From: a virus
Virus record (IMG/VR): IMGVR_UViG_3300012347_000391
Coordinates: 1-64,000 of that record
Reading direction: 5' to 3' (one strand)
DNA length: 64,000 nucleotides
In this document: positions 1-64,000 of the stretch, one piece after another
Layout: every line of letters begins with the position of its first letter
How positions within the stretch are numbered: the first letter of the stretch is position 1
The notes under the pieces: model-generated
Database searches by the model: none
Told to the model about the DNA's origin: nothing
Seen by the model: only the letters and a program-made list of their open reading frames with translations
Made by a program: the position numbers and the translations under genes

Positions 1-1
1 A

Positions 2-583
2 AGTAGTATTGGAACACCACATATTAGATTTTCTACTATTTTTGAAAAAACACAAAAAAGTTTTTCTTCAAATTCTGCTAGTATATCTATTTTCTATAAT
101 CACTATCTTGAAAAGTCTATTTTAAATGATGTTGTAGATGTTAATTATTATATTTATAATAATAACTATCATATTAAGAAGGATGAAGTTTTTCATTCTT
201 TTATTAAAAAACAACTTTTAACACTAGATAAAGAGTATTGGGGAAAATACCTTTGTAAAAAAGGAGAACGTAATGATTATTTCTCATACAATAGTTTTGA
301 GAAACTGATTTTACCTCCTTCTAATGTACAAATAAGAGTAGATAGTGAAGACCTTAAGACTCCTTATATTTATTATAGAGGAGATAAAAAAGAATTTAAA
401 GTTCGTAATGAACAACCTATTAAAGAAAATGAACAACTTAAAATTGAAGAGTTCATTGTATATCCTAATTTATTAAATTATATTCATGGAAAACTTGAAC
501 ACAAATTACAGAAAACCGCCATTGCCGGAAGTAACATTAAAAGATACTATTCCCGTAATAATGTCGCAAGCTATCTTAGATAA
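2..583 (+). CDS. C-terminal part of a hypothetical protein (start lies upstream of the window)
   Basis: Frame 2 is open from the window edge to TAA at 581-583 (193 codons). It is absent from the ORF track because no start is visible. It overlaps the listed start of the next ORF by 98 nt, or by 23 nt if that ORF starts at ATG 561. No motif recognised. Confidence 0.45.
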   Translation, partial: SSIGTPHIRFSTIFEKTQKSFSSNSASISIFYNHYLEKSILNDVVDVNYYIYNNNYHIKKDEVFHSFIKKQLLTLDKEYWGKYLCKKGERNDYFSYNSFEKLILPPSNVQIRVDSEDLKTPYIYYRGDKKEFKVRNEQPIKENEQLKIEEFIVYPNLLNYIHGKLEHKLQKTAIAGSNIKRYYSRNNVASYLR

Positions 584-1688
584 GATACAACATCTATGTC
601 AAAAGATAAATAAAGTAGAATGGTCTGGAGTACTATTTTACAGCATACAAGGTTCTATTAAAAAGCCTAAAACTTTTAAAATTATTCTTGAAGAGATACT
701 TCCTATGGATAGAGGTAGTGCAAGTTATACATCTTATAAATTAGATGATAGATTTGTAGACTATCTTATGGAAGACCCTGAAACAAGAATGGATTGGAAA
801 GTAGGGCAAATACATAGTCATCATAATATGGGTGTTTTCTTTTCAGGAACAGACATGTCAGAGTTAAATGATAATTGTCCTCAACATAATTTCTATTTAT
901 CATTGATTGTAAATAACTACAATGATTTTATGGCAAAAGTAGCTGTATTAGGAGAAGCTACTGTTTCAAAAAAGAATGTACCTTTTATTGCTAGAGATGA
1001 AAATGGAGAAAAATACACTATGCAAACTTTAGATTTTAATCATACAGAAGAAAGAATGTATGTTTATGATTGTGTTATAGACTCCCCAATAAAGGAAGTA
1101 ATAGTCCCGGAGGATTTCTCAAAGAAAGTCGAGGACTTAATCTCTCCTCCAAAAGTAGTTCCTATAACTCCAATAGTTCAAACAGTTCCGGCAAAGCAAG
1201 TTTGGCCACCTACGCATGTACCTGTGAAGACTACTTCTCCGATAACCCCAATTGTCCAGTCCACGGGGAACTTGACTATTGGGACTAAGAAAGATTTTAT
1301 TAAGAAATTTTCAGAAGGTTTTGTTTTTGGTAGACATACTTTATTAGGGTATGTAGAACTTTATGAACCCTTTGTTTGTGATTTATTTGATAATGGAGTA
1401 GTACTAACTTCTCCAAATGGAATAACAGCAGAAGATTACTTTGAAAATCTTATAGGAATAGACCCTATTGATATTGCAAAAAGTATTTCTGATAGATACT
1501 TAGATGTTTTTGTAAAGAATTTACCTGATGCAACTTCAGATGCAGACTTTATTCATTATACAGAACAACTTTTAATCTATTTAGAAACTGAGTATAGTGC
1601 TTATGAAGATATTACTAATCCTACTATTGCCTTATTAAGAGCAATGATTAAAAAATTTAAAGAGTATGGCAGCAGAGCAGCAATTTGA
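486..1688 (+). CDS. JAB/MPN (JAMM) metalloisopeptidase-like protein with Pro-rich linker and C-terminal extension
   Basis: Complete JAMM signature HSHHNMGVFFSGTD (HxHx7Sx2D, nt 813-854) plus upstream Glu in KVEWSGVLFY. It resembles the Rpn11/CSN5-type HSHPG..WLSG.D. Alternative start at ATG 561 (MSQAILDKI...). Confidence 0.8.
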   Translation: MENLNTNYRKPPLPEVTLKDTIPVIMSQAILDKIQHLCQKINKVEWSGVLFYSIQGSIKKPKTFKIILEEILPMDRGSASYTSYKLDDRFVDYLMEDPETRMDWKVGQIHSHHNMGVFFSGTDMSELNDNCPQHNFYLSLIVNNYNDFMAKVAVLGEATVSKKNVPFIARDENGEKYTMQTLDFNHTEERMYVYDCVIDSPIKEVIVPEDFSKKVEDLISPPKVVPITPIVQTVPAKQVWPPTHVPVKTTSPITPIVQSTGNLTIGTKKDFIKKFSEGFVFGRHTLLGYVELYEPFVCDLFDNGVVLTSPNGITAEDYFENLIGIDPIDIAKSISDRYLDVFVKNLPDATSDADFIHYTEQLLIYLETEYSAYEDITNPTIALLRAMIKKFKEYGSRAAI

Positions 1689-2349
1689 TAGATTTAAAGG
1701 GGCCTCTTGGTTTCCCAAAGGAAATGAGTTAATTCTTATTGGTGGTTGTGGAGGTATTGGTTCATGGGTTACTTTCTTTTTAGCTAGAATAGGTTACTTA
1801 CCTGTTGTATATGACTTTGATGTAATTGAAGAACATAACATTGGAGGTCAATTATTTAGACACTCTGATATAGGTAGACTTAAAGTAGCAGCTATTTCTA
1901 GTATTTGTAGAGAATTTTGTGGAACAGAAATTACAACTATTAATGATAGAGTTACTAGAGATACTGCTACACATCATTTTGTTATATCTGCCTTTGATAA
2001 TATGCAAGCTAGAAAAGACCTTTTTGAAGTTTGGAAAAGAAGTATTCCTGATTGTCCAGTTACTCCTGTCTTTATAGATGGTAGATTAGAATTGGAACAG
2101 ATGCAAATCTTTTTCGTAACACCGGATAGAATTGCTGATTATGAAGCAAGATTATTTGATGATAGTTTAATTGAAGATGCTCCATGTACAATGAAGCAGT
2201 CTTCTCATGTGGCTGCTATGATAGCTTCTAAGATAGTAGGTATGTTAACTAATCATCTTTCTAATATATATGAAAGAGAGAATATGAGAACAACACCTTT
2301 CTACTATGAATTTGTAGTACCTTTAACATTAACAATGGAACAACAATAG
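1666..2349 (+). CDS. Minimal E1-like (ThiF/MoeB/HesA family) adenylyltransferase, 227 aa
   Basis: Rossmann nucleotide loop LIGGCGGIGS (nt 1741-1764), DFDVIEEHNIGGQ (the D.D.V...NL.RQ motif with R replaced by G), GRLKVAA, and AFDNMQAR (Mg-binding DN..R motif). Start overlaps the JAB stop by 23 nt. Confidence 0.8.
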   Translation: MAAEQQFDRFKGASWFPKGNELILIGGCGGIGSWVTFFLARIGYLPVVYDFDVIEEHNIGGQLFRHSDIGRLKVAAISSICREFCGTEITTINDRVTRDTATHHFVISAFDNMQARKDLFEVWKRSIPDCPVTPVFIDGRLELEQMQIFFVTPDRIADYEARLFDDSLIEDAPCTMKQSSHVAAMIASKIVGMLTNHLSNIYERENMRTTPFYYEFVVPLTLTMEQQ

Positions 2350-2350
2350 T

Positions 2351-3667
2351 ATGAGTGTAGAGATAAATGAATATACAAGTGGTACAGAAAATAATAGAGG
2401 AGATTTTTATAGTATAGCTAAGTATATACCATTAATGACTTATCTTAATTTGTATCATATTAATACAGAGTTAGAATTAGTATCTTTAGTTTTAAAAAAG
2501 CCTAGTTCTGTAGAAGGAGATTATCTTTATGGTAATTCTTCTGCTAAACTGCTTAGTTATCTCTCTACTTCTGTGTTTTTAAGACGAATTGAAACAAATG
2601 GTTTAATAATCCATGTTGGGAAAGGTGTCATCTATGATGACGAAAATAATATTTTACTTTCTCTTAGTATAGAGACGCAATTTATTGTAGATGCATTAGT
2701 AAATGATACTTATAATTGGAGTAGTCTTTTTGAGGCAAATCGTAATTTTGTTGGATATGAACCTTTTATAATGTTTGTTTCTACTGAATTTGCTAATGAT
2801 AAGAAGTTTGCTGTTTTATATAGAAGAATAAAAAAGATTTATTTAGATTTTTGTTTTGAAAAAGGTATAGAGATGAGGTTAATTTCTTCGTCCAAAATTG
2901 AAAAGAATACCTTCACAAATAATCTTAAAATCAAATTTAATTCTCTTACGGAACTAAATCGTCATCTAACAGAAGAAGTTAAACATCTGTTACAAACTCC
3001 TCTTGAAAATTTCCAAGAAAATGAATTTCCTTTACTTTTAGGTTCACCACCTGTACCTAAGAGTAAAGAAAAGAAAAGTCCTTGGCAAGACTTTGTTCCA
3101 CAAATGGAAGATAGAATAGAAGTTCTAAATCATTCTAGAGATTCTATGTTAGAAGATTCTGATAGAGATGAAGAAGATTTTGGACCAGTTGTTTTAGATG
3201 TAAATTCTCTTCCTTCAATAAGTTCCCCTTCTTTAGAAGAATTGTTACATGAAACTTCTCCTCTTTTTATAAATACATCTGTTACTCCTATACCTTCTAA
3301 TTATGTAAATAGAATAATGATGGATGTAGATAGGATAATGGCTATGGATATGTCTATATTAAGTTCTAATCAATCTTCTCTTAGAGATAGTGCTACAGAA
3401 GCACTAGGTGTTCCTGTTAGATATTTTGATAGTGACCAGTATGGAACAAATACTAGACCAGAAAATATTCCTTCTATTACTTATGATAGTAGAGAAGGTT
3501 TAAGTAGAGATAGTTTAGAAGAAGCTATTAATTATCTTGCAAGTGAAATAGATATAGAACAGGAAAGAAGAGAAGTTGAAAGAGGAGATGATACAGATTG
3601 GTTAGATGTAGATTATTTTGACACTAATCAAGAAGAAGATGAGCAAGAAAGAGACTTGCCGTATTAA
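2351..3667 (+). CDS. Hypothetical protein: folded N-terminal half plus a roughly 200-aa Ser/Asp/Glu-rich tail
   Basis: ATG lies 1 nt after the E1-like stop. The C-terminal half is low-complexity and acidic, ending ...QEEDEQERDLPY. No catalytic motif recognised. Confidence 0.6.
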   Translation: MSVEINEYTSGTENNRGDFYSIAKYIPLMTYLNLYHINTELELVSLVLKKPSSVEGDYLYGNSSAKLLSYLSTSVFLRRIETNGLIIHVGKGVIYDDENNILLSLSIETQFIVDALVNDTYNWSSLFEANRNFVGYEPFIMFVSTEFANDKKFAVLYRRIKKIYLDFCFEKGIEMRLISSSKIEKNTFTNNLKIKFNSLTELNRHLTEEVKHLLQTPLENFQENEFPLLLGSPPVPKSKEKKSPWQDFVPQMEDRIEVLNHSRDSMLEDSDRDEEDFGPVVLDVNSLPSISSPSLEELLHETSPLFINTSVTPIPSNYVNRIMMDVDRIMAMDMSILSSNQSSLRDSATEALGVPVRYFDSDQYGTNTRPENIPSITYDSREGLSRDSLEEAINYLASEIDIEQERREVERGDDTDWLDVDYFDTNQEEDEQERDLPY

Positions 3668-3726
3668 GATTAACGTGAAGGTTTAAGAAGGACATTTAAT
3701 TTTAACCTTTAAAAACTCTCGCTTAT

Positions 3727-4248
3727 ATGGGTTCAGGTAAAACAAATAAGTTACGTGGACATAATGGAGAAAGACATTATGCCATATATTTTCGTAACCT
3801 TGGTTTTGAGTTCTGTGAAACTTCTCGTGCTGCAAGTAGAAAACACGATAATGCTAAAATAGACTTAATGTATATTCCATACAATATTCAGATTAAAACT
3901 GGTAAACATACTAGTATGAATCCGGGTAAAGAACTGTTTAGTATGGAAGCATCAATAAAACTTATGTTCCCACCAGAAGATGAAGTTTTTAAAAAACCGT
4001 GCCTATTAATACATAGAAAATATGTAGAAGTAGGACATAAGAGAAAGATAGAAGACGATGTTGTCTTTATGTCTTTGAGACAATTTGATTTATATAGAAA
4101 CAATGGTGCAAATTTTGAATATCTTTCTTTGAAAGATTTTAAGTTTGAACTAGATTCTCAATTTAAAACAATTGTCTCAGTAACTATGGAGGATTTTAAA
4201 AATCAAGTAATCTTAAAAGAACAAAGTAATGTTAAAAATTGCAACTAG
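3727..4248 (+). CDS. Putative PD-(D/E)XK endonuclease, Hjc/RecU-like Holliday junction resolvase candidate
   Basis: GHNGERHYAIYFRNLGF ... SRAAS ... DNAKIDLMYIPYNIQIKTG fits the E...D...(E/Q)xK layout of archaeal-type resolvases. Motif-level evidence only. Confidence 0.4.
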   Translation: MGSGKTNKLRGHNGERHYAIYFRNLGFEFCETSRAASRKHDNAKIDLMYIPYNIQIKTGKHTSMNPGKELFSMEASIKLMFPPEDEVFKKPCLLIHRKYVEVGHKRKIEDDVVFMSLRQFDLYRNNGANFEYLSLKDFKFELDSQFKTIVSVTMEDFKNQVILKEQSNVKNCN

Positions 4249-5455
4249 AGAGGAAATCTCTGCATACAGAGAATCAGAAAGCTTAAACCAATCAAAAGTT
4301 AAAAAGCTTTTAGATGGTATCCACAACTTAGAAGAGGTTTTAGACCCTACTAAACAACATTTTATTGTTGGGGGAGCTGTGGATACCTTACTATTAGGTG
4401 AAGAAGGTGATTTTGAAAAATTATATTATGTAGGTCAAGCTTCTAAGAAGCCTACAGGAGCAGTACTTAGTGTAGTAGAAGAGGTTTTTCAAATGTGCTC
4501 TGCAGATTATGAAGAATACTTACTTACTACTATTAAAGTAGAAGCTACCGTATTTCAAGGAGAGTCTGAAGTTGTCATAACTCAAGATAGTATTGAAGAA
4601 GATATACCTGTTACTTCTTTTATTGAGTTTGCAGGTAGTTATGATGATAAAGATGTTTATATCTTAGATGCTGCAGAAAGATTGGAGTACAATCCTAGAT
4701 GGGGAGCAGATGCTAAGATTAAAAATCTAAAAACAGAGGATGCTAAAGAGTATTTTAGTAGTTTATTAGTTTCTTATGGAAGACTTATCATTGATAGTAC
4801 TACATACGAGAATATTAAAGCTATTGTAAATTCTCTTAAAACACATCAAAGAACTAGAAATTATTTTGATAGAGAGTATTTACAAAGTCTAAATTCCGTG
4901 GATACCTATTTTCAGCTTCCTGTTTTCTTTGACTATGAGTCTCCTGAAGGAGTGAAAGTTCCTTGTAAAGGACTTCTTGATATGGTCTTAGTGTTTAGAA
5001 ATGCAGAAAATAAAATTACTCAAATTATAGGTATTGATTTGAAAACCTTAGCTGGAAATACTTTATACTTCATTAGTAGTGTAAAACAAAGACGCTATGA
5101 TATTCAAGCAGCTTGGTATATTGAAGGTTTAAAAGCATATTTTGCTAATGAATTAGAAGAAGGTACTCCTATTAAATTTCAATTTGTAGTTGAAAGTACT
5201 ACTTTTCCGGGAAAACCTCTAGTTTTCTCTGCTTCTGAAGAACTCTTAGCTATAGGAAGATGGGGGAGAAAGGCAATTTCCCTAGTAGAAACAAATTTAT
5301 TTGCTGAAAATGCAGGGTCAGCCACTATTCAAAGAGAAGTTAAAGGTATTCAACAGTTAATGGATACTTATATCTATCATAATGAAAATGGTTGGGAAGA
5401 AGAAAGAGAAATTATAGAGGCCAATGGTCAACCTTTAGTACTTGATTGGAATTAA
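4229..5455 (+). CDS. RecB/Cas4-like PD-(D/E)XK nuclease family protein
   Basis: GLLDMV ... IGIDLKT ... QAAWY (D, DxK and QxxxY motifs). Overlaps the upstream gene by 20 nt. Confidence 0.5.
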   Translation: MLKIATREEISAYRESESLNQSKVKKLLDGIHNLEEVLDPTKQHFIVGGAVDTLLLGEEGDFEKLYYVGQASKKPTGAVLSVVEEVFQMCSADYEEYLLTTIKVEATVFQGESEVVITQDSIEEDIPVTSFIEFAGSYDDKDVYILDAAERLEYNPRWGADAKIKNLKTEDAKEYFSSLLVSYGRLIIDSTTYENIKAIVNSLKTHQRTRNYFDREYLQSLNSVDTYFQLPVFFDYESPEGVKVPCKGLLDMVLVFRNAENKITQIIGIDLKTLAGNTLYFISSVKQRRYDIQAAWYIEGLKAYFANELEEGTPIKFQFVVESTTFPGKPLVFSASEELLAIGRWGRKAISLVETNLFAENAGSATIQREVKGIQQLMDTYIYHNENGWEEEREIIEANGQPLVLDWN

Positions 5456-6060
5456 ACGTTATGAATATAAATATTGGTAACGTAGTAGAAAATAAAACTT
5501 TAAAGTATCTTTTTCCTGCTATTCGTGTTTATGGTTCTACTTTTTTAGCTAAGTTTAATTTGACATATAAACTAGCTTATGGAATACATGATTGTTTACT
5601 TGATGGTACTCCTTTTGAATATCAAAGAAAACTATGTATATTAATAGATAGAAAGAGTAGGCCAAATCTCTATGAGGATTTTATTAGATGGATTAGATTA
5701 CAGGAATATTTTATAGCAGACTATTCGCAAGATGATACTATAACAGGTAGAATGCAGATGGTAGTTATTGAGTTTCCTGAAGAATATTCTAGTATATATG
5801 ATAATTTTCTAAAAAGTAGTTACAGTAAAATGTATCTTAGATATAACATAGATGATTTCTTTAAAGAGGAAGACCATACTAAACAGGTTTTAATGAAGTC
5901 TTCAGAGTTAGCTCCTAGTTTTGTTAAATCAGTTAATGATTTATATAAAACAACACTTACTATTGAAGATTTTGATAAAGAAGGAGAATATGATTTTCCT
6001 TGGGAGAAACAAAACGAATTTTTTAACTATAAAGTATATATGGAGGGGAAACCCTCCTAA
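5446..6060 (+). CDS. Hypothetical protein
   Basis: Co-oriented ORF overlapping the upstream stop by 10 nt. No motif recognised. Confidence 0.55.
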   Translation: MELNVMNINIGNVVENKTLKYLFPAIRVYGSTFLAKFNLTYKLAYGIHDCLLDGTPFEYQRKLCILIDRKSRPNLYEDFIRWIRLQEYFIADYSQDDTITGRMQMVVIEFPEEYSSIYDNFLKSSYSKMYLRYNIDDFFKEEDHTKQVLMKSSELAPSFVKSVNDLYKTTLTIEDFDKEGEYDFPWEKQNEFFNYKVYMEGKPS

Positions 6061-6081
6061 TACTTTTAAAAAAGAGATTAT

Positions 6082-6327
6082 ATGACCATAATAAAAGTGG
6101 CACAAGGGGTAGAGTTATCTGAACAATTTAAAAATTGGATACAAAGAAAAGTGCAGCCTTCTATGCAAGATTCAGAAAAAGAAGTTTTTCAATATTTTGT
6201 AGATACTGTTTTAGAACAAATGGATTATTGGTTAGGAGTGTTAGATGAAAAAGCTACTTGGACAAGTGTTGATGTAGCTAATCTTATGGAGTGTAAACAA
6301 TCAGATATTGATTATATAGAGTTTTAA
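6082..6327 (+). CDS. Hypothetical small protein
   Basis: Tightly packed co-oriented ORF. No motif recognised. Confidence 0.5.
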   Translation: MTIIKVAQGVELSEQFKNWIQRKVQPSMQDSEKEVFQYFVDTVLEQMDYWLGVLDEKATWTSVDVANLMECKQSDIDYIEF

Positions 6328-6329
6328 TT

Positions 6330-7214
6330 ATGGCACTAATAGCAATATCAGGAAAAATAAACAGTGGTAAGGATACTGTAGGTAAGATTATAAACTATCT
6401 TCTTACAGGAGGAACATTAACTTATGAATCTATTGAAGGATTTTTAGAATACTATGAAGATGGTATAGATAAATATCCTTATCAAATCAAGAAATGGGCA
6501 GATACTCTTAAGGATATTATATGTATTCTTATAGGTTGTACTAGAGAACAACTTGAGGATAGAGACTTTAAAGAAAAGGAATTAGGAGAAGAATGGTGGA
6601 TTATTGAAACTTCATATAGAAATGGACCAACTCCTCCTGTTATGTTATATTCTAAAGAGATACTAACTCAATTGGGGTATGCACAACATAATATTAGAAA
6701 AACAACTCCTAGATTACTTCTTCAATTTATAGGTACTGAATGTGGTAGAAATATTATACATCCTAACATTTGGGTTAATGCTTTGATGAGTAAGTATCAA
6801 GTTAAGTTAGGTTCTAAAGTTGTACCGATTTTAAGTGGTAAAACAGGAGATAGTGGTAAAGTAATAGGTACTATAGTATATCCTAATTGGATTATTACAG
6901 ATACTCGTTTCCCTAATGAACTTAAAGCTGTTAAGGATAGAGGAGGAATCAGTATTAGAGTTAATAGACCTAAATATGCTAAAGGTTTACATAAAATTGA
7001 TTTAGGAAAAGGTGGAGTAATATATACTTCAGGAGAAGGATTAGAACAATTAGATAAAGCTTTTGAAATAGAAGCAGGAATTGTTCGACACACCTCTGAA
7101 ACAGCATTAGATAATGCTACTTTTGATTATACTATTAATAATGATGGTACTCTTGAAGAATTGATTGAGAAAATTAGAGAAATATTAATTCAAGAGAAAA
7201 TACTATGTCCGTAA
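6330..7214 (+). CDS. P-loop kinase, phage deoxynucleoside-monophosphate kinase-like
   Basis: N-terminal MALIAISGKINSGKDTVGK matches the SGK..SGKDT start typical of phage dNMP kinases. The protein is longer than usual (294 aa). Confidence 0.5.
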   Translation: MALIAISGKINSGKDTVGKIINYLLTGGTLTYESIEGFLEYYEDGIDKYPYQIKKWADTLKDIICILIGCTREQLEDRDFKEKELGEEWWIIETSYRNGPTPPVMLYSKEILTQLGYAQHNIRKTTPRLLLQFIGTECGRNIIHPNIWVNALMSKYQVKLGSKVVPILSGKTGDSGKVIGTIVYPNWIITDTRFPNELKAVKDRGGISIRVNRPKYAKGLHKIDLGKGGVIYTSGEGLEQLDKAFEIEAGIVRHTSETALDNATFDYTINNDGTLEELIEKIREILIQEKILCP

Positions 7215-7486
7215 AATTAACTAAACAACATTTAGATAAGTATCTAGCTAATCCAGAGGTATGTCCTTTTTGTGAATCAGATAACTTAAGAGCTGGTAGT
7301 GCTAGTTTCATAGAATCAATTTGTTCTAGAGACATTAAGTGTCTTAGCTGTAAAGAAGAGTTTATAGAAGAGTTTATAATGGTAGGTATCTCTCAAGCAG
7401 ATACTATTTTAATTATTAATCAAGATAGTTTCTTAACTGAAGCTGAACTAGTATATTATTATGGATACACAGATAGTACCAAGTAA
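7205..7486 (+). CDS. Small zinc-ribbon-like protein
   Basis: Paired CxxC motifs (CPFCESDN ... CLSCKEEF). Overlaps both neighbouring genes. Confidence 0.45.
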   Translation: MSVKLTKQHLDKYLANPEVCPFCESDNLRAGSASFIESICSRDIKCLSCKEEFIEEFIMVGISQADTILIINQDSFLTEAELVYYYGYTDSTK

Positions 7487-8969
7487 CAGACAAACTGTTA
7501 TTTATAATACTTTTCAAGAAACAGATTATAACTTACTAATCCAAGCAGTAGCTGGTAGTGGCAAAACAACAGTATTGCTTGGATTATTAGGATATGCTCA
7601 ATATAGAACTTTGTTCTTAGCTTTTAATAAATCTATTCAAGAAGAAATTTCAACAAGAATAGACCAAGCAGGTTTTCAACATGCTAAAGCTATGACATTA
7701 CATTCTTTAGGTTTAATGGCCTTAAATTATCATTTTGGTAAAGTTATTATTGATAAGAACAAGAACTACAAGCTAATTAAATCTTTACAAGATTATAATA
7801 AAGGTTTATTTAATAGAATGTCTTGGGAAGAGAAAAGTAAAACTACTATTACTCTTATGGAGATGAATGATGTAAGTAGAATCTATTTAACTAATGATGT
7901 TGAAAAGATTACAACTTATATGCAAGAGATGGATAAATTCTTTTTCTTACATCCTTTATTAGATGAGTTATGGCAAGAGTTTTTATACATAAGAACCTCT
8001 TATGAAGACCAAAAAATAATTGATTTTACGGATATGATTTATATGGTAGTAAATAGAGAGTTGCCTATTCCTGTACAGCCATATTATCTTATGATTGATG
8101 AATGTCAAGATTTAAATTTAGCTCAACATGAGTTTATAAATCAATTTATTAATCAAGGAGATGTTCACAAATGGATAGCTGTTGGAGATAGAAGACAAAG
8201 TATCTATGGATTCTCAGGAAGTCATTCTAGTTCTTTTGATTTGTTTAAAGAAAGACCTAATGTAGTTGAGTTACCTTTAGATGTTTGTTATAGATGCCCT
8301 ACACTAGTTATACAAGAAGCAAATCTTGTGTACGATGTAATGCAAGGGTATAAAACAGAATCAGGAGTAGTTTCTACTATAGATACATTTGATAAAGTAG
8401 TAGAAGGAAGTATGGTTATTTGTAGAAATTCTGCTCCTTTAATTCAAGCTTATTTTGAACTACTATCTAGAGATAAGAAAGTATATTTGAAAGGAGATGA
8501 TATTCTTAATGAATTAAATCGATTTTTAAAACCCTATCAATACAAAAAGATAAAACAAGTATTAGATGAACTTAGAGCAGAGATATTTTTATTAGAAGAT
8601 AAATCTACTTTAACAGATAAAGAAAGATTTAAGATTTATAAGTTAAGTGATAACTTAAAAAATCTTACTTTACTTGCTAGTAATTTTTGTAAACTAACAG
8701 ACAAAGTAGAAGAAGTTTTAACAAGATTAAAATATATGTTTGATACTATTTCAGATAATGATGCTATAGTACTTTGTACTATACATAAATCTAAAGGACT
8801 AGAAGCAGATATAGTTTATATCTTAAATGAATTTCTTATACCTTCTAAATTTGCTAAATCTGTTTCTCAACTTGAACAAGAAAAGAATCTTAGATATGTA
8901 GCAAGAACAAGAGCAAAAAAAGAATTACATTACCTTAATATAGGTAAGAAATCTAATAAAGAAGAGTAA
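7461..8969 (+). CDS. SF1 DNA helicase (UvrD/Rep/PcrA-like)
   Basis: Walker A AVAGSGKTT, motif II MIDECQD, motif III VGDRRQSIYGFSG, TIHKSKGLE, and motif VI YVARTRAKKEL. Confidence 0.85.
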   Translation: MDTQIVPSNRQTVIYNTFQETDYNLLIQAVAGSGKTTVLLGLLGYAQYRTLFLAFNKSIQEEISTRIDQAGFQHAKAMTLHSLGLMALNYHFGKVIIDKNKNYKLIKSLQDYNKGLFNRMSWEEKSKTTITLMEMNDVSRIYLTNDVEKITTYMQEMDKFFFLHPLLDELWQEFLYIRTSYEDQKIIDFTDMIYMVVNRELPIPVQPYYLMIDECQDLNLAQHEFINQFINQGDVHKWIAVGDRRQSIYGFSGSHSSSFDLFKERPNVVELPLDVCYRCPTLVIQEANLVYDVMQGYKTESGVVSTIDTFDKVVEGSMVICRNSAPLIQAYFELLSRDKKVYLKGDDILNELNRFLKPYQYKKIKQVLDELRAEIFLLEDKSTLTDKERFKIYKLSDNLKNLTLLASNFCKLTDKVEEVLTRLKYMFDTISDNDAIVLCTIHKSKGLEADIVYILNEFLIPSKFAKSVSQLEQEKNLRYVARTRAKKELHYLNIGKKSNKEE

Positions 8970-8970
8970 A

Positions 8971-9156
8971 ATGAAAGAAAAACTAGAAGAAGCTAAACTA
9001 AAGTTAATAGAAGCTTCTAAAATTATATCTGAGTTAGCTGAAGCAGGAGTTAATATTGAACTTACAATTTCTACTATAAAAACTCAAAAATCTTTTATTT
9101 GTGATAATAGTACTATAGTAAGCATTACAAGTGCAACAATGCAAACTGAATTATAA
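8971..9156 (+). CDS. Hypothetical small protein
   Basis: Start lies 1 nt after the helicase stop. No motif recognised. Confidence 0.45.
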   Translation: MKEKLEEAKLKLIEASKIISELAEAGVNIELTISTIKTQKSFICDNSTIVSITSATMQTEL

Positions 9157-9869
9157 TGGCAGAGATAAAACTAGATATAAGTGAGTATAACTTACTTATA
9201 GATAAAGGCAAACTCTTAGAAGAAGCTTTATCTAGAGAAAAACAATGGGCAGAGAGAGTTGATACGCTTAATCAAGAAAAGATAGAAGCTTATCAAAAAG
9301 CTGAAAAACAAATTGTAATTAGAAAGATAACAGAGAAGAGAGAGTATCGTGCTCCTTCTCATATTTCTATGGAACAACTAGGAAAAGTTTTTAATTCTAT
9401 TAGAAATACTCATTATTCTTCTGCAAATTTAGACCCTAATTATGTTTTATCTACTATAGAAAATGTCTTAAAAGATAAAAATGATTATACTACTGTATTA
9501 GATGAAACACAAACTTTTCAAGGTTTGAATGAGTTTATTGAAGAAGCAGAAAATAAAGCTTTAGTAAAACTAAGCACAAAAGCTAAACAAGCTTTAGAGA
9601 AAGAACCTATATATGATGAAGCTATTTTAGAAAATAAAAAATTTGAAAAACTTAATTTTAAGTTATTTGAACAAAATCAAAAATTAACTGCTGAATTAGA
9701 AATTTCTAAAGAGTTTGGTAGAACTAGATTAATTCTTATACAAGAGATTGCAGACTATGTTCATCATATTAAAATTCATTTACAAGATACCACTCTTTTT
9801 AATTATAAGAGTAGGTTAAAATCTTTAATTGTTTATTTAGAGAAGTTCAATGAAAAATTTCAATTGTAA
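9156..9869 (+). CDS. Hypothetical protein, charged and probably coiled-coil-rich
   Basis: Start overlaps the upstream stop (ATAATG). Lys/Glu-rich heptad-like stretches. Confidence 0.55.
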   Translation: MAEIKLDISEYNLLIDKGKLLEEALSREKQWAERVDTLNQEKIEAYQKAEKQIVIRKITEKREYRAPSHISMEQLGKVFNSIRNTHYSSANLDPNYVLSTIENVLKDKNDYTTVLDETQTFQGLNEFIEEAENKALVKLSTKAKQALEKEPIYDEAILENKKFEKLNFKLFEQNQKLTAELEISKEFGRTRLILIQEIADYVHHIKIHLQDTTLFNYKSRLKSLIVYLEKFNEKFQL

Positions 9870-10222
9870 TGAATACTTTTAACAGAGGACCTAACCCGGA
9901 TTTTCATGTTATAAATAATCCAAATTCTTTACTAACTTTTTTACAAAATGATAAAAAAGTTATTGCAAAAATAGTGGATTCTTGGCCATTAAGGATTAAT
10001 TTTGTAATCGAATATACCTATGACAGTATTGTAACTTTTGGAGGATATTGGATGAATACTATTGAACTTTTAGAAATCTTAGATTTAACTAAAGAGTTTA
10101 ATATGTTAGATGCTAACCTTTGTCATATAACTTACATACAAAATCCTCAAGATGAACATTACGAAGTTGAAGTTCTATTTGATAAAGTAGATGGAGATGG
10201 TATTTCATTTAGTCATAATTAA
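9869..10222 (+). CDS. Hypothetical protein
   Basis: Start overlaps the upstream stop (TAATG). No motif recognised. Confidence 0.5.
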   Translation: MNTFNRGPNPDFHVINNPNSLLTFLQNDKKVIAKIVDSWPLRINFVIEYTYDSIVTFGGYWMNTIELLEILDLTKEFNMLDANLCHITYIQNPQDEHYEVEVLFDKVDGDGISFSHN

Positions 10223-10238
10223 AAACAATTAAATAAAC

Positions 10239-11282
10239 ATGATAAAAGCAGAAATTGTAGCTCACTCCTTAAACCAACAAGGAGATGAGCTTATTAGTGT
10301 ATTAGCAACTTTTCCAAGAATAATCCTTGCAGAAGTTAATACACATAGAATGTTGAGTAAGAATACTTCATCTTCAAGAGCAATTCCTTTTGGTAAAATG
10401 GTAGAAGCAGTAAGAAGTAATCCTTTTATTCCTATTGCTTGGCAAAAAGAACATTCAGGTATGCAAGGAACTGAATATATTACTAATCAAGAAGATATTA
10501 ATAAATGTATATCAACTCATTTAACATTAAGAGATTTAGTTGTAGTATATGCTGAAGAACAAACTAGAAATGGAGCAACTAAACAAATATCAAATAGGTA
10601 TTTAGAACCCTTTATGTGGACTACTATGTTAATTACTGGTAGTAAAGAAGGTTGGGATAACTTTTTTAGATTAAGATGCCCTTCTTATACTTTATTTGAT
10701 TTTGATAAAACATATAAAAGTAGAAAAGAAGCTATTAATTCTATTATTATGGAAGGTAATAAAGCTGTAGTAGAAACTTGGGATAATTTAAAATGGTTAC
10801 AACAAAATAAAGGTCAAGCTGAAATTCACATGATGGCTTTAGCTGAAGCTATTTGGGATGCTAAAAATGAATCTACTCCTATAGTATTAGAACCCGGAGA
10901 ATGGCATATTCCTTTTGGAAATAAAATACTTATTCCTTGGGAAGAAGATTCTAATTTACAAAGTAATACTATAAAAGCTGTAAAAATTTCAACAGCTATG
11001 AGTGCAAGAACTTCTTATACAGTAGTTGGAGAAGAAAAAGAGATTAATCTAGAAACTTTAATAGGTTTACATGATAGATTAATTACTCAACAACCTCCTC
11101 ATAGTTCTCCAATGGAACACTGTTGTAGAGCTATGAATATAGACGAGTACTCAGATTTTGTTAAAGGGTCTAGAACTATTAGAAATAATAATCTATATAA
11201 TAATCCTTCTAGTGGATGGTGCACTAACATTAAAGGATTTATTCCTTATCGTTACTTTTTAGATAATAATTTAACCCTTTAA
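10239..11282 (+). CDS. thyX: ThyX/Thy1-like flavin-dependent thymidylate synthase family protein (variant motif)
   Basis: EVNTHRMLSKNTSSSRAIP (nt 10341-10379) matches the ThyX signature RHRxxSxxxxSxR, but the first Arg is Thr. Thy1 is a common crAss-like replication-arm gene. Confidence 0.6.
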   Translation: MIKAEIVAHSLNQQGDELISVLATFPRIILAEVNTHRMLSKNTSSSRAIPFGKMVEAVRSNPFIPIAWQKEHSGMQGTEYITNQEDINKCISTHLTLRDLVVVYAEEQTRNGATKQISNRYLEPFMWTTMLITGSKEGWDNFFRLRCPSYTLFDFDKTYKSRKEAINSIIMEGNKAVVETWDNLKWLQQNKGQAEIHMMALAEAIWDAKNESTPIVLEPGEWHIPFGNKILIPWEEDSNLQSNTIKAVKISTAMSARTSYTVVGEEKEINLETLIGLHDRLITQQPPHSSPMEHCCRAMNIDEYSDFVKGSRTIRNNNLYNNPSSGWCTNIKGFIPYRYFLDNNLTL

Positions 11283-11291
11283 ATAAATATA

Positions 11292-11579
11292 ATGAGAGCA
11301 ATAGGAAGAAGAGTGCTAGTAGAGATTATTACTACTAAGAAACAGAGACATATTATCGTAGGAGATAAGCAAGCTCCAGAAGATGAGTTTACAACTACGT
11401 ATAAAATACTTCAAATGGGGCCAGATTGTCCTACTGATGAAGTTAAAGTAGGAGATATTCCTATTTTTGAAGCTCATGGTGTTTTTGTAGGTAGTAAAAC
11501 TATCAAAGAGGTTAAGAATGTTGAATTAACTAGACATGCTATCATAGCTTATGATGAAATTGCTGGTATTGATAATTAA
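11292..11579 (+). CDS. GroES/Cpn10-like co-chaperonin
   Basis: 95 aa. IGRRVLVE at the N-terminus, a central VKVGDIPIF and a C-terminal IIAYDEIAGI align by eye with GroES (PLHDRVIVK ... VKVGDIVIF ... ILAIV). Confidence 0.5.
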   Translation: MRAIGRRVLVEIITTKKQRHIIVGDKQAPEDEFTTTYKILQMGPDCPTDEVKVGDIPIFEAHGVFVGSKTIKEVKNVELTRHAIIAYDEIAGIDN

Positions 11580-11591
11580 AAAACAACTATA

Positions 11592-12155
11592 ATGAATAAG
11601 ATTCAAACACTAGCTGAATATCAGCAATTAGCAAATAGAACTTGCCCGGATTTAGGAACTAATCAACTTAATGAGTTACACATGTGGCTTGGAGTTGTTA
11701 CAGAGATAGGAGAAACTCTTGATATTTTTAAGAAATTTATTGCCTATAAAAAACCAATGGATTTAGTTAACCTTGGAGAAGAGTTAGCTGACCAATGTTG
11801 GTATTCAGCTAATAATGCCATAAGAACTAAAGATGAATTAATTGAGCCTGATTTTCTTACGGAAGTTACTGTTTTATTAAAACAAGAGGGTAATACAAAA
11901 GAAGATGTGGTATGTTATCTTTTTGCAGATTTTTTAGATACTTCTAGAGAACATGACTGCCAAAGGGTTTTTGATATTGCTTTTACTGTTTGTGAGTTAT
12001 ATGATATTGACTTTTGGCAAATTCTTACCAATAATATCACTAAACTTCAGATACGTTATCCTGAAAGATTTACTGAAGATTTAGCTCTTAATAGAGATTT
12101 AGAAGCTGAAAGAGCTGAACTTGAAAAAAGTGAAAATACAGAAGGAAGAGTATAA
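11592..12155 (+). CDS. mazG: MazG-like all-alpha nucleoside triphosphate pyrophosphohydrolase
   Basis: VTEIGETLDIFKK and GEELADQCWY correspond to the paired E.GE / EE..D metal-binding helices of MazG-family enzymes. Confidence 0.65.
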   Translation: MNKIQTLAEYQQLANRTCPDLGTNQLNELHMWLGVVTEIGETLDIFKKFIAYKKPMDLVNLGEELADQCWYSANNAIRTKDELIEPDFLTEVTVLLKQEGNTKEDVVCYLFADFLDTSREHDCQRVFDIAFTVCELYDIDFWQILTNNITKLQIRYPERFTEDLALNRDLEAERAELEKSENTEGRV

Positions 12156-12466
12156 TGGATAGTTTAAATAAATTGGAGGAGATGATTAATTCATTTCCTC
12201 CTAATTATGACCTTCTTAAGAAAACTATAATTAATCAAGTTAATATAGCTAAAGCAGAATTTGAAGATTTTAAATCTAGGTCTATAACTTGGGGAATAAG
12301 TGATTTTGCAAAAAGAGCTAGACAACTTAAAGGAGATAGTTGGAAAAACTTTTTTAATGAGGTTTTATTTGAACAACAACTTCTTTTAATGATAAAAAAT
12401 CATGATGGTAATGATGGTATTAGTTGGTCCACTATTGATTTTTATTTATATCAATGTTTAAAGTAA
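12155..12466 (+). CDS. Hypothetical protein
   Basis: Start overlaps the mazG-like stop (TAATG). No motif recognised. Confidence 0.5.
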   Translation: MDSLNKLEEMINSFPPNYDLLKKTIINQVNIAKAEFEDFKSRSITWGISDFAKRARQLKGDSWKNFFNEVLFEQQLLLMIKNHDGNDGISWSTIDFYLYQCLK

Positions 12467-12470
12467 TTTT

Positions 12471-12761
12471 ATGAAAAATATAATCACAGAACATTTTGGT
12501 AAAGCAGATACTTCAATAGAGATATGTGAATTAAGTTCAAGTAATACTATTACAACTATTCATAAAGACGGAGAAGCTATAATATTTCCTTCTATCTATG
12601 AAGCTTTTAAATATGAAAGGGGACAAGGAATAGAGGTAGAAAGATTTTATTGTGCAGAAGAACAACTTGAATATATCTATGAGAACTTTGTTTCTTATCA
12701 AGATATTGTAAATAATTTTGATGTTAAAACCACTAAAAGAACAGGTTATGATAAAAATTGA
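12471..12761 (+). CDS. Hypothetical protein
   Basis: Tightly packed co-oriented ORF. No motif recognised. Confidence 0.5.
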   Translation: MKNIITEHFGKADTSIEICELSSSNTITTIHKDGEAIIFPSIYEAFKYERGQGIEVERFYCAEEQLEYIYENFVSYQDIVNNFDVKTTKRTGYDKN

Positions 12762-13482
12762 TAATATTTTTGGATTAATAATTATAGCCGGATTAGGCTT
12801 TTTATTAATAACTCAACAATGTTCTCATAATAGAGAAATTGTTAGTTTTGAAAAAAATCAAAAAGCTTTTGAAGATACTATTAAAGTAACTAGAAATAAG
12901 CTTGGACAATCTGTAGGTAAGATTTCTATTATAGAGACTAATAGAACTAAAGACTTTTTAGCTTTAGCTACTAAAGATAGTACTATTCAAAAATTACAAC
13001 AGGTAGTCAAAACTTATAAAAGTAAACTAAAAGGTCAAGGAGTTGTTGTAATAGCTAATACAGAAGCTACTGTTAGTGTAACTGCACCTACTGTAATAGA
13101 TAGTACAAATAAAACTTCTCCTATATATACATCTAGTTTTAAACTTAGAGATTCTTTAGATAAAAAGAAAGTATGGGTTTATGGTAGTACTATTGCTAAA
13201 AAAGATAGTACTCAAATTAGTTTAAAATATAGAGAAGAAGTTGAATTACTCATAGGAGAAGAAAGTACCGGCTTTTTAGGATGGGGTAAAGCTAAGTCTT
13301 TTGGCCAAATTACTTTTAAGAATCCTTATAGTGAGGTCAAAGAAATGAAGATTTATCAAAAAGAATCTCCTAAGAAGAAATATTGGCATATTGGACCTAC
13401 AGCAGGTTATGGTATAACATCTGATGGAACAAGTCAAATATTTCTTGGAGTAGGAGTAATGTGGACACCTATTAGTTTTTAA
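12718..13482 (+). CDS. Membrane-anchored or exported hypothetical protein
   Basis: N-terminal hydrophobic helix IFGLIIIAGLGFLLITQQC, then a soluble domain. The true start may be the internal MIKIDN. Confidence 0.5.
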   Translation: MMLKPLKEQVMIKIDNIFGLIIIAGLGFLLITQQCSHNREIVSFEKNQKAFEDTIKVTRNKLGQSVGKISIIETNRTKDFLALATKDSTIQKLQQVVKTYKSKLKGQGVVVIANTEATVSVTAPTVIDSTNKTSPIYTSSFKLRDSLDKKKVWVYGSTIAKKDSTQISLKYREEVELLIGEESTGFLGWGKAKSFGQITFKNPYSEVKEMKIYQKESPKKKYWHIGPTAGYGITSDGTSQIFLGVGVMWTPISF

Positions 13483-13484
13483 AT

Positions 13485-13847
13485 ATGTTTAAGACAGTTG
13501 ATTCAAAACTTAATTTTAATTTTTCTGAAGAAAAAGAAATAGCTCCTCTTAAGGGGAATAAATTTCTAAATTTTGAAATAACTAAGATGATTGAGAAGTT
13601 AGAAGAGATGAAAGTTAATCCTACTGTACATGACATGCTTAAAGTAAATAAGATAGTTCCTATTCTTTTTTCAGAAAATATTAAAGAAGTATTACCTTTA
13701 TTTATTACTTATAATGATAGAAGATATATTTGTAAAAGAACAATTAATAAGAAACAAGTATTGGTTATATCTGACCCAGATTATAATGTAGTAGTTAAAG
13801 CTCACGAAGAATTTTGTATAAAACACAATTTAAAAACAGATGGATAG
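13485..13847 (+). CDS. Hypothetical protein
   Basis: Co-oriented ORF whose stop overlaps the ACP start by 8 nt. Confidence 0.5.
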   Translation: MFKTVDSKLNFNFSEEKEIAPLKGNKFLNFEITKMIEKLEEMKVNPTVHDMLKVNKIVPILFSENIKEVLPLFITYNDRRYICKRTINKKQVLVISDPDYNVVVKAHEEFCIKHNLKTDG

Positions 13848-14079
13848 AGAAGAAATACTAGAGAAAGTCAAAAATTTTATTACTGATACTTTAGATATAA
13901 AGATAGACCAATTAGTTGAAGAATATAAACTTAATGAAGAGTTAGGTTTAGATTCTTTAGATAGAGTAGTTTTCTTTATGGATTTAGAAAAAGAATTTAA
14001 TATTGCTATTCCTGAAGAAGAAGAGGAAGATATAGTAACTATTAAAGAACTTATTGACTATTTAGTAACTAAATTATAA
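13840..14079 (+). CDS. Acyl carrier protein
   Basis: 79 aa that aligns by eye along its whole length with bacterial AcpP. It contains ELGLDSLDRVVFFMDLEKEFNIAIPEEE, with the phosphopantetheine-attachment Ser in DSLD (nt 13954-13956). Confidence 0.85.
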   Translation: MDREEILEKVKNFITDTLDIKIDQLVEEYKLNEELGLDSLDRVVFFMDLEKEFNIAIPEEEEEDIVTIKELIDYLVTKL

Positions 14080-14084
14080 CAATT

Positions 14085-14594
14085 ATGAATGAAAGAAAAC
14101 CTGTCAAATCTTTATTTGACTTAAAATTAACAACTTGGTTTGTTACTAGAAAACCTATAGTTCAAGAGGCTATATGTAAATATCCTCCGGGGTATTATAT
14201 CTATTCAGTAAATAACTTACTTTATAGATTAATAGGTTGGTCTGAACCTGAAGAAAGTAAAGGGGAGTCTGTTGTACAAATATTTCTTGAAAGAGAGATA
14301 GAAGGAGGAACTGAAAGAATAAGAATCCATCCTGATTTTATATTTCCTGCAGCAGATGAAGTAGAAGAAGTAGAAACTATTGAAGAGATAGAAACTGTTA
14401 CTAATTTTGAGCCTGTACTTGTAGGTTATAACATAGGTAAAGAAATTGGAGGAGAGATTAAATATCTATCTTTTGAAGGACAAAGAAGAGTTTTCTATAC
14501 TATAGAAGATGCTAAAGATTTCTTAGGAGATAATGGACATGTTATTAATGTAGAACAATTGGAAGAATTTATCTATTCTCCTGTTTATTCTTAA
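14085..14594 (+). CDS. Hypothetical protein with an acidic EVEEVETIEEIETV segment
   Basis: Co-oriented ORF. No motif recognised. Confidence 0.5.
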   Translation: MNERKPVKSLFDLKLTTWFVTRKPIVQEAICKYPPGYYIYSVNNLLYRLIGWSEPEESKGESVVQIFLEREIEGGTERIRIHPDFIFPAADEVEEVETIEEIETVTNFEPVLVGYNIGKEIGGEIKYLSFEGQRRVFYTIEDAKDFLGDNGHVINVEQLEEFIYSPVYS

Positions 14595-14596
14595 TT

Positions 14597-14806
14597 ATGT
14601 TAGTAGAGACAGAATCTGAATTTTGGCAAAAAGAGTTAGAGAAGATAAAAGACCCTATATCAGGAGCTTATTACTTCTATATTAACTATGTTAAAATTGA
14701 AAGAAATGGTAAAAGAACTTCTCCTCCTTTTATAACAGAGAAGGATTTTAATAAAGTAATTGAACAAGATTCCTTATTATATGTAAAGAATCGTAGAAGA
14801 AACTAA
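14597..14806 (+). CDS. Hypothetical small protein
   Basis: Tightly packed co-oriented ORF. Confidence 0.45.
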   Translation: MLVETESEFWQKELEKIKDPISGAYYFYINYVKIERNGKRTSPPFITEKDFNKVIEQDSLLYVKNRRRN

Positions 14807-14810
14807 GATT

Positions 14811-15035
14811 ATGGTAAGATTTCATTGTTTAACAAGTGAGTTTAGTAAATATATTTTACTAAAAGATTATGGAGATACTACTTATTTTGTAGTTTTACAT
14901 TTATGTAAGACAGATACTTTTGTTAAAGTAGATAGAAGAATAAAGTCTAAAGATGATTTTATTAAATTGTATGGTTTTCAAGCAAAATATACAGAGGAAG
15001 AGATGAATAAAGCTTTAATTCATAAATTTAAATAG
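14811..15035 (+). CDS. Hypothetical small protein
   Basis: Tightly packed co-oriented ORF. Confidence 0.45.
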   Translation: MVRFHCLTSEFSKYILLKDYGDTTYFVVLHLCKTDTFVKVDRRIKSKDDFIKLYGFQAKYTEEEMNKALIHKFK

Positions 15036-15036
15036 T

Positions 15037-15273
15037 ATGATAACTGTAGAAGATTATTTAAAAGAAAAAGTGTATATTACACAAGATGGAATTGAAGATG
15101 TTCATGATAGCCTTAGTACTGTAAGAGATGCTGTAATTGAACTTATTCAAATACATGTAACAGAAGCTCTAAGACTAGCTAGTGAACAAGCTGAAAGTTA
15201 TATGCAACATTCTTGGGAAAAAGAGTATAAAGAAGGTATTCTAAATGCTTATCCGTTAGAAAATATTAAATAG
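15037..15273 (+). CDS. Hypothetical small protein (last gene of the plus-strand arm)
   Basis: Tightly packed co-oriented ORF. Confidence 0.45.
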   Translation: MITVEDYLKEKVYITQDGIEDVHDSLSTVRDAVIELIQIHVTEALRLASEQAESYMQHSWEKEYKEGILNAYPLENIK

Positions 15274-15413
15274 TAAAGGTTGGCTCTGCTGGGTAGTTCA
15301 AATCCACTAGTAACTAATCATGGTAACATGAGGTGAACGAGATGGTATCTTGGAAGGCGTCGGAAGCTAAGTAGAATAGGATACTCAAAACTACATTACC
15401 TTTATTATACAAG

Positions 15414-15449
15414 AAGAGTGAGGCAAAACCTCACTCTTTCTTTTTTTTT
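15414..15449. terminator. Bidirectional rho-independent terminator at the convergence of the two arms
   Basis: Perfect 10-bp stem AAGAGTGAGG (15414-15423) / CCTCACTCTT (15429-15438) with a 5-nt loop, followed by TC plus a T9 run. It sits 11 nt from the stop of the minus-strand 1593-aa gene. Confidence 0.75.
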
Positions 15450-15460
15450 ATTTAAGTGTA

Positions 15461-18400
15461 TTATTTAATCTCTTTTTGTTCTTCATCATATAGAGAGCGT
15501 ATTTTGAGAGAATATGTAGCATCTAATTCAGCCTTTACTTTCCTCTTAATTTCTTCTTCTAAGAGTACTTTAACTGCAGGGTCTTGATTGTCAATATCAT
15601 ATTCCTTATTCCAATACTTAGTAAGTTCCTCTTTAGCTTCTGCTCTATCAGATTTTAGACTTTTTAAATCTTTTTTATAATCTGACCAAAATGCAGCATC
15701 CATAAGTTCCCCCGGTTTCCATTCCCTTTCTCCATATTTATTGAAACCAAAACTTTTAAAATCTCCTCCTGCCCATTCATTAAATAAACTAGGCATTGTC
15801 ATTTTACCCACAGAGGTCCAAAATTTTGATTCTCCCGCATTTTCTCCAGTTTCAAGGGTATCGTCATCGGTAACTAATTTCTTCTGTAATCCACTAGATA
15901 CTTGAGTTATTCTTGTAAACCAAGAATCAATTCCTGCAGGTTTTGCTATAGCTGAATATAATCCTTGTGCATTAGTAAATAAACTAGCATCTTCTATTAA
16001 TCTAGTAATAGAGTTCTCTAGTACATTATAATAAAAGTCATCAATCTCTTTTTGTGCCCAATAAGGATTAGGAGTTTGTCCATCTAAAGTTTTAGGTTCT
16101 TTCTCATCATCATCTCCCATTAAAGATTTAATAAGTACTTTACCTAATGTTAACCAAAGTAAACCAACTACTTCATTAACTATGAAACTAAGATTTTGTC
16201 TATCTGCATCTGTAATATTTAATTCATTAAATTGATGTGCTTGAATTAAATTTTTACCTGATACTATATTAATAGGTAAACCTATACTTTTCTTTAATAT
16301 AGCTTTTCCAATTGCAGATAATTGAGTCAAAGCTTGTAAACTTTCTCCATCTACATTCTTATTACTCTTATTCATTTTATATGAATAAGCAGCTAAACCT
16401 AATAAAGTAATACCTCCAAGTCCTAAACCTAAAGTCATAGTACTTGTTATTCCAATACCTAAACCTAGAGCTGTTGTACTAGCTATATTGGTTTTCTTAT
16501 TAGATAAAGCTCCTGCATAAGAACCATCAAAATCTTTTAAACCTAATGATATACTATTTTGATTTTTAGCAAATCTTAAAAAGTACTGATTAGGCATCCA
16601 AGTTTTAAACATCATTAAAGACTTACCTAATGTAAAGTTTTTAATATAAGTACTTCCTGTTTTAGAATAATCTCCATTTAATAATGCAATAGTATCTGTT
16701 ATTTTAGATTTTACATCTGCATAAGTATTACTATTGAAATTTTCCCATGTCTCTATATTCTCAGGGGTTCTAAATTCAGGTTTTAATACTAATTCCCCAT
16801 CTACAATATTGTATGCAGGAAAAGATTGAGTATGACCATCAAATATTGGTACAGAAATTTGATTACCTTGTGCATTTACTGAAGTACTCATGATAGAAGA
16901 ATCCATCAAAATAGCTAAAGCTTGTGGAACTTGATTATGCCATTCTGTATATTCTGTAAGGTAAAAAGGATTTAGTTTTCTAGTCCAACCTGTAAAGCCT
17001 GATTCTCTTCTTGCTCTATCTAATTCATTAGTATTATCTTGAATATATCCCATTTTTTCAGTTAAGAGTTTAGCTTTCTTAACTTCATTTCTGTACTTGT
17101 TCATTCCCGGAATATATCTAATACCTTTTCTATTGATAAAAGCATTTGCAGCATAAAAATTACCTGCTGTCCAGTATCTTCCTGTATCATTAATCATTCC
17201 TTGATACCATCCTTGAAATCTATTAAAAAATTGAGAAGGTACATTCCAACCTAAACCTAAGAAAATACCAAATCTATTGATTAAAGTATTATAGATAGAG
17301 GCCCAAGTATAAGTTGTACCTAGATTATCTATTTGATGTTTAACACCATCTATTTCATACTGTAAAGCTACTGCTTTATCATTATCTGTAGTTTCCTCAA
17401 TTTTTTGTTCTAAATAAGCTATATATTTCTCTGCCTCTTCTTTATAGGCTTTTTCTCCTACATTAAGATTTTTACCCATCTTTCCCCAATGGTCTTTATC
17501 TTCTACTCCTTTTACATTCTTATTAATCCAAGATTGAGTTCTTAATTGTCCTCTAACTCTTTTATCTTGAAGACCATATTCTCTTTGTTTAAGTAAAACT
17601 CTATTGGCAACACCTTTTATTTCAGCATAAACACCTGACTTTACTTCTTTTTTTTCTAATTGGACTGTATCATATAAGTCTTTATAGATATTAATTTTAG
17701 GTAAAGCCTCTTTCTGTGCTTTATATTCTGAAACAACATCAAGATAAGCTCTCATCATAACAGGAAGATTAAAAGTTTGCTCTTCCATTACTTGATTAGT
17801 TAAGACTTCTTTAGCTACAAAAGGAATATTTATCTTAGAACCATAAGCTTTTGTAATATCAACTATATTTAATCCTGTTAATCTTTCTAATAAATCTTGA
17901 GCTTCTTGATTTAAAACAAGAGGATTTATCTTAGAAAGATTATCAATTTTAGATACCCTTTTAAATTCCATTTCAAAGACATCATATCTCTTACTAACCT
18001 CTTGTTGTATAGTTTCTATACCAGCTTTATTTACTTCAGTAATATCATTAGCTTTAGTGTCTCTAATATTAGTAGACATCATATCTTTAATAGTCTGCCC
18101 TGTGTCAGCTAACAAAGAAGTAGTCTTATTCATTACACCTAATTTTTTATCTAATAAGGTATCTGTCATACCTTTACTCATTTTTAATAATGAGTTATGA
18201 GATAAAGTAGTTTTAGAGTCACTTAAAGTGCTATTCATATATTGAGTAGCTTCTGCAAGTATTTCCCAAAATTTTAACAAATCTACATCATTTTCTATTT
18301 CAGAAAAATTAGCATCAAAGTATCCTGAATCCTCTGTTCTAGAGTCTCCATTCATATTATAGGTTGTTACCTCTTGTTTAGGTATAAATGAATTGTACTT

Positions 18401-20242
18401 AAGATGTGATTGATATTGATTACCAGTTTGTCCTATTACAAAATCTACTCTTCCTTCTTGGCCTGAATTATGAGAAACTAAAAACTCAAAAGGGTTATTT
18501 CTCTTTTCAAAAATACTATAATGGGCCTTTACTGCATCAGATAGTGCATCAAAACTAGTAACTCCATGTATATCCATAAGATAAGTCTTCTCATTAGATA
18601 TAGTTAACATGAAATCTTCTAAACTTTCTTTTTGATTATCAACAAGTTTATTATAATTATGTTGTCCAATTTTGTTAATTAATTCTTGTTTATATATTAA
18701 AGACTCTGCCGGATTAAAGAATCTATTAAAGTATGCAAAATCAGGATTATTGATTATCTCTGGTAATTTACCTATTTCAATAAAATCTGTCTTATCCTTT
18801 AACCAATTATACTTATTAATTAAAGTTTTATTTACTGCTTCAAAATCTTTTATCTTCCAAGCTTCAGACATTTCTTCAGAATTAGTTCTCATAAAAGAAC
18901 TAACATCTTTAAACCATTTACCTGAAAATTTATTAATTAATTTATCTGTCTTATTACCTCTATCTGTTTTTTGATAGAATAAATCATAAGACACTTCCGA
19001 AGTTAGTTTATTAATTGGTCCAAAACTTACTCCATAGCCTTTATTTAAAAGTTTAGTTTTAACTCTACCTTGTATATCATTAATCTCTTGAATGAATTTG
19101 GCTGCTTGAGGTTTAACTCTATTTCTAGTGTTTTCTAGTTCTAATCTAATTAATTGAGCAATAGCACTATCTTGTCCTCCAAATTCTTTATCTACTGTAG
19201 CAAATAACATAGAAGCAATACCTATATCTGATTTAGCAGATAATAGTTTCTCTCTAATCTCTTCTAATTGTAAATCAGGGTAAAGACCTTTTAAATTCTC
19301 AGACTCTCCAATAGCTTGTAATAGATATTGTCTTTTAGCTGAATCTACTTTAGTCTTTTGGTCAGATATTTTTTGTCTTAAATTATTAAGAACATCTAAT
19401 ATTTCAGGTTCTATATTACTAGAATCTCCTGTTTGTACAAATTGATTAAGATGATTAGTTGTACTATAATTAGATATAATATCAAAATAATTAATCATAG
19501 TCTCTGCATATTGAATATTCTCAACAGTAGGTACATCTGATTCTAGTAACTTATCTATATAATCTAAATCTGTGTTAAAAACAGATAATGTTTTACTATA
19601 AATATCTTCTGCATTTGTAAGGTCAAATATCTCTTGTTCTAAAGTTTCTTTAAGTTTATTTAATTCACTTATAGTAACTCTTAAGTCTGTATTTTTATTA
19701 AACTTTCTATTGGCTACAGAATTATTTAATCTATTATTAACAGATTGAAGTAAGTTCTTTTTATGATTAATATAGTCATTATAATTAGTAGCATTATAAT
19801 CTATAGAAGAAGGCATAAATACAAAATCATTTTCTGCAGCTTGTATTGCTGCTTGCATATCTTCCATAGAAGAATAAACTTCTCCTTGAAAAACATAATC
19901 TCTTGTTATTGATTGTACAGTAGGAGTCTCATCTACTTTGTTTTGTTCAGTCATTGAATTAGCTAACTTCTTAGTAGGATGTATGCTAATTTCTACTCCA
20001 GAGCTTAACTGAGTAAAAGAAATAACATTACCATAAGTCTTAGCATTATACTCTTTATTATACTTAGTTTGTAATGCTTTAGCTTTACCATACAAAACAT
20101 TCTTATTAGGATTGTTTGCATCATAAGGAATCAAAATAGCTAATCTATCTTGATAACTTGTTCTTTTAGCAGTAGGATAAGAAGAGATAAGTTGTTTACC
20201 TATCTCTTCTCTTATATCTTTTTGACTTACTGTACATGCCAT
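15461..20242 (-). CDS. Giant virion/ejection-associated protein (1593 aa) with internal hydrophobic Gly-rich segments
   Basis: Last gene of the giant-gene block. Contains TALGLGIGITSTMTLGLGLGGITLLGLAAYSY and VVGLLWLTLGKVLI. No enzymatic motif recognised. Confidence 0.5.
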   Translation of the reverse strand: MACTVSQKDIREEIGKQLISSYPTAKRTSYQDRLAILIPYDANNPNKNVLYGKAKALQTKYNKEYNAKTYGNVISFTQLSSGVEISIHPTKKLANSMTEQNKVDETPTVQSITRDYVFQGEVYSSMEDMQAAIQAAENDFVFMPSSIDYNATNYNDYINHKKNLLQSVNNRLNNSVANRKFNKNTDLRVTISELNKLKETLEQEIFDLTNAEDIYSKTLSVFNTDLDYIDKLLESDVPTVENIQYAETMINYFDIISNYSTTNHLNQFVQTGDSSNIEPEILDVLNNLRQKISDQKTKVDSAKRQYLLQAIGESENLKGLYPDLQLEEIREKLLSAKSDIGIASMLFATVDKEFGGQDSAIAQLIRLELENTRNRVKPQAAKFIQEINDIQGRVKTKLLNKGYGVSFGPINKLTSEVSYDLFYQKTDRGNKTDKLINKFSGKWFKDVSSFMRTNSEEMSEAWKIKDFEAVNKTLINKYNWLKDKTDFIEIGKLPEIINNPDFAYFNRFFNPAESLIYKQELINKIGQHNYNKLVDNQKESLEDFMLTISNEKTYLMDIHGVTSFDALSDAVKAHYSIFEKRNNPFEFLVSHNSGQEGRVDFVIGQTGNQYQSHLKYNSFIPKQEVTTYNMNGDSRTEDSGYFDANFSEIENDVDLLKFWEILAEATQYMNSTLSDSKTTLSHNSLLKMSKGMTDTLLDKKLGVMNKTTSLLADTGQTIKDMMSTNIRDTKANDITEVNKAGIETIQQEVSKRYDVFEMEFKRVSKIDNLSKINPLVLNQEAQDLLERLTGLNIVDITKAYGSKINIPFVAKEVLTNQVMEEQTFNLPVMMRAYLDVVSEYKAQKEALPKINIYKDLYDTVQLEKKEVKSGVYAEIKGVANRVLLKQREYGLQDKRVRGQLRTQSWINKNVKGVEDKDHWGKMGKNLNVGEKAYKEEAEKYIAYLEQKIEETTDNDKAVALQYEIDGVKHQIDNLGTTYTWASIYNTLINRFGIFLGLGWNVPSQFFNRFQGWYQGMINDTGRYWTAGNFYAANAFINRKGIRYIPGMNKYRNEVKKAKLLTEKMGYIQDNTNELDRARRESGFTGWTRKLNPFYLTEYTEWHNQVPQALAILMDSSIMSTSVNAQGNQISVPIFDGHTQSFPAYNIVDGELVLKPEFRTPENIETWENFNSNTYADVKSKITDTIALLNGDYSKTGSTYIKNFTLGKSLMMFKTWMPNQYFLRFAKNQNSISLGLKDFDGSYAGALSNKKTNIASTTALGLGIGITSTMTLGLGLGGITLLGLAAYSYKMNKSNKNVDGESLQALTQLSAIGKAILKKSIGLPINIVSGKNLIQAHQFNELNITDADRQNLSFIVNEVVGLLWLTLGKVLIKSLMGDDDEKEPKTLDGQTPNPYWAQKEIDDFYYNVLENSITRLIEDASLFTNAQGLYSAIAKPAGIDSWFTRITQVSSGLQKKLVTDDDTLETGENAGESKFWTSVGKMTMPSLFNEWAGGDFKSFGFNKYGEREWKPGELMDAAFWSDYKKDLKSLKSDRAEAKEELTKYWNKEYDIDNQDPAVKVLLEEEIKRKVKAELDATYSLKIRSLYDEEQKEIK

Positions 20243-20246
20243 AGTA

Positions 20247-23200
20247 TTAACAATTTTTAATTTCAGGTAATCTTAAATTTGGACTTAAACTAACAGAGTT
20301 CTCATCAGGAGTATCTTGAGAAGGGTCACTCTTTAATGAGTTATAGTACTCTTCTTCTGCCAAGTCTCTCTCCATAATCATCCTTTCTAGTTCAGAATCC
20401 TTACGAATTTCAGGAATATCAAAGGTAACATTTTCTTTTCTAAGTTTAGATTCTTCTGTAATAAAATTAAGAATTTCACTTAATGAGGCTTCAGCAATAC
20501 TTCCTTTTGTAATTTCCGGGTTTAGTGAAGATAAGATTTTAATTATCACTTCTTTGAATTTGTCCCAAATACTTTGAGTTTCATTAAAAGGTTGCTTAGA
20601 CATTTCAGTTTGAAAAACAGGACTTTCCATAGCTACACTCACAAATTCAAAAATATCCATAGCTCCATAGGCCATATCTAAATCTTCTGCTGTAAGAGTA
20701 TGTGGTAATTTATTTTTAAAATTACTTTTATTCTCTTGAACTCTTGTTAAAGTTTCTACAGGTAAAGATTGTTTAAAAGCTTGCCAAACAGAATCTAAAG
20801 CTTTAACATGAGCTGGAGCATTCTCTGATAGTACTAAACCATCTGCATCATAGTACTTATCTAATTCTCTTTTAGTAATAGAATGTATAGCTTCGTGTAT
20901 AAATACTCTAGCTGTAGATTCTCCTCCTTTTACTTGATTAGAATCAATAATTATCTTGTTTTTAGTTTTATCATACAATCCTCTTGCACCTGCTCCTCCT
21001 ATTAATAATGTAGTATCTTCTACACTAACAACTGTATTAAGGTCTAACATAGGTAATATAGAATCAGCTATAAGAGAAAGATGTTTATAGTTTTCAAATT
21101 TAGTATTTTTTATTTTAGTAATTATTTGCTCTACAGTTTCTCCTTGTTTAATAAAACTTGTTTCACTTGTAAAAGTTAAAGTAGAATTATTATCAGGATT
21201 TATATTTTCTATAGGTGCAATTTTAGTTCCTAAGATAGAAGAAGCATTTGTATTACCAAATTCATATTCATTCATACCACTTGTACCTAATATACTAACT
21301 CTTTGAAACTGATTTGCCCCTATATTTTCATAAAGTTTATATTTATCTTGTTTAAGTTTGCTTTTAGGATTAGCTCCTCTCATTACAATAAATTTAGGTT
21401 TCTCTTCATCATTAAGAATAAAAGAATCTTTAGCTGCATCTAAATAACTAAATTTTTTATCATCTGCATATCTAGTTGCTCTTTCAGGATTATGTTGCAT
21501 AAACTGTTTAACAAAGGTATGAGTTCTTGTAGAGTTAATACCATTTAAATTTGAAATACCTAATACATCTCTAAATACCATAGGATTTCTACCTATACTC
21601 ATTCTTTGAAACATTTCATTAGCAGATACAAATCTACCATTTAATTGCACACCTACTTCTGATAAGTATTCAACAGGAACATATTTAATAAACTGAATAG
21701 CTTCTTGTACACCACCTTCTACATAAGCATAGGTAATTAACTCTTGTGCTAATGTTTTAGTAGACATAGGTTCTCCATTCCAATCAGGAAGAGGTTTATC
21801 TTCTATAATCATTTCAGCTAAAGAGTTGTATAAATACTCTTCATCAAAGTTATCACTAACAGTATTGTTAAATTTAATTAAAGAAGGTGTTCCATTTGTT
21901 TGTAACTCATAAGTAAACTTACTTAATAATCTATTATTTTTAATAATAAGATTCTCTTGTAAGTTATTCATATAACTAGCTAAAGAGGAACTAGTACTTT
22001 TATCTATAAATAATCTATCTCTTTCTGTAGAAGCCATATCTCCAAATACTCCTAGTCCTCTCCAAGAATAGATGTATTTTTTAGCTTCTTGAATTACTTC
22101 TTGTCTAGCTTCTATAGTCTTATAAGCACTAGTAGTGTCTACATTAGTAATTAAAAGAGCTTCATTTACAGCTTCATTAAAGAATCTATCATTATAAGGA
22201 AAAAATTGTCCCCATAAGTTTTGACCAGTAACTAAACCATTAACTACTATTTGTCCTTGAGGAGTAGTAGGTTTAATGTAATAATCTCCAACTACTTCAT
22301 ATCCTTCAGGTCTTTTGATACTTTCTTCAATAGGAACAAAAATACCTATTAATTCTGTAACATTACCTACTGTTTTATTGTCTGCAAATGTTTTTAAATT
22401 ATCATAAGTAATATTAGATTCAATAATAGATTTACCTAAGTTATTAGTATTAAGTAATGATTGAACTTTACCTATATTCTTAGCATAAATATTTAAGTCA
22501 AGAAACTTCTGCAGTACTGCAGCTTGAATTTTACCATCTTGACCATTGTATTTAATACCATCAATAAAAGCTTGACCAGTTAATTCACTATCTATTTCTA
22601 ATAATTGCCCTTCTTTATCTGTAATTTCATAAGAATTACCTACTTTAATAGCTATATAATTTCCATTAGTATATTGTTTTACTAATTCTTTTATAGTATC
22701 TTCTTCTAAATCTTTAGAAAAATCTGAAGTAATACCTCTTCCTGCATCTAATTTTTTAGTATATTCTTTTAAGATAGGTTGAGATAAAAACATATAAGGT
22801 ATAGAATTACCATTTTCATCTTGGTCAAAACCTAATAAAGTAAGTAATGAATCTACTCCGATAGTAGTTTTATTAATATTAACTCTACCTAAAATTTGAG
22901 CTTTTTCATTATCTGTTGCAGTATTTTGTTTTTCTGCAAAAGCTTCTGCTATACTTCTTTTACCATCAAGAGTAAGTTCTTTACCTATATATCCATCAGA
23001 AGTAATTTTACCTATAGTAATATGTTTACTATCTTTTACATAATTAGTTTCTTGATTTGTAAATGTTCTTTCTGCTTCATTTTTAGGATTCTCATTAGAT
23101 AAATATAAAGGTGTAGCTACTTGTTGAGTAAGTCCATGAAAAGTTACATAGTTAGAGTAGATACCAATAGCCATTTTCCCTGCTGAACCTAAAGCCATCT

Positions 23201-26200
23201 TTTGCTTTTGATACTCATCAGATAGAATAGTAAAACTATTATTAGCTGTAGTTGCACCAGCATTAGCTACAACTGCAGTATCTCCATTGGCTAACATCTC
23301 TTTAGCTATAAGGTCTTTTCTAGCCTCCTCATTTAATCCTTCAATAAAATCAGCTTGTTCTTCTGCAAATTGCATAGATAAAACTTTGTTGATTTTCTTT
23401 TGAACTTCAGGATTAGAGTTATTATATATAGCTAAATGAGATTTAATGAAAGCATTCTCCATAAGTTTCTCATCAAACTTAGCTTCAATCATATTAATCT
23501 TATTTGTATAATCAGTTCCACTATCTTGTAATTCAGACACAAACTCATCATCAAAATTTAATCTGATGATTTCATCAAACACACTCATAGAAGGAAGTCC
23601 TAATTCAGAAGAAAACATTGCATTCTCTTTAGCTAGAAGTTCTCTCAATCTTCTAGTAGCATCTTGTTTATGAGCCTCTGTAAGAGGAGTTATTTTACCT
23701 GTTTTATGGTCAACTACATAATTCATTTGATAAGTAGTTTCCTTATCAACATCATAATCAAGACCTTTTTGTTTAGTAAAGTTCTTAGGTACAATCATTA
23801 AATCTCCAACTTCAGGAGGTAAGAAACCTGCAATCTCAATAGTTGCCCCAGATACGTGTGAAGAGGTAGGGGTACGAAAACTAAATTGATTTAGAAGCTC
23901 AGGAGCTATCATTCCATCTTTTAATCTCCAAGTACCGTTCTCTCTCTTTTCAATATAAGTGTATTCTCCTTCTTTCTTTTCAAACATATCGATAAGAATC
24001 TTATCACTTATTTTGAATTTAGAAGGTATAAATACTTGTGCTTTAGAGAAAGTACCTTCATTATCATTAACACCTTTTAACTCTTTACCATTCCAACCAT
24101 CCATATAGATAATTCTAGATTGGTCAATACCTACCAAAGATTCTTGGAAACCAAATCCAGTTTCAGAACCTACTACAAAGGCACTTCCGGGGATTTTATG
24201 TTTCATTAATCTATTAGTAACTATACTATTTAATAAGGACTCATAGCGGTTAGAATTAGTAGATAGCCAAAGAGGAATTTTGAACTCATAGTATGGCTGT
24301 CCTTTTACATCATAAAGTGTATCTAATTCAAGACCTTTAATATCTTGAATAGGATAGTCTCTTTTGATAGCTTCTTTTTCTAATAATTTTTGTAACTTAG
24401 TTATGAATTGAGCTTCATTTGTAATATCTCCATCATCAGATAAACCTAGTTCTCTGAATAAGTTTACTTTTTTAATATTAACTAGCTTCTCAAATGAATC
24501 ACTATAGTATTGATTAAGTTGATGTCCATTCATTTCTTGACCATCAACATTAAAACCATCAAGACTCATCATACCATCTCCCATAAGTAATTTAAAGATT
24601 TGAGTTCCCATGGAAACTTTCTCTGCTTTACTATCAGATTTATAAGGTACATCTTGTTGTATTCTAAAATCATTTCTACTTAATCTTAACATAGATTTAT
24701 CAGCATTAGCTAAACTAACACTATTATAAGGGTCAACTGTATTAGTAAGACCTCCTACTTTATTAGCAGTTTGATAAGAAGCTCTAACAGAAGTTCCATA
24801 TTGGTTCTCCATTTCTTCCATTCTAATTCTTAAAGCATCTAATTTAGTACCTGCAGTTAATTGAGGTATTAAAGGAAAAGAAGAAGATTTAATATATACT
24901 ACTCTAGATACATCTTGAGCTTTATCTACAACTTGAGAAGTAACTACAGGTTTAATAGGTTGAAATACTAATCCTAATTCTTCTTTTTCAAGATGTTGAT
25001 TTCTTAATAATTTATCAGATATTATCCTAGACTGTTCTGCACTAATTCTACCTAGTGATTCTAAAATAATTAAGTGTTCACTTAAAGTAGTGTACTCTTG
25101 AGCATCTGTTGCATCTATATCAAAATAATCTGTAATATCACTAAACATAGCTTTCAATTTATTTCTTTCAGATATAAATCCGGCTACATTACCATTAGCT
25201 TTATCTTCATAGTATTTATCAAGAATAGGTTGAGCTTTATCTAAACCTTCTTGACCGTGATACAATTTAATTAAGTAGTCAGAGTTAGAAGCTATGTCTT
25301 TATCTTCTGCTGTATCATCTCTTAAGAAAATTTGTAAGTAATCTTGATTAGCAGAATTAGCAATAGTAACTCCCGGAGCAATCATTAAAGCTAACCTTTT
25401 ACCAATATTAGTTCCCATTTTCTTAGAAGCATTAATAAAGAAATTATCATCTTCCACATCAAAAGGTATTTCATTACCTTTAAATAGTTTGTTTTGAGAA
25501 TATAAAGCAGGGTCTCCAGATAACATAGTAAAAGCATTAGTATTACTTATCATATAGTTTAATACATAATCGTAAGTACCAATTTGAAATTTATCTTCTA
25601 AAGAACCTTGTCCTGTATTTACATACTTAGCATCAAACAAAGGTAAAGCTGTAACTTCTCCTTTACTATTAGTTTGAGTAAAAGTAGGTCTCCACAACTC
25701 CATCTTTTCTTTAGCTAAGTTATGTACTACTTCTTCTAGTACATCCATGATAGCAGGTTTAAAGATACTTTCAATATTTTCTAAAGTAGCTTTATCTCCT
25801 ACAGCAATATGTTTAATCATTCTAACTCCGTTTTCATCTTTAATATTATTTAAAGCAGGAATAAAATTAAACATTTGTGCAGCTAAATCATAACCTACAA
25901 TATTAGTTTTCTTAATATTGTTATGAAAGTTCATAATTCTTTTTAGTTCAGGTAAAGCAAGTTGATTATAAAGTAACTCTCTTAAATCTTCTGTAAAAGA
26001 TATAGTAGAGTTAGTCTTATTAAAAGCTTGATTACTTTCTGACATAAAGTTAAATATTCCTGTAGCTAACATAACCATTTGTTTCTTATCAGACATAGTA
26101 GGCATAAACATTCTACCTATTCTCATAGAGAAACCATTCTTTTTATGTGTAAGAGTTTCTTGCTGTGTATCTTGAATACCTGTTAATTTAACTATATCAT

Positions 26201-29200
26201 GGTCAATATCATTTAAATCTCTAATTCCTGAAAAACTATTACTTTTTTTACCAAACTCTTTAAAAGCAGTTAATCCTAAATAATTTACTTCAAACTTATT
26301 AACAAATTCAGGGTCCTTTCTAAGTAACTCTATAATCAAACTATCTTGAGAGATAGATAATGAACCTAAATCATCAATAAGTTTTGAATCAGTTAAAGCA
26401 CTTCTTTTTAAATCATCAATTCTATTAGTTAAATAATTAGGTACAGTAACTCCTGATACATTTTTACCTGCATCTCTAAAAGACTTACTCATTGTTTTAG
26501 GGGTGAATCGAGCCTCACCTGTAGATAAAGCTTTTATTACATTATTCATATCCCCAAAAGGATGGTCTAATTTATTCTCTTTAAAATTAGTTGTATCTTT
26601 TTCAAGTATATTATTAAGATATTTGAAAAGACCTCCAATAAAAGTATTACTTCCAGAAAACATTAAATTATAAGGGATTAATTTTTTATTGTAAAAACCA
26701 ATCTCTTTTAATTCTTTAAAATGTTTATCAGCTAATACTATACCAAAATTAGCTAACCAAGTTTTTACTTCAATATCTGATACATTAGCTTTATCAGTTC
26801 CCCAACTTTTATATTGTTCTAGTAATTGTTTAGCAACATCTTTATTAATACTATTATCAGCATTAGCTAAAGGAGATATTTTAAAATTATTATTCCAAGT
26901 ATTTATAATAACTCTTTTTATTTCATTAGCATTAGTATCATAAACTTGTAGTTGTGTTTCTGTACCTCCTGTAGTGTACATAGCAAATTTCATACTTAAA
27001 GCATGTTTTCTATAGTTAGTTACAAATTCATTTTTAATTTGCAAATCTGCACTATCTAATTTTTTTATAAATTGTTTAACCCAAGGATAGGCCACTTCCA
27101 TAGAAGCAATCTTAGAACTCATTATTTTATAATCAGATTCTATATATACTCCTGTACCTAATAATTGATATAAGGTGTCGAATACTTCATTAAATCCTAC
27201 ATATTCAGGTAAGCCTAAAAAACCTTTCTTAGTAGAAAAATCATCATTTAACTTCTCAATACCTGCCATAAATCTTCTTAATCTATAAGTAGTTTTTTGT
27301 TTACCACTTTCTGTCAAAGAAGAATCATCATCAAAAGAAGATGTTCTTTCTGAATTGTCTTGTTCATTTTGGTCTTCTTCATCATTTACCTTAGCTTCTT
27401 CTTTAATGTCAGAAGTTTTATTAACTTTTAACATAGCTTTTTCTAAGATACTTAATTGTCCATTATAAACTTCTCCTTTAGTCTCTACTGTACTTTGAAC
27501 ATCTTTAGCTGACCAATAATCTTTAATATTACTAAAAACATTTAACATAGCATTAGCATCTGAAATAGCAGAAACTACTCTCTCATCTTGGCTATTTAAA
27601 CTTTGTAGTTTAGTAAAGAAAGCTTCTGTACTTTTTTGAGAAGGTGCAACTATAACATTATAAGTTCTATCTAATTCTTCTACTAATTTCTTAGTACTGA
27701 TTTTACTTTTGTATTTAATATCAATAGCAGAAGATATGTAATTGTATATAAAATCAATTATGTGGCCCTCCTGAGAAATAGTTAACCCCGGAATAGTATT
27801 AAGAATGTTTTTTAGATTTTCTATTCCCATCATAGGAACAGGAGATTGAGAAAAATTACTATCTGTAAAGCCTAAAGTATTTCTTAAGTTATAGAAATCA
27901 TTTAGTATAGTATCTACATCTTCTACTATACCTATCTCTTCTCTAGCTGCTTCCATAGCTTCTGCCACTCTTTCTACTCTCTCTTGTGGAACAGCTTCTT
28001 CTATTTGATTAGCATCATAAGTAAAAGTAATAGTAGGTTGTGCAGAAGTAATATAATTAGGCCTCTCCTCTGTTCCAATGTTAAAAGATTTAACATCAGT
28101 CATTAAATTATTCTTTAGATATTCAGAATAATTTACTCCTAAATCTTGAACAATACCATTTTCAATATCTACCATACCACTATTTCTCAACAAACCTTCA
28201 TTTAAAGTATGTTGAGAGAAACTAGATATAGGTTGATTATATAAAGTTCTACCAAAGTTAGATAAAGCATCTCCATTTTTAGGCTGTACATATAGCTTCA
28301 TAAAAGCTTGAGCATCTTTCCAATTTTTTAAATTGTAGCCTGTTATCCTTTTAATATCATCTATTATTTTATTAGCTTGCTCTTCTGTTACTTCATATTT
28401 AGTACCTTTTACATTCTTAGCATATATATCTCTAGCAGGATAACTAGTAACTTTATCTTTAGTATATGTATCATCATTTACTCTAGCGTAAGCTGCCCAT
28501 GCCCATTTAACAGTTTCAAGTTGTTTTTCACTAGCATATCTAATTACCTTAAAAGCTCTCCAAGTTTCTTTACCATCAACAGGGTCAGTACCTATTCTTC
28601 TTAAGTTCCAAGTATGACCTGCTCCTCCTGTTTCAATAATATCTTTTCTATTGATAATCTTACGATTACCTTTAGATTCAAAAGTTTTTCTAGTTCCTTG
28701 TTCTAAATCTCCTTGGTCAACTTGTATAGCAATCTCTGCTTGAGGATTAGCTTCATTAACAGTCATTAAAGGAATAAGGTCTCCATTACTATCTTTCCTA
28801 TTAGCAATAGTATAGAAAGCTCCTTCTTTTTTATCTTTAATAGTAAGTTCTCTCAAATTACCATTAACAATTTGATTTCTTAATGTAGATACATTTGATT
28901 TACCCTCTTGTATCAGTTTAATATGAGAAGGGGTAATTTTGTTAGTATCAATTGTACCACTACCTTTTGTAGGGTCTGCCACATTGAATACATTATACCA
29001 ATTTATATCATGAATATATGCTACAGGAGTACTTCCTTCAAAAACAAAGATTGGTACAATGTCATTAAAATCTTTTGTTTGTCTAAAATTAGGGTCAAGA
29101 ACTTCTTTTTCACTAACTATTTCAGCAAAAGTTTTTACAATAGCTTTTCCATGCTCATCTCTACTAACTACAGATTTGATTTTATCCCAAGAACTTTCAG

Positions 29201-32200
29201 GGGCAACTCTAACATTAACTTTAGTTCCCGGTAAAAACTTATCAGGATGTAATAAAGGTCTAAAATCTATCAATGAACCTTCTTCAAGATTCAATTGTCC
29301 TGTCATAGCAGTTTGTCTTTTCCATACCCCTTCTTCATCTTCAATCTCTTCATAAGCTATGGCATTATATCCTAACTTACCTTCAACTTCTAATGTTCTA
29401 TTTCCTCCAATAGCTTTCACAGGAATATTTTCTTCTGTAAAAGCAACTATAGGAGTTTCTTTATTTTCTATAGCAGCTTCTTGCTCTAAAGTATTTATAG
29501 CTAAATCTTCAGAAGTATTCACTGCAGTCTCTGTCTCTATATTTGTAAATAAACCTCTAATAGTATCTAAGGCATTTTCTGTAATTTTCTTAGCAGGGTC
29601 AAAGATAGTATTATAGACATCATTAAAATTAGTATCTTCATACTCATTTAATATCCAACCTAGTTTATAAGCATCAAATTGTGATTCAGCTTGGTCTTCA
29701 GGAATAAAATTAAGCAAATGATAAACTAATTCTTGAAAAGAAGGTTTGTGGCCCTTAACTTTAGTAAGTATATCAAATACATTCTTTATAGCTTGTTTAG
29801 TACTTTGTTTTTTAGGTTCATCAAATTCTTCTACAGATAAAGGTAAAGGAGAATAGTCATCAGGATTATAATCTGCAAATGGGTCATCATTTTGTGCACT
29901 TACACTATTAGGATTTATAGTATTATCTAAGATAACTTCAGCCTCTCCTCTAATAGATTGTTGTATTTCATTTTCAGAGACATCATAAGGTTCAGTATCT
30001 TGTGTTTGTACTGTAGGGTCTCCTTCTATATCTTGAGGTTCTGCAAGAATAGCTTCTTGTTTAACTTGTTCTAGAGTATCATAAAGAGTATTTATCCTAT
30101 CTACCTCATCAAGTTGTCTTTGAATTTTACCAACACCATTAAAATCAAGGAAAGTATTTTTAATTTTTTCTATGTCTTCTTTTTCAAGACCAGTTTTATC
30201 TGCATTAAAAAATGCAATCTCTATATCTTGATTAGTTACTACAGAGCTTCCTGTCTCTTCTGCTTTCTGTTGTAATAAAGCATTTATCTGTTTATTGAAT
30301 TTAGCTAGTCTAGTTTGATTAGCCAAGTAAGTTGGAGCAGTTGCTTTATTAAAAGCTTTCATTACACTATTTTGTGCAAATTCTAAATTACTCTTAGCAA
30401 TAAGAAGATTAGCGTAGGTTTCAACGGCAGGGAGTTTTGCATTATCTACACTTTGTAAAAAGGAATCATAAGCCGCTTTTTCAGTTGAGTCAGTAATTTC
30501 TTTATCAAATAAAGTTGACATAGAAAAATCAATACCTTTTGTTAAGCCAGACAATTCTAGCTCTTCTTTAGCTAGGAGTGCTTGAGTTCCTATTTCATTA
30601 TTAAGAGCTTCTATACTTTGTTTATTAGTTATTTTATCAGAAGCTAAAGATATAATCTCTCCTAAATTAGGTGCATTTTGATACTTATTATAAGTTTTAC
30701 GTAAAGCTTCTATCTTACCTTTAGCTAAAGTAATATTAGATATTGTATCTGCACTTATAGGATTAGTATTAAATCCCCAAGTTCCTTTAGTAGCATTAGA
30801 TTCTAATGTAGTTAAAGCTTCTTCAAACTCATCTAATGTACCTGTTTGCATAGCTTTAACAGCTAAACTATAGAACTTCTTTTGTTCCATAGCATTTGCT
30901 GCTTGTGGCTTATTATCTTGTTTTAACTTAGCAATCTGATTGTCATATTCTGCTATAGAAAAGCCTGTTCCACCTGTAGACATAACAATATGATGAGCTA
31001 AATCATCTTCTGAAATAGCACTATCAATAGCTCTATAAGTTCTTCTTATAGAATCTCTTTTAATTGTAAGGTCAATATTCTTTTCTAAATTTCTTAGTTG
31101 ATTAACAGACCCCATTACAACAGGAACACCTCCCATAAGTAAAGTTTGTGCTACAACATCTGCATAAAAAGTAGGATTAGTAAGTTCTTCTAATTGGTCT
31201 TGAAAATCTTTATTAATAGTTGGAGTAGCTTGTACAGCTATCTCTTCCATAATCTCTGCAGGAACTCCATTCCATAGTTTACCTACTCCAGTATGCTGTA
31301 CAGCTTTACTAGAGATTTTACCTACCATACTATTATTAAAAAGATTACTACCTTTTTTATTTAGATTTGAAATAGATTTTATACCATTTCCTAATTTAGT
31401 TCCGGCTAATTTCTTAGTAATATACCCACTTACCTTATTACTTAATTTTTGGAAACCTTCTCCAACAAATTTTTCTGAAGCGTACTCTTTAGCTGTTTCT
31501 GTATAACCATATAATAAAGATTCTCCAATAGATTTACTACGAATACTGTTAAACTCTTTATCTAAATTATGTATATCATTAGATATGTTAGATAATTCTT
31601 GTTCTTCTTCCTCACTTCTATTTGTTTTTTTAAGTAAGTCTTTCTCTCTTAATTCTAAATTTATCTTAGCTGTTTCATAATCTCTTCTAAAAGCTTTTTC
31701 TATAGAGTCTCTGACAAGTATTTTATCTTCTCCATTCTCGTCTTTAACTAATTGAGTGATTCCTATTTGGTCTGTAGCAAAATTAGAAAAAGTAGAAGGT
31801 GCTATTGCAGAAGCTGCAGCAACCTCTACAACAGAAGGTAATATCTTAAAAGCACCTCTAGCTGCTCCTAATGTTAATCTTCTAGCTAAAGTTCTTTCTA
31901 CAGTATTGTTTATGGCAGCTTTTAATAGTTGTTTAGTACCTTGTTGTGCAGTACCTTTAGCTGCTCCTCCAACTCCTCCTGTAAGTATCATACCTTCCAT
32001 AAATACAAGAGATTTACCAGTACCATCTCCGGTACGATACCAAAATCTGTCTTTTGCAAGGTCAAGGTTATCTGTTTCTTGTTTCTTATTATAAGATTTA
32101 AGAACTTCTTGTTCTACTTCATCAAGGTTATCCCAACCAACTTCATCAGACTTTCTAGCAATAGCTGCTGTCTGTAAATCTTCTATAGTACTAATTATAC

Positions 32201-33008
32201 CTACACTTTTAAGGTCTCTACTATTATTTAGTAAACCATCCCATACAGTATTCTTACCAGTAAGATAGTCATTAACTTTCTTCTGATTCTCTACATCATA
32301 TCTTAAAGATATTTTTAATCTATTGATTTTAAAAGCTAAATCTTTCTCTTGTGTATCTTCTCCTCCAAAAGAACCATTTACTCTAGCTAAAGCTATTTGA
32401 TTATGTTGTTGTTCTAATTCCTCTAGTTGTTTTTGTTTAGCAGGAATAGTCACAGAAAACTCTTTTGCATTATCTATAAGAACAGGTCTTACATCTCTTA
32501 ATTGCTCTTTATTAAGTTTTTTAAATTCTTTCTCTTGAGCTTTTGATTTACCCCAATCAGATTTATCATCTGATAAAGCATCATGTAACCAATAAGCCGG
32601 AGCAAATATGTTTATTCCATTATCATCTATTAGGTCTGTATTCTTAGCACCTAAAGTTTTAAGCTTTTCTTGTCTTTCTTTGTAGTTCAGAAATTTATTA
32701 TCATCTGCTAATTTTTCTTTTAACTTAGATTCAATTTCAGTTTGAGGCTCAAGCAGACCTTCTTTACGTGTTTGCTCTGCCTCTTGTTTTTCTCTAAATG
32801 CTTGAGCCTCTTGATTCTTTTGTTGAATAACCTCATCAAAAGAGCCACCAGAGACTATAGCCTTCTGATATTGAGTCTTAGATGTAGATGTAGCTCCTGT
32901 ATGGTCTGTTAATTGAACACTTTGAGGGATAGAACTTGGACTATTTTCTCCTACACTTTCTAACTCATCAAATAAAGATTTAGCTTTCTCTTTTTTAGGC
33001 TGTTCCAT
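20247..33008 (-). CDS. Giant polyprotein (4253 aa): crAss-like virion RNA polymerase (DPBB) region plus C-terminal zincin-like HExxH domain
   Basis: FRTPTSSHVSGATIEIAGF...QKGLDYDVDKE (nt about 23740-23906; DYDVD at 23745-23759) mirrors the beta-prime motif NRQPSLHRMS...NADFDGD. HEAIH lies at nt 20883-20897 (residues about 4038-4042). Confidence 0.65.
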   Translation of the reverse strand: MEQPKKEKAKSLFDELESVGENSPSSIPQSVQLTDHTGATSTSKTQYQKAIVSGGSFDEVIQQKNQEAQAFREKQEAEQTRKEGLLEPQTEIESKLKEKLADDNKFLNYKERQEKLKTLGAKNTDLIDDNGINIFAPAYWLHDALSDDKSDWGKSKAQEKEFKKLNKEQLRDVRPVLIDNAKEFSVTIPAKQKQLEELEQQHNQIALARVNGSFGGEDTQEKDLAFKINRLKISLRYDVENQKKVNDYLTGKNTVWDGLLNNSRDLKSVGIISTIEDLQTAAIARKSDEVGWDNLDEVEQEVLKSYNKKQETDNLDLAKDRFWYRTGDGTGKSLVFMEGMILTGGVGGAAKGTAQQGTKQLLKAAINNTVERTLARRLTLGAARGAFKILPSVVEVAAASAIAPSTFSNFATDQIGITQLVKDENGEDKILVRDSIEKAFRRDYETAKINLELREKDLLKKTNRSEEEEQELSNISNDIHNLDKEFNSIRSKSIGESLLYGYTETAKEYASEKFVGEGFQKLSNKVSGYITKKLAGTKLGNGIKSISNLNKKGSNLFNNSMVGKISSKAVQHTGVGKLWNGVPAEIMEEIAVQATPTINKDFQDQLEELTNPTFYADVVAQTLLMGGVPVVMGSVNQLRNLEKNIDLTIKRDSIRRTYRAIDSAISEDDLAHHIVMSTGGTGFSIAEYDNQIAKLKQDNKPQAANAMEQKKFYSLAVKAMQTGTLDEFEEALTTLESNATKGTWGFNTNPISADTISNITLAKGKIEALRKTYNKYQNAPNLGEIISLASDKITNKQSIEALNNEIGTQALLAKEELELSGLTKGIDFSMSTLFDKEITDSTEKAAYDSFLQSVDNAKLPAVETYANLLIAKSNLEFAQNSVMKAFNKATAPTYLANQTRLAKFNKQINALLQQKAEETGSSVVTNQDIEIAFFNADKTGLEKEDIEKIKNTFLDFNGVGKIQRQLDEVDRINTLYDTLEQVKQEAILAEPQDIEGDPTVQTQDTEPYDVSENEIQQSIRGEAEVILDNTINPNSVSAQNDDPFADYNPDDYSPLPLSVEEFDEPKKQSTKQAIKNVFDILTKVKGHKPSFQELVYHLLNFIPEDQAESQFDAYKLGWILNEYEDTNFNDVYNTIFDPAKKITENALDTIRGLFTNIETETAVNTSEDLAINTLEQEAAIENKETPIVAFTEENIPVKAIGGNRTLEVEGKLGYNAIAYEEIEDEEGVWKRQTAMTGQLNLEEGSLIDFRPLLHPDKFLPGTKVNVRVAPESSWDKIKSVVSRDEHGKAIVKTFAEIVSEKEVLDPNFRQTKDFNDIVPIFVFEGSTPVAYIHDINWYNVFNVADPTKGSGTIDTNKITPSHIKLIQEGKSNVSTLRNQIVNGNLRELTIKDKKEGAFYTIANRKDSNGDLIPLMTVNEANPQAEIAIQVDQGDLEQGTRKTFESKGNRKIINRKDIIETGGAGHTWNLRRIGTDPVDGKETWRAFKVIRYASEKQLETVKWAWAAYARVNDDTYTKDKVTSYPARDIYAKNVKGTKYEVTEEQANKIIDDIKRITGYNLKNWKDAQAFMKLYVQPKNGDALSNFGRTLYNQPISSFSQHTLNEGLLRNSGMVDIENGIVQDLGVNYSEYLKNNLMTDVKSFNIGTEERPNYITSAQPTITFTYDANQIEEAVPQERVERVAEAMEAAREEIGIVEDVDTILNDFYNLRNTLGFTDSNFSQSPVPMMGIENLKNILNTIPGLTISQEGHIIDFIYNYISSAIDIKYKSKISTKKLVEELDRTYNVIVAPSQKSTEAFFTKLQSLNSQDERVVSAISDANAMLNVFSNIKDYWSAKDVQSTVETKGEVYNGQLSILEKAMLKVNKTSDIKEEAKVNDEEDQNEQDNSERTSSFDDDSSLTESGKQKTTYRLRRFMAGIEKLNDDFSTKKGFLGLPEYVGFNEVFDTLYQLLGTGVYIESDYKIMSSKIASMEVAYPWVKQFIKKLDSADLQIKNEFVTNYRKHALSMKFAMYTTGGTETQLQVYDTNANEIKRVIINTWNNNFKISPLANADNSINKDVAKQLLEQYKSWGTDKANVSDIEVKTWLANFGIVLADKHFKELKEIGFYNKKLIPYNLMFSGSNTFIGGLFKYLNNILEKDTTNFKENKLDHPFGDMNNVIKALSTGEARFTPKTMSKSFRDAGKNVSGVTVPNYLTNRIDDLKRSALTDSKLIDDLGSLSISQDSLIIELLRKDPEFVNKFEVNYLGLTAFKEFGKKSNSFSGIRDLNDIDHDIVKLTGIQDTQQETLTHKKNGFSMRIGRMFMPTMSDKKQMVMLATGIFNFMSESNQAFNKTNSTISFTEDLRELLYNQLALPELKRIMNFHNNIKKTNIVGYDLAAQMFNFIPALNNIKDENGVRMIKHIAVGDKATLENIESIFKPAIMDVLEEVVHNLAKEKMELWRPTFTQTNSKGEVTALPLFDAKYVNTGQGSLEDKFQIGTYDYVLNYMISNTNAFTMLSGDPALYSQNKLFKGNEIPFDVEDDNFFINASKKMGTNIGKRLALMIAPGVTIANSANQDYLQIFLRDDTAEDKDIASNSDYLIKLYHGQEGLDKAQPILDKYYEDKANGNVAGFISERNKLKAMFSDITDYFDIDATDAQEYTTLSEHLIILESLGRISAEQSRIISDKLLRNQHLEKEELGLVFQPIKPVVTSQVVDKAQDVSRVVYIKSSSFPLIPQLTAGTKLDALRIRMEEMENQYGTSVRASYQTANKVGGLTNTVDPYNSVSLANADKSMLRLSRNDFRIQQDVPYKSDSKAEKVSMGTQIFKLLMGDGMMSLDGFNVDGQEMNGHQLNQYYSDSFEKLVNIKKVNLFRELGLSDDGDITNEAQFITKLQKLLEKEAIKRDYPIQDIKGLELDTLYDVKGQPYYEFKIPLWLSTNSNRYESLLNSIVTNRLMKHKIPGSAFVVGSETGFGFQESLVGIDQSRIIYMDGWNGKELKGVNDNEGTFSKAQVFIPSKFKISDKILIDMFEKKEGEYTYIEKRENGTWRLKDGMIAPELLNQFSFRTPTSSHVSGATIEIAGFLPPEVGDLMIVPKNFTKQKGLDYDVDKETTYQMNYVVDHKTGKITPLTEAHKQDATRRLRELLAKENAMFSSELGLPSMSVFDEIIRLNFDDEFVSELQDSGTDYTNKINMIEAKFDEKLMENAFIKSHLAIYNNSNPEVQKKINKVLSMQFAEEQADFIEGLNEEARKDLIAKEMLANGDTAVVANAGATTANNSFTILSDEYQKQKMALGSAGKMAIGIYSNYVTFHGLTQQVATPLYLSNENPKNEAERTFTNQETNYVKDSKHITIGKITSDGYIGKELTLDGKRSIAEAFAEKQNTATDNEKAQILGRVNINKTTIGVDSLLTLLGFDQDENGNSIPYMFLSQPILKEYTKKLDAGRGITSDFSKDLEEDTIKELVKQYTNGNYIAIKVGNSYEITDKEGQLLEIDSELTGQAFIDGIKYNGQDGKIQAAVLQKFLDLNIYAKNIGKVQSLLNTNNLGKSIIESNITYDNLKTFADNKTVGNVTELIGIFVPIEESIKRPEGYEVVGDYYIKPTTPQGQIVVNGLVTGQNLWGQFFPYNDRFFNEAVNEALLITNVDTTSAYKTIEARQEVIQEAKKYIYSWRGLGVFGDMASTERDRLFIDKSTSSSLASYMNNLQENLIIKNNRLLSKFTYELQTNGTPSLIKFNNTVSDNFDEEYLYNSLAEMIIEDKPLPDWNGEPMSTKTLAQELITYAYVEGGVQEAIQFIKYVPVEYLSEVGVQLNGRFVSANEMFQRMSIGRNPMVFRDVLGISNLNGINSTRTHTFVKQFMQHNPERATRYADDKKFSYLDAAKDSFILNDEEKPKFIVMRGANPKSKLKQDKYKLYENIGANQFQRVSILGTSGMNEYEFGNTNASSILGTKIAPIENINPDNNSTLTFTSETSFIKQGETVEQIITKIKNTKFENYKHLSLIADSILPMLDLNTVVSVEDTTLLIGGAGARGLYDKTKNKIIIDSNQVKGGESTARVFIHEAIHSITKRELDKYYDADGLVLSENAPAHVKALDSVWQAFKQSLPVETLTRVQENKSNFKNKLPHTLTAEDLDMAYGAMDIFEFVSVAMESPVFQTEMSKQPFNETQSIWDKFKEVIIKILSSLNPEITKGSIAEASLSEILNFITEESKLRKENVTFDIPEIRKDSELERMIMERDLAEEEYYNSLKSDPSQDTPDENSVSLSPNLRLPEIKNC

Positions 33009-33038
33009 TGTTAAGAATTTTTTGTAAAGATAATAAAA

Positions 33039-35072
33039 TTAATCATATAACCAGTTGGAAAGTTTTTCTAAAATTACAGGGTCAGTAGTGGGCCAAGTTT
33101 TACTTTTCCCATCATTTGTAGGTATAGTTAAATCTCCTTTTTTATATTTTACTTGTCCATTTTCAATTACGTCTTCTGAATGATATACAGCACCTCCTGT
33201 ATGAGGAATTTTAACATCTCCTGCATTACTCCATTTTTCTAATTGAAGCTTAGTTTTAAGATAATTACTATTCTTGTTTTTATAATCAATCATACTTTGA
33301 GTTTGTACATCATTGATAACAGATACAAAATTCTTACCTCTAATGTTAACTGCCATACCAATACCTAATTTACCTTCATCATCAAATGAAGTAGAAGGAA
33401 CAATTCCTTTACCTCCGGTTTTAAAACCTATAGTTCCTGTACCATCAGTAAGTCTATATTGTATCTCTGTTTGAGCTGGAATTAAGACTTTTCCATCTTT
33501 ACCTAAAGTTGCTGCAGATTTTTGTCCTACAATAGGAACTTGAACTTGTTGAGGTTCTATTACTCCTAAACTCATAAGTTCATTAGCAGTATATTTTTTA
33601 GCACCTAAATCTACATTTTTACCTTTAATATTAACCATAGTACCTTTAGGTATATTTAAAGGAGAGTCTAAGTATAATTGGTCTCCAAATACTCTATCTG
33701 CAACTTGGTCTATTTGCTTAGTAGTCACATCAAAATCTTTCCAAGATAAAGCTCTATTAACAGCTATAGTACCTTGTCCTTGTAGCCAAGTATTAAATTC
33801 TGTTTTATTTTGCTCAGGATTTTTACCTGTTTGTTTTCTATACTTAGTCATTATAGCCTCTTGTCCTGCAAGATTATAATGAGCTTGCTTATATTCATTA
33901 GCAATATCCTTACCTCCCGGTAATTTTAAAATATCTGAAAAGTCTCCTTTTTGTATTCTATTCCAAATAACAGGATTCTTAGTTTTGAAAGTTGCATCAT
34001 TATAATAACCTAAACTATCTTTTATTTTTTGTGCAGCTCTTTGTTTAGAGTTATCTATAGTAGTCATTATCTCACTTCTCTTTCCTGCAAACTCAGACCA
34101 ATCTCTTCCTGCTGTACCTACAACTTTATCTTCTGTAAAGTAAGTTACAATATCTTCTTCTTCTTGTTCTTTAGCATGACTCCATTCTCCTTCTCTAAAA
34201 GCATAAGGATTAACATTAGCATCTTTAGTAATACTATCTTTTTTATATTGATTAGTAAGTATAAAGCTATTGAGGCTATCATTAATATATGCCATAGGGT
34301 CTTCAAAACCTTGAATACCTAGTTGAGTTCTTTGTTTAATTGCAGATATTATTTCAGGAGCAGATTCTAAGTAAGCAGTTGCAGCAGCTTTTAACTTTTC
34401 TGCAGGTACAGCTTCCCAACCTGTATGAGTTTTGTATATCCAATTACCATTAGTATCTAATTTAGCAGCTTCTCCACTATCAGATTTAATATACTTACCT
34501 ACATTTTGATTTAAAATATCTGTTACATTACCTAATTGTAAAGCTTCATCTCCTGAAAATTGATTGTATGCTCCCGATTGAGAATTATATTTAGCACCTT
34601 CTGCTTGTTTATATTTTTCAAGTGCTTGTTTTTTCAATAAATCAATTTGATTAGGGGAATATTTGTCAGGATTCTTTTTAACAGCCTCATCTAATTGAGT
34701 ACTATAGTCTGTATAAGCTTTTCTATTAGATTCTATCTTAGAGATTTCTCCCATAGACCAATCCTTATTAATATCTCTACCTAGAGTACGTATAACATCA
34801 GAATACTTATTGTATTCCATAGGATTTTGTTTGATGTTGTTTACAACCTCATTTATACGATTTTCATAACCACCAATAACTTCTTTAATTCTAGGTTGGT
34901 CTGGACTTAATCCTTGAGCTGTTAGTTTATCTAAAAATGTATTTGCTATACCTATTTCATCATCAACAGCTTTCTCTTTATTCATTAAAGTATTAGCCAT
35001 CAATTGCCAAGGAAGCTGAAACATTTTGTTATCTACAAAAGCAGGTGTAGCTGTTTTATAAAATCTTCCCAT
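33039..35072 (-). CDS. Hypothetical virion-module protein (677 aa)
   Basis: Long ORF within the giant-gene block. No motif recognised. Confidence 0.55.
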   Translation of the reverse strand: MGRFYKTATPAFVDNKMFQLPWQLMANTLMNKEKAVDDEIGIANTFLDKLTAQGLSPDQPRIKEVIGGYENRINEVVNNIKQNPMEYNKYSDVIRTLGRDINKDWSMGEISKIESNRKAYTDYSTQLDEAVKKNPDKYSPNQIDLLKKQALEKYKQAEGAKYNSQSGAYNQFSGDEALQLGNVTDILNQNVGKYIKSDSGEAAKLDTNGNWIYKTHTGWEAVPAEKLKAAATAYLESAPEIISAIKQRTQLGIQGFEDPMAYINDSLNSFILTNQYKKDSITKDANVNPYAFREGEWSHAKEQEEEDIVTYFTEDKVVGTAGRDWSEFAGKRSEIMTTIDNSKQRAAQKIKDSLGYYNDATFKTKNPVIWNRIQKGDFSDILKLPGGKDIANEYKQAHYNLAGQEAIMTKYRKQTGKNPEQNKTEFNTWLQGQGTIAVNRALSWKDFDVTTKQIDQVADRVFGDQLYLDSPLNIPKGTMVNIKGKNVDLGAKKYTANELMSLGVIEPQQVQVPIVGQKSAATLGKDGKVLIPAQTEIQYRLTDGTGTIGFKTGGKGIVPSTSFDDEGKLGIGMAVNIRGKNFVSVINDVQTQSMIDYKNKNSNYLKTKLQLEKWSNAGDVKIPHTGGAVYHSEDVIENGQVKYKKGDLTIPTNDGKSKTWPTTDPVILEKLSNWLYD

Positions 35073-35073
35073 C

Positions 35074-36507
35074 TTATTTCTTTTTTGTTGTATTAATACC
35101 TATAATATTACCTTTAGAATCAAATTGAAAATATTTACTCATTTGATTTAACATTTTCATTTGCATTTGACTTTCAGATATTGCATTTAAATCTTTACCT
35201 GTTTGTTGAATACCTTGCCCTTTAGTTGAAATATCTTGAGCCATTTGAGTATAGAAATTATCTCTATCTTGTCTATCTGCTAAATCTCTGCCTTGTTCTC
35301 CCTGCATTACAACTTGGTCTTTTGTATTTTGAAGATTAGATTTATTACCAAGTATCTGCATCATCTGTTGAGATAAGTTATCATCAACAGTTAACTCTTG
35401 AGCATTAGCTTCTAAATCTATCATAGTGTCTGTAGCTCTTTGTGTGTTAACACTTCTAGAACTATTTCTAGCACTTCTTTTTGTAGCAACAGCCTTTCTT
35501 TTTAATCTAGTTGCAGCATTAGCAGCTTGTGATTTAACAAGACCTAATGTTTCTTCATTAGTTTTTAAAGCATCTTTTCCAAAATTCTCATAAGCATTTA
35601 TATTAGGAGTATCTCCTGCTCTATTTGCTTTAGTATTGGCCATAGGTCCAAAAGCAGACATTAAATTACCCATTATAGATGTTAAATCTCCTGCTGTAGG
35701 TATATGTCCAGTATTAGTACTACTGGTTTCCTCTAATGAAGACATAGGTTGTACACTATTATCTGGAGTAGGTGTAAAATAAGCTTGAGCCTCTGTAGCT
35801 AAAGCTTGGTCATAAGTTGTACCAACAGGAGTTAAAGTACTAACAGGATTTACAGGTAACTGTGTATTAAAGTTATTCATAAAAGTAGGTATAATCTCTT
35901 CCTCTGGAAATACTCCCCCCGGTCCTGTACCTAAAGCAAATTGTTTTTTCATACTTTGAAAATTATCTGCTAACTCCTGCAATTGTAAATCTGATTGCTC
36001 TTCCTTTTCTATATTAGATTTCATTCTATTTACAGAATTTTTAGTAGCTTCATCTCCTTGTCTTGTAGAAGATTTTTTATCTAAATCTAATAATAGATTC
36101 TCTCTAGCTTTTTTTCTTTCAGCCATAGTCTTACCACCAAGTTTTATTCTATCTGAATAAATCTTAGTTCCGGGTTCTACATTAATAGAAATACCTCCGT
36201 TTTCATGAGAAGGCCCTTTAACTTGCACAGGAGCAGAGTTAGGTTCTTCAATTACTTCATCTCCTTCTACCTCAACTTGTCCTGATAAATTATTACCTCC
36301 TAAAGCTGCTACAGGTTTAGGTCCTGCAAATTGAGTTAATAAAGAAGCTGCCATAGGAATAGTATTGGCCCAAATATTACTTTCTCCCTCTATCTTAGCA
36401 TTATCCATTAATAATTGAAACTCAGAAAGAGTTTGGTTAGGATTAACAACAAGTCCTGTGCCTACTGTTCCTGTACCATTAGCACATTTTTTTCTCTTAA
36501 CTTTCAT
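35074..36507 (-). CDS. Hypothetical virion-module protein (477 aa)
   Basis: The stop of the upstream gene abuts its start. The central and C-terminal parts are Gln/Asn/Ser-rich. Contains a GPSHENGGI motif of unknown meaning. Confidence 0.55.
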   Translation of the reverse strand: MKVKRKKCANGTGTVGTGLVVNPNQTLSEFQLLMDNAKIEGESNIWANTIPMAASLLTQFAGPKPVAALGGNNLSGQVEVEGDEVIEEPNSAPVQVKGPSHENGGISINVEPGTKIYSDRIKLGGKTMAERKKARENLLLDLDKKSSTRQGDEATKNSVNRMKSNIEKEEQSDLQLQELADNFQSMKKQFALGTGPGGVFPEEEIIPTFMNNFNTQLPVNPVSTLTPVGTTYDQALATEAQAYFTPTPDNSVQPMSSLEETSSTNTGHIPTAGDLTSIMGNLMSAFGPMANTKANRAGDTPNINAYENFGKDALKTNEETLGLVKSQAANAATRLKRKAVATKRSARNSSRSVNTQRATDTMIDLEANAQELTVDDNLSQQMMQILGNKSNLQNTKDQVVMQGEQGRDLADRQDRDNFYTQMAQDISTKGQGIQQTGKDLNAISESQMQMKMLNQMSKYFQFDSKGNIIGINTTKKK

Positions 36508-36530
36508 CTTACTAAGTATTAAGTTTAATT

Positions 36531-39500
36531 TTATCTCTCTGAAACATTTTTATTTTGTGATATAAAATTAGAGATTAATTTAATATCTGTAAAATTATCA
36601 AATGTTAGTCTAATAACCAAATATTTATCTCTAAAGCTTTCCATTTCCATCCAATTTTTATCATAATCTATAGATAAAGGATTCACAATTTTATCAATAT
36701 AGTATTTAGCTTGTAAAGAAGAAATATCTTTTCTGAACATAGGTATAGTATTATCTATACGTATATCTCTTAATTCATTTACTCTCCAATCTTTTTCAGT
36801 TCTTTCTACAATAACTGAACCGGCTTCATTAGTAGTCTGTTCTATGAGATAGTTTTCATCAAGAGTTTTAGTAACTAAAGATAACTCTCCACTAGTTTGT
36901 TTACTATTATATACTAAGAGTTTATTAAATGTAATATTTTCTTTGTCTAAAAAGTCTTCTGCATTATTATCAAATTGTTTAGCTTCTGTATTAAAAAGAA
37001 TATGTTCAGTTATTTTAGTTTGAGCAGCTCCCATATTATCTACTATCTCTATAACAAAAGAATTAGCAGTACCATAAAAAACTAAATAACTACCTTTCAT
37101 ATTATGTCTATATAAACTAGCTAATCCATTCTTCCAAGAATAAAACTTTTCTTGTACATAAAAATAATAGTCTGGAATATAACTATGCCAACTTAACCAT
37201 AAAGCATCTTTTAAAGAATAACTCATAGTCCATCCTGTATCATATCTTTCTAATTCTAAAGCTTCTCCATCTATATACTCATATATAGTTACAGGTACTT
37301 CTACATCTACTATAACTTCTACAATTATTTCTTCAGGGGGAGTACTTCCTCCTGAAGCACCATCCCAAGATAAGTCTCCATTAGCAAAAGTATAAGTAAA
37401 ATTACCTATTGGATTAGCTGCTCCTTCAGGTACACCGGCAGGTCCAGTAGGACCTTCAGGTATAACTTTATCTTCAAAACTATAAGTACCTCTTAATACT
37501 CCTCCTGTGTTAGTAAATAGAAAACCTACTAAAGACATTGTACCTCCTTTATAAGATTCAGCATCCATGTTCATAATTCCTCCACTAGGATTAAGAACAT
37601 ACCACCAAGCTGCAGCACTAAAAACTATAGATGTTGCTAATGGAAAGTCTTCTTTAATTTTCTTAACATCAATATATACAGATTCTAACCCTGTTCCTGT
37701 ATTATCTCCAGACCAATATAAATAAAGATTAGGAGTGTTAGTACCACTATAACCCATAGGACCAATAATAGTAGGTACTAATAATTTAGTTCTAGTATCT
37801 AAATCTGTACCTCCTGTTACACTATTAAAATTATATTTAAATACTAAAAAATCTGCATCTTTAAATATACTTTGTTTTACATATCTTGTCTCTGATACAA
37901 TCTCATAATCTATTTTAGAAAACTTAAGTCTACAGTTTTCTATACCTAAATAAGTAAAACCATCATTTACTTTATTAAATATAGTTTCTTCTATGTCTCT
38001 AAAGATAATAGTATCTCCTCCTTGGTTACATAATTCATAACCTTCTTCATCAATTATGTTATTAATTACATAATCTTTTTTAGTAATAATAAGTCTTTCT
38101 TTTTTAGTATCATATACAGATAGAAAGCCTACTCCAATAGGATTAGAAGGATTATTATAATAAGGATATAACTTTAAATTATCTAAATAGTATTTATCTA
38201 GTACTTTAAAATTCATATTCTCTTTAAAGAAAGTATAATTACCCATATCAGATATAGGTTTTAAACTTTGTCCATCAAACATATACCATTTCTTATCTCT
38301 ATAAGAAGGAAAAAATATACCATTTTTAGATTTTATCTTTGCCCATCTATGAAGATTACCTGCAGAATTAAACTTATCATCAAGTATTTTCTTAGGAGGA
38401 ATACTAAATAAGTTTCCTGTTCCTATAAAAGATATAATATCTCCAGTAACTCTTTCTTGATTATTATTAGGAAGATACCATAAAGCTTCTTCAGTATGAA
38501 CATATAATCTATCTCCATATCTGAAAGCATCTGTTATCTCTCCTGTTTCTCCTTCAATATCTCTATAGTTATTAGGTAAAAATACTCTAAAGTTATCTGT
38601 TAATTCTTCTTGAAAAGATTGTTGTGACCAATGTATTCTATGTGGAAAATCTTCTTGACATTCAGAACAACAATCATATTCTAAAGCTAAATGATAGAAA
38701 TATTTTTCTTTATTATATCTTTGATAATCAGGATTTACATTATAGTACTCTCCTAGTGCTGCTCCTATATATAATCTATTATCGTTTCTACTAGAATCAT
38801 AACTTAAAAGTTTATTAGCAAAATGATATTCTATCTTACTAGTAGGATACCTAGAAATAGTATTAAAATAGTGTTTACCAAAATACTCCCTCATACTTTC
38901 AGGAGAGTTTGTACCTGATTCTTGTACTCCCGGAGAAGAAAGAAAAGTTGGCATATTAGAAGTCATACCATTTCTTAAAGGTATGTTTACTGCAGTTTCA
39001 AACCATAAATCTGTAATAGTATCTCCTATCCATTGAATTTCATCATCACTAGGACCATCATTAGCTCCTCTATATTCGGCTTTAACCCAATCATCTAATG
39101 TAGTTTCTCTAAGACCTTTGTTATAATCTTCTTCATAAGCTTTAACCATAGCATCTAATTTTATACCCGAAGATAAAAATAATGCTCCTGCTCCTAATAA
39201 AGAGACTCCTGCAGATACTACAATTAAACTTGCTCCTGCTGTAAAAAAAGCTAATACAGCACCTACAACAATTAACAAACCTCCTGCTACATAGTTCCAT
39301 GCAGAAGTTCTACCAGCTCTATTAGCTACTTTATTTTCTAAGAATATAGTATTACAATATCTTACAGGAGCAATATAAGAATCTCCACTAAATACGGTAG
39401 CACTACTTGCTGTTTCTACATTAATACTACATTTAAAATAAGGTAACAATCTATAATTAGAATATGAATCTGCTACTTCTCTTCCAATAATAACATAAGG

Positions 39501-42041
39501 TAATCTATCTGTTAATATCTCTGGAAAATCTTCTTTTAAAGATATTATTCCAATTTTATTATCAGAGCTAATGTTATACATAATACTTGTACCTTCTTCA
39601 TTGCTTCTGTTTTCTAAAGCATTAAGATAAAAGTTTTCTTCTATATCATCAATCTTATTTATATTAAAACCTACTTTAGATATAAAGTTAGTATAGTTAT
39701 CTCTAACAATAACTTTTAAACACCAACCATCATATCCTAAAGAGTCAGGATTACCATCTGCACTTTGACCATCACTATTATTTCCTTTATGAATCTTAGC
39801 ATCAAAACCACTACCATCTAAAACATCATTATATCTTATTCTACTTTTAGCTGTACTAGCTATAGTAAAATTACCTTCTTGTCTTAAGTAATCAAAGTTT
39901 ACATATTGTTTATCATTAAACTTATGTTCAGGATGTATTAAAGCTAGAACTCTTGTATTAATTTTAGCATCTGCTACTTCAGGATTTAATAATCCATGAG
40001 CTGTATATTTACTATTTTTTATTGTAGGAACAAGTACTCCTGAATCAAGAATAGTCTTTTCATTCTCGGTTCTCTCATTTCTTACTATATAGTATCCTAC
40101 AATTTTTTCTCCATTTGTTTCTGTAATTGGAGGTAAGTCTATGCCTGAAAACTTTATACCTAGTATTTGACTACTATATATTTTAGTTTCAGAAGTAGCA
40201 ACCTCTTCAACTACATCTACAGTATAAGTTGCTCCCTTTGGAGAAGCTACTCCATCTGCTACTGGAACAAAAGTTAAACCATCTACAGTTTCTCCTATGC
40301 TTACTATTACTATAGCAGAAGAAGTATATAGATTAGAAAACACTTCTCCGTTAACAGGATTAGAAAATGTAGCAGGGTCCATTAAGTAATCTAAGCTTTC
40401 TGTTACTCCATCTACAGTAAAAGTAACTCTAACAGAAAATACAGGAGCACAAAGCGTCAACTCTCCTGTACCAACATCTACAGGACAATCTTCAGGTAAA
40501 TCTATAGTACCTCCTAAAGTAAGTCTAACTTTATAATAAGTAATTGAATTTTCTCCTGATGAAGACTCTTCTTCAAATAATGGAATACCTAATTCTGCTC
40601 TACTAGGAAATCTATGATGTCTTACAAATTGTCCATCTAAAGAAACTCCTTCAGAATCTTTACCCCAAAAGATATTATTACTACAAGAATCATTATCTAT
40701 ATACTTATTATTAATACTAGTGTTATTAGTATTATTCATAGGTCTTATATTAGGCCCTGTAGCAAAAGTTGTACTTGGAGCTATAGAGTTATTTTTTCCC
40801 GGTATATGACAAACAGGACTTATAAAACCATCATCAAATATATAAACAATACCATAAGATATAATCTCTCCCGGCATTTCTCCTAAACCTCCTGTAAGCA
40901 TATCTCCAAACTGCATTGTTGGATTTTTACTATTTCTAGGGTCTAGGGTTTGATTAAGAATGACTTTTTTTAATTCAACATCTGCTTTAATTCTACTAGC
41001 ATATTTTTGTAAGTTACATAAGTTAGCTTTTTTACCTTGCACATTATGTAAGGTAAGAGTATTTTCAATTTGTTCAATAACTCTTACTCTTGATATATAT
41101 GTATTAAAAAAGGCTATCTCTTCTAATGTACCTTCACTAACAAAATTTTCTCCTGTATATATAAAGAAATTTTTAGATATAGGAATAAGTTCAGTATATT
41201 TTACACTATTAACTTTTCCTGTTCCTACATTAGCTTCCATAAAAGCAAGTCTATAAAAAGGAAAACTAGTATCTAAATTATTTAAAACAACTCTAATACT
41301 TTTATTTGTTGGAGGAAAATTTAAATAATCTATATCTGAATTAATACTTCCTTTTATTTTTAAGAAACTATCAGATATAGAATCATTATATACATGTACT
41401 ACTTGAGAAGTTGTTATCCATTCTGTAGGATTCAATCCTTCATCTACATATTCAACAGCTACATTAATAGACCCCGGTTCTAATAGTCCTCCTGTATTAA
41501 GAACTTGTATAGTAGAAAAATCAGGAATGTTATTATATTCTTTTATTAATAAAAATTTACCAATATCCCAAGTATCATCTTCTGCTTTAAACTCGTAAGG
41601 CTTACTAATATTAAAATATTTCATTTTAGTATTATCATCTGTAAAGTATATACAAATTTCACAACCTAATCTAAGTCTAAAAATACCTTGTACTTGATGT
41701 GCTACACTAAGACCTAATTTAGCTGCTTGTAAAGAATCATCAAATAGTATATTTAAATTACATTCTCTATCTAACAAGGCTATAATAGAGTTTCCTTCTT
41801 CACTAGCAAAAAATTGAACAGTATTTTCATTACCTACATATATATTTCCAATAGGAATAAAACCTATTGGTATAGGATAGCAAGGTTCATTACTTTCTTC
41901 AGTTATTCTATTACCTGAATCTCCTTCATCAGTTTCATTAACTAAATTAAGACCAAACCTAATTGTATTTTGAGGTTGGTCTATAGGAGAAGTATCAGTA
42001 ACTAATGCTCCAGCTTTTATGATATTTTTTTTATCTTCCAT
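36531..42041 (-). CDS. Large tail/virion protein (1836 aa) with a central Gly/Ala-rich hydrophobic cluster
   Basis: Long ORF. Hydrophobic run VAGGLLIVVGAVLAFFTAGASLIVVSAGVSLLGAGALFLSSG (nt about 39170-39310). No enzymatic motif recognised. Confidence 0.5.
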   Translation of the reverse strand: MEDKKNIIKAGALVTDTSPIDQPQNTIRFGLNLVNETDEGDSGNRITEESNEPCYPIPIGFIPIGNIYVGNENTVQFFASEEGNSIIALLDRECNLNILFDDSLQAAKLGLSVAHQVQGIFRLRLGCEICIYFTDDNTKMKYFNISKPYEFKAEDDTWDIGKFLLIKEYNNIPDFSTIQVLNTGGLLEPGSINVAVEYVDEGLNPTEWITTSQVVHVYNDSISDSFLKIKGSINSDIDYLNFPPTNKSIRVVLNNLDTSFPFYRLAFMEANVGTGKVNSVKYTELIPISKNFFIYTGENFVSEGTLEEIAFFNTYISRVRVIEQIENTLTLHNVQGKKANLCNLQKYASRIKADVELKKVILNQTLDPRNSKNPTMQFGDMLTGGLGEMPGEIISYGIVYIFDDGFISPVCHIPGKNNSIAPSTTFATGPNIRPMNNTNNTSINNKYIDNDSCSNNIFWGKDSEGVSLDGQFVRHHRFPSRAELGIPLFEEESSSGENSITYYKVRLTLGGTIDLPEDCPVDVGTGELTLCAPVFSVRVTFTVDGVTESLDYLMDPATFSNPVNGEVFSNLYTSSAIVIVSIGETVDGLTFVPVADGVASPKGATYTVDVVEEVATSETKIYSSQILGIKFSGIDLPPITETNGEKIVGYYIVRNERTENEKTILDSGVLVPTIKNSKYTAHGLLNPEVADAKINTRVLALIHPEHKFNDKQYVNFDYLRQEGNFTIASTAKSRIRYNDVLDGSGFDAKIHKGNNSDGQSADGNPDSLGYDGWCLKVIVRDNYTNFISKVGFNINKIDDIEENFYLNALENRSNEEGTSIMYNISSDNKIGIISLKEDFPEILTDRLPYVIIGREVADSYSNYRLLPYFKCSINVETASSATVFSGDSYIAPVRYCNTIFLENKVANRAGRTSAWNYVAGGLLIVVGAVLAFFTAGASLIVVSAGVSLLGAGALFLSSGIKLDAMVKAYEEDYNKGLRETTLDDWVKAEYRGANDGPSDDEIQWIGDTITDLWFETAVNIPLRNGMTSNMPTFLSSPGVQESGTNSPESMREYFGKHYFNTISRYPTSKIEYHFANKLLSYDSSRNDNRLYIGAALGEYYNVNPDYQRYNKEKYFYHLALEYDCCSECQEDFPHRIHWSQQSFQEELTDNFRVFLPNNYRDIEGETGEITDAFRYGDRLYVHTEEALWYLPNNNQERVTGDIISFIGTGNLFSIPPKKILDDKFNSAGNLHRWAKIKSKNGIFFPSYRDKKWYMFDGQSLKPISDMGNYTFFKENMNFKVLDKYYLDNLKLYPYYNNPSNPIGVGFLSVYDTKKERLIITKKDYVINNIIDEEGYELCNQGGDTIIFRDIEETIFNKVNDGFTYLGIENCRLKFSKIDYEIVSETRYVKQSIFKDADFLVFKYNFNSVTGGTDLDTRTKLLVPTIIGPMGYSGTNTPNLYLYWSGDNTGTGLESVYIDVKKIKEDFPLATSIVFSAAAWWYVLNPSGGIMNMDAESYKGGTMSLVGFLFTNTGGVLRGTYSFEDKVIPEGPTGPAGVPEGAANPIGNFTYTFANGDLSWDGASGGSTPPEEIIVEVIVDVEVPVTIYEYIDGEALELERYDTGWTMSYSLKDALWLSWHSYIPDYYFYVQEKFYSWKNGLASLYRHNMKGSYLVFYGTANSFVIEIVDNMGAAQTKITEHILFNTEAKQFDNNAEDFLDKENITFNKLLVYNSKQTSGELSLVTKTLDENYLIEQTTNEAGSVIVERTEKDWRVNELRDIRIDNTIPMFRKDISSLQAKYYIDKIVNPLSIDYDKNWMEMESFRDKYLVIRLTFDNFTDIKLISNFISQNKNVSER

Positions 42042-42044
42042 TTT

Positions 42045-43013
42045 TTAGTAGACACCTCTAGCAAATTTTCTAGATAATGTATCATTAGGGTTATTAAAAG
42101 GTCTATCTTCTACTGTACCTAATTTACCAAAGAAATTGTCATATCTTTTTCTTCTAGGTATTAAATAATTACTTTCATTTTTTAAACTCTCTAATTCATC
42201 TGTTGTAGAGGGCATCTTAGTCTTAGCTTTAAATTGTTTAATGTATTTAAGCCAATGTTTTTCTGCATCATTAGATAACCTTTCTGCACCTTCTCTATGA
42301 TTATACATTTCTCTTTGCTTAAATTTCCAAGCAAGATAATATGTAATAGCAGCTTTAGCAGATTCATCATCAGGTACCATTGGATAACCTGTCTCTGGGT
42401 CTGTCATTTGTCTAAGATAAGCTAAAGCAATAAAACCCTCTTTAAAACTAAATCTTAATTGGTCTTGTACTATAGTATATTCATCTTGACAACTAGAGTA
42501 AAGACCTTCCATACCTTCAACTGTACAAACTAAACTGTTAAAAAAGGAATTATTAGATAGTCTTACCGGAGTGTATTGTCCTTTAGAATATATATTAGTG
42601 GCCCAATTTGTATATTCATATTGTAAATCAAAAAAAGGTCTGTAATAAGCAACTTCATAATCTCCTACAATAGCACCATTACAATCTACAAGGATAGGGG
42701 TTTTAACACATTCTACTGTAGATTGTAAAGATTCCATAATAGCTTCAGGACTACACACTTCTTTATCTTCAGGAGTCCATTGATTGTTACGAGCTATTTG
42801 AATAACATAATGTAAACCATTAGGTATATCACATTGATAATTCTTAACTTCTATGTAAGCTATAGCTTCTTCAGATTGTCCATGCATTTTTGCAAAGCCT
42901 AATGCTTCTCCTATCCATTCAATAGCATCTCCCTCGTTAATACCAAGACCTCTAAAGTCTCTATGATATTTAGCAAGTATGCTATCTAAAGGTATGAATT
43001 GATATTTTGCCAT
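42045..43013 (-). CDS. Hypothetical virion-module protein (322 aa)
   Basis: Tightly packed co-oriented ORF. No motif recognised. Confidence 0.55.
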   Translation of the reverse strand: MAKYQFIPLDSILAKYHRDFRGLGINEGDAIEWIGEALGFAKMHGQSEEAIAYIEVKNYQCDIPNGLHYVIQIARNNQWTPEDKEVCSPEAIMESLQSTVECVKTPILVDCNGAIVGDYEVAYYRPFFDLQYEYTNWATNIYSKGQYTPVRLSNNSFFNSLVCTVEGMEGLYSSCQDEYTIVQDQLRFSFKEGFIALAYLRQMTDPETGYPMVPDDESAKAAITYYLAWKFKQREMYNHREGAERLSNDAEKHWLKYIKQFKAKTKMPSTTDELESLKNESNYLIPRRKRYDNFFGKLGTVEDRPFNNPNDTLSRKFARGVY

Positions 43014-43015
43014 AA

Positions 43016-43285
43016 TTAAAAGTTATCTGCTAGATTAACATCTTTAGGTGTTTTTAAAGTAATAGGATTTTCTTTTGAATACCATTTTTTATCAAAATAT
43101 TCATATTGATTTTCTCCTTCTGCATTACGCCATTTTATTTCATAAGTATTACAGATTAGAAAACCATTTTCTATCTCTTCTACTCTCATTCTTTTTTCAT
43201 TGTTAATAATTTCTCCACCTTGAGGTAGAACAAATTTTTTACCTTTGGTACTAACAATGCTCTCTACTTTAAGATTATCACCCAT
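43016..43285 (-). CDS. Hypothetical small protein
   Basis: Overlaps the upstream gene by 8 nt. Confidence 0.5.
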   Translation of the reverse strand: MGDNLKVESIVSTKGKKFVLPQGGEIINNEKRMRVEEIENGFLICNTYEIKWRNAEGENQYEYFDKKWYSKENPITLKTPKDVNLADNF

Positions 43286-43766
43286 TGTAATTTGATTTTT
43301 TTATTAGATATTCCTTTCCTGCTTTTATAGCTTGTGAAATAACTCTCTTAGGAGTTCTAGCTATTCTTAATGAATACAATCTTTTATTTTCTATTAGTAT
43401 ATTTCTCTTAGACCAATGTACTCTATAGATTACTCCACTACTTTCTTCATTTAAATGATAAATAACTTTTCTTTCTGCTTTAGCTTGTTCATCTTTTTGC
43501 CATAAAGCTTTTGTTCTTACCCAATCAGGAGGAAGCATTCTTAAACCTGTTTCAGGATTGATTTTAATAGTTCCTCTCCTTCCTAATATTTCTAATGAAC
43601 CAAATTTTGCAGGTAATACTACCTCATGTCCTTCAGTAACTTGTTCCATTATAAACTGCATATAACCATTAGCAATTAATAAGTATGTTTTACTATCTTT
43701 TGGTTTATCTGTATTCTCTTTATAAAAAGGATAAGAAGTTCTAATAGTTCTTTCAGTTTTTATCAT
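43278..43766 (-). CDS. IHF/HU-like DNA-bending protein
   Basis: GHEVVLPAKFGSLEILGRRGTIKINPETG fits the HU/IHF arm pattern G..V.L..FG.F.....R.....NP.TG. An IHF-like gene is a conserved marker of crAss-like structural arms. Confidence 0.55.
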   Translation of the reverse strand: MIKTERTIRTSYPFYKENTDKPKDSKTYLLIANGYMQFIMEQVTEGHEVVLPAKFGSLEILGRRGTIKINPETGLRMLPPDWVRTKALWQKDEQAKAERKVIYHLNEESSGVIYRVHWSKRNILIENKRLYSLRIARTPKRVISQAIKAGKEYLIKKSNYNG

Positions 43767-44461
43767 TACTTACTTGTTTCTTGTTGACTATCTTTATTAT
43801 TATTAGTTTGGTCTTCTATTGCAGTTTTAAAATCTTGTATTAAACTCTCCTTAGTCATTTCTACTAAAGCATCTATCATGTCTCCATCAATAGGAAATTC
43901 TGTATCCATTATATCTATACAACTATCACAATCTGTACAAGGACAAAAATTAGGAAAAACTAGAGCTTCTAACGGATTCTCAGGAAGATACTTTATCTTT
44001 ATAACTCCCGGAGATTTCTTAGGAAAGTATAAATAACCTTTTTCTAATAAATACTTCATCTTCTTTGAAGTAAATTTATTACCTTTACTATATAAAACTT
44101 CTTCCCTAGAAGTTTCATCAATCAACATTCCACTATCTATACTCATAACGAAAGAGATTAGATGGGAATTTAGGTCTGTCAAAGCTTTTGGTAATTGATA
44201 TTTTGTTCTGTAGATACTACAATTAATATCAGGTAAACAAGGACATTCATGAGAAGGTACTTCAATAACTTCTACACAAGGAAGTACTACATAATTCCAA
44301 TCACTTATTTTTTGATGTTTTCTTATCTGTTGAGTAATAAGTCTTTGTCTTACTGTCAATAATTTAGTATAGACAAGTTGGTCTTCTAATCTAGTGTTAT
44401 CACTTTTTACACCTTTATTATATGCTACAGCAACTAGGCCTATTATTTCAGCAGTCTTCAT
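43766..44461 (-). CDS. Cys-rich hypothetical protein
   Basis: Two Cys clusters: PCVEVIEVPSHECPCLPDINC and FCPCTDCDSCID. Confidence 0.55.
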   Translation of the reverse strand: MKTAEIIGLVAVAYNKGVKSDNTRLEDQLVYTKLLTVRQRLITQQIRKHQKISDWNYVVLPCVEVIEVPSHECPCLPDINCSIYRTKYQLPKALTDLNSHLISFVMSIDSGMLIDETSREEVLYSKGNKFTSKKMKYLLEKGYLYFPKKSPGVIKIKYLPENPLEALVFPNFCPCTDCDSCIDIMDTEFPIDGDMIDALVEMTKESLIQDFKTAIEDQTNNNKDSQQETSK

Positions 44462-45167
44462 ATTTAATTTTTAAGAAATTTTTTAATTGTGGAGTATAAT
44501 CTTTTGTATCCCACATAACATACTCTCCTTCTAAAGTTAAATAAATTACTTTTCTTTCTTTAACAATGATACCTAGTTGTTCTAAAAGTATTTGATAAAA
44601 AGAAAGCTGTACTTGATAATGATTTAAAGGACAATCTAATAAATGATTAAAAGGAGGTAACATTCTTTGTCCTTGAAAATTCTTATGTAAATCTTTATTA
44701 GTTTTATAATCTGCAATTATGTAATGATTATTAATAGTATCATATAAAAGTAAATCCATTGTTCCGGGAAACATATAACTCTTATGATACATTTTAATCT
44801 CTAAACCTACTAGTATAATATGTTTAGGTAATTCATCCCAAAATTTTTTAACTGCCATCTCTTGAGGACAACTTGGAACTAGTGTTTTATTTAAAGGATA
44901 CCTTTCTCCAAATAAATGTACTCTACTACCTCTATCTGTAGACTCTTCATTAATCTCTTTCCATTCTTTAAGAATATCTTCTTTACTTCTTCCTGTTTTA
45001 GCCATTGTTCTTTTAACAGCCTCTTCTTCTGGAAAAGGGAGATAAAAGCTTTTGATTAATCCTGAAACAGAACCTTTAAGTTTTTTATCTCCCAATGTAT
45101 AAGTATGACTAGCCTCATCTAAAACTAGACCTCTAAAAGCATCATCTATATTTTTTCTAATTTCCAT
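44448..45167 (-). CDS. RecB/Cas4-like PD-(D/E)XK nuclease
   Basis: Ordered motifs SHTY, GSRVH, GTMDLLLYD, IIADYKT and QLSFYQ (QxxxY). Confidence 0.65.
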   Translation of the reverse strand: MEIRKNIDDAFRGLVLDEASHTYTLGDKKLKGSVSGLIKSFYLPFPEEEAVKRTMAKTGRSKEDILKEWKEINEESTDRGSRVHLFGERYPLNKTLVPSCPQEMAVKKFWDELPKHIILVGLEIKMYHKSYMFPGTMDLLLYDTINNHYIIADYKTNKDLHKNFQGQRMLPPFNHLLDCPLNHYQVQLSFYQILLEQLGIIVKERKVIYLTLEGEYVMWDTKDYTPQLKNFLKIKYEDC

Positions 45168-45192
45168 AATACAAATATATGGAAAATATCTA

Positions 45193-45762
45193 TTAATCTG
45201 TAATATCGTTTTTAATTTCTTTAGCTTTATTGAAAGCTTTAGTAAAAGTTTTTACAATATCAAAACCGGCTCTAGGTAAATTTTCCATAAAGATAGACCA
45301 TGCTTCAATAGCAATACAGAAACCTACAGATAAAGTACTGAAGGTATAAGCAACTTCAGATATACTTTCAAAATTAAAAGGTTTAATAGAGGCTATTTTT
45401 TCTAAAGCATAACTAAGAGTAACTAGCAAAAGATATACAATAGCTTTTACAGCAGATTTTCTTAGCTTTTCACTATCTACAGTTTCTTTAAATATACCTA
45501 TTTTAACTTTTATACTAATAGTTCCTACTGCTAACCCTGCTTTTTTCTTAGTTTCTATATAAGAAGCATAAATTCCAGTTAGAAAATCTATTATAAATAC
45601 TGCAAGTAAAAGAACAAGAGATTGTTGAAACATAGTAAGACTTAAAAATACAGTTAGATAAACAGTTAAAGGTAATACATACATTGGTTTATTTATAAAT
45701 AAACCTTTAAAAGTTAAAATATCAATAAAATATTTAAAAAGTAATGAAGATAGGTAGTTCAT
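45193..45762 (-). CDS. Multi-pass membrane protein, holin-like (Phage_holin_4_1 / LL-H type pattern)
   Basis: Several hydrophobic helices. IIDFLTGIYASY and IEAWSIFMENLPRAGF resemble the D..TG and E..SI.EN...G motifs of that holin family. Confidence 0.5.
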   Translation of the reverse strand: MNYLSSLLFKYFIDILTFKGLFINKPMYVLPLTVYLTVFLSLTMFQQSLVLLLAVFIIDFLTGIYASYIETKKKAGLAVGTISIKVKIGIFKETVDSEKLRKSAVKAIVYLLLVTLSYALEKIASIKPFNFESISEVAYTFSTLSVGFCIAIEAWSIFMENLPRAGFDIVKTFTKAFNKAKEIKNDITD

Positions 45763-45902
45763 TTTTAATAAGATTAAAGGGTTTAAATAATTAATTAGCT
45801 AAAAAGTGAATTAAAATTTTTATATGTGTTATTTTATATATACATTTGTAATGCGAGAATGAACTCGAATATTAAATAACAAGCAAATGCTAAACTCTAT
45901 CT

Positions 45903-45934
45903 AAAAAGTCCATCCTATCTCGATGGACTTTTTT
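45903..45934. terminator. Rho-independent terminator (bidirectional shape) after the fibre/small-gene operon
   Basis: Stem AAAAAGTCCATC (45903-45914) / GATGGACTTTTT (45922-45933), with a 7-bp G/C-containing core and a 7-nt loop. A/T runs flank both sides. It lies 14 nt downstream of the 83-aa gene stop. Confidence 0.7.
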
Positions 45935-45947
45935 AATTTTTAACAGA

Positions 45948-46199
45948 TTATTTTTCTCCTTTTAATAAGGTTTTTTTATTATCTACAATAGCTTGTAGTT
46001 TATCAACATTTTGAGTTGGTAAAGCTTTCTTCAAACTTACAATTCCATAAAGAAGAAAAGCTGCTTTTATATAATTAACCCAAACATCAGGTACTTTAAT
46101 CATTTCTAATAGAGGATTAATTACATCAAATCCACTATCTAGGATAACTAGACCTACACTTAAAGCGGTAAACCACCAATTTTTTAATACATTTTTCAT
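45948..46199 (-). CDS. Small two-helix membrane protein (class II holin/antiholin-like)
   Basis: 83 aa with two hydrophobic segments (WWFTALSVGLVILDSGF and AAFLLYGIVSL) and a charged C-terminus. Confidence 0.4.
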   Translation of the reverse strand: MKNVLKNWWFTALSVGLVILDSGFDVINPLLEMIKVPDVWVNYIKAAFLLYGIVSLKKALPTQNVDKLQAIVDNKKTLLKGEK

Positions 46200-46206
46200 A
46201 TTTATT

Positions 46207-46422
46207 TTATTTAATTGTTACAAATTGTTCAGAACTTAAAAAACCTTGTTTAAAATCATACTTTCTCATTTCAGCTATCATTTCTCTATCTTCATCAGTA
46301 AATCTCTCATTCAAAAAATACTTTGTTATTTTTAAATCAAACCTTCTTTTTATTAAAGATTCTTCTTGTTCAAAAACAACAAGTTCTCTTTTTCCTTTTA
46401 TTATTTTAAAGTCTGTCATCAT
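46207..46422 (-). CDS. Hypothetical small protein
   Basis: Start overlaps the upstream stop by 4 nt (ATGA). Confidence 0.45.
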   Translation of the reverse strand: MMTDFKIIKGKRELVVFEQEESLIKRRFDLKITKYFLNERFTDEDREMIAEMRKYDFKQGFLSSEQFVTIK

Positions 46423-46682
46423 CCAAATAGTTTTTGTAGTGATTCAATGAATTTCTGCCAAATAGTCTTTTTTTTAACTACTGGTTTTGGTTGCACTATT
46501 GGAACTTCAAATATAGGTGTTCCTAAATTAACTTCCACAATTGTATCAAAAGTTTGCATAGATGGAAATACCTCGCCAAATGTTTCAGAAGTATTACCTC
46601 CTGAAACAATGTTTTGTTGAGAAAACATAATTGTTGTAAACAATAATAATACTATAGTTTTCATATTAAAAGTTGTTTTCAA
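46419..46682 (-). CDS. Small exported protein (signal peptide)
   Basis: N-terminus MKTTFNMKTIVLLLFTTIMFS followed by QQ. Start overlaps the fibre gene stop by 17 nt. Confidence 0.5.
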   Translation of the reverse strand: MKTTFNMKTIVLLLFTTIMFSQQNIVSGGNTSETFGEVFPSMQTFDTIVEVNLGTPIFEVPIVQPKPVVKKKTIWQKFIESLQKLFG

Positions 46683-49600
46683 TAAACACGCTTACAAGGT
46701 CAAAAGAAGTGACTAATGCTGTTGTGTTATTAGATTTCCAAATTTTATGAGCAAGTGATAAACTATTGTATTGTGGAACAACAACACTATTTCCTGATAC
46801 TGTATTAGTCACACTAACTCCATTAGCTATATTTGTTACTGTAACAATATATGTGTTAGCAGGTACTTGAGGACTCACTATTTTTAGTTCGTATAAATCA
46901 GTATTGTAACTTATAGGACTGCCTAATGCAGTTCCTAAAGCAATTGGTGTTTGAGCAGTTGAACCACCATAAACCAAATAAAACTGTGTAGTATCAGTAC
47001 TTAGTTGACCAATACCAACAATACCTGTTAAAGCACTTGGTTCTACATTTGTTGGTGCTACATAAGTAGTTGAAAGACCAGCAAAAAATCTTTCATTTGC
47101 AACTGCTGTTTGTGTACTTGGTATAAATCTAACCTTATAAAGAAATCCTGAACCATCATTAGCTGTTCCTGTTCCTGTATAAACTTGTCCTAAAGCAATA
47201 TATTGTCCACTCATAGAACCAGCTGGAGCATTAGTAGCAAATTTAACTCTACGTTGTCTTGTTACAAAGTTTGTACTTGAAATATTAGCTGTTGGATTAT
47301 TACCTACACTGATAGGACCGGGAAAGCCTATAGAACCAAATTGTCCAGCATTACCAGAAGCAACCCAAAAAGATATTTTATTGTCCCCTAAAATATTTTG
47401 TAGTAAATCACTTTTAGCATCTAATTTTTCGAGTACAAATTCTTTTGTTGGTATTGTTTTATCTGTTCCTCCATCTATTTCAGCAATACTTTGACTTGGT
47501 GCTTCAATAACCCCATTCTTTCTAACTATTAAAGCATCGCTTCTTGATGTAATAGTGTAGTCAGGGTTTGCATCTTCTATTACACCATTACCAACAACAA
47601 AAACAGGTGATGTTGCTTCATTGAATGTAGCTACACTTTGAGTGATTACATTGGAGGCTTGTCCAACAACTGTCATAGACATCCCTGTAACGTCGTGTCC
47701 TGTTCCTGTCACAAGATTGGTGTAACCTGCATTCTTATTGTTAAACCCTGTTGTGAAACCACCTAAAGCACTTGTTTCATTTGCAAATCCAAATGTAGAA
47801 GAGGAATAACCACTTGAAGTATTGTTGATACCTGTATTAAAAGAGTTTTCCCCTGTTGCACCTAAAGTACTTGAAACTGTATCTGAATAAGCAAAGTCAA
47901 CAGCATCAAGACCAATATTACCAACGTTTGTAGTGTCAATACTTATCAATCTATATCCATTTCCGTTACCTTCATCTATTGGGATTAAAGCTGTTTTAGA
48001 ATCTACATAGTCTTTAAATGCAAACTGTTTTCTAGCGCCTCCTGTTGTAACAGTTCCATAATAAGCATCTGTTAAAAACTCTACTGCTCCTGCTTCTGGT
48101 GTTGTAAGTAGTGTTCCTGATGTAAATTTAAGAGGAGCTGTATTAGCTGTTGTAGTACCTGCTTTTAGATTTAATACCGCTGTTGGGTTTAATAAACCAA
48201 TACCAACATTTCCTCCATTTGAATTTAAAGTAATAGGCCTTTGTCCTGTTGATGTTTCTATGATAAATTGACTACTTGGATTATATCCAATTATAGCAGT
48301 GTCTCCACCTAATGCTTCATATTTAATCCCATAGATACCACTTGATTGTTTTATGTGTAACTTAGCAGTAGTAGGAGTTGCTGTTCCTATTCCTAATCTT
48401 TTATTAGTATTATCCCAAAAGAATCCATTATCTCCTGTTTGTGTATTTGTTCCATTCCAAAATGAAACTTGGCCACTTGTTCCTGTTCCTGTTATTGGAT
48501 TAGTTAAAATATTTTGCTTTAAATTTAAAGCTGTATCTACAAATTCTTTATCTACTAAAGAACGATTTGTATATTGTGCTGAATAATCTCCTCCATATTG
48601 AATACCAGGTGTTGCGTATGAAGCATCAAATACCCTACCATCTGAATATACAGCTCCATTAGCTCCGCCTATAACTAAACTTCTTGTGTTTGGTGCACTA
48701 ATTACTGAACCAGTACCGCTTAAAGTAAGTGGTACATTATTTCCAGTAGCACTTATCATATAACTACTATCTGCTATTAAAGCAGTAGAAGACACTGCTG
48801 TAACTCTACTTGGGTCAACCAACTTTAAAGATACATTTCCAGAAGTTCCTGTATAGTTTTGCAAGGTTAACGCAGGCCAAGTTGTAAATGATTTTTGTCC
48901 TTTAATAACTACACCTTCTGTTGTTGTAGTTGCTCCAAAATCAATTGTGCGAGTTGTTGAAGCTATTCCGCCTAAAGATACATTTGTTCCTATTGCTGTT
49001 AAACCTTCATCAGCTGTAATTACGCTACCACTTCCAGTAGAAACAGAGCCATCAGCCATCAAATACTGAGTACTTAAACCGCTTGGTATTTTATATCCCG
49101 TTGCTAAACTATATCCATTTACAGTTAATTTTTCAGGTAATGTTTTTGTTCCAATACCAAAGTTACCACCCATTGTGTTTATATATGAATTATTAAACAA
49201 TGATATATTACCTTCTTTAATATATGAAGCACCATTCTTATAATAATATTCATCATCAGTGAACCAAGTAACTCCATTATAAGTAGTATGACTTGATTTT
49301 GTAAGATTGCTGTTTTTATATAAATTAATTCTTGAACTAGATTCAGAAGTGTCATCATAAAAATTTATTGTATTTGAAAACTCAAATCCTAATCTTTTTT
49401 TATTATTTCTTTTGAAAATTAAATCAACATCATTAGATGTTCCAATATAATTAGTAGTTGGATTAGTTCCTGTATTTCCTGTTAAACTCCAACCATCAGC
49501 ACTAGGTGTTGGTATATCAGAAACTAAAGCAAGAGTTCCACTTTCATTCGGTAATTCTACAACAACATTATTAACAATAGTATCTTTTTTTACAAGACTG

Positions 49601-51516
49601 ATTTTATTAGAAAAACTACTTGTATAGTCTAAAAACTCTAAAGATGGAAGTGTTAAATCACTTCTAATACTAACCCCTTTATTGTTATTTGATGTATAAA
49701 TACTTCCGTTTGAATATATGTCTGTATGAGAATTGTTTGGGTAGTCTGTAACATATATAGAATTTGTTGTTTGAAAACCCTCATCAGTTACTTCTTGTAA
49801 TGTAGGTACATCAGGTGTTGCAGTGTTTGCTAAAAACCACTCTTTAGTTATAATAGCTTTTCCAGTAATATCATTATCTACATTTTCATTAGTAGTATTT
49901 GGTAAAGTAACTGTACCTGTAGATGAAATCTTAATATCAGATGACTTTATAACCTCGCCTAAATTATCAACTTTTAAAAAATCATATTCATCAGGAAATA
50001 CATATTTAGTAACATCTTTAGAGCCAAAGTTTGAAGTATAGATATTACCTTTAGAATCCATAACTAATCCTTTAGAATTACTTCCGCTTCCAGTTGCTAC
50101 TAACAATGCTCCTGTATATAATTCTGTATTTATATCTTTAGTATATTTAACAACTACACCATTACTTCCACAAGTATATAAATTATCAAATTTATCAATG
50201 ATTAAAAATTGTGTAAAATAAGTACTTGCTACAGTAGTTCTAACTCCTAATGGAGTTAATTTTTCTAAAAGAGAAACACTTTGTACAAATACATTACCTA
50301 GTGAATCAACTTTTAAAGACATTCCATTTCCTATAGTAGTTCCAACAGTTGTTACAACACCTAAAGGTGTAATTTTAGATACTGTTTTTGACGTATAATT
50401 ACAAGTATAAATATTACCATCTTTATCTATAGTTATACCATAAGGAGCTTGTCCTACAGAAGCAAAAATAGTACTAACTCCACTAGGAGTTACTTTTGAT
50501 ACATTATTACTACCAAAGTTTGCTGTATAGATATTATTATCAACATCTATAGTTATACCATAAGGAATTGAACCAACAGTTGCTAAAACAGTACTAACTC
50601 CGCTTGGAGTTATTTTTGATACAGTATTATCTCCCCAATTAGTAGTATAAACATTATTATCTAAATCAGTTATTATGCCATAATTATCTTGTCCAGTAGT
50701 ACCTAATATACTAACAACTCCTAATGATGTTATTTTTGTTATATTATCAGTTGTTCCATTGGCGACATAAACATTATCATCTTTATCAACAGTTATAGTA
50801 TAAGGAGAACTATCTCCTAAACTATATAATGTAGAAGAATCCCACAATGTATTCTTTTTAATGTTTCTTAATGTTAGTCCAGATTTATTTGGAAGTCCAC
50901 TGTCAATATCAAGTTTATTATTAGGAAAAGAAGTTCCTATTCCAGTATCTCCTATTACATTTATTCCATTTGTTGTGTTATTACCAATATCTGTTACTGA
51001 TTGTAACGTCGGTGTTGTAATAGTTGGAATATCAGAAGTTAAAGCAATTGTACCATTAGCATCTGGAACTGTTAAGGTTCTTCTTGTAGCATCTGTAAGT
51101 TCGCTAATATCAAAAACAACTGATTTATATGGATTAGGACCATTATTACTATGAATTAAAAGCTTATTAACATCTCCTCCTAAAGTAGTTGAGTTTGCAC
51201 TAGAACCTAAAGCAGGAGTATGTTTTAACGATATACCTCCCCCTATTCCATTTGTATTAAAAGCTGATGCGGTTATTTCATTAGTTGTTGAATTACCTAC
51301 ATCTGATACCTCTTGTAAAGTTGGTGTTGCTTGAACAGGATTCAAACTTGATTTCAATACCCATTTTACTTCTTTTGTAATTGAATCTTGAACCAAAACC
51401 CGTGTAGCTAAATTGTCTTTAGTATTGTTAAGGATTTTTAATTTGTTAGCAATTGTGGTCTGTCCAATAGACATTATACTAAACAGTAATGCGAGAAATA
51501 AAAATTTAATTTTCAT
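46666..51516 (-). CDS. Tail-fibre-like protein (1616 aa) with NHL-type beta-propeller repeats and a signal-peptide-like N-terminus
   Basis: Fibre-type motifs: PTLQEV(S/T)D.G..TTN three times, LP..(N/S)GT(I/L)AL.SDIPT twice, NVGIG/LGIGT..PT.(V/A)(L/K)L(N/H), and APLKFTSG.L...PE.GA.EF. Six or so repeats of about 42 aa (N.Y..N.....V.KITP.G). N-terminus MKIKFLFLALLFSIMSIG followed by Q. Confidence 0.7.
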   Translation of the reverse strand: MKIKFLFLALLFSIMSIGQTTIANKLKILNNTKDNLATRVLVQDSITKEVKWVLKSSLNPVQATPTLQEVSDVGNSTTNEITASAFNTNGIGGGISLKHTPALGSSANSTTLGGDVNKLLIHSNNGPNPYKSVVFDISELTDATRRTLTVPDANGTIALTSDIPTITTPTLQSVTDIGNNTTNGINVIGDTGIGTSFPNNKLDIDSGLPNKSGLTLRNIKKNTLWDSSTLYSLGDSSPYTITVDKDDNVYVANGTTDNITKITSLGVVSILGTTGQDNYGIITDLDNNVYTTNWGDNTVSKITPSGVSTVLATVGSIPYGITIDVDNNIYTANFGSNNVSKVTPSGVSTIFASVGQAPYGITIDKDGNIYTCNYTSKTVSKITPLGVVTTVGTTIGNGMSLKVDSLGNVFVQSVSLLEKLTPLGVRTTVASTYFTQFLIIDKFDNLYTCGSNGVVVKYTKDINTELYTGALLVATGSGSNSKGLVMDSKGNIYTSNFGSKDVTKYVFPDEYDFLKVDNLGEVIKSSDIKISSTGTVTLPNTTNENVDNDITGKAIITKEWFLANTATPDVPTLQEVTDEGFQTTNSIYVTDYPNNSHTDIYSNGSIYTSNNNKGVSIRSDLTLPSLEFLDYTSSFSNKISLVKKDTIVNNVVVELPNESGTLALVSDIPTPSADGWSLTGNTGTNPTTNYIGTSNDVDLIFKRNNKKRLGFEFSNTINFYDDTSESSSRINLYKNSNLTKSSHTTYNGVTWFTDDEYYYKNGASYIKEGNISLFNNSYINTMGGNFGIGTKTLPEKLTVNGYSLATGYKIPSGLSTQYLMADGSVSTGSGSVITADEGLTAIGTNVSLGGIASTTRTIDFGATTTTEGVVIKGQKSFTTWPALTLQNYTGTSGNVSLKLVDPSRVTAVSSTALIADSSYMISATGNNVPLTLSGTGSVISAPNTRSLVIGGANGAVYSDGRVFDASYATPGIQYGGDYSAQYTNRSLVDKEFVDTALNLKQNILTNPITGTGTSGQVSFWNGTNTQTGDNGFFWDNTNKRLGIGTATPTTAKLHIKQSSGIYGIKYEALGGDTAIIGYNPSSQFIIETSTGQRPITLNSNGGNVGIGLLNPTAVLNLKAGTTTANTAPLKFTSGTLLTTPEAGAVEFLTDAYYGTVTTGGARKQFAFKDYVDSKTALIPIDEGNGNGYRLISIDTTNVGNIGLDAVDFAYSDTVSSTLGATGENSFNTGINNTSSGYSSSTFGFANETSALGGFTTGFNNKNAGYTNLVTGTGHDVTGMSMTVVGQASNVITQSVATFNEATSPVFVVGNGVIEDANPDYTITSRSDALIVRKNGVIEAPSQSIAEIDGGTDKTIPTKEFVLEKLDAKSDLLQNILGDNKISFWVASGNAGQFGSIGFPGPISVGNNPTANISSTNFVTRQRRVKFATNAPAGSMSGQYIALGQVYTGTGTANDGSGFLYKVRFIPSTQTAVANERFFAGLSTTYVAPTNVEPSALTGIVGIGQLSTDTTQFYLVYGGSTAQTPIALGTALGSPISYNTDLYELKIVSPQVPANTYIVTVTNIANGVSVTNTVSGNSVVVPQYNSLSLAHKIWKSNNTTALVTSFDLVSVFIENNF
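50002..50811 (-). repeat. Intragenic tandem repeats of about 126 bp (42 aa), NHL/beta-propeller blades
   Basis: The periodic peptide ...YGITID.D.NIYT.N.....VSK.TPSGVST... is also visible as recurring DNA, for example 50400-50700. Confidence 0.7.
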
Positions 51517-51526
51517 ATTTATAGTT

Positions 51527-51724
51527 TTAGGTTGTAGTTATTTTTGAAAGTACTTTTCTTGTAATTGTTGTAGTTATTGTTTCTACTTCTTCCTCACCCG
51601 GATTGTTTGCAGTTCCAATAGTTTGTGATGCAACAACTCTTAATTCTCTAAAAGTTACAAGGGAATTGTTTTTAACTTTTGTTACAAAAAATTCTTTTTC
51701 GTTATCTGGGTTTTGATACTCCAT
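51527..51724 (-). CDS. Hypothetical small protein
   Basis: Co-oriented ORF between two fibre-like genes. Confidence 0.45.
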   Translation of the reverse strand: MEYQNPDNEKEFFVTKVKNNSLVTFRELRVVASQTIGTANNPGEEEVETITTTITRKVLSKITTT

Positions 51725-51743
51725 TGTTTTGATTTTTTAATTA

Positions 51744-52643
51744 TTAAATATCATCTATTACTTGAGTTTGAACCAATGGTTTGAAATTATCTGAATCTGT
51801 AAGAACACCTCCAAGCCATTCTGCTTCTGTGTATCGAATAGTACCATCATTTGTCCAACCACTAAAAATATCTCCTATTTCATCATTTTCTAAATCTGTA
51901 TTTTCAAAACCTTTTTGCAAAAATTTAAATATATCATAAGGTGCTCTTGCATCTAATTGACCTTTATTTACAGCTTCAGTTGCTAAAACTGCATTTGGAA
52001 CTTTTACAGAACCTCCAAACTCTACATCCCCATCTCTTTTTATTGAAGCTGTTTTACTATTTCCTGCATCAATTGTAGTACCTGTTAGATAAAAATTAGA
52101 AGTAAATGGAACACTTTTTGTTACATATCCTACAATTAAAGGATTATAAACCCATGTTGATAAATTAACTCCAATATATAAATTATTTTCATTTGCTTTT
52201 AGTATATCATCATTTATTACTGGTGGATTTTGAGTATCAAAAACAGTAGCTAAATTAGGTGAATTTGTATTTACATAAACAATAGTTGTATATTCTGTAG
52301 AGACTATTGTTTCTAAATCACTTACTCTATCTTCTAAATCAAGATATTTAAAAAAATTAAAAGAACGTAATGAATAGTCTATACCATATTTTATCCAATT
52401 AGAAGGATACACAAAATCAGTTCCAAGTAATTTCTCCTCTTCAATAGTCCCTTCTCTCCATTCCCATTTTGATTTTTCTTCTTGACAAGTAACAATAAGG
52501 CCTTCAAAGTAAGTATATGCAAGATTATCTGCAACACCTAAATCAGAAAGTACACTTTCTGATATAGACCAACTCTTTGTGTCTAAAGGTATTTGTGCAG
52601 GTATTCTTAATCCTGTAGGTATATCACTAACTCCTGTTGGCAT
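51744..52643 (-). CDS. Tail-fibre-like or fibre-associated protein
   Basis: VKVPNAVLATEAVNKGQLDA is a motif common in phage fibre proteins (...A.NK.QLD). Adjacent to the large fibre gene. Confidence 0.45.
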   Translation of the reverse strand: MPTGVSDIPTGLRIPAQIPLDTKSWSISESVLSDLGVADNLAYTYFEGLIVTCQEEKSKWEWREGTIEEEKLLGTDFVYPSNWIKYGIDYSLRSFNFFKYLDLEDRVSDLETIVSTEYTTIVYVNTNSPNLATVFDTQNPPVINDDILKANENNLYIGVNLSTWVYNPLIVGYVTKSVPFTSNFYLTGTTIDAGNSKTASIKRDGDVEFGGSVKVPNAVLATEAVNKGQLDARAPYDIFKFLQKGFENTDLENDEIGDIFSGWTNDGTIRYTEAEWLGGVLTDSDNFKPLVQTQVIDDI

Positions 52644-52654
52644 AATACTTTATA

Positions 52655-53680
52655 TTAAGCTGTTACGATTTTAAATGTCATACTACTATATGAGTATTCT
52701 ATTTTAGAAACAAATAGTAAAGACTTAGTATCATAAAAATAATGTGTATCAAACTCATCAGTTACATCATTATTCAATGAATCTTTAATAACATATACTA
52801 TAGGTTCTGTAGCTTTAATAGCAAAAGCTATTTTAGCTATATTAAAATAATTAATATTTACTCCTGTTGCAAAATTAGTAAAGGTATTACTAGGTTTAGA
52901 AGTAACATATACTTCATTAAAAGCAGCTATAACATCTTCTATTGTATCAGTTATATTATCTAGTTGCCAATAGTAAACTCTCATATTATCTGTACTTGCT
53001 ATATCATTATCTAAACCGGTAAGAGTAATGCATCTATTTTGAATACATTTAAATATTTTTACAGCTTTATATTTAGCTTTAATATAGTTTTCTTCTTCTA
53101 TATCAATTGCAGTAGCTAAATCTGTTGTATAAAAAGCCTTATAATATATCCCTATCATTTGTAAAAAGGAAGATATACTATTTTCTTTTCCCCTAATTAA
53201 CTTTTTAGTTAAGTAAGTTAATATTTTTTGGTCAATATTACAAGTTAATGCTGTAGTAATTTCTGTTACTTGAAGATTATATGTTGGATTATTAACATAA
53301 AAGTAATTAAGCATTGTAGTAATTGTATTTAAATATAAATCACAATTATCTCCTTCATCACATTGTTTACATGTACCACATCCACATATTGTTTCTTCAA
53401 CATTATTTATAATATTTAAAAGTAAATTATTATAATAATATATAAAAACAGGATTTATTTCTCCATTTACATTCTCTATATTTAGTTGATATTTACCATC
53501 AATTAAACTAAAAGGTAAAGTAACAGTTGCTCCAACTAATATATTACCTGTACTAATTTCAGTTATTGATTCACACTCTACTTTAGATAAAGTATATGTA
53601 ATAGGAATAATATCTTCATTTTCTAAAGTATATACATCTTTATATTTAAGAAGAGTATATGGTATATCCAATATAGGCAT
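52655..53680 (-). CDS. Hypothetical structural-module protein with a compact Cys cluster
   Basis: ICGCGTCKQCDEGDNCD at nt 53342-53386. Otherwise no motif recognised. Confidence 0.55.
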   Translation of the reverse strand: MPILDIPYTLLKYKDVYTLENEDIIPITYTLSKVECESITEISTGNILVGATVTLPFSLIDGKYQLNIENVNGEINPVFIYYYNNLLLNIINNVEETICGCGTCKQCDEGDNCDLYLNTITTMLNYFYVNNPTYNLQVTEITTALTCNIDQKILTYLTKKLIRGKENSISSFLQMIGIYYKAFYTTDLATAIDIEEENYIKAKYKAVKIFKCIQNRCITLTGLDNDIASTDNMRVYYWQLDNITDTIEDVIAAFNEVYVTSKPSNTFTNFATGVNINYFNIAKIAFAIKATEPIVYVIKDSLNNDVTDEFDTHYFYDTKSLLFVSKIEYSYSSMTFKIVTA

Positions 53681-53707
53681 GATTTTAGAAGTATTTAGTT
53701 AAAAATA

Positions 53708-53745
53708 AAAAGGTTGATACAATCTAAAAGATGTACCAACCTTTT
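53708..53745 (-). terminator. Rho-independent terminator downstream of the 477-aa structural gene
   Basis: Stem AAAAGGTTGATAC / GTACCAACCTTTT (12 of 13 bp), 12-nt loop, followed on the minus strand by a TTTTTATTTTT tract. Confidence 0.6.
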
Positions 53746-53755
53746 AAAATAGAAC

Positions 53756-55189
53756 TTAGTCTAAGCCATCTACAGCAGCAGAAGCAGGTTGTGCTTCAAT
53801 TACAGCAGGGTTTGTACTTGCAGCAGCAGCATCATCAAGTTTTGCATCAAATCCTAATGGAGTTACTAATGCATCAAGAATAGTTAATAAAGCATTTCTA
53901 GTAACTGTACTAGCTGCAGGAGTAGCTACAATAGTAGATAATACATTCTCATACTCTAACCAACCTGATTCTGATTTTTGAAAGTATTCCAAAATAGTTT
54001 GGTCATACTTCTCAGCATCAGTTGCTCTGTATTTGATATTACCAATGGCTAAACCAGTAGTATCAGATGCAACATAAGGACCTGCACCATTCCAAGAAGA
54101 AGCATGATACTCCTTTTGTTTGATGTTATATCCTGAACCTTCTTCTTCAGCAAGTTCTTGAAATACTGATACAGTACCAAAACTACATCCTACACTCTCT
54201 CCTTGTACAAGAGAAACCACAAGGAAAGTTTGATGAAACTTGTAGTAATGCAAGTTAACTGAATCAGAACTTACTGTTGGAGTTGGTGCCCCTTGTACAG
54301 CTACACCAAACTTAACTCCCGGATTAGCAACTAAAGCGGCAGCAGTATCTGTTACAATAGCTCTAGTAGAGTTTGTAATAGTAGCCGCTGTTCCTGTAGC
54401 TCCTGCACCAAAAGTAATAGTTCCTGCAGGACCTGATACATTGATTTGCGTAGCTGTAGCAAAAGCAGAATACGCACTACCTACAACAGCATTAATTGCA
54501 TCAGCAATTTTACTATTGGCAATAGCTTCTGTATCTGCATTTAGCAATGCAATTGTGAGAGTGTTTTCAGCACCCAGTTTAACAGTAATGTTTCCATCTG
54601 CTGTTGGTTCTGTTGTAATATTAATTACACCTTGACTAGCAATTAAAGTAGCTGTTAAACCGGATTGACTATTACTATTAATTGCATTAAACAATTTAAT
54701 AGCAACATCATTAGGGTCAGCATCTACACAATCTCCTCCACAACCTTCACAACAAGCCCCTCTTACAGAGAAAGCTTCTGAGAATTGATTAAAGCCTTGT
54801 ATTCTTGATATTTTAGAATTACGTTGTTCTATACGAACTGTGTAATCTTTTTCACAAGAAGCTTTAATATTTGTGATGTCTACAATCATAGGTCTTCCTG
54901 CAGAATGTGGTCCAAAGGTATATCCTGTGATATTTCTTCTTTGAATCATTTGTCCTGCAGACTCTTTAAAGTCTTCAAAAGTACTTCCTCCACTATTGTT
55001 AATACCTACAGCAAGATAAAAATCTCTTGGAAGGGGAGTGGTACTAGCATCAATTGATTGATGTGTATTGGCATCAAAAACACCAATTTGTCCTGCAGCT
55101 AAGTCATCTACTTGGTTTCCTGCAGCAAGTACTGCTTGATTCCCAGTAGTAACTAATACCTGAAAAACGTCATTATTTCTATCGCTCAT
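53756..55189 (-). CDS. Probable abundant structural protein (second capsid, decoration or tail component), 477 aa
   Basis: Followed by a strong terminator. Ala/Thr/Gly-rich central insert. Cys cluster ACCEGCGGDC at nt 54728-54757. The role is not assignable by eye. Confidence 0.4.
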   Translation of the reverse strand: MSDRNNDVFQVLVTTGNQAVLAAGNQVDDLAAGQIGVFDANTHQSIDASTTPLPRDFYLAVGINNSGGSTFEDFKESAGQMIQRRNITGYTFGPHSAGRPMIVDITNIKASCEKDYTVRIEQRNSKISRIQGFNQFSEAFSVRGACCEGCGGDCVDADPNDVAIKLFNAINSNSQSGLTATLIASQGVINITTEPTADGNITVKLGAENTLTIALLNADTEAIANSKIADAINAVVGSAYSAFATATQINVSGPAGTITFGAGATGTAATITNSTRAIVTDTAAALVANPGVKFGVAVQGAPTPTVSSDSVNLHYYKFHQTFLVVSLVQGESVGCSFGTVSVFQELAEEEGSGYNIKQKEYHASSWNGAGPYVASDTTGLAIGNIKYRATDAEKYDQTILEYFQKSESGWLEYENVLSTIVATPAASTVTRNALLTILDALVTPLGFDAKLDDAAAASTNPAVIEAQPASAAVDGLD

Positions 55190-55206
55190 GATAAAATAGT
55201 ATTAAG

Positions 55207-55908
55207 TTAAATAATTTGGTCTAAATTTAATTTGTTCAGTTTAAGCTGAAAATCTGAAGTTTGCACTTCCCCTGCTGCAAGCATTACTGCTATATCTACA
55301 ATCTCTCTATGGGTATTCTCTGGAAGTTCACAATCCGAAAATCCTGTGAGAGCAACTCCAGAAGGTAACAAATAACCACCTAACCTAAAGGCTTCAGCGT
55401 TATGCATAAACTGGGTTTTGCGTATATAGGTAATACAAACAGTATTTATTGTAAAAGTTCCGTCAGTATGTAATTGAATACCTTCGGAATTAAATAAGCC
55501 ATTCATTCTTTTCCAATCAAAAGAAGATTTAGTATATATATCTTCTTCAAATGTATCATTATGTTCCATTATTCTTAATGGGACAATTCTATCAGAACAA
55601 CTTTCTCTTTTAAGAGTAACTCTTCCTCTTATATAATATTGATAATTATCAGGAAGTATATATATTAAATCTTCTTCAATATCATAACAATCTGTTATTA
55701 CAATACTACGAATATCATCTATACTTCTTTGACTTGATTCAAATCCTAATTTTGTTCTAAATCTAGGTTGCGCAATAGTCTTCTTAAAGATGTCTTCAGC
55801 TTCATTAAGATATTGGTCAATTTCAGGAACTAAAAAGTTCCTGTTTTGTTGACTGTCTATTTTATTAAACTTCCTTTTGAAGTCATAATGCATCTCCTTG
55901 ATATTCAT
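55207..55908 (-). CDS. Hypothetical head/neck-module protein
   Basis: Co-oriented ORF downstream of the capsid gene. No motif recognised. Confidence 0.5.
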   Translation of the reverse strand: MNIKEMHYDFKRKFNKIDSQQNRNFLVPEIDQYLNEAEDIFKKTIAQPRFRTKLGFESSQRSIDDIRSIVITDCYDIEEDLIYILPDNYQYYIRGRVTLKRESCSDRIVPLRIMEHNDTFEEDIYTKSSFDWKRMNGLFNSEGIQLHTDGTFTINTVCITYIRKTQFMHNAEAFRLGGYLLPSGVALTGFSDCELPENTHREIVDIAVMLAAGEVQTSDFQLKLNKLNLDQII

Positions 55909-55914
55909 TTGAAC

Positions 55915-56733
55915 TTAGTTATTAAGCTTATCAATAATAGTCATTTTAAAATCTTGATTAGCATCTTCCATAAGATACTTAACAACTGCTGATTCATCTT
56001 CTCCTAATGGACTATCCATGTAAAAGATTTTATGTCCATCTTTTCTAAGGATACCCCTATCTAAACTAGCAATTACAATAGCTCTAGTTTTAAGCTCTTT
56101 CTTATCCATAGTTAATACTTCTAAGAGTTCTTTAGCACTATTGGTTACAATCTCATCAAGAATAGGAACTAAGAAAGCTGCACTATTACCCATTACATTT
56201 TTACCTCTAAGTACTAAGATAAGTTCTTTCTTTCTTTGGTCATCTATTTTAGATAACTCTACAATAGCTTGATTCTTAAGCTCAATTTTAGAAGCTTTCA
56301 TCTCTACTTGTTCACTTTCATCCCAAATAACGTGAGTAGCTTCTGGCCATAAACCATCTTCATACTCTGAAGGAGAGTTGGCAACATACTTACTTGCTTT
56401 CATTACTTTGTAATGAATATACTTTAAAGGTTGACTAATATCAAAGAACATAGTATTGTTTTCTAATTTAATCACTCCCATTGGTCCATCCCAAAAAGGA
56501 TGTGGAACTCTCATATCAAAATGGTCTGATAAATTGTAATTAACAGCTCTCTCTCCTGATGTTAATTCTTGAATCTCTTCTGAAGTAAGTCCTGTTGAGT
56601 ACTTCATTGTATTACTATCAACTAGAGCTTGTATTTTTTTAGGTCTAGTGAAAGATTCATCTTTAGTTTTTTCATGCCATTTTTTAACTTCAATTGGCCT
56701 GATTTCTATTAACTTTTGTGCATTTGGAATCAT
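55915..56733 (-). CDS. Hypothetical head-module protein
   Basis: First ORF after the capsid-gene terminator. No motif recognised. Confidence 0.5.
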   Translation of the reverse strand: MIPNAQKLIEIRPIEVKKWHEKTKDESFTRPKKIQALVDSNTMKYSTGLTSEEIQELTSGERAVNYNLSDHFDMRVPHPFWDGPMGVIKLENNTMFFDISQPLKYIHYKVMKASKYVANSPSEYEDGLWPEATHVIWDESEQVEMKASKIELKNQAIVELSKIDDQRKKELILVLRGKNVMGNSAAFLVPILDEIVTNSAKELLEVLTMDKKELKTRAIVIASLDRGILRKDGHKIFYMDSPLGEDESAVVKYLMEDANQDFKMTIIDKLNN

Positions 56734-56759
56734 AATCTTTTCTTTTTTTTTAGATTATA

Positions 56760-56767
56760 CAAATATA
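56760..56767 (-). promoter_or_regulatory. Candidate Bacteroidota-type -7 promoter box (TATATTTG)
   Basis: On the minus strand TATATTTG matches TAnnTTTG about 26 nt upstream of the ATG at 56733, and TTG elements lie upstream of it. It follows the capsid-gene terminator. Confidence 0.3.
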
Positions 56768-56799
56768 ATATTATTTTCAATACAACCCACTTTTTGAGG

Positions 56800-56831
56800 T
56801 TATAAATATAAAGGTAAGCAGTATAAAAACT
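56800..56831 (-). terminator. Hairpin terminator or attenuator downstream of the putative major capsid gene
   Basis: Perfect 12-bp stem AAAGGTAAGCAG / CTGCTTACCTTT with an 8-nt loop, followed on the minus strand by an A/T-rich TTTATATTTATAA tract. Confidence 0.6.
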
Positions 56832-56850
56832 GCTTACCTTTTATAAAAAT

Positions 56851-58311
56851 TTAGTTTCTGCTTAAGATAAGCTCTCCACATTTAGTTACATCTTCGATAT
56901 GCATACCCTCTGATTTCTCAACATGCATTTCATAGTATGCTCCTGCGTGTGCAGAAGAACCTCCATTTTTAGGACCATAAGGACCATACAAACCTTCTAC
57001 GTAAGTAAAAGCAAAACCATCTTTCTTGTTCATGATTTTAACGTTTGCACCTTTACCTTGTCCAGTAAAGTCAAGGAAAGTAATCCTTTGAGATTCCATA
57101 GGGAATCCTGTCACCTCATCTATCTCAAAGTTGATTTCTCTATCATCATAAAGAGGATTGTGAATCAACTCTAAAGAAGAGCCATTTGCCATGTTGTACT
57201 TAACAAACTGATAACCTGCTTGTAAAGCGTTTGCATGGTAAGGAGATTGTACTTTATCAGTATAAACTTCCACATTTTTGATAAAACCTGATTTGTTTTG
57301 CCAATCTTGTACAGCTCTATGGAATTGTAACATTCCATACTCTCCTGTAAAACCTTTAATTTGTCTTCCACCTGAACCCGGTTTCACTCTACTGTAGAAA
57401 ATATCTTGTAGATACTCTTCAATAAGAGTTGTGTTCAAATGAGAATAACGATGGATATGTGAATCCTCAAGTAATTCTTGGATTCCCGGACCCATTCTTA
57501 CTGGTCTACCATTAGCTCCCATAACTGTATCAGCACTTCTTGAGTACCATCTACCTCTTTCAAGCTCACGATTCCATTGTTGCCAAAATTCAACCTCAGC
57601 ATAACGAATCCATGATTTATGGTATCCACCTTTACTATCTGGGATAGCTACTGCTAATACCTCTGTTGAAGCATAATCAGTAATTTTGTATTGTTTACCA
57701 TATTTACTCATTCTACTTCTGAAACCAATAGGTGCAGAGAATTGAGTAGAACCACGTTGTTCATTTGCTTCCTCGTATTGAGAGAACAATTTACCCCATT
57801 GTTGTCCCGGTCTAAGGTATTTCAATGGTAAGAATGCAAGTGGGTCATCACTTCTCATACGAACTGTGTACACAGTACCATCAGCTTGTTTTGGAGAAGA
57901 TGCTTGAATACGCACAGCATATCTCTTATCAGATGTTCCCGGACTAATTGTATCTCCCGGTAAATACCAGTTCTCATCAAGTTTCATCTTGAAAGTTCTT
58001 CTATTTTTACCCGGTTGAGTATTAGCTGAAGGTTCAACATTAGATACTATAACCAAAGGTCTAGTATTTGCTCCTTTCATCTCCCATTCCCATTCTGTCT
58101 GTCCAATCTCTACCTCTGTGGCTTTATTACCTAGAAGCATAGAACCTAGTGGATTATCAGAATAGTAATTTTCGGCAGAGAAGAGTTTATTCATTGTTCC
58201 CACTAATTTTGCAGGTTTGGAAAGTAAAGCTCGTCCAAGATGAGATTGCTCTGTCATGTTGCTTAACCATTCCATTTCCTTAATAATTAGCTTACTTCCT
58301 AGTGTAGCCAT
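56851..58311 (-). CDS. Putative major capsid protein (486 aa)
   Basis: Follows the canonical order TerL, portal, acidic scaffold-like gene, then this gene. The size fits crAss-like MCPs and a strong hairpin follows. No motif-level proof. Confidence 0.55.
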   Translation of the reverse strand: MATLGSKLIIKEMEWLSNMTEQSHLGRALLSKPAKLVGTMNKLFSAENYYSDNPLGSMLLGNKATEVEIGQTEWEWEMKGANTRPLVIVSNVEPSANTQPGKNRRTFKMKLDENWYLPGDTISPGTSDKRYAVRIQASSPKQADGTVYTVRMRSDDPLAFLPLKYLRPGQQWGKLFSQYEEANEQRGSTQFSAPIGFRSRMSKYGKQYKITDYASTEVLAVAIPDSKGGYHKSWIRYAEVEFWQQWNRELERGRWYSRSADTVMGANGRPVRMGPGIQELLEDSHIHRYSHLNTTLIEEYLQDIFYSRVKPGSGGRQIKGFTGEYGMLQFHRAVQDWQNKSGFIKNVEVYTDKVQSPYHANALQAGYQFVKYNMANGSSLELIHNPLYDDREINFEIDEVTGFPMESQRITFLDFTGQGKGANVKIMNKKDGFAFTYVEGLYGPYGPKNGGSSAHAGAYYEMHVEKSEGMHIEDVTKCGELILSRN

Positions 58312-58340
58312 GTTTTAAGTTTATTATGTTATTATTTTGA

Positions 58341-59531
58341 TTAAAAGTGGTCAGCTAATGACCTTTTCTTGCGTGAACTTCCAGAAGAACCCTGTTGAGG
58401 TATATCTTCGGTATTTTGTATATTCTTTCTAACTTCATTAGAAAAAGTTGTAATTTCTTTATTAGCAATAAAAGAGAAATCTAATTTACCATCTTTACCT
58501 TTAAGCATCTTAGCAAGTAAAAATAAATTGTTTTTATCTGCCATTGCAGCAAAAAGGTCTTTCTGTAATTCACTTACTGTACTTCCATTTTCAAGTAAAA
58601 CTGTTGGGTCTGCTATATATGATGCAAAAGTATCTACATCTTTCTTATTAACAGCAACACCTGCAATTGTTTTATTTTCTCCTAAATGGTTAACAAGATT
58701 AGCTTTGTACAATCTTTGATTCTCTTTATTCTTTGCTGCTTGTTCTATAGAAGCTTTTTGTGCAGATGTTTCTGCTGCTTCTTGTTTAGCAACAATTCTT
58801 TCAGAAGACTTCTTAGAAATAGCTTCTAACTTGTTTGTTGTTTTTAAAGCTTCAATATGAGTCTCTATATACTCTTCATCAAAACCTTGTTCTTTTAGGT
58901 CTATAGTTAAGGCCAATACTTGATTAGCTTCTTGAGTCATATCAGTAGTTTTATCTATCCCTACTGACAAGTTAGTTGCAAGATTCTTAATCATACCTCT
59001 AACATCTCCTCCATTCTTAGCTACAGTTAAGATAGCTTTTGCTATTGGGTCTAATCCTTCAACTGTTTCTGCAATTGCATTATCTAGTGAACTCTCCCAT
59101 GAATCTTCTAGCAAATCTTCAGCTTCTAGTTCTGTTAACTCTGTTTTACCTTCAGGTAACTCATACTCAATAAAACCTTTATTTTTCAAAAAATCTAAAG
59201 TACTCTTAGAAGTAATAACTGCAGAAGTTGCTTTTTCTTTTTTAGCTGTTGTATTTTCTACTTTATCAACTTCTTCTGTGGTTTCTTCTTCTTCCTCTTC
59301 TTCCTCTTCTTCACCTTTTCCCCAGTCAAAGATTTCTTCAATATTTACTACTGCTTCTTCTTTCTTTTTTTCCTTGTCTGTAGGAGTAATAGGGTTGTCA
59401 TTTTTTACAACCTCTAATAGATTCTCAGTCTCTACATTAGTACCTTCTGAATTTTCTCCAAAGAAATCTAAGGTATCTGCTGTGAACCCTGTAAAATCAT
59501 TTAATGTGTTTTCTTGTGCTTCTGTTCCCAT
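58341..59531 (-). CDS. Acidic scaffold-like protein
   Basis: Lies between the portal and capsid genes. Highly charged and helical-looking, with a poly-Glu run GEEEEEEEEEETTEE. Confidence 0.4.
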   Translation of the reverse strand: MGTEAQENTLNDFTGFTADTLDFFGENSEGTNVETENLLEVVKNDNPITPTDKEKKKEEAVVNIEEIFDWGKGEEEEEEEEEETTEEVDKVENTTAKKEKATSAVITSKSTLDFLKNKGFIEYELPEGKTELTELEAEDLLEDSWESSLDNAIAETVEGLDPIAKAILTVAKNGGDVRGMIKNLATNLSVGIDKTTDMTQEANQVLALTIDLKEQGFDEEYIETHIEALKTTNKLEAISKKSSERIVAKQEAAETSAQKASIEQAAKNKENQRLYKANLVNHLGENKTIAGVAVNKKDVDTFASYIADPTVLLENGSTVSELQKDLFAAMADKNNLFLLAKMLKGKDGKLDFSFIANKEITTFSNEVRKNIQNTEDIPQQGSSGSSRKKRSLADHF

Positions 59532-59538
59532 AACGTTA

Positions 59539-59570
59539 CAAATTTAAGTTTAATTATTAATACAAAGCAA
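59539..59570 (-). promoter_or_regulatory. Candidate Bacteroidota-type promoter (TTG ... TAAATTTG)
   Basis: On the minus strand TAAATTTG (59539-59546) lies 7 nt upstream of the ATG, with CTTGCTTTG 16-21 nt further upstream. Confidence 0.3.
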
Positions 59571-59611
59571 GTTTTATTCTTAACTCTGTGTATTTTAAGT
59601 GTAATAGCGTT

Positions 59612-62026
59612 TTATGCACTAATTACTTTTTTCTGTGCCACTTCTTTAGCTTTTATCTTCAGATTTTCTTTATCAGTTTCAATTTTAGCATCCGCAAGTC
59701 TATCTTCTCTATCTTCTTTTCTTAAAGCTACTTGGGCATTTATACCTTGTTTAGCTACTTCTAAGACATCAAGTTGACCATCCTTATCAAAATCCTTATC
59801 TTCATTAAATCCTATAGATAACATAGCCTGTTTTTGAATATCTTGTTTTCCTTTTGCTTCAATTTCATTTATCTTATAAGTATGTTCAGTAGACATTTTA
59901 TCTTTTTCCCATTGTCTTTCTTTGTCTGCTTCTTCTGCTTTAAATTTTCTTTCAGCTTCTGCATTAGCTTGTTCTCTTTCGATTCTAGTTTCCTCTGCTA
60001 CTTCTAATGTTTCACTAGCTTCTTGAATACTATCTTCTCTTAATACTTTAAGAACATCACTCATCTCTACTTTTTGATTTTGTAAAGCAGCTTGTGCAAG
60101 ACCTTGAACTTCTGCTTTTAGTTTCTCTGCAGATACTCCATCTTCTATAAATAAACCTAATTGAGAACTAGCTAGTAATTCTTTATCTAAGTATATTAAC
60201 TCTCTAGACATATCATCTAGCACATTATTTAAAACTTCTACATCAGAATTAAGGTATCCTATTCTTGCTACATCTAAGAGTGCTTGAAGAGCATTCTTTT
60301 TTACCTCATTATGTAGATAATAATAAGGTTCTAATATATAAGATGTTTGAACTAAGTTCTGTTGATTGTTAGTTACTCTTTCAGATACAGCAGTTTCTCC
60401 CAATACAGGGTCTGTAATACCAACAGATTTACCTCCTTGTTGTTCAATAGATTGAGCTAAGGAAAGATATTTACTAATATCTGATGCTAAAGATAAATCA
60501 AGAATTTTAGCTACTTGATTAACATCTCCATTTTGCATACCCTCTTCTTCCGGGTTATACCACATATAAGGGGTACTCTTAGAATAGTATTGCCAAGTTT
60601 TCATATCCATACCCATAGAATCGGGTACACCTAATATATTCATTAAGACTTTTTTACCTTCATCTGATGCAGTAAGTAATTCTATTCTATACCATATAAT
60701 ATTGTATAGATATTGATAACCTTTTAATCTGTCCATAATAGAAGTAGGCTCAGAATTAGTATTATCATATACAGCTCCATAGTAAGATTTTTTTGGAGTG
60801 TCTTTAAGATTATCTTTTGTTTTAATTTGTCCTTGTACAGGCCCCATATTTTTATAAATACTAGGACCTATTTTCCAAACCTCATAAGCTTCAGGAATCC
60901 ATTCCCATTGTATATGGACATCTCCTGCTTCTTTATTTAATTTATATTCTTCATCAACTAACATTTTAGTTTGTAATACCTCATCTTCATCTAAGTAATC
61001 TAACCAACCCACTCTTCTGAGACCATTAAATTGAATATGTTTTACTGTAACAGTATCCCACTCTTCTTCTTTAACAGAAGTACTAGAAAACATATTATCT
61101 GCAATATGTTGAGTATAATTTTGACTAATCATAGAATATACTTCATCTATTTCAGAAGTAGTTAAAGTAAAGTGTCTAACTACTTCTGATTTAGTCATAG
61201 GATAATCTACACAACACCATTCAGCATCTTCTAAAAACTCAAGATTAGGATTTTTACCATATCTATATCTCATAGGGTTTATAACCTTAAGTGTAGGCTT
61301 ATTATTAATCAATCCTACAAAATATACTTCATAAGCACTTAAAGCAGCATGTTTAAAACCATTATTAAATTTTCTTTTAGTACTTTGCTCTCTTGTTAAG
61401 TAATTTAAAATTTGTTGTCCTTGTACTTCAGCAGGGTCTTGATGCTTTCTCTTCATGTATTTTTTTACATCAACAGGAGTCATTGCTTGAGTCTCTTGTT
61501 CTATTTGAGCCTCTATTTGCTGTCTTTCTTGTGGAGTTAATTTACCTTTTAACTCTTCTTGATACTTTAACTCAATTTGCTGTTGTATAGGTCTCATTAT
61601 TTGAGATACAACATACTCTTTTATTTTCTCAGTCTCTGCTGTTTCTTTTCTTGTAGTTGCCTCTGAGTTAACAGCAAGTATAATAGGTTTAAAAGGTATA
61701 TTTAATTCTTTACCTACAACAGATTTAATTCTATTAGAACTAATATCCTTATTAGACATAGTAGCTGGAAGTTCTCCTTGCTCTGCCCCAAAAGGTTTAC
61801 ATACATATTCTAATTCACTAAGGTCTAAAATATTATTGAATAAATCATAAGAAACTTGCATTCTTTTTTCTTCTGAAATATCTCCATACCCAATGGCCTC
61901 ACTACTTGAAGTGTTGTCATAGGAATCAGCTTTTTCTCTGTACCACTTGAAATTGTTAGCTTCTTTCTGTTTCCTAGTCAATCTTTCATTATCGAAAGCT
62001 GAATATTTATCTGTTTGAGTGTTCAT
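59612..62026 (-). CDS. Putative portal protein (804 aa)
   Basis: Lies immediately downstream of TerL. The size and the charged, coiled C-terminal tail fit portals of large podovirus-like phages. Assigned by position only. Confidence 0.5.
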   Translation of the reverse strand: MNTQTDKYSAFDNERLTRKQKEANNFKWYREKADSYDNTSSSEAIGYGDISEEKRMQVSYDLFNNILDLSELEYVCKPFGAEQGELPATMSNKDISSNRIKSVVGKELNIPFKPIILAVNSEATTRKETAETEKIKEYVVSQIMRPIQQQIELKYQEELKGKLTPQERQQIEAQIEQETQAMTPVDVKKYMKRKHQDPAEVQGQQILNYLTREQSTKRKFNNGFKHAALSAYEVYFVGLINNKPTLKVINPMRYRYGKNPNLEFLEDAEWCCVDYPMTKSEVVRHFTLTTSEIDEVYSMISQNYTQHIADNMFSSTSVKEEEWDTVTVKHIQFNGLRRVGWLDYLDEDEVLQTKMLVDEEYKLNKEAGDVHIQWEWIPEAYEVWKIGPSIYKNMGPVQGQIKTKDNLKDTPKKSYYGAVYDNTNSEPTSIMDRLKGYQYLYNIIWYRIELLTASDEGKKVLMNILGVPDSMGMDMKTWQYYSKSTPYMWYNPEEEGMQNGDVNQVAKILDLSLASDISKYLSLAQSIEQQGGKSVGITDPVLGETAVSERVTNNQQNLVQTSYILEPYYYLHNEVKKNALQALLDVARIGYLNSDVEVLNNVLDDMSRELIYLDKELLASSQLGLFIEDGVSAEKLKAEVQGLAQAALQNQKVEMSDVLKVLREDSIQEASETLEVAEETRIEREQANAEAERKFKAEEADKERQWEKDKMSTEHTYKINEIEAKGKQDIQKQAMLSIGFNEDKDFDKDGQLDVLEVAKQGINAQVALRKEDREDRLADAKIETDKENLKIKAKEVAQKKVISA

Positions 62027-62068
62027 TTTAATAAGTATTTAGAATGTGGTATTGCAAAAATAATAAAA

Positions 62069-64000
62069 TTATCCGAATCTTTGAGATAAATTTCTAGTAC
62101 TCATAGACTTTTTATACATATCAGCTTTCATAGCTTTTAATTGTTCTACTTTTGAAACTTTACCTTCTTTTTCTTCTCCGTGTACTTTACCTAATATTTC
62201 TTCTTGTTGTTGAAACATAACTTGCATTAAGGCCATAACCCTATCAAAGTTACCTTTTCTATTATAAGCAATTAACTCTTCTAATAGTCCGGGAGAATAT
62301 ATTCTATCAATAGTTCTTACTTGACTACCATTTTCATCAGTATCATGTACTTCTTCTAACCAACTCTTAATATACTTTTCTCCTGCATCTTTAAGCTGGT
62401 CTACCATGTGACAACCCCAAATTCTAGCAACTTTACTAGCCTTAACATTCTTACTAATTACTTGGTCAGGTTGATGTGCTAACCATTTAAATAGTTTTCT
62501 TCTTCTAAAGTAATCCTTAACATGAGTTACCTCATTTTCATGCATCACTTCAGTATTATATAACTTAGCAAATAAATAAGCTATATAGTTTACATCATCT
62601 GCTTCTCCGGGTCTGCCTACATACTCAGCTACAATAATATTCTTAGTGTACTGCCCAAATACAACACTCTTATATACGTATATAGCAGATAAGGAACTAC
62701 CTCTATCTTGTCTATAAGGGTCATAACCTATTTTATAAGGTCCTTTAAATATTGGACTATCTATAGGATATTCATATATAATAGGACAACCTTTTAAAGA
62801 AGTTGTCTCAGGTTTCATTCTATATATAGGAGAAGCTGTACCATCTAATATGGGGTCAGCACAAACTTTATCTATAGAGTGGTCATAATATAGATTAACA
62901 GGAGTACCTTTTTTAAGGTGTAGATTATTATTAAGAACAATTTCTAGTTGTCTTTTAAGTTCTAATATAGGAAAGTTATTATTAGATACTGTACCAAATG
63001 CTTCAAAAGGTCCTAATGGTTTCTCTTGCCCCCTTGCTTGTATATCAGTAGAAGATGCACCATTTTTAATCCTTAATGCTCTAATGGCTAATTCTGCTTG
63101 TTTAGCTCCTTCTTTATCTGAGTTACCATTAGTATCATAGTAACCTTGCATGTTCCAGTTAACAGGATGAAAGAAACCACATTTTCTATCTTCACTATCC
63201 TCATCCCATACATTTTGAAAAGGAAGTAAACCAAAAGCTAAAGGTCTAGAGTGCATATCTGCATAATCTGCAGTACCACCTTCCATATCTCCAGATGTAC
63301 CAAAGATTGTAATCATACCGGTTTTAACCTCTCCTGACATAACACAATCCTCAGAAGCTTTATAGGAATCTTTTAATAATCCGGGACCACCAAAAGAACC
63401 TGATTCTTCAAATACTAAATCATGAGCATTTTTACCCCTTGCAGCATCAGGATTATCAGAAAATGTTAAAGATATAATTTCAGATTTAAAACCCTTTTCA
63501 ATTAATACTCCATCTTTTCTTTCCCAATAAGATGCTTTAATATGTCCTTTAGAAGCTTGGTCAACAACATCTCTAGGATGATTCCAAGGAGTATGTTCTG
63601 CTATAAAGTTAATGTAGTTAAAGGCCATTGTAAAAATACCTTTAGGATAAAGATATTTTTTATCTTCTGCACCAAAGATAGTTGCTAAATCAGGTCTAGT
63701 AAGATAGTTGTTTACTCCAACAGAGGCATTCTTAAAAGAGTAACCTCTTTGTCTAGACTTACCTACAATCATATTATAACCTCCAAATAGATAGTCAGGT
63801 TCTATTCTAATATCTAAATGTAAGCTTTCAAATAGAGCTTGTGCTTTAAGTAATTGTTCTGCATCTTCAAAGTGATATATCTTCTCTGCTTCTTCTGTAC
63901 TAATTAAACCTGAATCTATAACACCATTTCTAGCAATCTCTCTTGCCCAATAGTAATTATAATCTCCATCCCAAAAATCAGGAAAATCTACTTTCTTACT
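62069..64000 (-). CDS. terL: Terminase large subunit (5' end outside the window)
   Basis: The ORF stays open upstream of the listed Met to the window edge (my hand translation). KSRQRGYS resembles the T4 gp17 SRQLGKT P-loop, HDLVFEESGSF is Walker-B-like, and IFGTSGDMEGG is motif III-like. IGYDPYRQD resembles the first nuclease Asp motif. Confidence 0.7.
   Translation of the reverse strand, partial: SKKVDFPDFWDGDYNYYWAREIARNGVIDSGLISTEEAEKIYHFEDAEQLLKAQALFESLHLDIRIEPDYLFGGYNMIVGKSRQRGYSFKNASVGVNNYLTRPDLATIFGAEDKKYLYPKGIFTMAFNYINFIAEHTPWNHPRDVVDQASKGHIKASYWERKDGVLIEKGFKSEIISLTFSDNPDAARGKNAHDLVFEESGSFGGPGLLKDSYKASEDCVMSGEVKTGMITIFGTSGDMEGGTADYADMHSRPLAFGLLPFQNVWDEDSEDRKCGFFHPVNWNMQGYYDTNGNSDKEGAKQAELAIRALRIKNGASSTDIQARGQEKPLGPFEAFGTVSNNNFPILELKRQLEIVLNNNLHLKKGTPVNLYYDHSIDKVCADPILDGTASPIYRMKPETTSLKGCPIIYEYPIDSPIFKGPYKIGYDPYRQDRGSSLSAIYVYKSVVFGQYTKNIIVAEYVGRPGEADDVNYIAYLFAKLYNTEVMHENEVTHVKDYFRRRKLFKWLAHQPDQVISKNVKASKVARIWGCHMVDQLKDAGEKYIKSWLEEVHDTDENGSQVRTIDRIYSPGLLEELIAYNRKGNFDRVMALMQVMFQQQEEILGKVHGEEKEGKVSKVEQLKAMKADMYKKSMSTRNLSQRFG

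Follow-up and report, generated by a model that had tools for sequence, protein, structure and literature searches.

Genes at the locus and their distribution

The window analyzed here, 64,000 nucleotides of the IMG/VR virus record IMGVR_UViG_3300012347_000391, begins with four genes on the plus strand: the 3' part of a gene that we call A' (2..583), a gene for a JAMM/MPN+ metallopeptidase of 400 amino acids (486..1688, here JAB), a gene for a minimal E1-like adenylase of ThiF fold with 227 amino acids (1666..2349) and the gene of a protein D (2351..3667). A first-pass annotation had singled out the second and third as a possible ubiquitin-like (Ubl) module in the replication arm of a crAss-like phage. 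Both ORFs were found where it had placed them, sharing 23 nucleotides, and with all the motifs it had quoted: EWSGVLFY and HSHHNMGVFFSGTD are present in the translation of 486..1688, and GGCGGIGS, DFDVIEEHNIGGQ, GRLK and AFDNMQAR in that of 1666..2349. The start of the JAB gene is ambiguous, as the ATG at 486 produces a 98-nucleotide overlap with the upstream gene and gene callers prefer the ATG at 561 (375 amino acids).

The genes upstream of the window were supplied by a locus identical to it across 11,688 nucleotides (L003). With these included, five collinear genes form a cassette, Ubl–A'–JAB–E1–D, in which the JAB and E1-like genes occupy positions three and four. The ORF at 2..583 corresponds to the C-terminal 193 residues of a 421-amino-acid A' protein (L003:8758-10023), and the first gene, 749-1468 nucleotides upstream of the window in L003, encodes a Ubl precursor of 239 amino acids. 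The two ORFs flanking the JAB-E1 pair had been proposed as the places to look for a Ubl or an E2; the Ubl gene lies instead two genes upstream, outside the window, and neither neighbor is a recognizable E2. The presence of a Ubl gene in the same block nonetheless bears out the reading of the pair as part of a Ubl module.

The order of the five genes is kept in 59 of 84 loci, and the exceptions are mostly cuts at contig ends or split or duplicated ORFs. Of 80 IMG/VR loci, those whose flanks permit the test had an E1 in 71 of 71 cases, an A' in 74 of 74, a Ubl in 73 of 73 and a D in 63 of 67, so that the co-conservation on which the earlier proposal had been made to depend holds for all five cassette genes in essentially every related locus. 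The 73 Ubl-bearing loci come from gut Bacteroides and the fish pathogen Flavobacterium as well as from environmental metagenomes. The same block occurs in FpV4, crAss001 (Gp79–Gp75), cr111_1, cr106_1 and bajarodcaudo virus 1, and carriers of the cassette include FpV4-like Flavobacterium phages and gut Steigviridae. Its neighborhood is a replication module of nucleotide and DNA metabolism genes. A megablast comparison of window positions 1-8000 with GenBank phages gave no match, and relatives were recognized at the protein level only. The cassette genes are labeled "thiamine biosynthesis protein", "metalloprotease" or "hypothetical" in the genomes of cultured phages. Our literature searches found no published account of a ThiF/JAB/ubiquitin system in crAss phages; a UBA5-like family of gut phages is named in passing in a 2026 preprint (10.64898/2026.03.05.709809).

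The JAMM peptidase

The catalytic set read from the single JAB sequence is conserved throughout its family. In the JAMM signature, a Glu followed by H-x-H-x7-S-x2-D, residues H85, H87, S95 and D98 show no variation among 38 aligned homologues, and E20 is kept in at least 90% of them. Family models recognize the protein faintly: the match to Pfam Prok-JAB is below threshold (E=0.01, 16.2 bits for a cut-off of 25) and that to the PADLOC JAB model reaches 4e-4. Prok-JAB was nevertheless matched by 28 of the 38 homologues, always below threshold (best E=0.0016), and no other family recurred; a grouping with RadC, which would have spoken against the earlier proposal, was not observed. A search of the PDB with the JAB profile recovered nothing. 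Judged by its sequence, the protein is a divergent member of the JAMM/MPN+ metallopeptidases. The JAB domain extends from about residue 26 to 200; beyond it come a linker rich in Pro, Val and Thr and, at about 270-400, a C-terminal domain that is helical and conserved. For the latter, a weak phmmer match to a mitochondrial acyl carrier protein (ACP; E=0.028) was considered and dropped, because the homologues have Pro or a variable residue where the phosphopantetheine Ser should be and a profile search misses ACP.

The minimal E1-like adenylase

The product of 1666..2349 is matched by Pfam ThiF over residues 23-198 (56.1 bits against a gathering score of 28.1, E=3.9e-15). An alignment of 39 sequences holds 26 invariant columns, among them G27, G29, G30, D50, D52, K73, D111 and C174, with G26 kept in at least 90%; the G-G-x-G-G-I-G nucleotide loop, the Asp after β2, the Lys and the Mg-binding Asp align with the motifs of MccB, UBA5 and ThiF. 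In MoeB/ThiF-type enzymes the Arg of the NLxRQ motif contacts the ATP phosphate. In the phage protein this site reads N58-x-G-G61-Q62, and the replacement of Arg by Gly, first noticed in one sequence, is a family trait: Gly61 aligns with the Arg of MccB NLTRQ and is invariant in the 39 homologues, so that adenylation competence is not assured. As had been described, the whole protein comprises 227 amino acids, with no Cys domain, UFD or E2 fusion; it also lacks the Zn-binding CxxC pairs. In crAss001 and cr106_1 the E1 carries an N-terminal extension; these extensions were considered as a fused E2 and rejected, since they are dissimilar (mutual match weak, E=2.5e-6) and missing elsewhere. Against E. 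coli sequences, C174 aligned with Cys184 of ThiF at an hhalign probability of 96.5%, and it may, as a tentative placement, occupy the position of the crossover-loop cysteine.

A search of the PDB with the E1 profile retrieved MccB, UBA5, SAE2, UBA1/6, ThiF, MoeB, NAE and Cap2 at values from 1e-10 to 2e-4 (MccB 1.1e-10, UBA5 3e-10, PaaA 7.6e-9, TcdA 1e-7 to 3e-7, Cap2 4e-5). Since UBA5 and SAE2 score close to MccB and only the generic N-terminal half is aligned, this ranking carries no subfamily signal; the C-terminal half alone had no match in the PDB. Among NCBIfam models the best scores were those of PRK08644 (57.8 bits, cut-off 159; 1e-15) and thiF_fam2 (43.5 bits, cut-off 152; 3e-11); other models scored were PRTRC_ThiF (41.5, cut-off 144.75), MoeB (23, cut-off 377) and TcdA (19.9, cut-off 304). 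With all scores far under the cut-offs, the protein is not a housekeeping equivalog of ThiF, MoeB or TcdA, a grouping that would have undermined the earlier proposal. PADLOC models of Cap2-type E1-E2 proteins and of BilD matched it over 40-110 residues of the nucleotide-binding region (2e-7 at best; E=0.002 across about 75 residues for BilD). No tie of the cassette to CBASS, Bil, PRTRC or counter-defense emerged; the PADLOC and NCBIfam likeness is restricted to the generic Rossmann motif region.

The ubiquitin-like protein

In an AF2 model of the precursor, residues 16-85 adopt a ββαββ arrangement (strands 16-22, 27-33, 56-60 and 79-85, helix 38-48) with block-mean pLDDT of 74-91, and a low-confidence linker lies precisely at residues 90-96. 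Among the 50 PDB matches listed by Foldseek, nearly all are ubiquitin, ISG15, UBX or other ubiquitin-like domains, almost all with a probability of 1.00, and the target-normalized TM-score against single-domain ubiquitin chains is about 0.6-0.7. The model is thus a confident β-grasp of ubiquitin-like kind. Searches by sequence (profile against PDB sequences, Pfam, PADLOC) matched no Ubl family, so that the fold call rests on a single AF2 model built with 12 sequences.

The β-grasp domain ends in [K/D]-[S/A]-G in 70 of 71 distinct sequences (KSG in 65, DSG in three, KAG in two). The terminal Gly-Gly by which a Ubl was expected to be recognized is not what these phages encode: of the 70 sequences, 68 have Ser and two have Ala before the Gly, and the Ser-Gly lies within a longer precursor. 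The residue that follows it is variable, and the extension, of 1-217 amino acids among the 71 sequences, is of two kinds, either 63–217 residues, helical and Lys/Ala-rich, or merely one or two residues. The long form consists of a helical HeH-like module and a Lys/Ala-rich tail. Stand-alone Ubls were found in loci L059 and L082, where they end in TKSGK* and TKSGE*, and in cr106_1 the Ubl ORF ends in KSGKF* and is followed by an HNH endonuclease gene and then by a separate ORF for the helical tail. The Gly at the end of the β-grasp domain is thus conserved and appears to be either exposed or exposable as the Ubl C-terminus; with an invariant Ser-Gly at this place and with stand-alone Ubls, a terminus that is not used would be hard to explain.

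Proteins A' and D

The A' family comprises 3256 cluster representatives. Across 29 diverse sequences including crAss001 Gp78, residues S172, H173, C191, G193, E228, S229, G232 and P234 are invariant. The Ser-His pair (172-173) and Cys191-x-Gly193 precede the window, whose start splits Glu228-Ser229, leaving Glu228 just outside and Ser229, Gly232 and Pro234 inside. The AF2 model (pLDDT 82.7) shows a helix at 62-84, four strands, a His loop, C191 and helices from 197 onwards, with S172-H173 located 18 residues ahead of C191; the resemblance to UBC proteins is one of topology only. Pfam and PADLOC had no match for A', NCBIfam and PHROGs nothing informative, hhalign comparisons with UBE2D2, UBE2I, UBE2N, UBE2L3 and TSG101 stayed under a probability of 1%, and Foldseek found no significant match of the model in the PDB, the TSG101-UEV appearing only at E≥0.23 and a probability of ≤0.28 amid NTF2-like proteins. 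In BFVD the model retrieved crAss-like orthologues only. A weak likeness to picornaviral 3C proteases (probability ~0.2) was discarded because His173 and Cys191 are merely 18 residues apart. We propose as a hypothesis that A' is a catalytic partner with an E2-like role.

Protein D (2351..3667) has a common domain of about 220 amino acids in which only Met1 and Pro27 are invariant, followed by a variable, acidic C-terminal tail. A word-indexed search gave only seven homologues, searches of Pfam, NCBIfam, PHROGs and PADLOC nothing informative, and the D profile a single short, chance-like match in the PDB (2hpg). Protein D may serve as an adaptor or be a substrate.

A putative phage-owned Ubl pathway and its alternatives

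Taken as a whole, we find it rather probable that the cassette is a self-contained Ubl pathway owned by the phage, which matures, activates and probably conjugates its own modifier. Gene 1 would provide a β-grasp Ubl with a near-invariant Lys-Ser-Gly after its last strand and either a disposable extension or one or two further residues. The JAMM peptidase is predicted to mature this precursor by cleavage after Ser-Gly, freeing the Ubl carboxylate, as the JAB of Bub operons cuts a Ubl fusion behind a conserved Gly ahead of E1 activation (PMC11601596). The minimal E1, probably a homodimer, would adenylate the carboxylate and its Cys174 may then accept the Ubl, which would reach a target most plausibly via A', whose Cys191 is flanked by Ser-His and Glu-Ser in a UBC-like order of secondary structures. 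As an isopeptidase, JAB may in addition undo the linkage. The cassette would be expressed alongside the DNA replication and recombination genes, which are middle genes in crAss001. Four roles had been offered for the JAB-E1 pair in the first-pass annotation: stripping host Ubl tags from virion proteins, reversing CD-NTase priming, trapping a host Ubl, or running a tagging cycle of the phage itself. The conserved Lys-Ser-Gly β-grasp Ubl favors the last, and no link of the cassette to counter-defense was found.

An unlikely alternative is that the Ubl is a sulfur carrier like ThiS, MoaD, CysO or QbsE, trimmed by JAB in the manner of Mec+ and QbsD and adenylated by E1 to give a thiocarboxylate. 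This would serve as sulfur donor for a cofactor, or for a nucleoside or DNA base that is thiolated while the phage replicates. JAB, E1 and carrier together are the layout of the CysO/QbsE pathways (PMC1779556), the cassette sits amid nucleotide and DNA metabolism genes, the E1 finds its best NCBIfam matches among ThiF-type models, and the protein is as small as thiF_fam2 members, with Cys174 in alignment with ThiF Cys184. However, those matches fall far short of the equivalog cut-offs (58 against 159 bits), and neither the cassette nor its immediate neighbors include a rhodanese, a cysteine desulfurase, a ThiG/ThiH/MoaE-type gene or another sulfur-acceptor gene. Known carriers end in Gly-Gly whereas the phage Ubl has Ser-Gly, the Foldseek matches listed are ubiquitin, ISG15 and UBX instead of ThiS or MoaD, and the strictly co-conserved A' and D have no counterpart in such pathways.

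Somewhat less likely still is a purely counter-defensive role, in which JAB would remove conjugates of the host's Ubl or CD-NTase (Bil, type II CBASS), E1 would trap or mis-activate the host Ubl and the β-grasp protein would be a decoy. Bacterial Ubl systems are antiphage, the Bil Ubl aims at phage tail proteins (PMC11601596), and the idea has been voiced in passing for the gut-phage UBA5-like family (10.64898/2026.03.05.709809). The weak PADLOC matches of the E1 to Cap2-type models and BilD point the same way, but they take in no more than 60-110 residues of the nucleotide-binding region, and the phage Ubl and A' match no PADLOC defense-system model beyond scattered chance hits in single members. 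Moreover, the cassette keeps a Ubl of its own with a conserved cleavable terminus in 73/73 loci, although their hosts and habitats differ widely; a core function of the phage accounts for this better than an answer to host systems of sporadic distribution.

The least probable alternative is a chemistry foreign to Ubls, with an MccB/PaaA/TcdA-like E1 acting on a peptide C-terminus or a nucleoside, JAB an unrelated processing protease and the β-grasp domain no more than the N-terminal module of a DNA-binding protein, as the top rank of MccB and the values of PaaA and TcdA in the PDB search, the missing NLxRQ Arg, a hint at changed chemistry, and the frequent fusion of the Ubl to a Lys/Ala-rich helical tail of DNA-binding look might suggest; but UBA5 and SAE2 score near MccB over the same generic half, the 227-residue E1 has no peptide-clamp domain like those of MccB and PaaA, and the invariant Ser-Gly with stand-alone Ubls is hard to account for if the terminus serves no purpose.

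Comparison with known systems

Accounts of prokaryotic Ubl conjugation (CBASS Cap2/3, Bil, Bub) have until now presented it as a weapon of the host against phages. In the present case machinery of this kind, modifier included, belongs to the conserved core of a large lytic phage lineage that includes the cultured gut crassviruses crAss001 and DAC15 and the fish-pathogen phage FpV4. Among the closest parallels is type I Bub (6E/DUF6527; PMC11601596), which likewise has a JAB, a minimal homodimeric E1, a Ubl fusion precursor cut after a single Gly and a strongly diverged E2-like partner. In Bub, however, JAB and E1 share a single polypeptide, Ubl and E2 are likewise fused, and E1 and E2 lack the Cys (oxyester chemistry), whereas the phage has separate overlapping JAB and E1 genes, a Ubl fused to a helical Lys/Ala-rich tail and an E1 that seems to keep the crossover-loop Cys. 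The Bub DUF6527 serine protease was not detected in the phage cassette, and A', with about 400 residues and an invariant Cys, has no detectable UBC similarity; the carrier, besides, is a lytic phage. The Bil system (BilA-D) also works with a Ubl, a transfer enzyme, a JAB and an E1 and lacks an E3, but it is a host defense, BilD is a large IAD-AAD-CYS E1 in contrast to the 227-residue phage enzyme, and no PADLOC Bil model matches the phage Ubl or A'. Type II CBASS shares an E1 adenylation domain and a JAB isopeptidase directed at the C-terminus of a protein (Cap2/Cap3), yet Cap2 is an E2-E1 fusion whose substrate is the CD-NTase and not a β-grasp protein, the phage cassette has no cyclase or effector, and the likeness to Cap2 models is confined to the Rossmann motif region.

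Sulfur-carrier pathways (ThiF/MoeB-ThiS/MoaD, CysO-Mec+/QbsCDE) resemble the cassette in the small homodimer-type E1 fold, a Cys that aligns with ThiF Cys184 and the trimming of CysO and QbsE by JAB, and differ from it in the Ser-Gly end of the phage Ubl, an E1 with Gly for the NLxRQ Arg and no Zn CxxC, and the lack of sulfur-transfer partners. The PRTRC cassette of plasmids and ICEs is likewise a set of ThiF-like E1, JAB and small partner proteins that a mobile element carries beside genes for DNA handling, but PRTRC_ThiF scores 41.5 bits where 144.75 are needed, and the neighboring proteins match no PRTRC A, B, C or E model. No Pfam ParB domain was found in the ten ORFs scanned (2..8969).

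To our knowledge, TAPI of lambda and T1 is the sole phage β-grasp Ubl with a conserved C-terminal Gly described earlier. Like the present Ubl, it has a linker to a C-terminal domain and a predicted release by a phage JAB (TAPK; PMC1779556), but it comes with no E1 or adenylation, belongs to a tail-assembly instead of a replication module, and its JAB is fused to NlpC/P60. We suggest tentatively, at somewhat below an even chance, that the Steigviridae/FpV4 lineage possesses the first complete Ubl conjugation owned by a phage, with a Ubl released from a precursor, a stripped-down E1, a novel Cys-dependent carrier in A' (more than 3000 clusters) and phage or host targets during replication. If this is correct, the E1 would be a new minimal type, with neither NLxRQ Arg nor zinc site, and A' possibly a new class of transfer enzyme; if proteins are conjugated, Ubl tagging in bacteria would here be put to use by the virus. 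Because of the near-invariant Lys ahead of Ser-Gly, trypsin should leave a Ser-Gly remnant of +144.05 Da on modified lysines.

The JAMM peptidase and E1-like genes

Both ORFs described in the first-pass annotation, at 486..1688 (+; 400 aa) and 1666..2349 (+; 227 aa) with a 23-nt overlap, were found in the window, and every motif quoted for them was located in their translations. The product of the first, JAB, carries the canonical JAMM site E…H-x-H-x7-S-x2-D that had been claimed for it: in an alignment of 38 of the 384 homologues detected, H85, H87, S95 and D98 were invariant and the Glu of the EWSG motif was conserved in at least 90%. In the numbering of the 400-aa ORF, the catalytic Glu is E45 and the zinc-ligand Asp is D123. 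JAB itself scored below threshold against Prok-JAB (E=0.01 in Pfam and 4e-4 in PADLOC); this family was matched by 28 of the 38 aligned homologues and no other family was recurrent among them.

Gene callers place the JAB start at an ATG at 561, not at 486. A start at 486 would give a 98-nt overlap with the end of the preceding gene (486-583); several homologues keep the N-terminal residues that this stretch encodes (…VTLKDTIPVIM), and comparably long overlaps between the same two genes are annotated in the Flavobacterium phage FpV4 and the gut crassvirus crAss001 (125 and 62 nt, respectively). JAB residues ~270-400 (1290-1688) form a conserved helical C-terminal domain, followed in most homologues by a short tail with an aliphatic last residue (…GTAV, …NPTV). 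A match of this domain to an acyl-carrier protein (7zm7_O, E=0.028) was weak and probably spurious.

The second product, E1, contains a ThiF/E1-type adenylation domain that scored above the curated threshold (Pfam PF00899, 56.1 bits vs 28.1, E=3.9e-15). The change of Arg to Gly in its NLxRQ motif, also reported earlier, holds across all 39 homologues compared, and the E1 alignment has 26 invariant columns, including the nucleotide-loop glycines G27, G29 and G30 as well as D50, D52, K73, D111 and C174. Profile searches matched MccB, UBA5, PaaA, SAE2, TcdA, UBA6, UBA1, ThiF, MoeB, NAE and Cap2, a ranking that assigns no subfamily because the alignment was confined to the N-terminal half. E1 fell short, by wide margins, of the NCBIfam equivalog cut-offs for ThiF, MoeB, TcdA and PRTRC_ThiF. 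With hhalign it aligned to E. coli ThiF and MoeB over 185 columns at 96.5% probability, using approximate reference sequences; in this comparison, which gives no more than a lead, the zinc CxxC pairs were absent from E1 and C174 fell on the crossover-loop cysteine of ThiF (Cys184).

The E1 reading frame is broken in three IMG/VR loci, by ~1 kb in L058 (8082-10019) and by ~280 nt in L072 (6404-7406) and L073 (8113-9115); these interruptions could be an intron, an intein, a homing-element insertion or a frameshift. Some gut Steigviridae show N-terminal E1 extensions of ~150-180 aa, found in crAss001 Gp76 (L002:5542-6000) and in cr106_1 gp069 (L085:4006-4540). The two are dissimilar, with only a weak mutual match (E=2.5e-6), and other loci have no counterpart.

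Conservation of a five-gene cassette

No DNA-level match to the window was found among GenBank phages. At the protein level E1 matched 74 phage records, with 61% identity to the FpV4-group phages of Flavobacterium psychrophilum and 32-40% to gut crassviruses (Steigviridae/Asinivirinae), including crAss001 (Gp76), DAC15/17, cr111_1, cr106_1 and Kehishuvirus. In related phage records E1 is annotated as "thiamine biosynthesis protein ThiF" and the gene 5' of it as "metalloprotease domain protein" or hypothetical.

The window belongs to a contig of 95 kb, and the surrounding DNA was read from locus L003, which shares 11,688 identical nt with it (L003 position 9441 being window position 1). The window starts inside the gene 5' of JAB, which encodes the 421-aa protein A'. 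Upstream of A' lies a gene for a ubiquitin-like protein of 239 aa, Ubl (L003:7972-8691, 749-1468 nt upstream of the window), and E1 is followed by D, at 2351..3667. We gathered 80 IMG/VR loci with the JAB alignment and built an iterated HMM for each neighbour gene. The order Ubl–A'–JAB–E1–D was present in 59 of 84 loci, the departures being mostly cuts at contig ends or split or duplicated ORFs. Among loci with enough flank, JAB was accompanied by E1 in 71/71, A' in 74/74, Ubl in 73/73 and D in 63/67. The A' family alone comprises 3256 cluster representatives (E≤0.001) among 1.84 billion, which makes the cassette very widespread.

JAB occurred only twice in 185,579 species genomes: on a 2.7-kb MAG contig and on a contig of 373 kb from a Puia sp. 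MAG (DASYBV010000020.1, positions 282-295 kb, L088). The latter has ORFs of cassette order and sizes for Ubl (4290-4850), A' (4905-6053), JAB (5896-7068), E1 (7071-7772) and D (7769-8395), where JAB was identified by tblastn, Ubl by translation and the other three by order and size. A crAss-like element may have integrated there, or the assembly may be chimeric.

The ubiquitin-like protein and its terminus

In translation, the first 90 residues of Ubl read like ubiquitin and end in …IIRPKDTKAG, followed by A, with Gly91-Ala92 as the putative scissile bond; its positional equivalents end similarly in FpV4 gp53 (…MRPKQVKSGG) and crAss001 Gp79 (…EKKIKSGA). An AlphaFold2 model from 12 sequences showed a ββαββ β-grasp at 16-85 (block-mean pLDDT 74-91), then a low-confidence linker at exactly 90-96, a helical domain at 102-143 and a disordered Lys/Ala-rich tail. 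The relationship of Ubl to ubiquitin-like families is invisible to sequence methods; the 50 PDB matches listed by Foldseek were nearly all ubiquitin, ISG15, UBX and other ubiquitin-like domains, almost all with probability 1.00, and target-normalised TM-scores against single-domain ubiquitin chains were ~0.6-0.7.

The last β-strand ends in [K/D]-[S/A]-G in 70 of 71 distinct Ubl sequences (KSG 65, DSG 3, KAG 2), the residue after it varies freely and the extension varies from 1 to 217 residues. Stand-alone Ubls in two loci (L059 and L082) end in TKSGK* and TKSGE*, and in cr106_1 (L085, NC_055871; 246-1449) a natural split divides the gene: a Ubl ORF of 92 aa ending in KSGKF* is followed by an HNH endonuclease gene (526-1041) and an ORF for the HeH-like, Lys/Glu-rich part (1057-1449). 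The boundary of Ubl is marked by these three natural variants, all of which stop just past Ser-Gly. Read from the sequences, the terminus fits the pattern of a modifier in which a peptidase would have to expose the Gly. The Gly of the ubiquitin, NEDD8 and SUMO precursors is likewise exposed by a peptidase. Bacterial BubAB is cut by the Bub JAB after a conserved Gly (PMC11601596).

One locus (L067:4717-5004) has, directly 5' of the canonical Ubl, another Ubl-like ORF that is shorter and lacks the Ser-Gly motif.

A' and D

Across 29 diverse A' sequences, including crAss001 Gp78, S172-H173 (YxHSHL), C191-x-G193 (FCxG) and E228-S229…G232-x-P234 were invariant. The AF2 model was confident (pLDDT 82.7, pTM 0.69) and showed a long helix, four strands, a His loop, the Cys and then helices, a modelled order of elements that recalls UBC folds and was confirmed by no method tried. 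Foldseek gave no significant match in PDB (TSG101-UEV reached a probability of ≤0.28 amid NTF2-like matches) and only orthologues in BFVD; Pfam and PADLOC gave no match, and hhalign against canonical E2s was negative. A' is thus a candidate enzyme with a Cys/His site, whose E2-like carrier role we keep as a hypothesis because no fold or profile method confirms the UBC likeness. Members of the D family have in common a domain of ~220 aa in which hardly any residue is invariant; no relatives were detectable.

A putative phage ubiquitin-like pathway

From the observed parts list, residue conservation and co-occurrence we infer each chemical step of a pathway of Ubl cleavage, activation and transfer, the best supported reading and one that we consider rather likely to be right: 1) JAB would cleave the Ubl precursor after Ser-Gly, 2) E1 would adenylate Ubl, perhaps with a thioester on C174, 3) Ubl would be handed on, probably through C191 of A', to targets in the replication phase and 4) JAB could possibly deconjugate as well. 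That the genes form a sulfur-carrier system seems unlikely to us, since Ubl ends in Ser-Gly, its structural matches are of the ubiquitin type and not of the ThiS type, no sulfur-transfer partner is present and two extra proteins are co-conserved. A purely counter-defensive role is somewhat less plausible still: the cassette brings its own Ubl, is kept across very different hosts and bears no specific likeness to defence-system components. Least probable is a MccB/TcdA-like chemistry with an unrelated β-grasp protein, against which stands the invariant and exposable Gly of Ubl.

By logic, the closest known system to the proposed Ubl pathway is type I Bub. Both combine a JAB with a minimal E1 and make the Ubl as a fusion, cut after one Gly in Bub and predicted to be so in the cassette, and the diverged E2 of type I Bub counts among the likenesses; however, the cassette differs in its domain fusions, its chemistry (the Cys is retained) and its partners. 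None of its components reached the Bub, Bil, CBASS or PRTRC models. The sole earlier phage precedent is TAPI-TAPK of lambda/T1, a Ubl and a JAB of tail assembly without E1 (PMC1779556). Our literature search found no paper describing this cassette; a gut-phage family similar to UBA5 receives a passing mention in a 2026 preprint. The pathway would give phages, cultured and abundant ones, Ubl machinery of their own, and conjugation by it would be directly visible to proteomics as lysines that carry a Ser-Gly remnant (+144.05 Da).

Genomic setting

Genes for PolA, helicases, a DnaB-like protein and UDG lie upstream of the cassette, and those for a RusA-like resolvase, an exonuclease VIII-like PD-(D/E)XK nuclease, a dNMP kinase and a UvrD helicase lie downstream. 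The replication and recombination genes of crAss001 belong to the middle transcriptional class (PMC8375218). The resolvase (PHROG 244/15993) and nuclease (PHROG 412) genes overlap by 20 nt directly 3' of the cassette (3727-5455), and the pair is also found 3' of it in FpV4 and crAss001. Within ~14000-18000 the sign of both the GC skew and the AT skew switches near 16 kb, probably where the rightward block of replication genes gives way to a block transcribed leftward.

What the first reader, a model, noticed from the sequence alone, without database searches (positions are those of the whole stretch)
20247..33008. 4253-aa polyprotein combining a beta-prime-like DPBB RNA polymerase centre with roughly 2900 aa of unassigned N-terminal sequence
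Seen in sequence: FRTPTSSHVSG...IVPKNFTKQKGLDYDVDKE (nt about 23740-23906) parallels the universal beta-prime active-site segment NRQPSLHRMS...NADFDGD, including the metal-binding DxDxD.

Established knowledge: crAss-like phages, for example Cellulophaga phage phi14:2 gp66, package a giant single-chain two-barrel RNAP. That enzyme is related to eukaryotic RNAi RdRPs and is injected to transcribe early genes.

This protein is about twice that size. The catalytic motif sits at about residue 3084, so the preceding roughly 2900 residues and the flanking giant ORFs have no assigned function. They may hold further injected effector domains (the polyvalent-protein concept).
Basis: partly seen in the sequence, partly recalled or inferred. 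Interest (0 to 1): 0.7.

Follow-up and report, generated by a model that had tools for sequence, protein, structure and literature searches.

The report
Giant fused crAss-like virion RNA polymerase
This 4253-residue gene is the packaged, injected RNA polymerase of a crAss-like phage, made by fusing three neighbouring virion-protein genes. That is a known arrangement, but its single cysteine at the very end belongs to an apparently undescribed pattern that may link the injected proteins head to tail.

Summary
The ORF (20247-33008, minus strand, 4253 aa) and the FRTPTSSH...DYDVD motif (aa 3044-3088) are real.

An AlphaFold model of aa 2451-3650 matches the phi14:2 virion RNA polymerase crystal structure (6VR4) at E 8e-31, then QDE-1. 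The RNA polymerase reading is therefore correct.

The "2900 unassigned residues" are overstated:
- Aa ~1640-3900 are collinear with phi14:2 gp66. The second (beta-like) barrel lies at aa 2683-2780.
- Aa 525-1029 match phi14:2 gp67, the upstream virion protein.
- Aa 3901-4253 are an HExxH domain homologous to the N-terminus of phi14:2 gp65.

The protein is thus a fusion of the gp67-gp66-gp65 block. That fusion is already noted in the literature and is shared with Flavobacterium phage FpV4 (4287 aa) and 60 metagenomic cluster representatives. It is a new member of a known kind.

One thing was unexpected. The protein has a single cysteine, its last residue, and the next ORF has a single cysteine at residue 3. 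The same "-C | C-" pairs flank most cargo-gene junctions in phi14:2, crAss001 and metagenomic relatives. This suggests that cargo proteins are joined head to tail. I found no report of it in the three papers I checked.

The parts
20247..33008 (-). Complete ORF, 4253 aa plus stop: fused virion (cargo) RNA polymerase protein
   Evidence: PHROG 16227 'virion structural protein', E = 0. A single BLASTP HSP covers aa 52-4253 against the FpV4 4287-aa protein at 36% identity.
28089..33008 (-). N-terminal module, aa 1 to about 1640, in the position of phi14:2 gp67. Aa 1-330 are highly charged. Moderately hydrophobic segments lie at aa 334-352, 385-403 and 614-632.
   Evidence: 108 cluster representatives match aa 500-1699. 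The boundary is inferred from gp66 aa 114 aligning with window aa 1751. Hydrophobic peaks. The AF2 model is confident only for aa ~690-970, 1060-1150 and 1200-1670. No PDB fold match.
29922..31436 (-). Aa 525-1029: stretch with demonstrable homology to phi14:2 gp67 (GenBank gp078) aa 307-806
   Evidence: The family HMM scores 23.4 bits. The maximum over 1000 block shuffles plus the reversed sequence is -6.7 bits.
31242..31256 (-). Family-invariant E585-x-x-E588-E589 motif (AEIMEEIAVQ); role unknown
   Evidence: 100% conserved in 60 sequences. Invariant in A3.
21309..28088 (-). RNA polymerase module, aa about 1641 to about 3900, collinear with phi14:2 gp66 (2180 aa)
   Evidence: Profiles hit gp66 aa 114-363, 222-1020 and 951-1802, and weakly 1987-2152. 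In relative L005 this stretch is split into 1199-, 710- and 303-aa ORFs.
24669..24962 (-). First (beta-like) double-psi beta-barrel, aa 2683-2780 (QPIKPV, YIKSSS, ANKVGG, up to RIQQDVP)
   Evidence: Aligns with gp66 aa 1009-1095, just before the gp66 Connector at 1095-1238. The region is beta-rich in the AF2 model. K2686, K2707, R2742 and K2750 are nearly invariant (numbering +2450).
24174..24668 (-). Connector between the barrels, aa 2781-2945
   Evidence: Offset mapping to the gp66 Connector at 1095-1238. Relatives split the polymerase here: P0020-31 end at about aa 2856-2894 and P0028 starts at about aa 2869.
23709..24173 (-). Second (beta-prime-like) double-psi beta-barrel, aa 2946-3100
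   Evidence: AF2 strands plus alignment to gp66 aa ~1240-1378.
23745..23759 (-). Catalytic DYDVD, aa 3084-3088
   Evidence: Aligned with DFDID 1361-1365 of gp66, in which each Asp is essential in vitro.
23121..23219 (-). Long helix, aa 3264-3296, at the position expected for the bridge helix (inferred)
   Evidence: AF2 helix 814-846 of the model. The gp66 bridge helix at 1529-1559 plus an offset of about 1723 gives window aa 3252-3282. Not verified by superposition.
20250..21308 (-). C-terminal HExxH (zincin-like) domain, aa 3901-4253. HEAIH is at aa 4038-4042 (nt 20883-20897). Invariant Y4114 and E4121-F4122 (nt 20643-20648).
   Evidence: Invariant H, E, H, Y and EF in A5. The profile hits phi14:2 gp65 aa 127-399, including HEIMH and YG.TNVHEF. 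It also hits PDB 9sfn_G 'internal virion protein' at E 6e-4. Pfam gives only a sub-threshold hit, DUF6782 at E 0.021.
20250..20252 (-). TGT codon for Cys4253, the only cysteine in the protein and its last residue
   Evidence: 55 of 60 family representatives have a Cys in the last 4 residues and all 60 within the last 9. 45 of 60 have no other Cys.
15461..20242 (-). Downstream cargo ORF, 1593 aa, starting 4 nt after the stop. Its only cysteine is residue 3 (MAC..., TGT at nt 20234-20236).
   Evidence: 29% identical to the FpV4 1596-aa protein, which also starts MAC. Homologous to the L005 1067-aa ORF and weakly to crAss001 Gp49.
33039..36507 (-). Two upstream small cargo-block ORFs (677 aa and 477 aa), cysteine-poor (0 and 1 Cys)
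   Evidence: Homologous to FpV4 732- and 598-aa ORFs. The 677-aa ORF weakly matches phi14:2 gp079. Cys counts.
36531..42041 (-). Muzzle protein (1836 aa, 17 Cys), which marks the crAss-type tail and the start of the cargo block
   Evidence: Pfam crAss_MUZ PF25731, E 2.9e-25.

Best explanation
The ORF encodes the virion-packaged, host-injected RNA polymerase of a crAss-like podophage. The phage is related to the Flavobacterium psychrophilum FpV4 group but is itself unsequenced.

The protein is a single-chain fusion of three modules that phi14:2 encodes as adjacent genes:
1. A gp67-like N-terminal module, aa 1 to about 1640. It has charged and moderately hydrophobic helices and no recognisable enzyme.
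2. A gp66-like two-barrel RNA polymerase, aa about 1641 to about 3900. It comprises a beta-like barrel (2683-2780), a connector, and a beta-prime-like barrel (2946-3100) carrying the Mg-binding DYDVD.
3. A gp65-N-like HExxH domain, aa 3901-4253.

Shown here: the homologies, the fold, the module map and the synteny.

Inferred from phi14:2 and crAss001: the protein is packed in the capsid, is extruded N to C in a partly unfolded state through the tail and muzzle ahead of the DNA, refolds in the cytoplasm, and transcribes the oppositely oriented early (replication) genes at nt 1-15000.

Its near-total lack of cysteine fits passage through the oxidising periplasm.

I further propose (inference) that the lone C-terminal Cys4253 pairs with Cys3 of the next cargo protein, probably by a disulfide formed in the virion. 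The whole cargo set would then leave as one thread. The fusion would be the peptide-bond equivalent of the Cys-Cys junctions seen in phages whose modules are encoded separately.
For: Fold:
- AF2 of aa 2451-3650 gives pLDDT 81 and pTM 0.80.
- Foldseek best hit is 6vr4_A at E 7.9e-31, probability 1.0, over 1197 columns. Next come QDE-1 at E 1.8e-3 and then Pol II, vaccinia and bacterial beta-prime chains.

Sequence:
- BLASTP aligns aa 2628-3101 with gp66 aa 955-1378.
- Profiles hit gp66 aa 222-1020 (135 bits) and 951-1802 (212 bits), and gp65 aa 127-354 (33 + 23 bits).
- The N-module profile hits gp67 aa 307-806 at 23.4 bits, against at most -6.7 bits in shuffles.
- The catalytic block is conserved.

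Architecture:
- The protein is collinear end to end with the FpV4 4287-aa protein.
- 60 cluster representatives of 3809-4938 aa exist. 58 have D[FY]D[IV]D and 49 have a downstream HExxH.
- Relative L005 encodes the same content as six collinear ORFs.

Context:
- TerL, portal, major capsid protein, muzzle and then the cargo block lie on the minus strand. Replication genes lie on the plus strand.

Literature:
- gp66 is packaged, is rifampicin-resistant and transcribes early genes. Fused polyproteins are noted.
- crAss001 gp47, gp49 and gp50 are cargo proteins, and ejection involves partial unfolding.

Cysteine:
- The protein has 1 Cys where about 36 are expected.
- '-C | C-' pairs occur at junctions in the window, FpV4, phi14:2 (two junctions), crAss001, cr128_1, Rudgehvirus and L005-L010.
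- 27 of 32 ORFs of at least 1000 aa carry a terminal Cys. Among 137 smaller ORFs, 4 have an N-terminal Cys and 15 a C-terminal Cys.
- Cysteine suppression in ejected proteins is known for N4 and DEV.
- Structural disulfides exist in the crAss001 virion.
Against: - There are no virion proteomics, transcription or activity data for this phage. Packaging and ejection rest on homologues at 23-47% identity.
- phmmer of the whole protein against PDB sequences finds nothing. Homology to gp66 needs BLAST on the core, profiles, or the fold.
- The link between the N-module and gp67 covers only about 500 of 1640 residues.
- The bridge helix and trigger loop were placed by offset only.
- The Cys-pair idea has exceptions. 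The L010 1890 | 1087 junction and the L005 internal junctions lack the pair, and crAss002 gp33 lacks an N-terminal Cys.
- No structure or mass spectrometry shows a bond. Disulfides would have to form after packaging.
Confidence: 0.8

Rival explanations
1. It is a true polyprotein. After assembly or after ejection, the chain is cut into gp67-like, RNA-polymerase and HExxH pieces, possibly by its own zincin-like domain, and only the freed polymerase is active.
For: - Drobysheva et al. suggest that fused forms are 'likely cleaved' and that the gp65 zincin-like domain may activate the polymerase.
- The modules are separate ORFs in phi14:2 and L005.
- Poorly conserved acidic stretches lie at aa ~950-1050 and 1801-1900.
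Against: - No conserved cleavage motif was found at the module borders.
- The low-identity stretch at aa 1801-1900 does not coincide with an ORF border in L005.
- Where modules are split, the termini carry paired cysteines, as if continuity were being restored.
- The HExxH domain also resembles a domain of ejection proteins of other podophages, which may point to an envelope-related rather than a self-processing role.
Confidence: 0.3
2. This is the first reader's idea: the N-terminal ~1600-2900 residues are a polyvalent protein carrying further injected effector enzymes.
For: - BFVD gives weak fold hits to crAss proteins named 'ART-PolyVal-like domain-containing' (E 0.013) and 'Large polyvalent protein associated domain' (E 0.027).
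- The invariant E585/E588/E589, P1319 and R1377 could be functional residues.
Against: - Pfam finds nothing on the whole protein or on 450-aa pieces.
- Foldseek of the N-module model against the PDB gives best E 0.56.
- Aa 1751-3084 belong to the polymerase itself.
- The weak BFVD names belong to multi-domain giants and need not describe the aligned part.
Confidence: 0.1
3. The DxDxD is coincidental, or the protein is a degenerate, non-catalytic structural or tape-measure-like protein.
For: - The databases annotate it only as 'structural protein'.
- D.D.D occurs twice in the ORF.
Against: - The fold match to 6VR4 is E 7.9e-31.
- All three Asp, the R.P motif and the barrel-1 lysines are conserved across the family.
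Confidence: 0.02

Closest known systems
Cellulophaga phage phi14:2 gp66 virion RNA polymerase (PDB 6VR4), with its neighbours gp67 and gp65
   Same: - Two DPBB barrels in one chain with a connector between them.
- A D[FY]D[IV]D motif with Val or Ile at position 4.
- The same order of modules: gp67-like, polymerase, HExxH.
- Cysteine-poor, with terminal cysteines.
- The same genome layout.
   Different: - Here the three genes (the third only in its N-terminal ~350 aa) are one ORF.
- Identity in the core is about 23%.
- The rest of gp65 corresponds by position to the separate 1593-aa ORF. Homology for that part was not shown.
Flavobacterium phage FpV4 / Fpv1-21 4287-aa 'putative structural protein' (ALN97145, genus Fipvunavirus)
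   Same: - The same fused architecture, collinear from aa 52 to the end.
- DYDID and HEVIH at the equivalent places.
- A single C-terminal Cys.
- The next ORF starts MAC.
- The same flanking ORFs.
   Different: - Only 36% identical overall (22-69% per 100 aa).
- DNA similarity is limited to about 1.3 kb at 71%, so this is a different phage.
- The FpV4 protein is not annotated as a polymerase.
Bacteroides phages crAss001 (gp47, gp49, gp50), crAss002 (gp32, and gp33 at 4245 aa) and Rudgehvirus (4098 aa)
   Same: - Giant cargo proteins carrying the same polymerase core.
- crAss001 Gp50 aligns over aa 2628-3417.
- An HExxH domain is present.
- Terminal cysteines are present.
   Different: - The modules are cut and ordered differently. 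The HExxH domain lies in the protein that precedes the polymerase (crAss001 Gp47 C-terminus, crAss002 gp32).
- In crAss001 the genes lie on two strands.
Neurospora QDE-1 and cellular multisubunit RNA polymerases
   Same: A two-barrel catalytic core. QDE-1 is the second-best fold hit (E 1.8e-3).
   Different: Similarity outside the core is negligible. There is no virion or ejection context.
N4 gp50 and DEV gp71 giant virion RNA polymerases (Schitoviridae)
   Same: They work alike. Each is a ~3400-aa cysteine-free protein packaged and ejected with helper proteins, with N-terminal membrane-associated parts, that transcribes early genes.
   Different: The catalytic domain is unrelated (T7-like single-subunit fold). 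No terminal cysteine is reported for them (they 'lack cysteine').

Membership tests
crAss-like virion two-barrel RNA polymerase (phi14:2 gp66 family) | Sequence homology to gp66 across the catalytic region | tested here: met
   BLASTP E 3e-22. Profiles score 135 and 212 bits against gp66 aa 222-1802.
crAss-like virion two-barrel RNA polymerase (phi14:2 gp66 family) | Two double-psi beta-barrels plus a connector in one chain (fold) | tested here: met
   AF2 pLDDT 81. Foldseek to 6vr4_A at E 7.9e-31 and TMq 0.59 over 1197 columns. Barrel 1 at aa 2683-2780 and barrel 2 at aa 2946-3100.
crAss-like virion two-barrel RNA polymerase (phi14:2 gp66 family) | DFDxD-type motif with Ile or Val at position 4 | tested here: met
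   DYDVD at aa 3084-3088, aligned with DFDID of gp66.
crAss-like virion two-barrel RNA polymerase (phi14:2 gp66 family) | Bridge helix and trigger loop | tested here: inconclusive
   A 33-residue helix at aa 3264-3296 and a low-confidence loop at aa ~3307-3324 lie where offsets predict them. No residue-level superposition was available.
crAss-like virion two-barrel RNA polymerase (phi14:2 gp66 family) | [quoted passage not shown] | not testable with these tools
   Known only for phi14:2 and crAss001. The PHROG label 'virion structural protein' is an annotation.
crAss-like virion two-barrel RNA polymerase (phi14:2 gp66 family) | crAss-type genome context (TerL, portal, major capsid protein, muzzle, cargo block, opposed replication module) | tested here: met
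Zincin-like metallopeptidase domain of crAss gp65 orthologues | HExxH plus a downstream third ligand | tested here: inconclusive
   HEAIH at aa 4038-4042 is invariant. E4121, in the motif Y...EF, is invariant and is a candidate third ligand. No structure or metal data exist.
Zincin-like metallopeptidase domain of crAss gp65 orthologues | Homology to the gp65 N-terminal domain | tested here: met
   Profile hits to gp65 aa 127-258 and 277-399 at 20 + 21 bits, aligning HExxH and EF.
Zincin-like metallopeptidase domain of crAss gp65 orthologues | Match to a curated peptidase family above threshold | tested here: not met
   Only Pfam DUF6782 at E 0.021 and 14.5 bits, against a cut-off of 27.
Polyvalent proteins (giant injected multi-effector proteins) | Several recognisable effector enzyme domains in one chain | tested here: not met
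   Only the polymerase and the HExxH domain were detected. Pfam and PDB fold searches of the N-module were negative.
Fipvunavirus-like phages (FpV4 group) | Close nucleotide or protein identity to FpV genomes | tested here: not met
   Megablast covers 10% of the ORF at 71%. Protein identity is 36%. It is related but not a member of the genus by these measures.

The most novel reading that the evidence does not exclude
The terminal cysteines are functional. The cargo proteins of crAss-like phages are joined head to tail (C-terminal Cys of one to Cys 3-6 of the next, by a disulfide or a shared metal) into one ~5400-6300-residue thread. That thread fixes the order of ejection and comes apart in the reducing cytoplasm. 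Fused giants such as this 4253-aa protein are the same thread made with peptide bonds. Here Cys4253 would link to Cys3 of the 1593-aa ORF.
Probability: 0.35. Interest if true: 0.7.

Novelty: new member of a known kind. Interest (0 to 1): 0.4.

Why it matters
As an annotation, the result turns a 'structural protein' into a mapped three-module injected RNA polymerase. It shows that this fused form is common in environmental phages of Bacteroidota (60 cluster representatives).

The wider point is the cysteine pattern. How podophages order and thread several megadaltons of cargo protein through a narrow tail is an open question. Paired terminal cysteines at gene junctions, which disappear exactly where the genes are fused, give a concrete hypothesis. 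It can be tested with existing phages (phi14:2, FpV4, crAss001).

Tried and rejected
- The search for homologous proteins with the whole 4253-aa query timed out.
- phmmer of the whole protein against PDB sequences found nothing.
- The word-indexed search with aa 1-1200 found nothing. The candidate list was probably swamped by the charged, low-complexity N-terminus. The exhaustive search later found 108 relatives.
- An IMG/VR scan with the N-module found nothing.
- tblastn of the N- and C-terminal parts against phage genomes found only FpV phages.
- A two-sequence profile of the N-module did not reach gp67. A 60-sequence profile did.
- Pfam on 450-aa pieces gave nothing above threshold.
- Foldseek of the N-module model against the PDB gave nothing significant. 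The scattered weak hits to S1/OB-fold proteins and to alpha-pore-forming toxins (probability at most 0.16) were set aside as noise.
- A strict transmembrane-helix scan (Kyte-Doolittle 19-mer above 1.5) found none.
- I considered a nucleotide-level explanation for 'C-stop ... MAC', namely a translational-coupling signal. I rejected it because the Cys pair persists across an inserted ferritin-like gene (L005, L006, L010) and between genes on opposite strands (crAss001, cr128_1).
- I considered split inteins and rejected them. The cysteines sit at the very termini with no intein-sized domain.
Full report
OBSERVATION

The minus-strand ORF 20247-33008 is real and encodes 4253 aa. FRTPTSSHVSG begins at aa 3044 and DYDVD occupies aa 3084-3088 (nt 23745-23759). 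A tri-aspartate pattern alone is weak evidence, because DIDHD also occurs at aa 2267. The surrounding block, however, is conserved with FpV4, phi14:2 gp66 and crAss001 Gp50. It is also present in 58 of 60 full-length relatives.

WHAT THE PHAGE IS

The window has about 30% G+C, with two opposed gene blocks.

- The minus strand carries TerL, portal, major capsid protein and a crAss-type muzzle protein (Pfam PF25731). A run of giant ORFs follows.
- The plus strand (nt 1-15000) carries a helicase, exonucleases and thymidylate synthase.

This is the crAss-like layout. Megablast finds only about 1.3 kb at 71% identity to Flavobacterium psychrophilum phages. The phage itself is therefore not in the phage collection searched.

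THE POLYMERASE

tblastn of aa 2400-3600 hits three groups:

- FpV phages at 47% identity, annotated 'structural protein'.
- crAss001 and its relatives, annotated 'putative RNA polymerase'.
- phi14:2.

BLASTP aligns aa 2628-3101 with aa 955-1378 of the phi14:2 2180-aa protein. That protein is the gp66 of Drobysheva et al. Its DFDID at 1361-1365 is essential, and it is packaged and transcribes early genes.

I collected 34 homologues and modelled aa 2451-3650. The model has pLDDT 81.3 and pTM 0.80. Foldseek against the PDB gives:

- 6vr4_A (phi14:2 gp66): E 7.9e-31, probability 1.0, 1197 aligned columns.
- QDE-1: E 1.8e-3.
- Then Pol II Rpb1, vaccinia and bacterial beta-prime chains.

Landmark motifs place the domains as follows:

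- The beta-like barrel is at aa 2683-2780, aligned with gp66 aa 1009-1095.
- The connector is at aa 2781-2945.
- The beta-prime-like barrel is at aa 2946-3100.

HOW MUCH IS REALLY UNASSIGNED

Local profiles built from the homologues extend the match to gp66 in both directions.

- A profile of aa 1600-2700 hits gp66 aa 222-1020 at 135 bits.
- A profile of aa 2600-3700 hits gp66 aa 951-1802 at 212 bits.
- A 60-sequence N-terminal profile aligns gp66 aa 114-363 with window aa 1751-2025.

By extrapolation, gp66 starts near window aa 1640.

THE N-TERMINAL MODULE

An exhaustive HMMER search with aa 500-1699 found 108 cluster representatives. Of these, 60 are 3809-4938 aa long and carry the matching region at the same place.

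Their profile hits phi14:2 gp67 (GenBank gp078, the virion protein encoded just upstream of gp66) over aa 307-806. This aligns with window aa 525-1029 at 23.4 bits. The best of 1000 composition-preserving shuffles scored -6.7 bits.

The module has these features:

- Invariant residues E585, E588, E589, P1319, R1377 and Y1627.
- The three most hydrophobic segments of the protein, at aa 334-352, 385-403 and 614-632. All fall below a strict transmembrane threshold.

An AF2 model of aa 500-1699 reached pLDDT 67.5. It is good for aa ~1200-1670. It has no significant PDB fold match. In BFVD it matches only other phage giants, including the gut crAss-like phage cr108_1. Pfam finds nothing. The biochemical role of this module remains unknown, and no effector enzyme was detected.

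THE C-TERMINAL DOMAIN

Aa 3901-4253 contain an invariant HExxH (HEAIH, aa 4038-4042) and an invariant Y...EF (E4121).

- The profile matches the N-terminal region of phi14:2 gp65 (aa 127-399, HEIMH at 245). This is the 'Zincin-like' domain mentioned by Drobysheva et al..
- It also matches PDB 9sfn_G 'internal virion protein' at E 6e-4.
- It weakly matches the PhiM1 ejection protein gp48, 8vb2_A.
- Pfam gives only a sub-threshold hit, DUF6782.

FUSION

The protein is therefore gp67 + gp66 + the N-terminal part of gp65 in one chain. Four lines of evidence bear on this.

- FpV4 has the same chain (4287 aa; one HSP over aa 52-4253 at 36% identity) and the same neighbours.
- In the metagenomic relative L005 the same content is six collinear ORFs: 1106, 341, 1199, 710, 303 and 1017 aa.
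- In another group of relatives the polymerase is split in the connector between the two barrels.
- The literature already notes fused polyproteins and genes 'up to ~6000 aa'. crAss002 gp33 is 4245 aa and the Rudgehvirus orthologue is 4098 aa.

The size is therefore not unusual for this group. The verdict is a new member of a known kind.

MECHANISM

By homology, the protein is capsid cargo and is extruded partly unfolded through the tail before the DNA (crAss001 model). It then refolds and transcribes the opposed early module, as shown for phi14:2. These steps are inferred here, not shown. Whether the chain is cut is unknown; the self-processing idea is kept as a rival.

THE UNEXPECTED PART: CYSTEINES

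The protein has one cysteine in 4253 residues. About 36 would be expected from the other ORFs of the window, which average 0.85% Cys. That one cysteine is the last residue. The next ORF (1593 aa) starts 4 nt after the stop, and its only cysteine is residue 3 (MAC...).

Among the 60 fused relatives:

- All have a Cys within the last 9 residues, and 55 have it within the last 4.
- 45 have no other Cys.
- None has an N-terminal Cys.

Where the modules are separate genes, the pattern becomes pairs across junctions:

| Genome | Upstream protein | Downstream protein |
|---|---|---|
| phi14:2 | gp67, only Cys is the last residue | gp66, Cys 3 and Cys 2179 of 2180 only |
| phi14:2 | gp66, Cys 2179 of 2180 | gp65, Cys 3 only |
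| crAss001 | Gp47, Cys 2339 of 2341 | Gp50, Cys 5 ... Cys 2404 of 2412 |
| crAss001 | Gp50, Cys 2404 of 2412 | Gp49, Cys 5 only |

The same holds in cr128_1, Rudgehvirus, L005, L006, L007, L008, L009 and L010.

The pairs persist across an inserted ferritin-like gene and between genes on opposite strands. That argues for a protein-level cause rather than a nucleotide-level one.

As a control, 27 of 32 ORFs of at least 1000 aa in these loci have a terminal Cys. The exceptions are two muzzle proteins, a 1616-aa tail-region ORF, the L010 1890-aa ORF and crAss002 gp33. Among 137 smaller ORFs, 4 have an N-terminal Cys and 15 a C-terminal Cys.

Exceptions to the pairing exist at the L010 1890 | 1087 junction, at the L005 internal junctions and at the crAss002 gp33 N-terminus.

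Cysteine avoidance in ejected proteins is known for N4 and DEV. The crAss001 virion contains structural disulfides. I found no mention of terminal cysteines in cargo proteins in the Drobysheva preprint or in Bayfield et al..

My reading is an inference, at about 0.35 probability. The termini are linked, so the cargo leaves as one thread, and the fused giants are the peptide-bond version of that thread.

SCORES

The finding as submitted is a correct but ordinary identification with an overstated 'unassigned' region. The cysteine pattern raises the interest somewhat because it is cheap to test.

Noticed in passing
window 20250-20252 (Cys4253) and 20234-20236 (Cys3 of the 1593-aa ORF); also L001, L003, L004, L005-L013: Nearly the only cysteines in the giant cargo proteins sit at the extreme termini, and they pair across gene junctions (upstream protein ends in Cys, downstream protein has Cys at residue 3-6). 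The pattern is seen in the window, FpV4, phi14:2, crAss001, cr128_1, Rudgehvirus and five metagenomic relatives. I found no mention of it in the papers searched.
   Followed up: partly
L005 10900-11376, L006 9517-9990, L010 13264-13752: In three relatives whose polymerase is split between the two barrels, a 157-162-aa ferritin/rubrerythrin-like gene (PF00210) sits exactly between the barrel-1 and barrel-2 subunit genes.
   Followed up: no
L005 14408-17461: The HExxH domain (HELTH at residue 249) is fused to a PIF1-type helicase domain in a 1017-aa ORF. In that relative, an injected helicase may travel with the polymerase.
   Followed up: no
L006 10001-15208 (P0028) and L006 19421-21103: The barrel-2 polymerase subunit of one relative carries a homing-endonuclease intein (PF05203, PF05204, PF14528). 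Its thymidylate synthase ThyX also carries an intein. Inteins in crAss-like core genes are known from the literature.
   Followed up: no
window 31242-31256 (aa 585-589), 31800-32009 (aa 334-403), 31113-31169 (aa 614-632): An invariant E-x-x-E-E motif and the three most hydrophobic (but sub-transmembrane) segments of the protein cluster in the N-terminal module. This is reminiscent of the membrane-associated N-terminal part of N4-like virion polymerases.
   Followed up: partly
window 20250-21308 (aa 3901-4253): The profile of the HExxH domain matches PDB 9sfn_G 'internal virion protein' (E 6e-4). It also weakly matches the PhiM1 ejectosome protein gp48 (8vb2_A) over the HExxH and EF motifs. The domain may therefore be shared among ejection proteins of unrelated podophages.
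   Followed up: partly
window 46666-51516 (minus strand): A 1616-aa ORF between the muzzle block and the capsid genes has no PHROG match at E 1e-5. It has only 2 cysteines.
   Followed up: no
L007 16794-16934; L012 7899-8144; L013 24739-25014: Thioredoxin-type genes lie near the cargo or polymerase block in several relatives. They may be unrelated (ribonucleotide reduction), but they are worth noting next to the cysteine pattern.
   Followed up: no
crAss001 Gp47 (L004 23469-30494), crAss002 gp32 (L011 4976-11038): In gut crassviruses the HExxH motif lies near the C-terminus of the protein that precedes the polymerase in the Cys-defined chain. In phi14:2, FpV4 and this window it follows the polymerase. 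The module order appears to be permuted between lineages.
   Followed up: no
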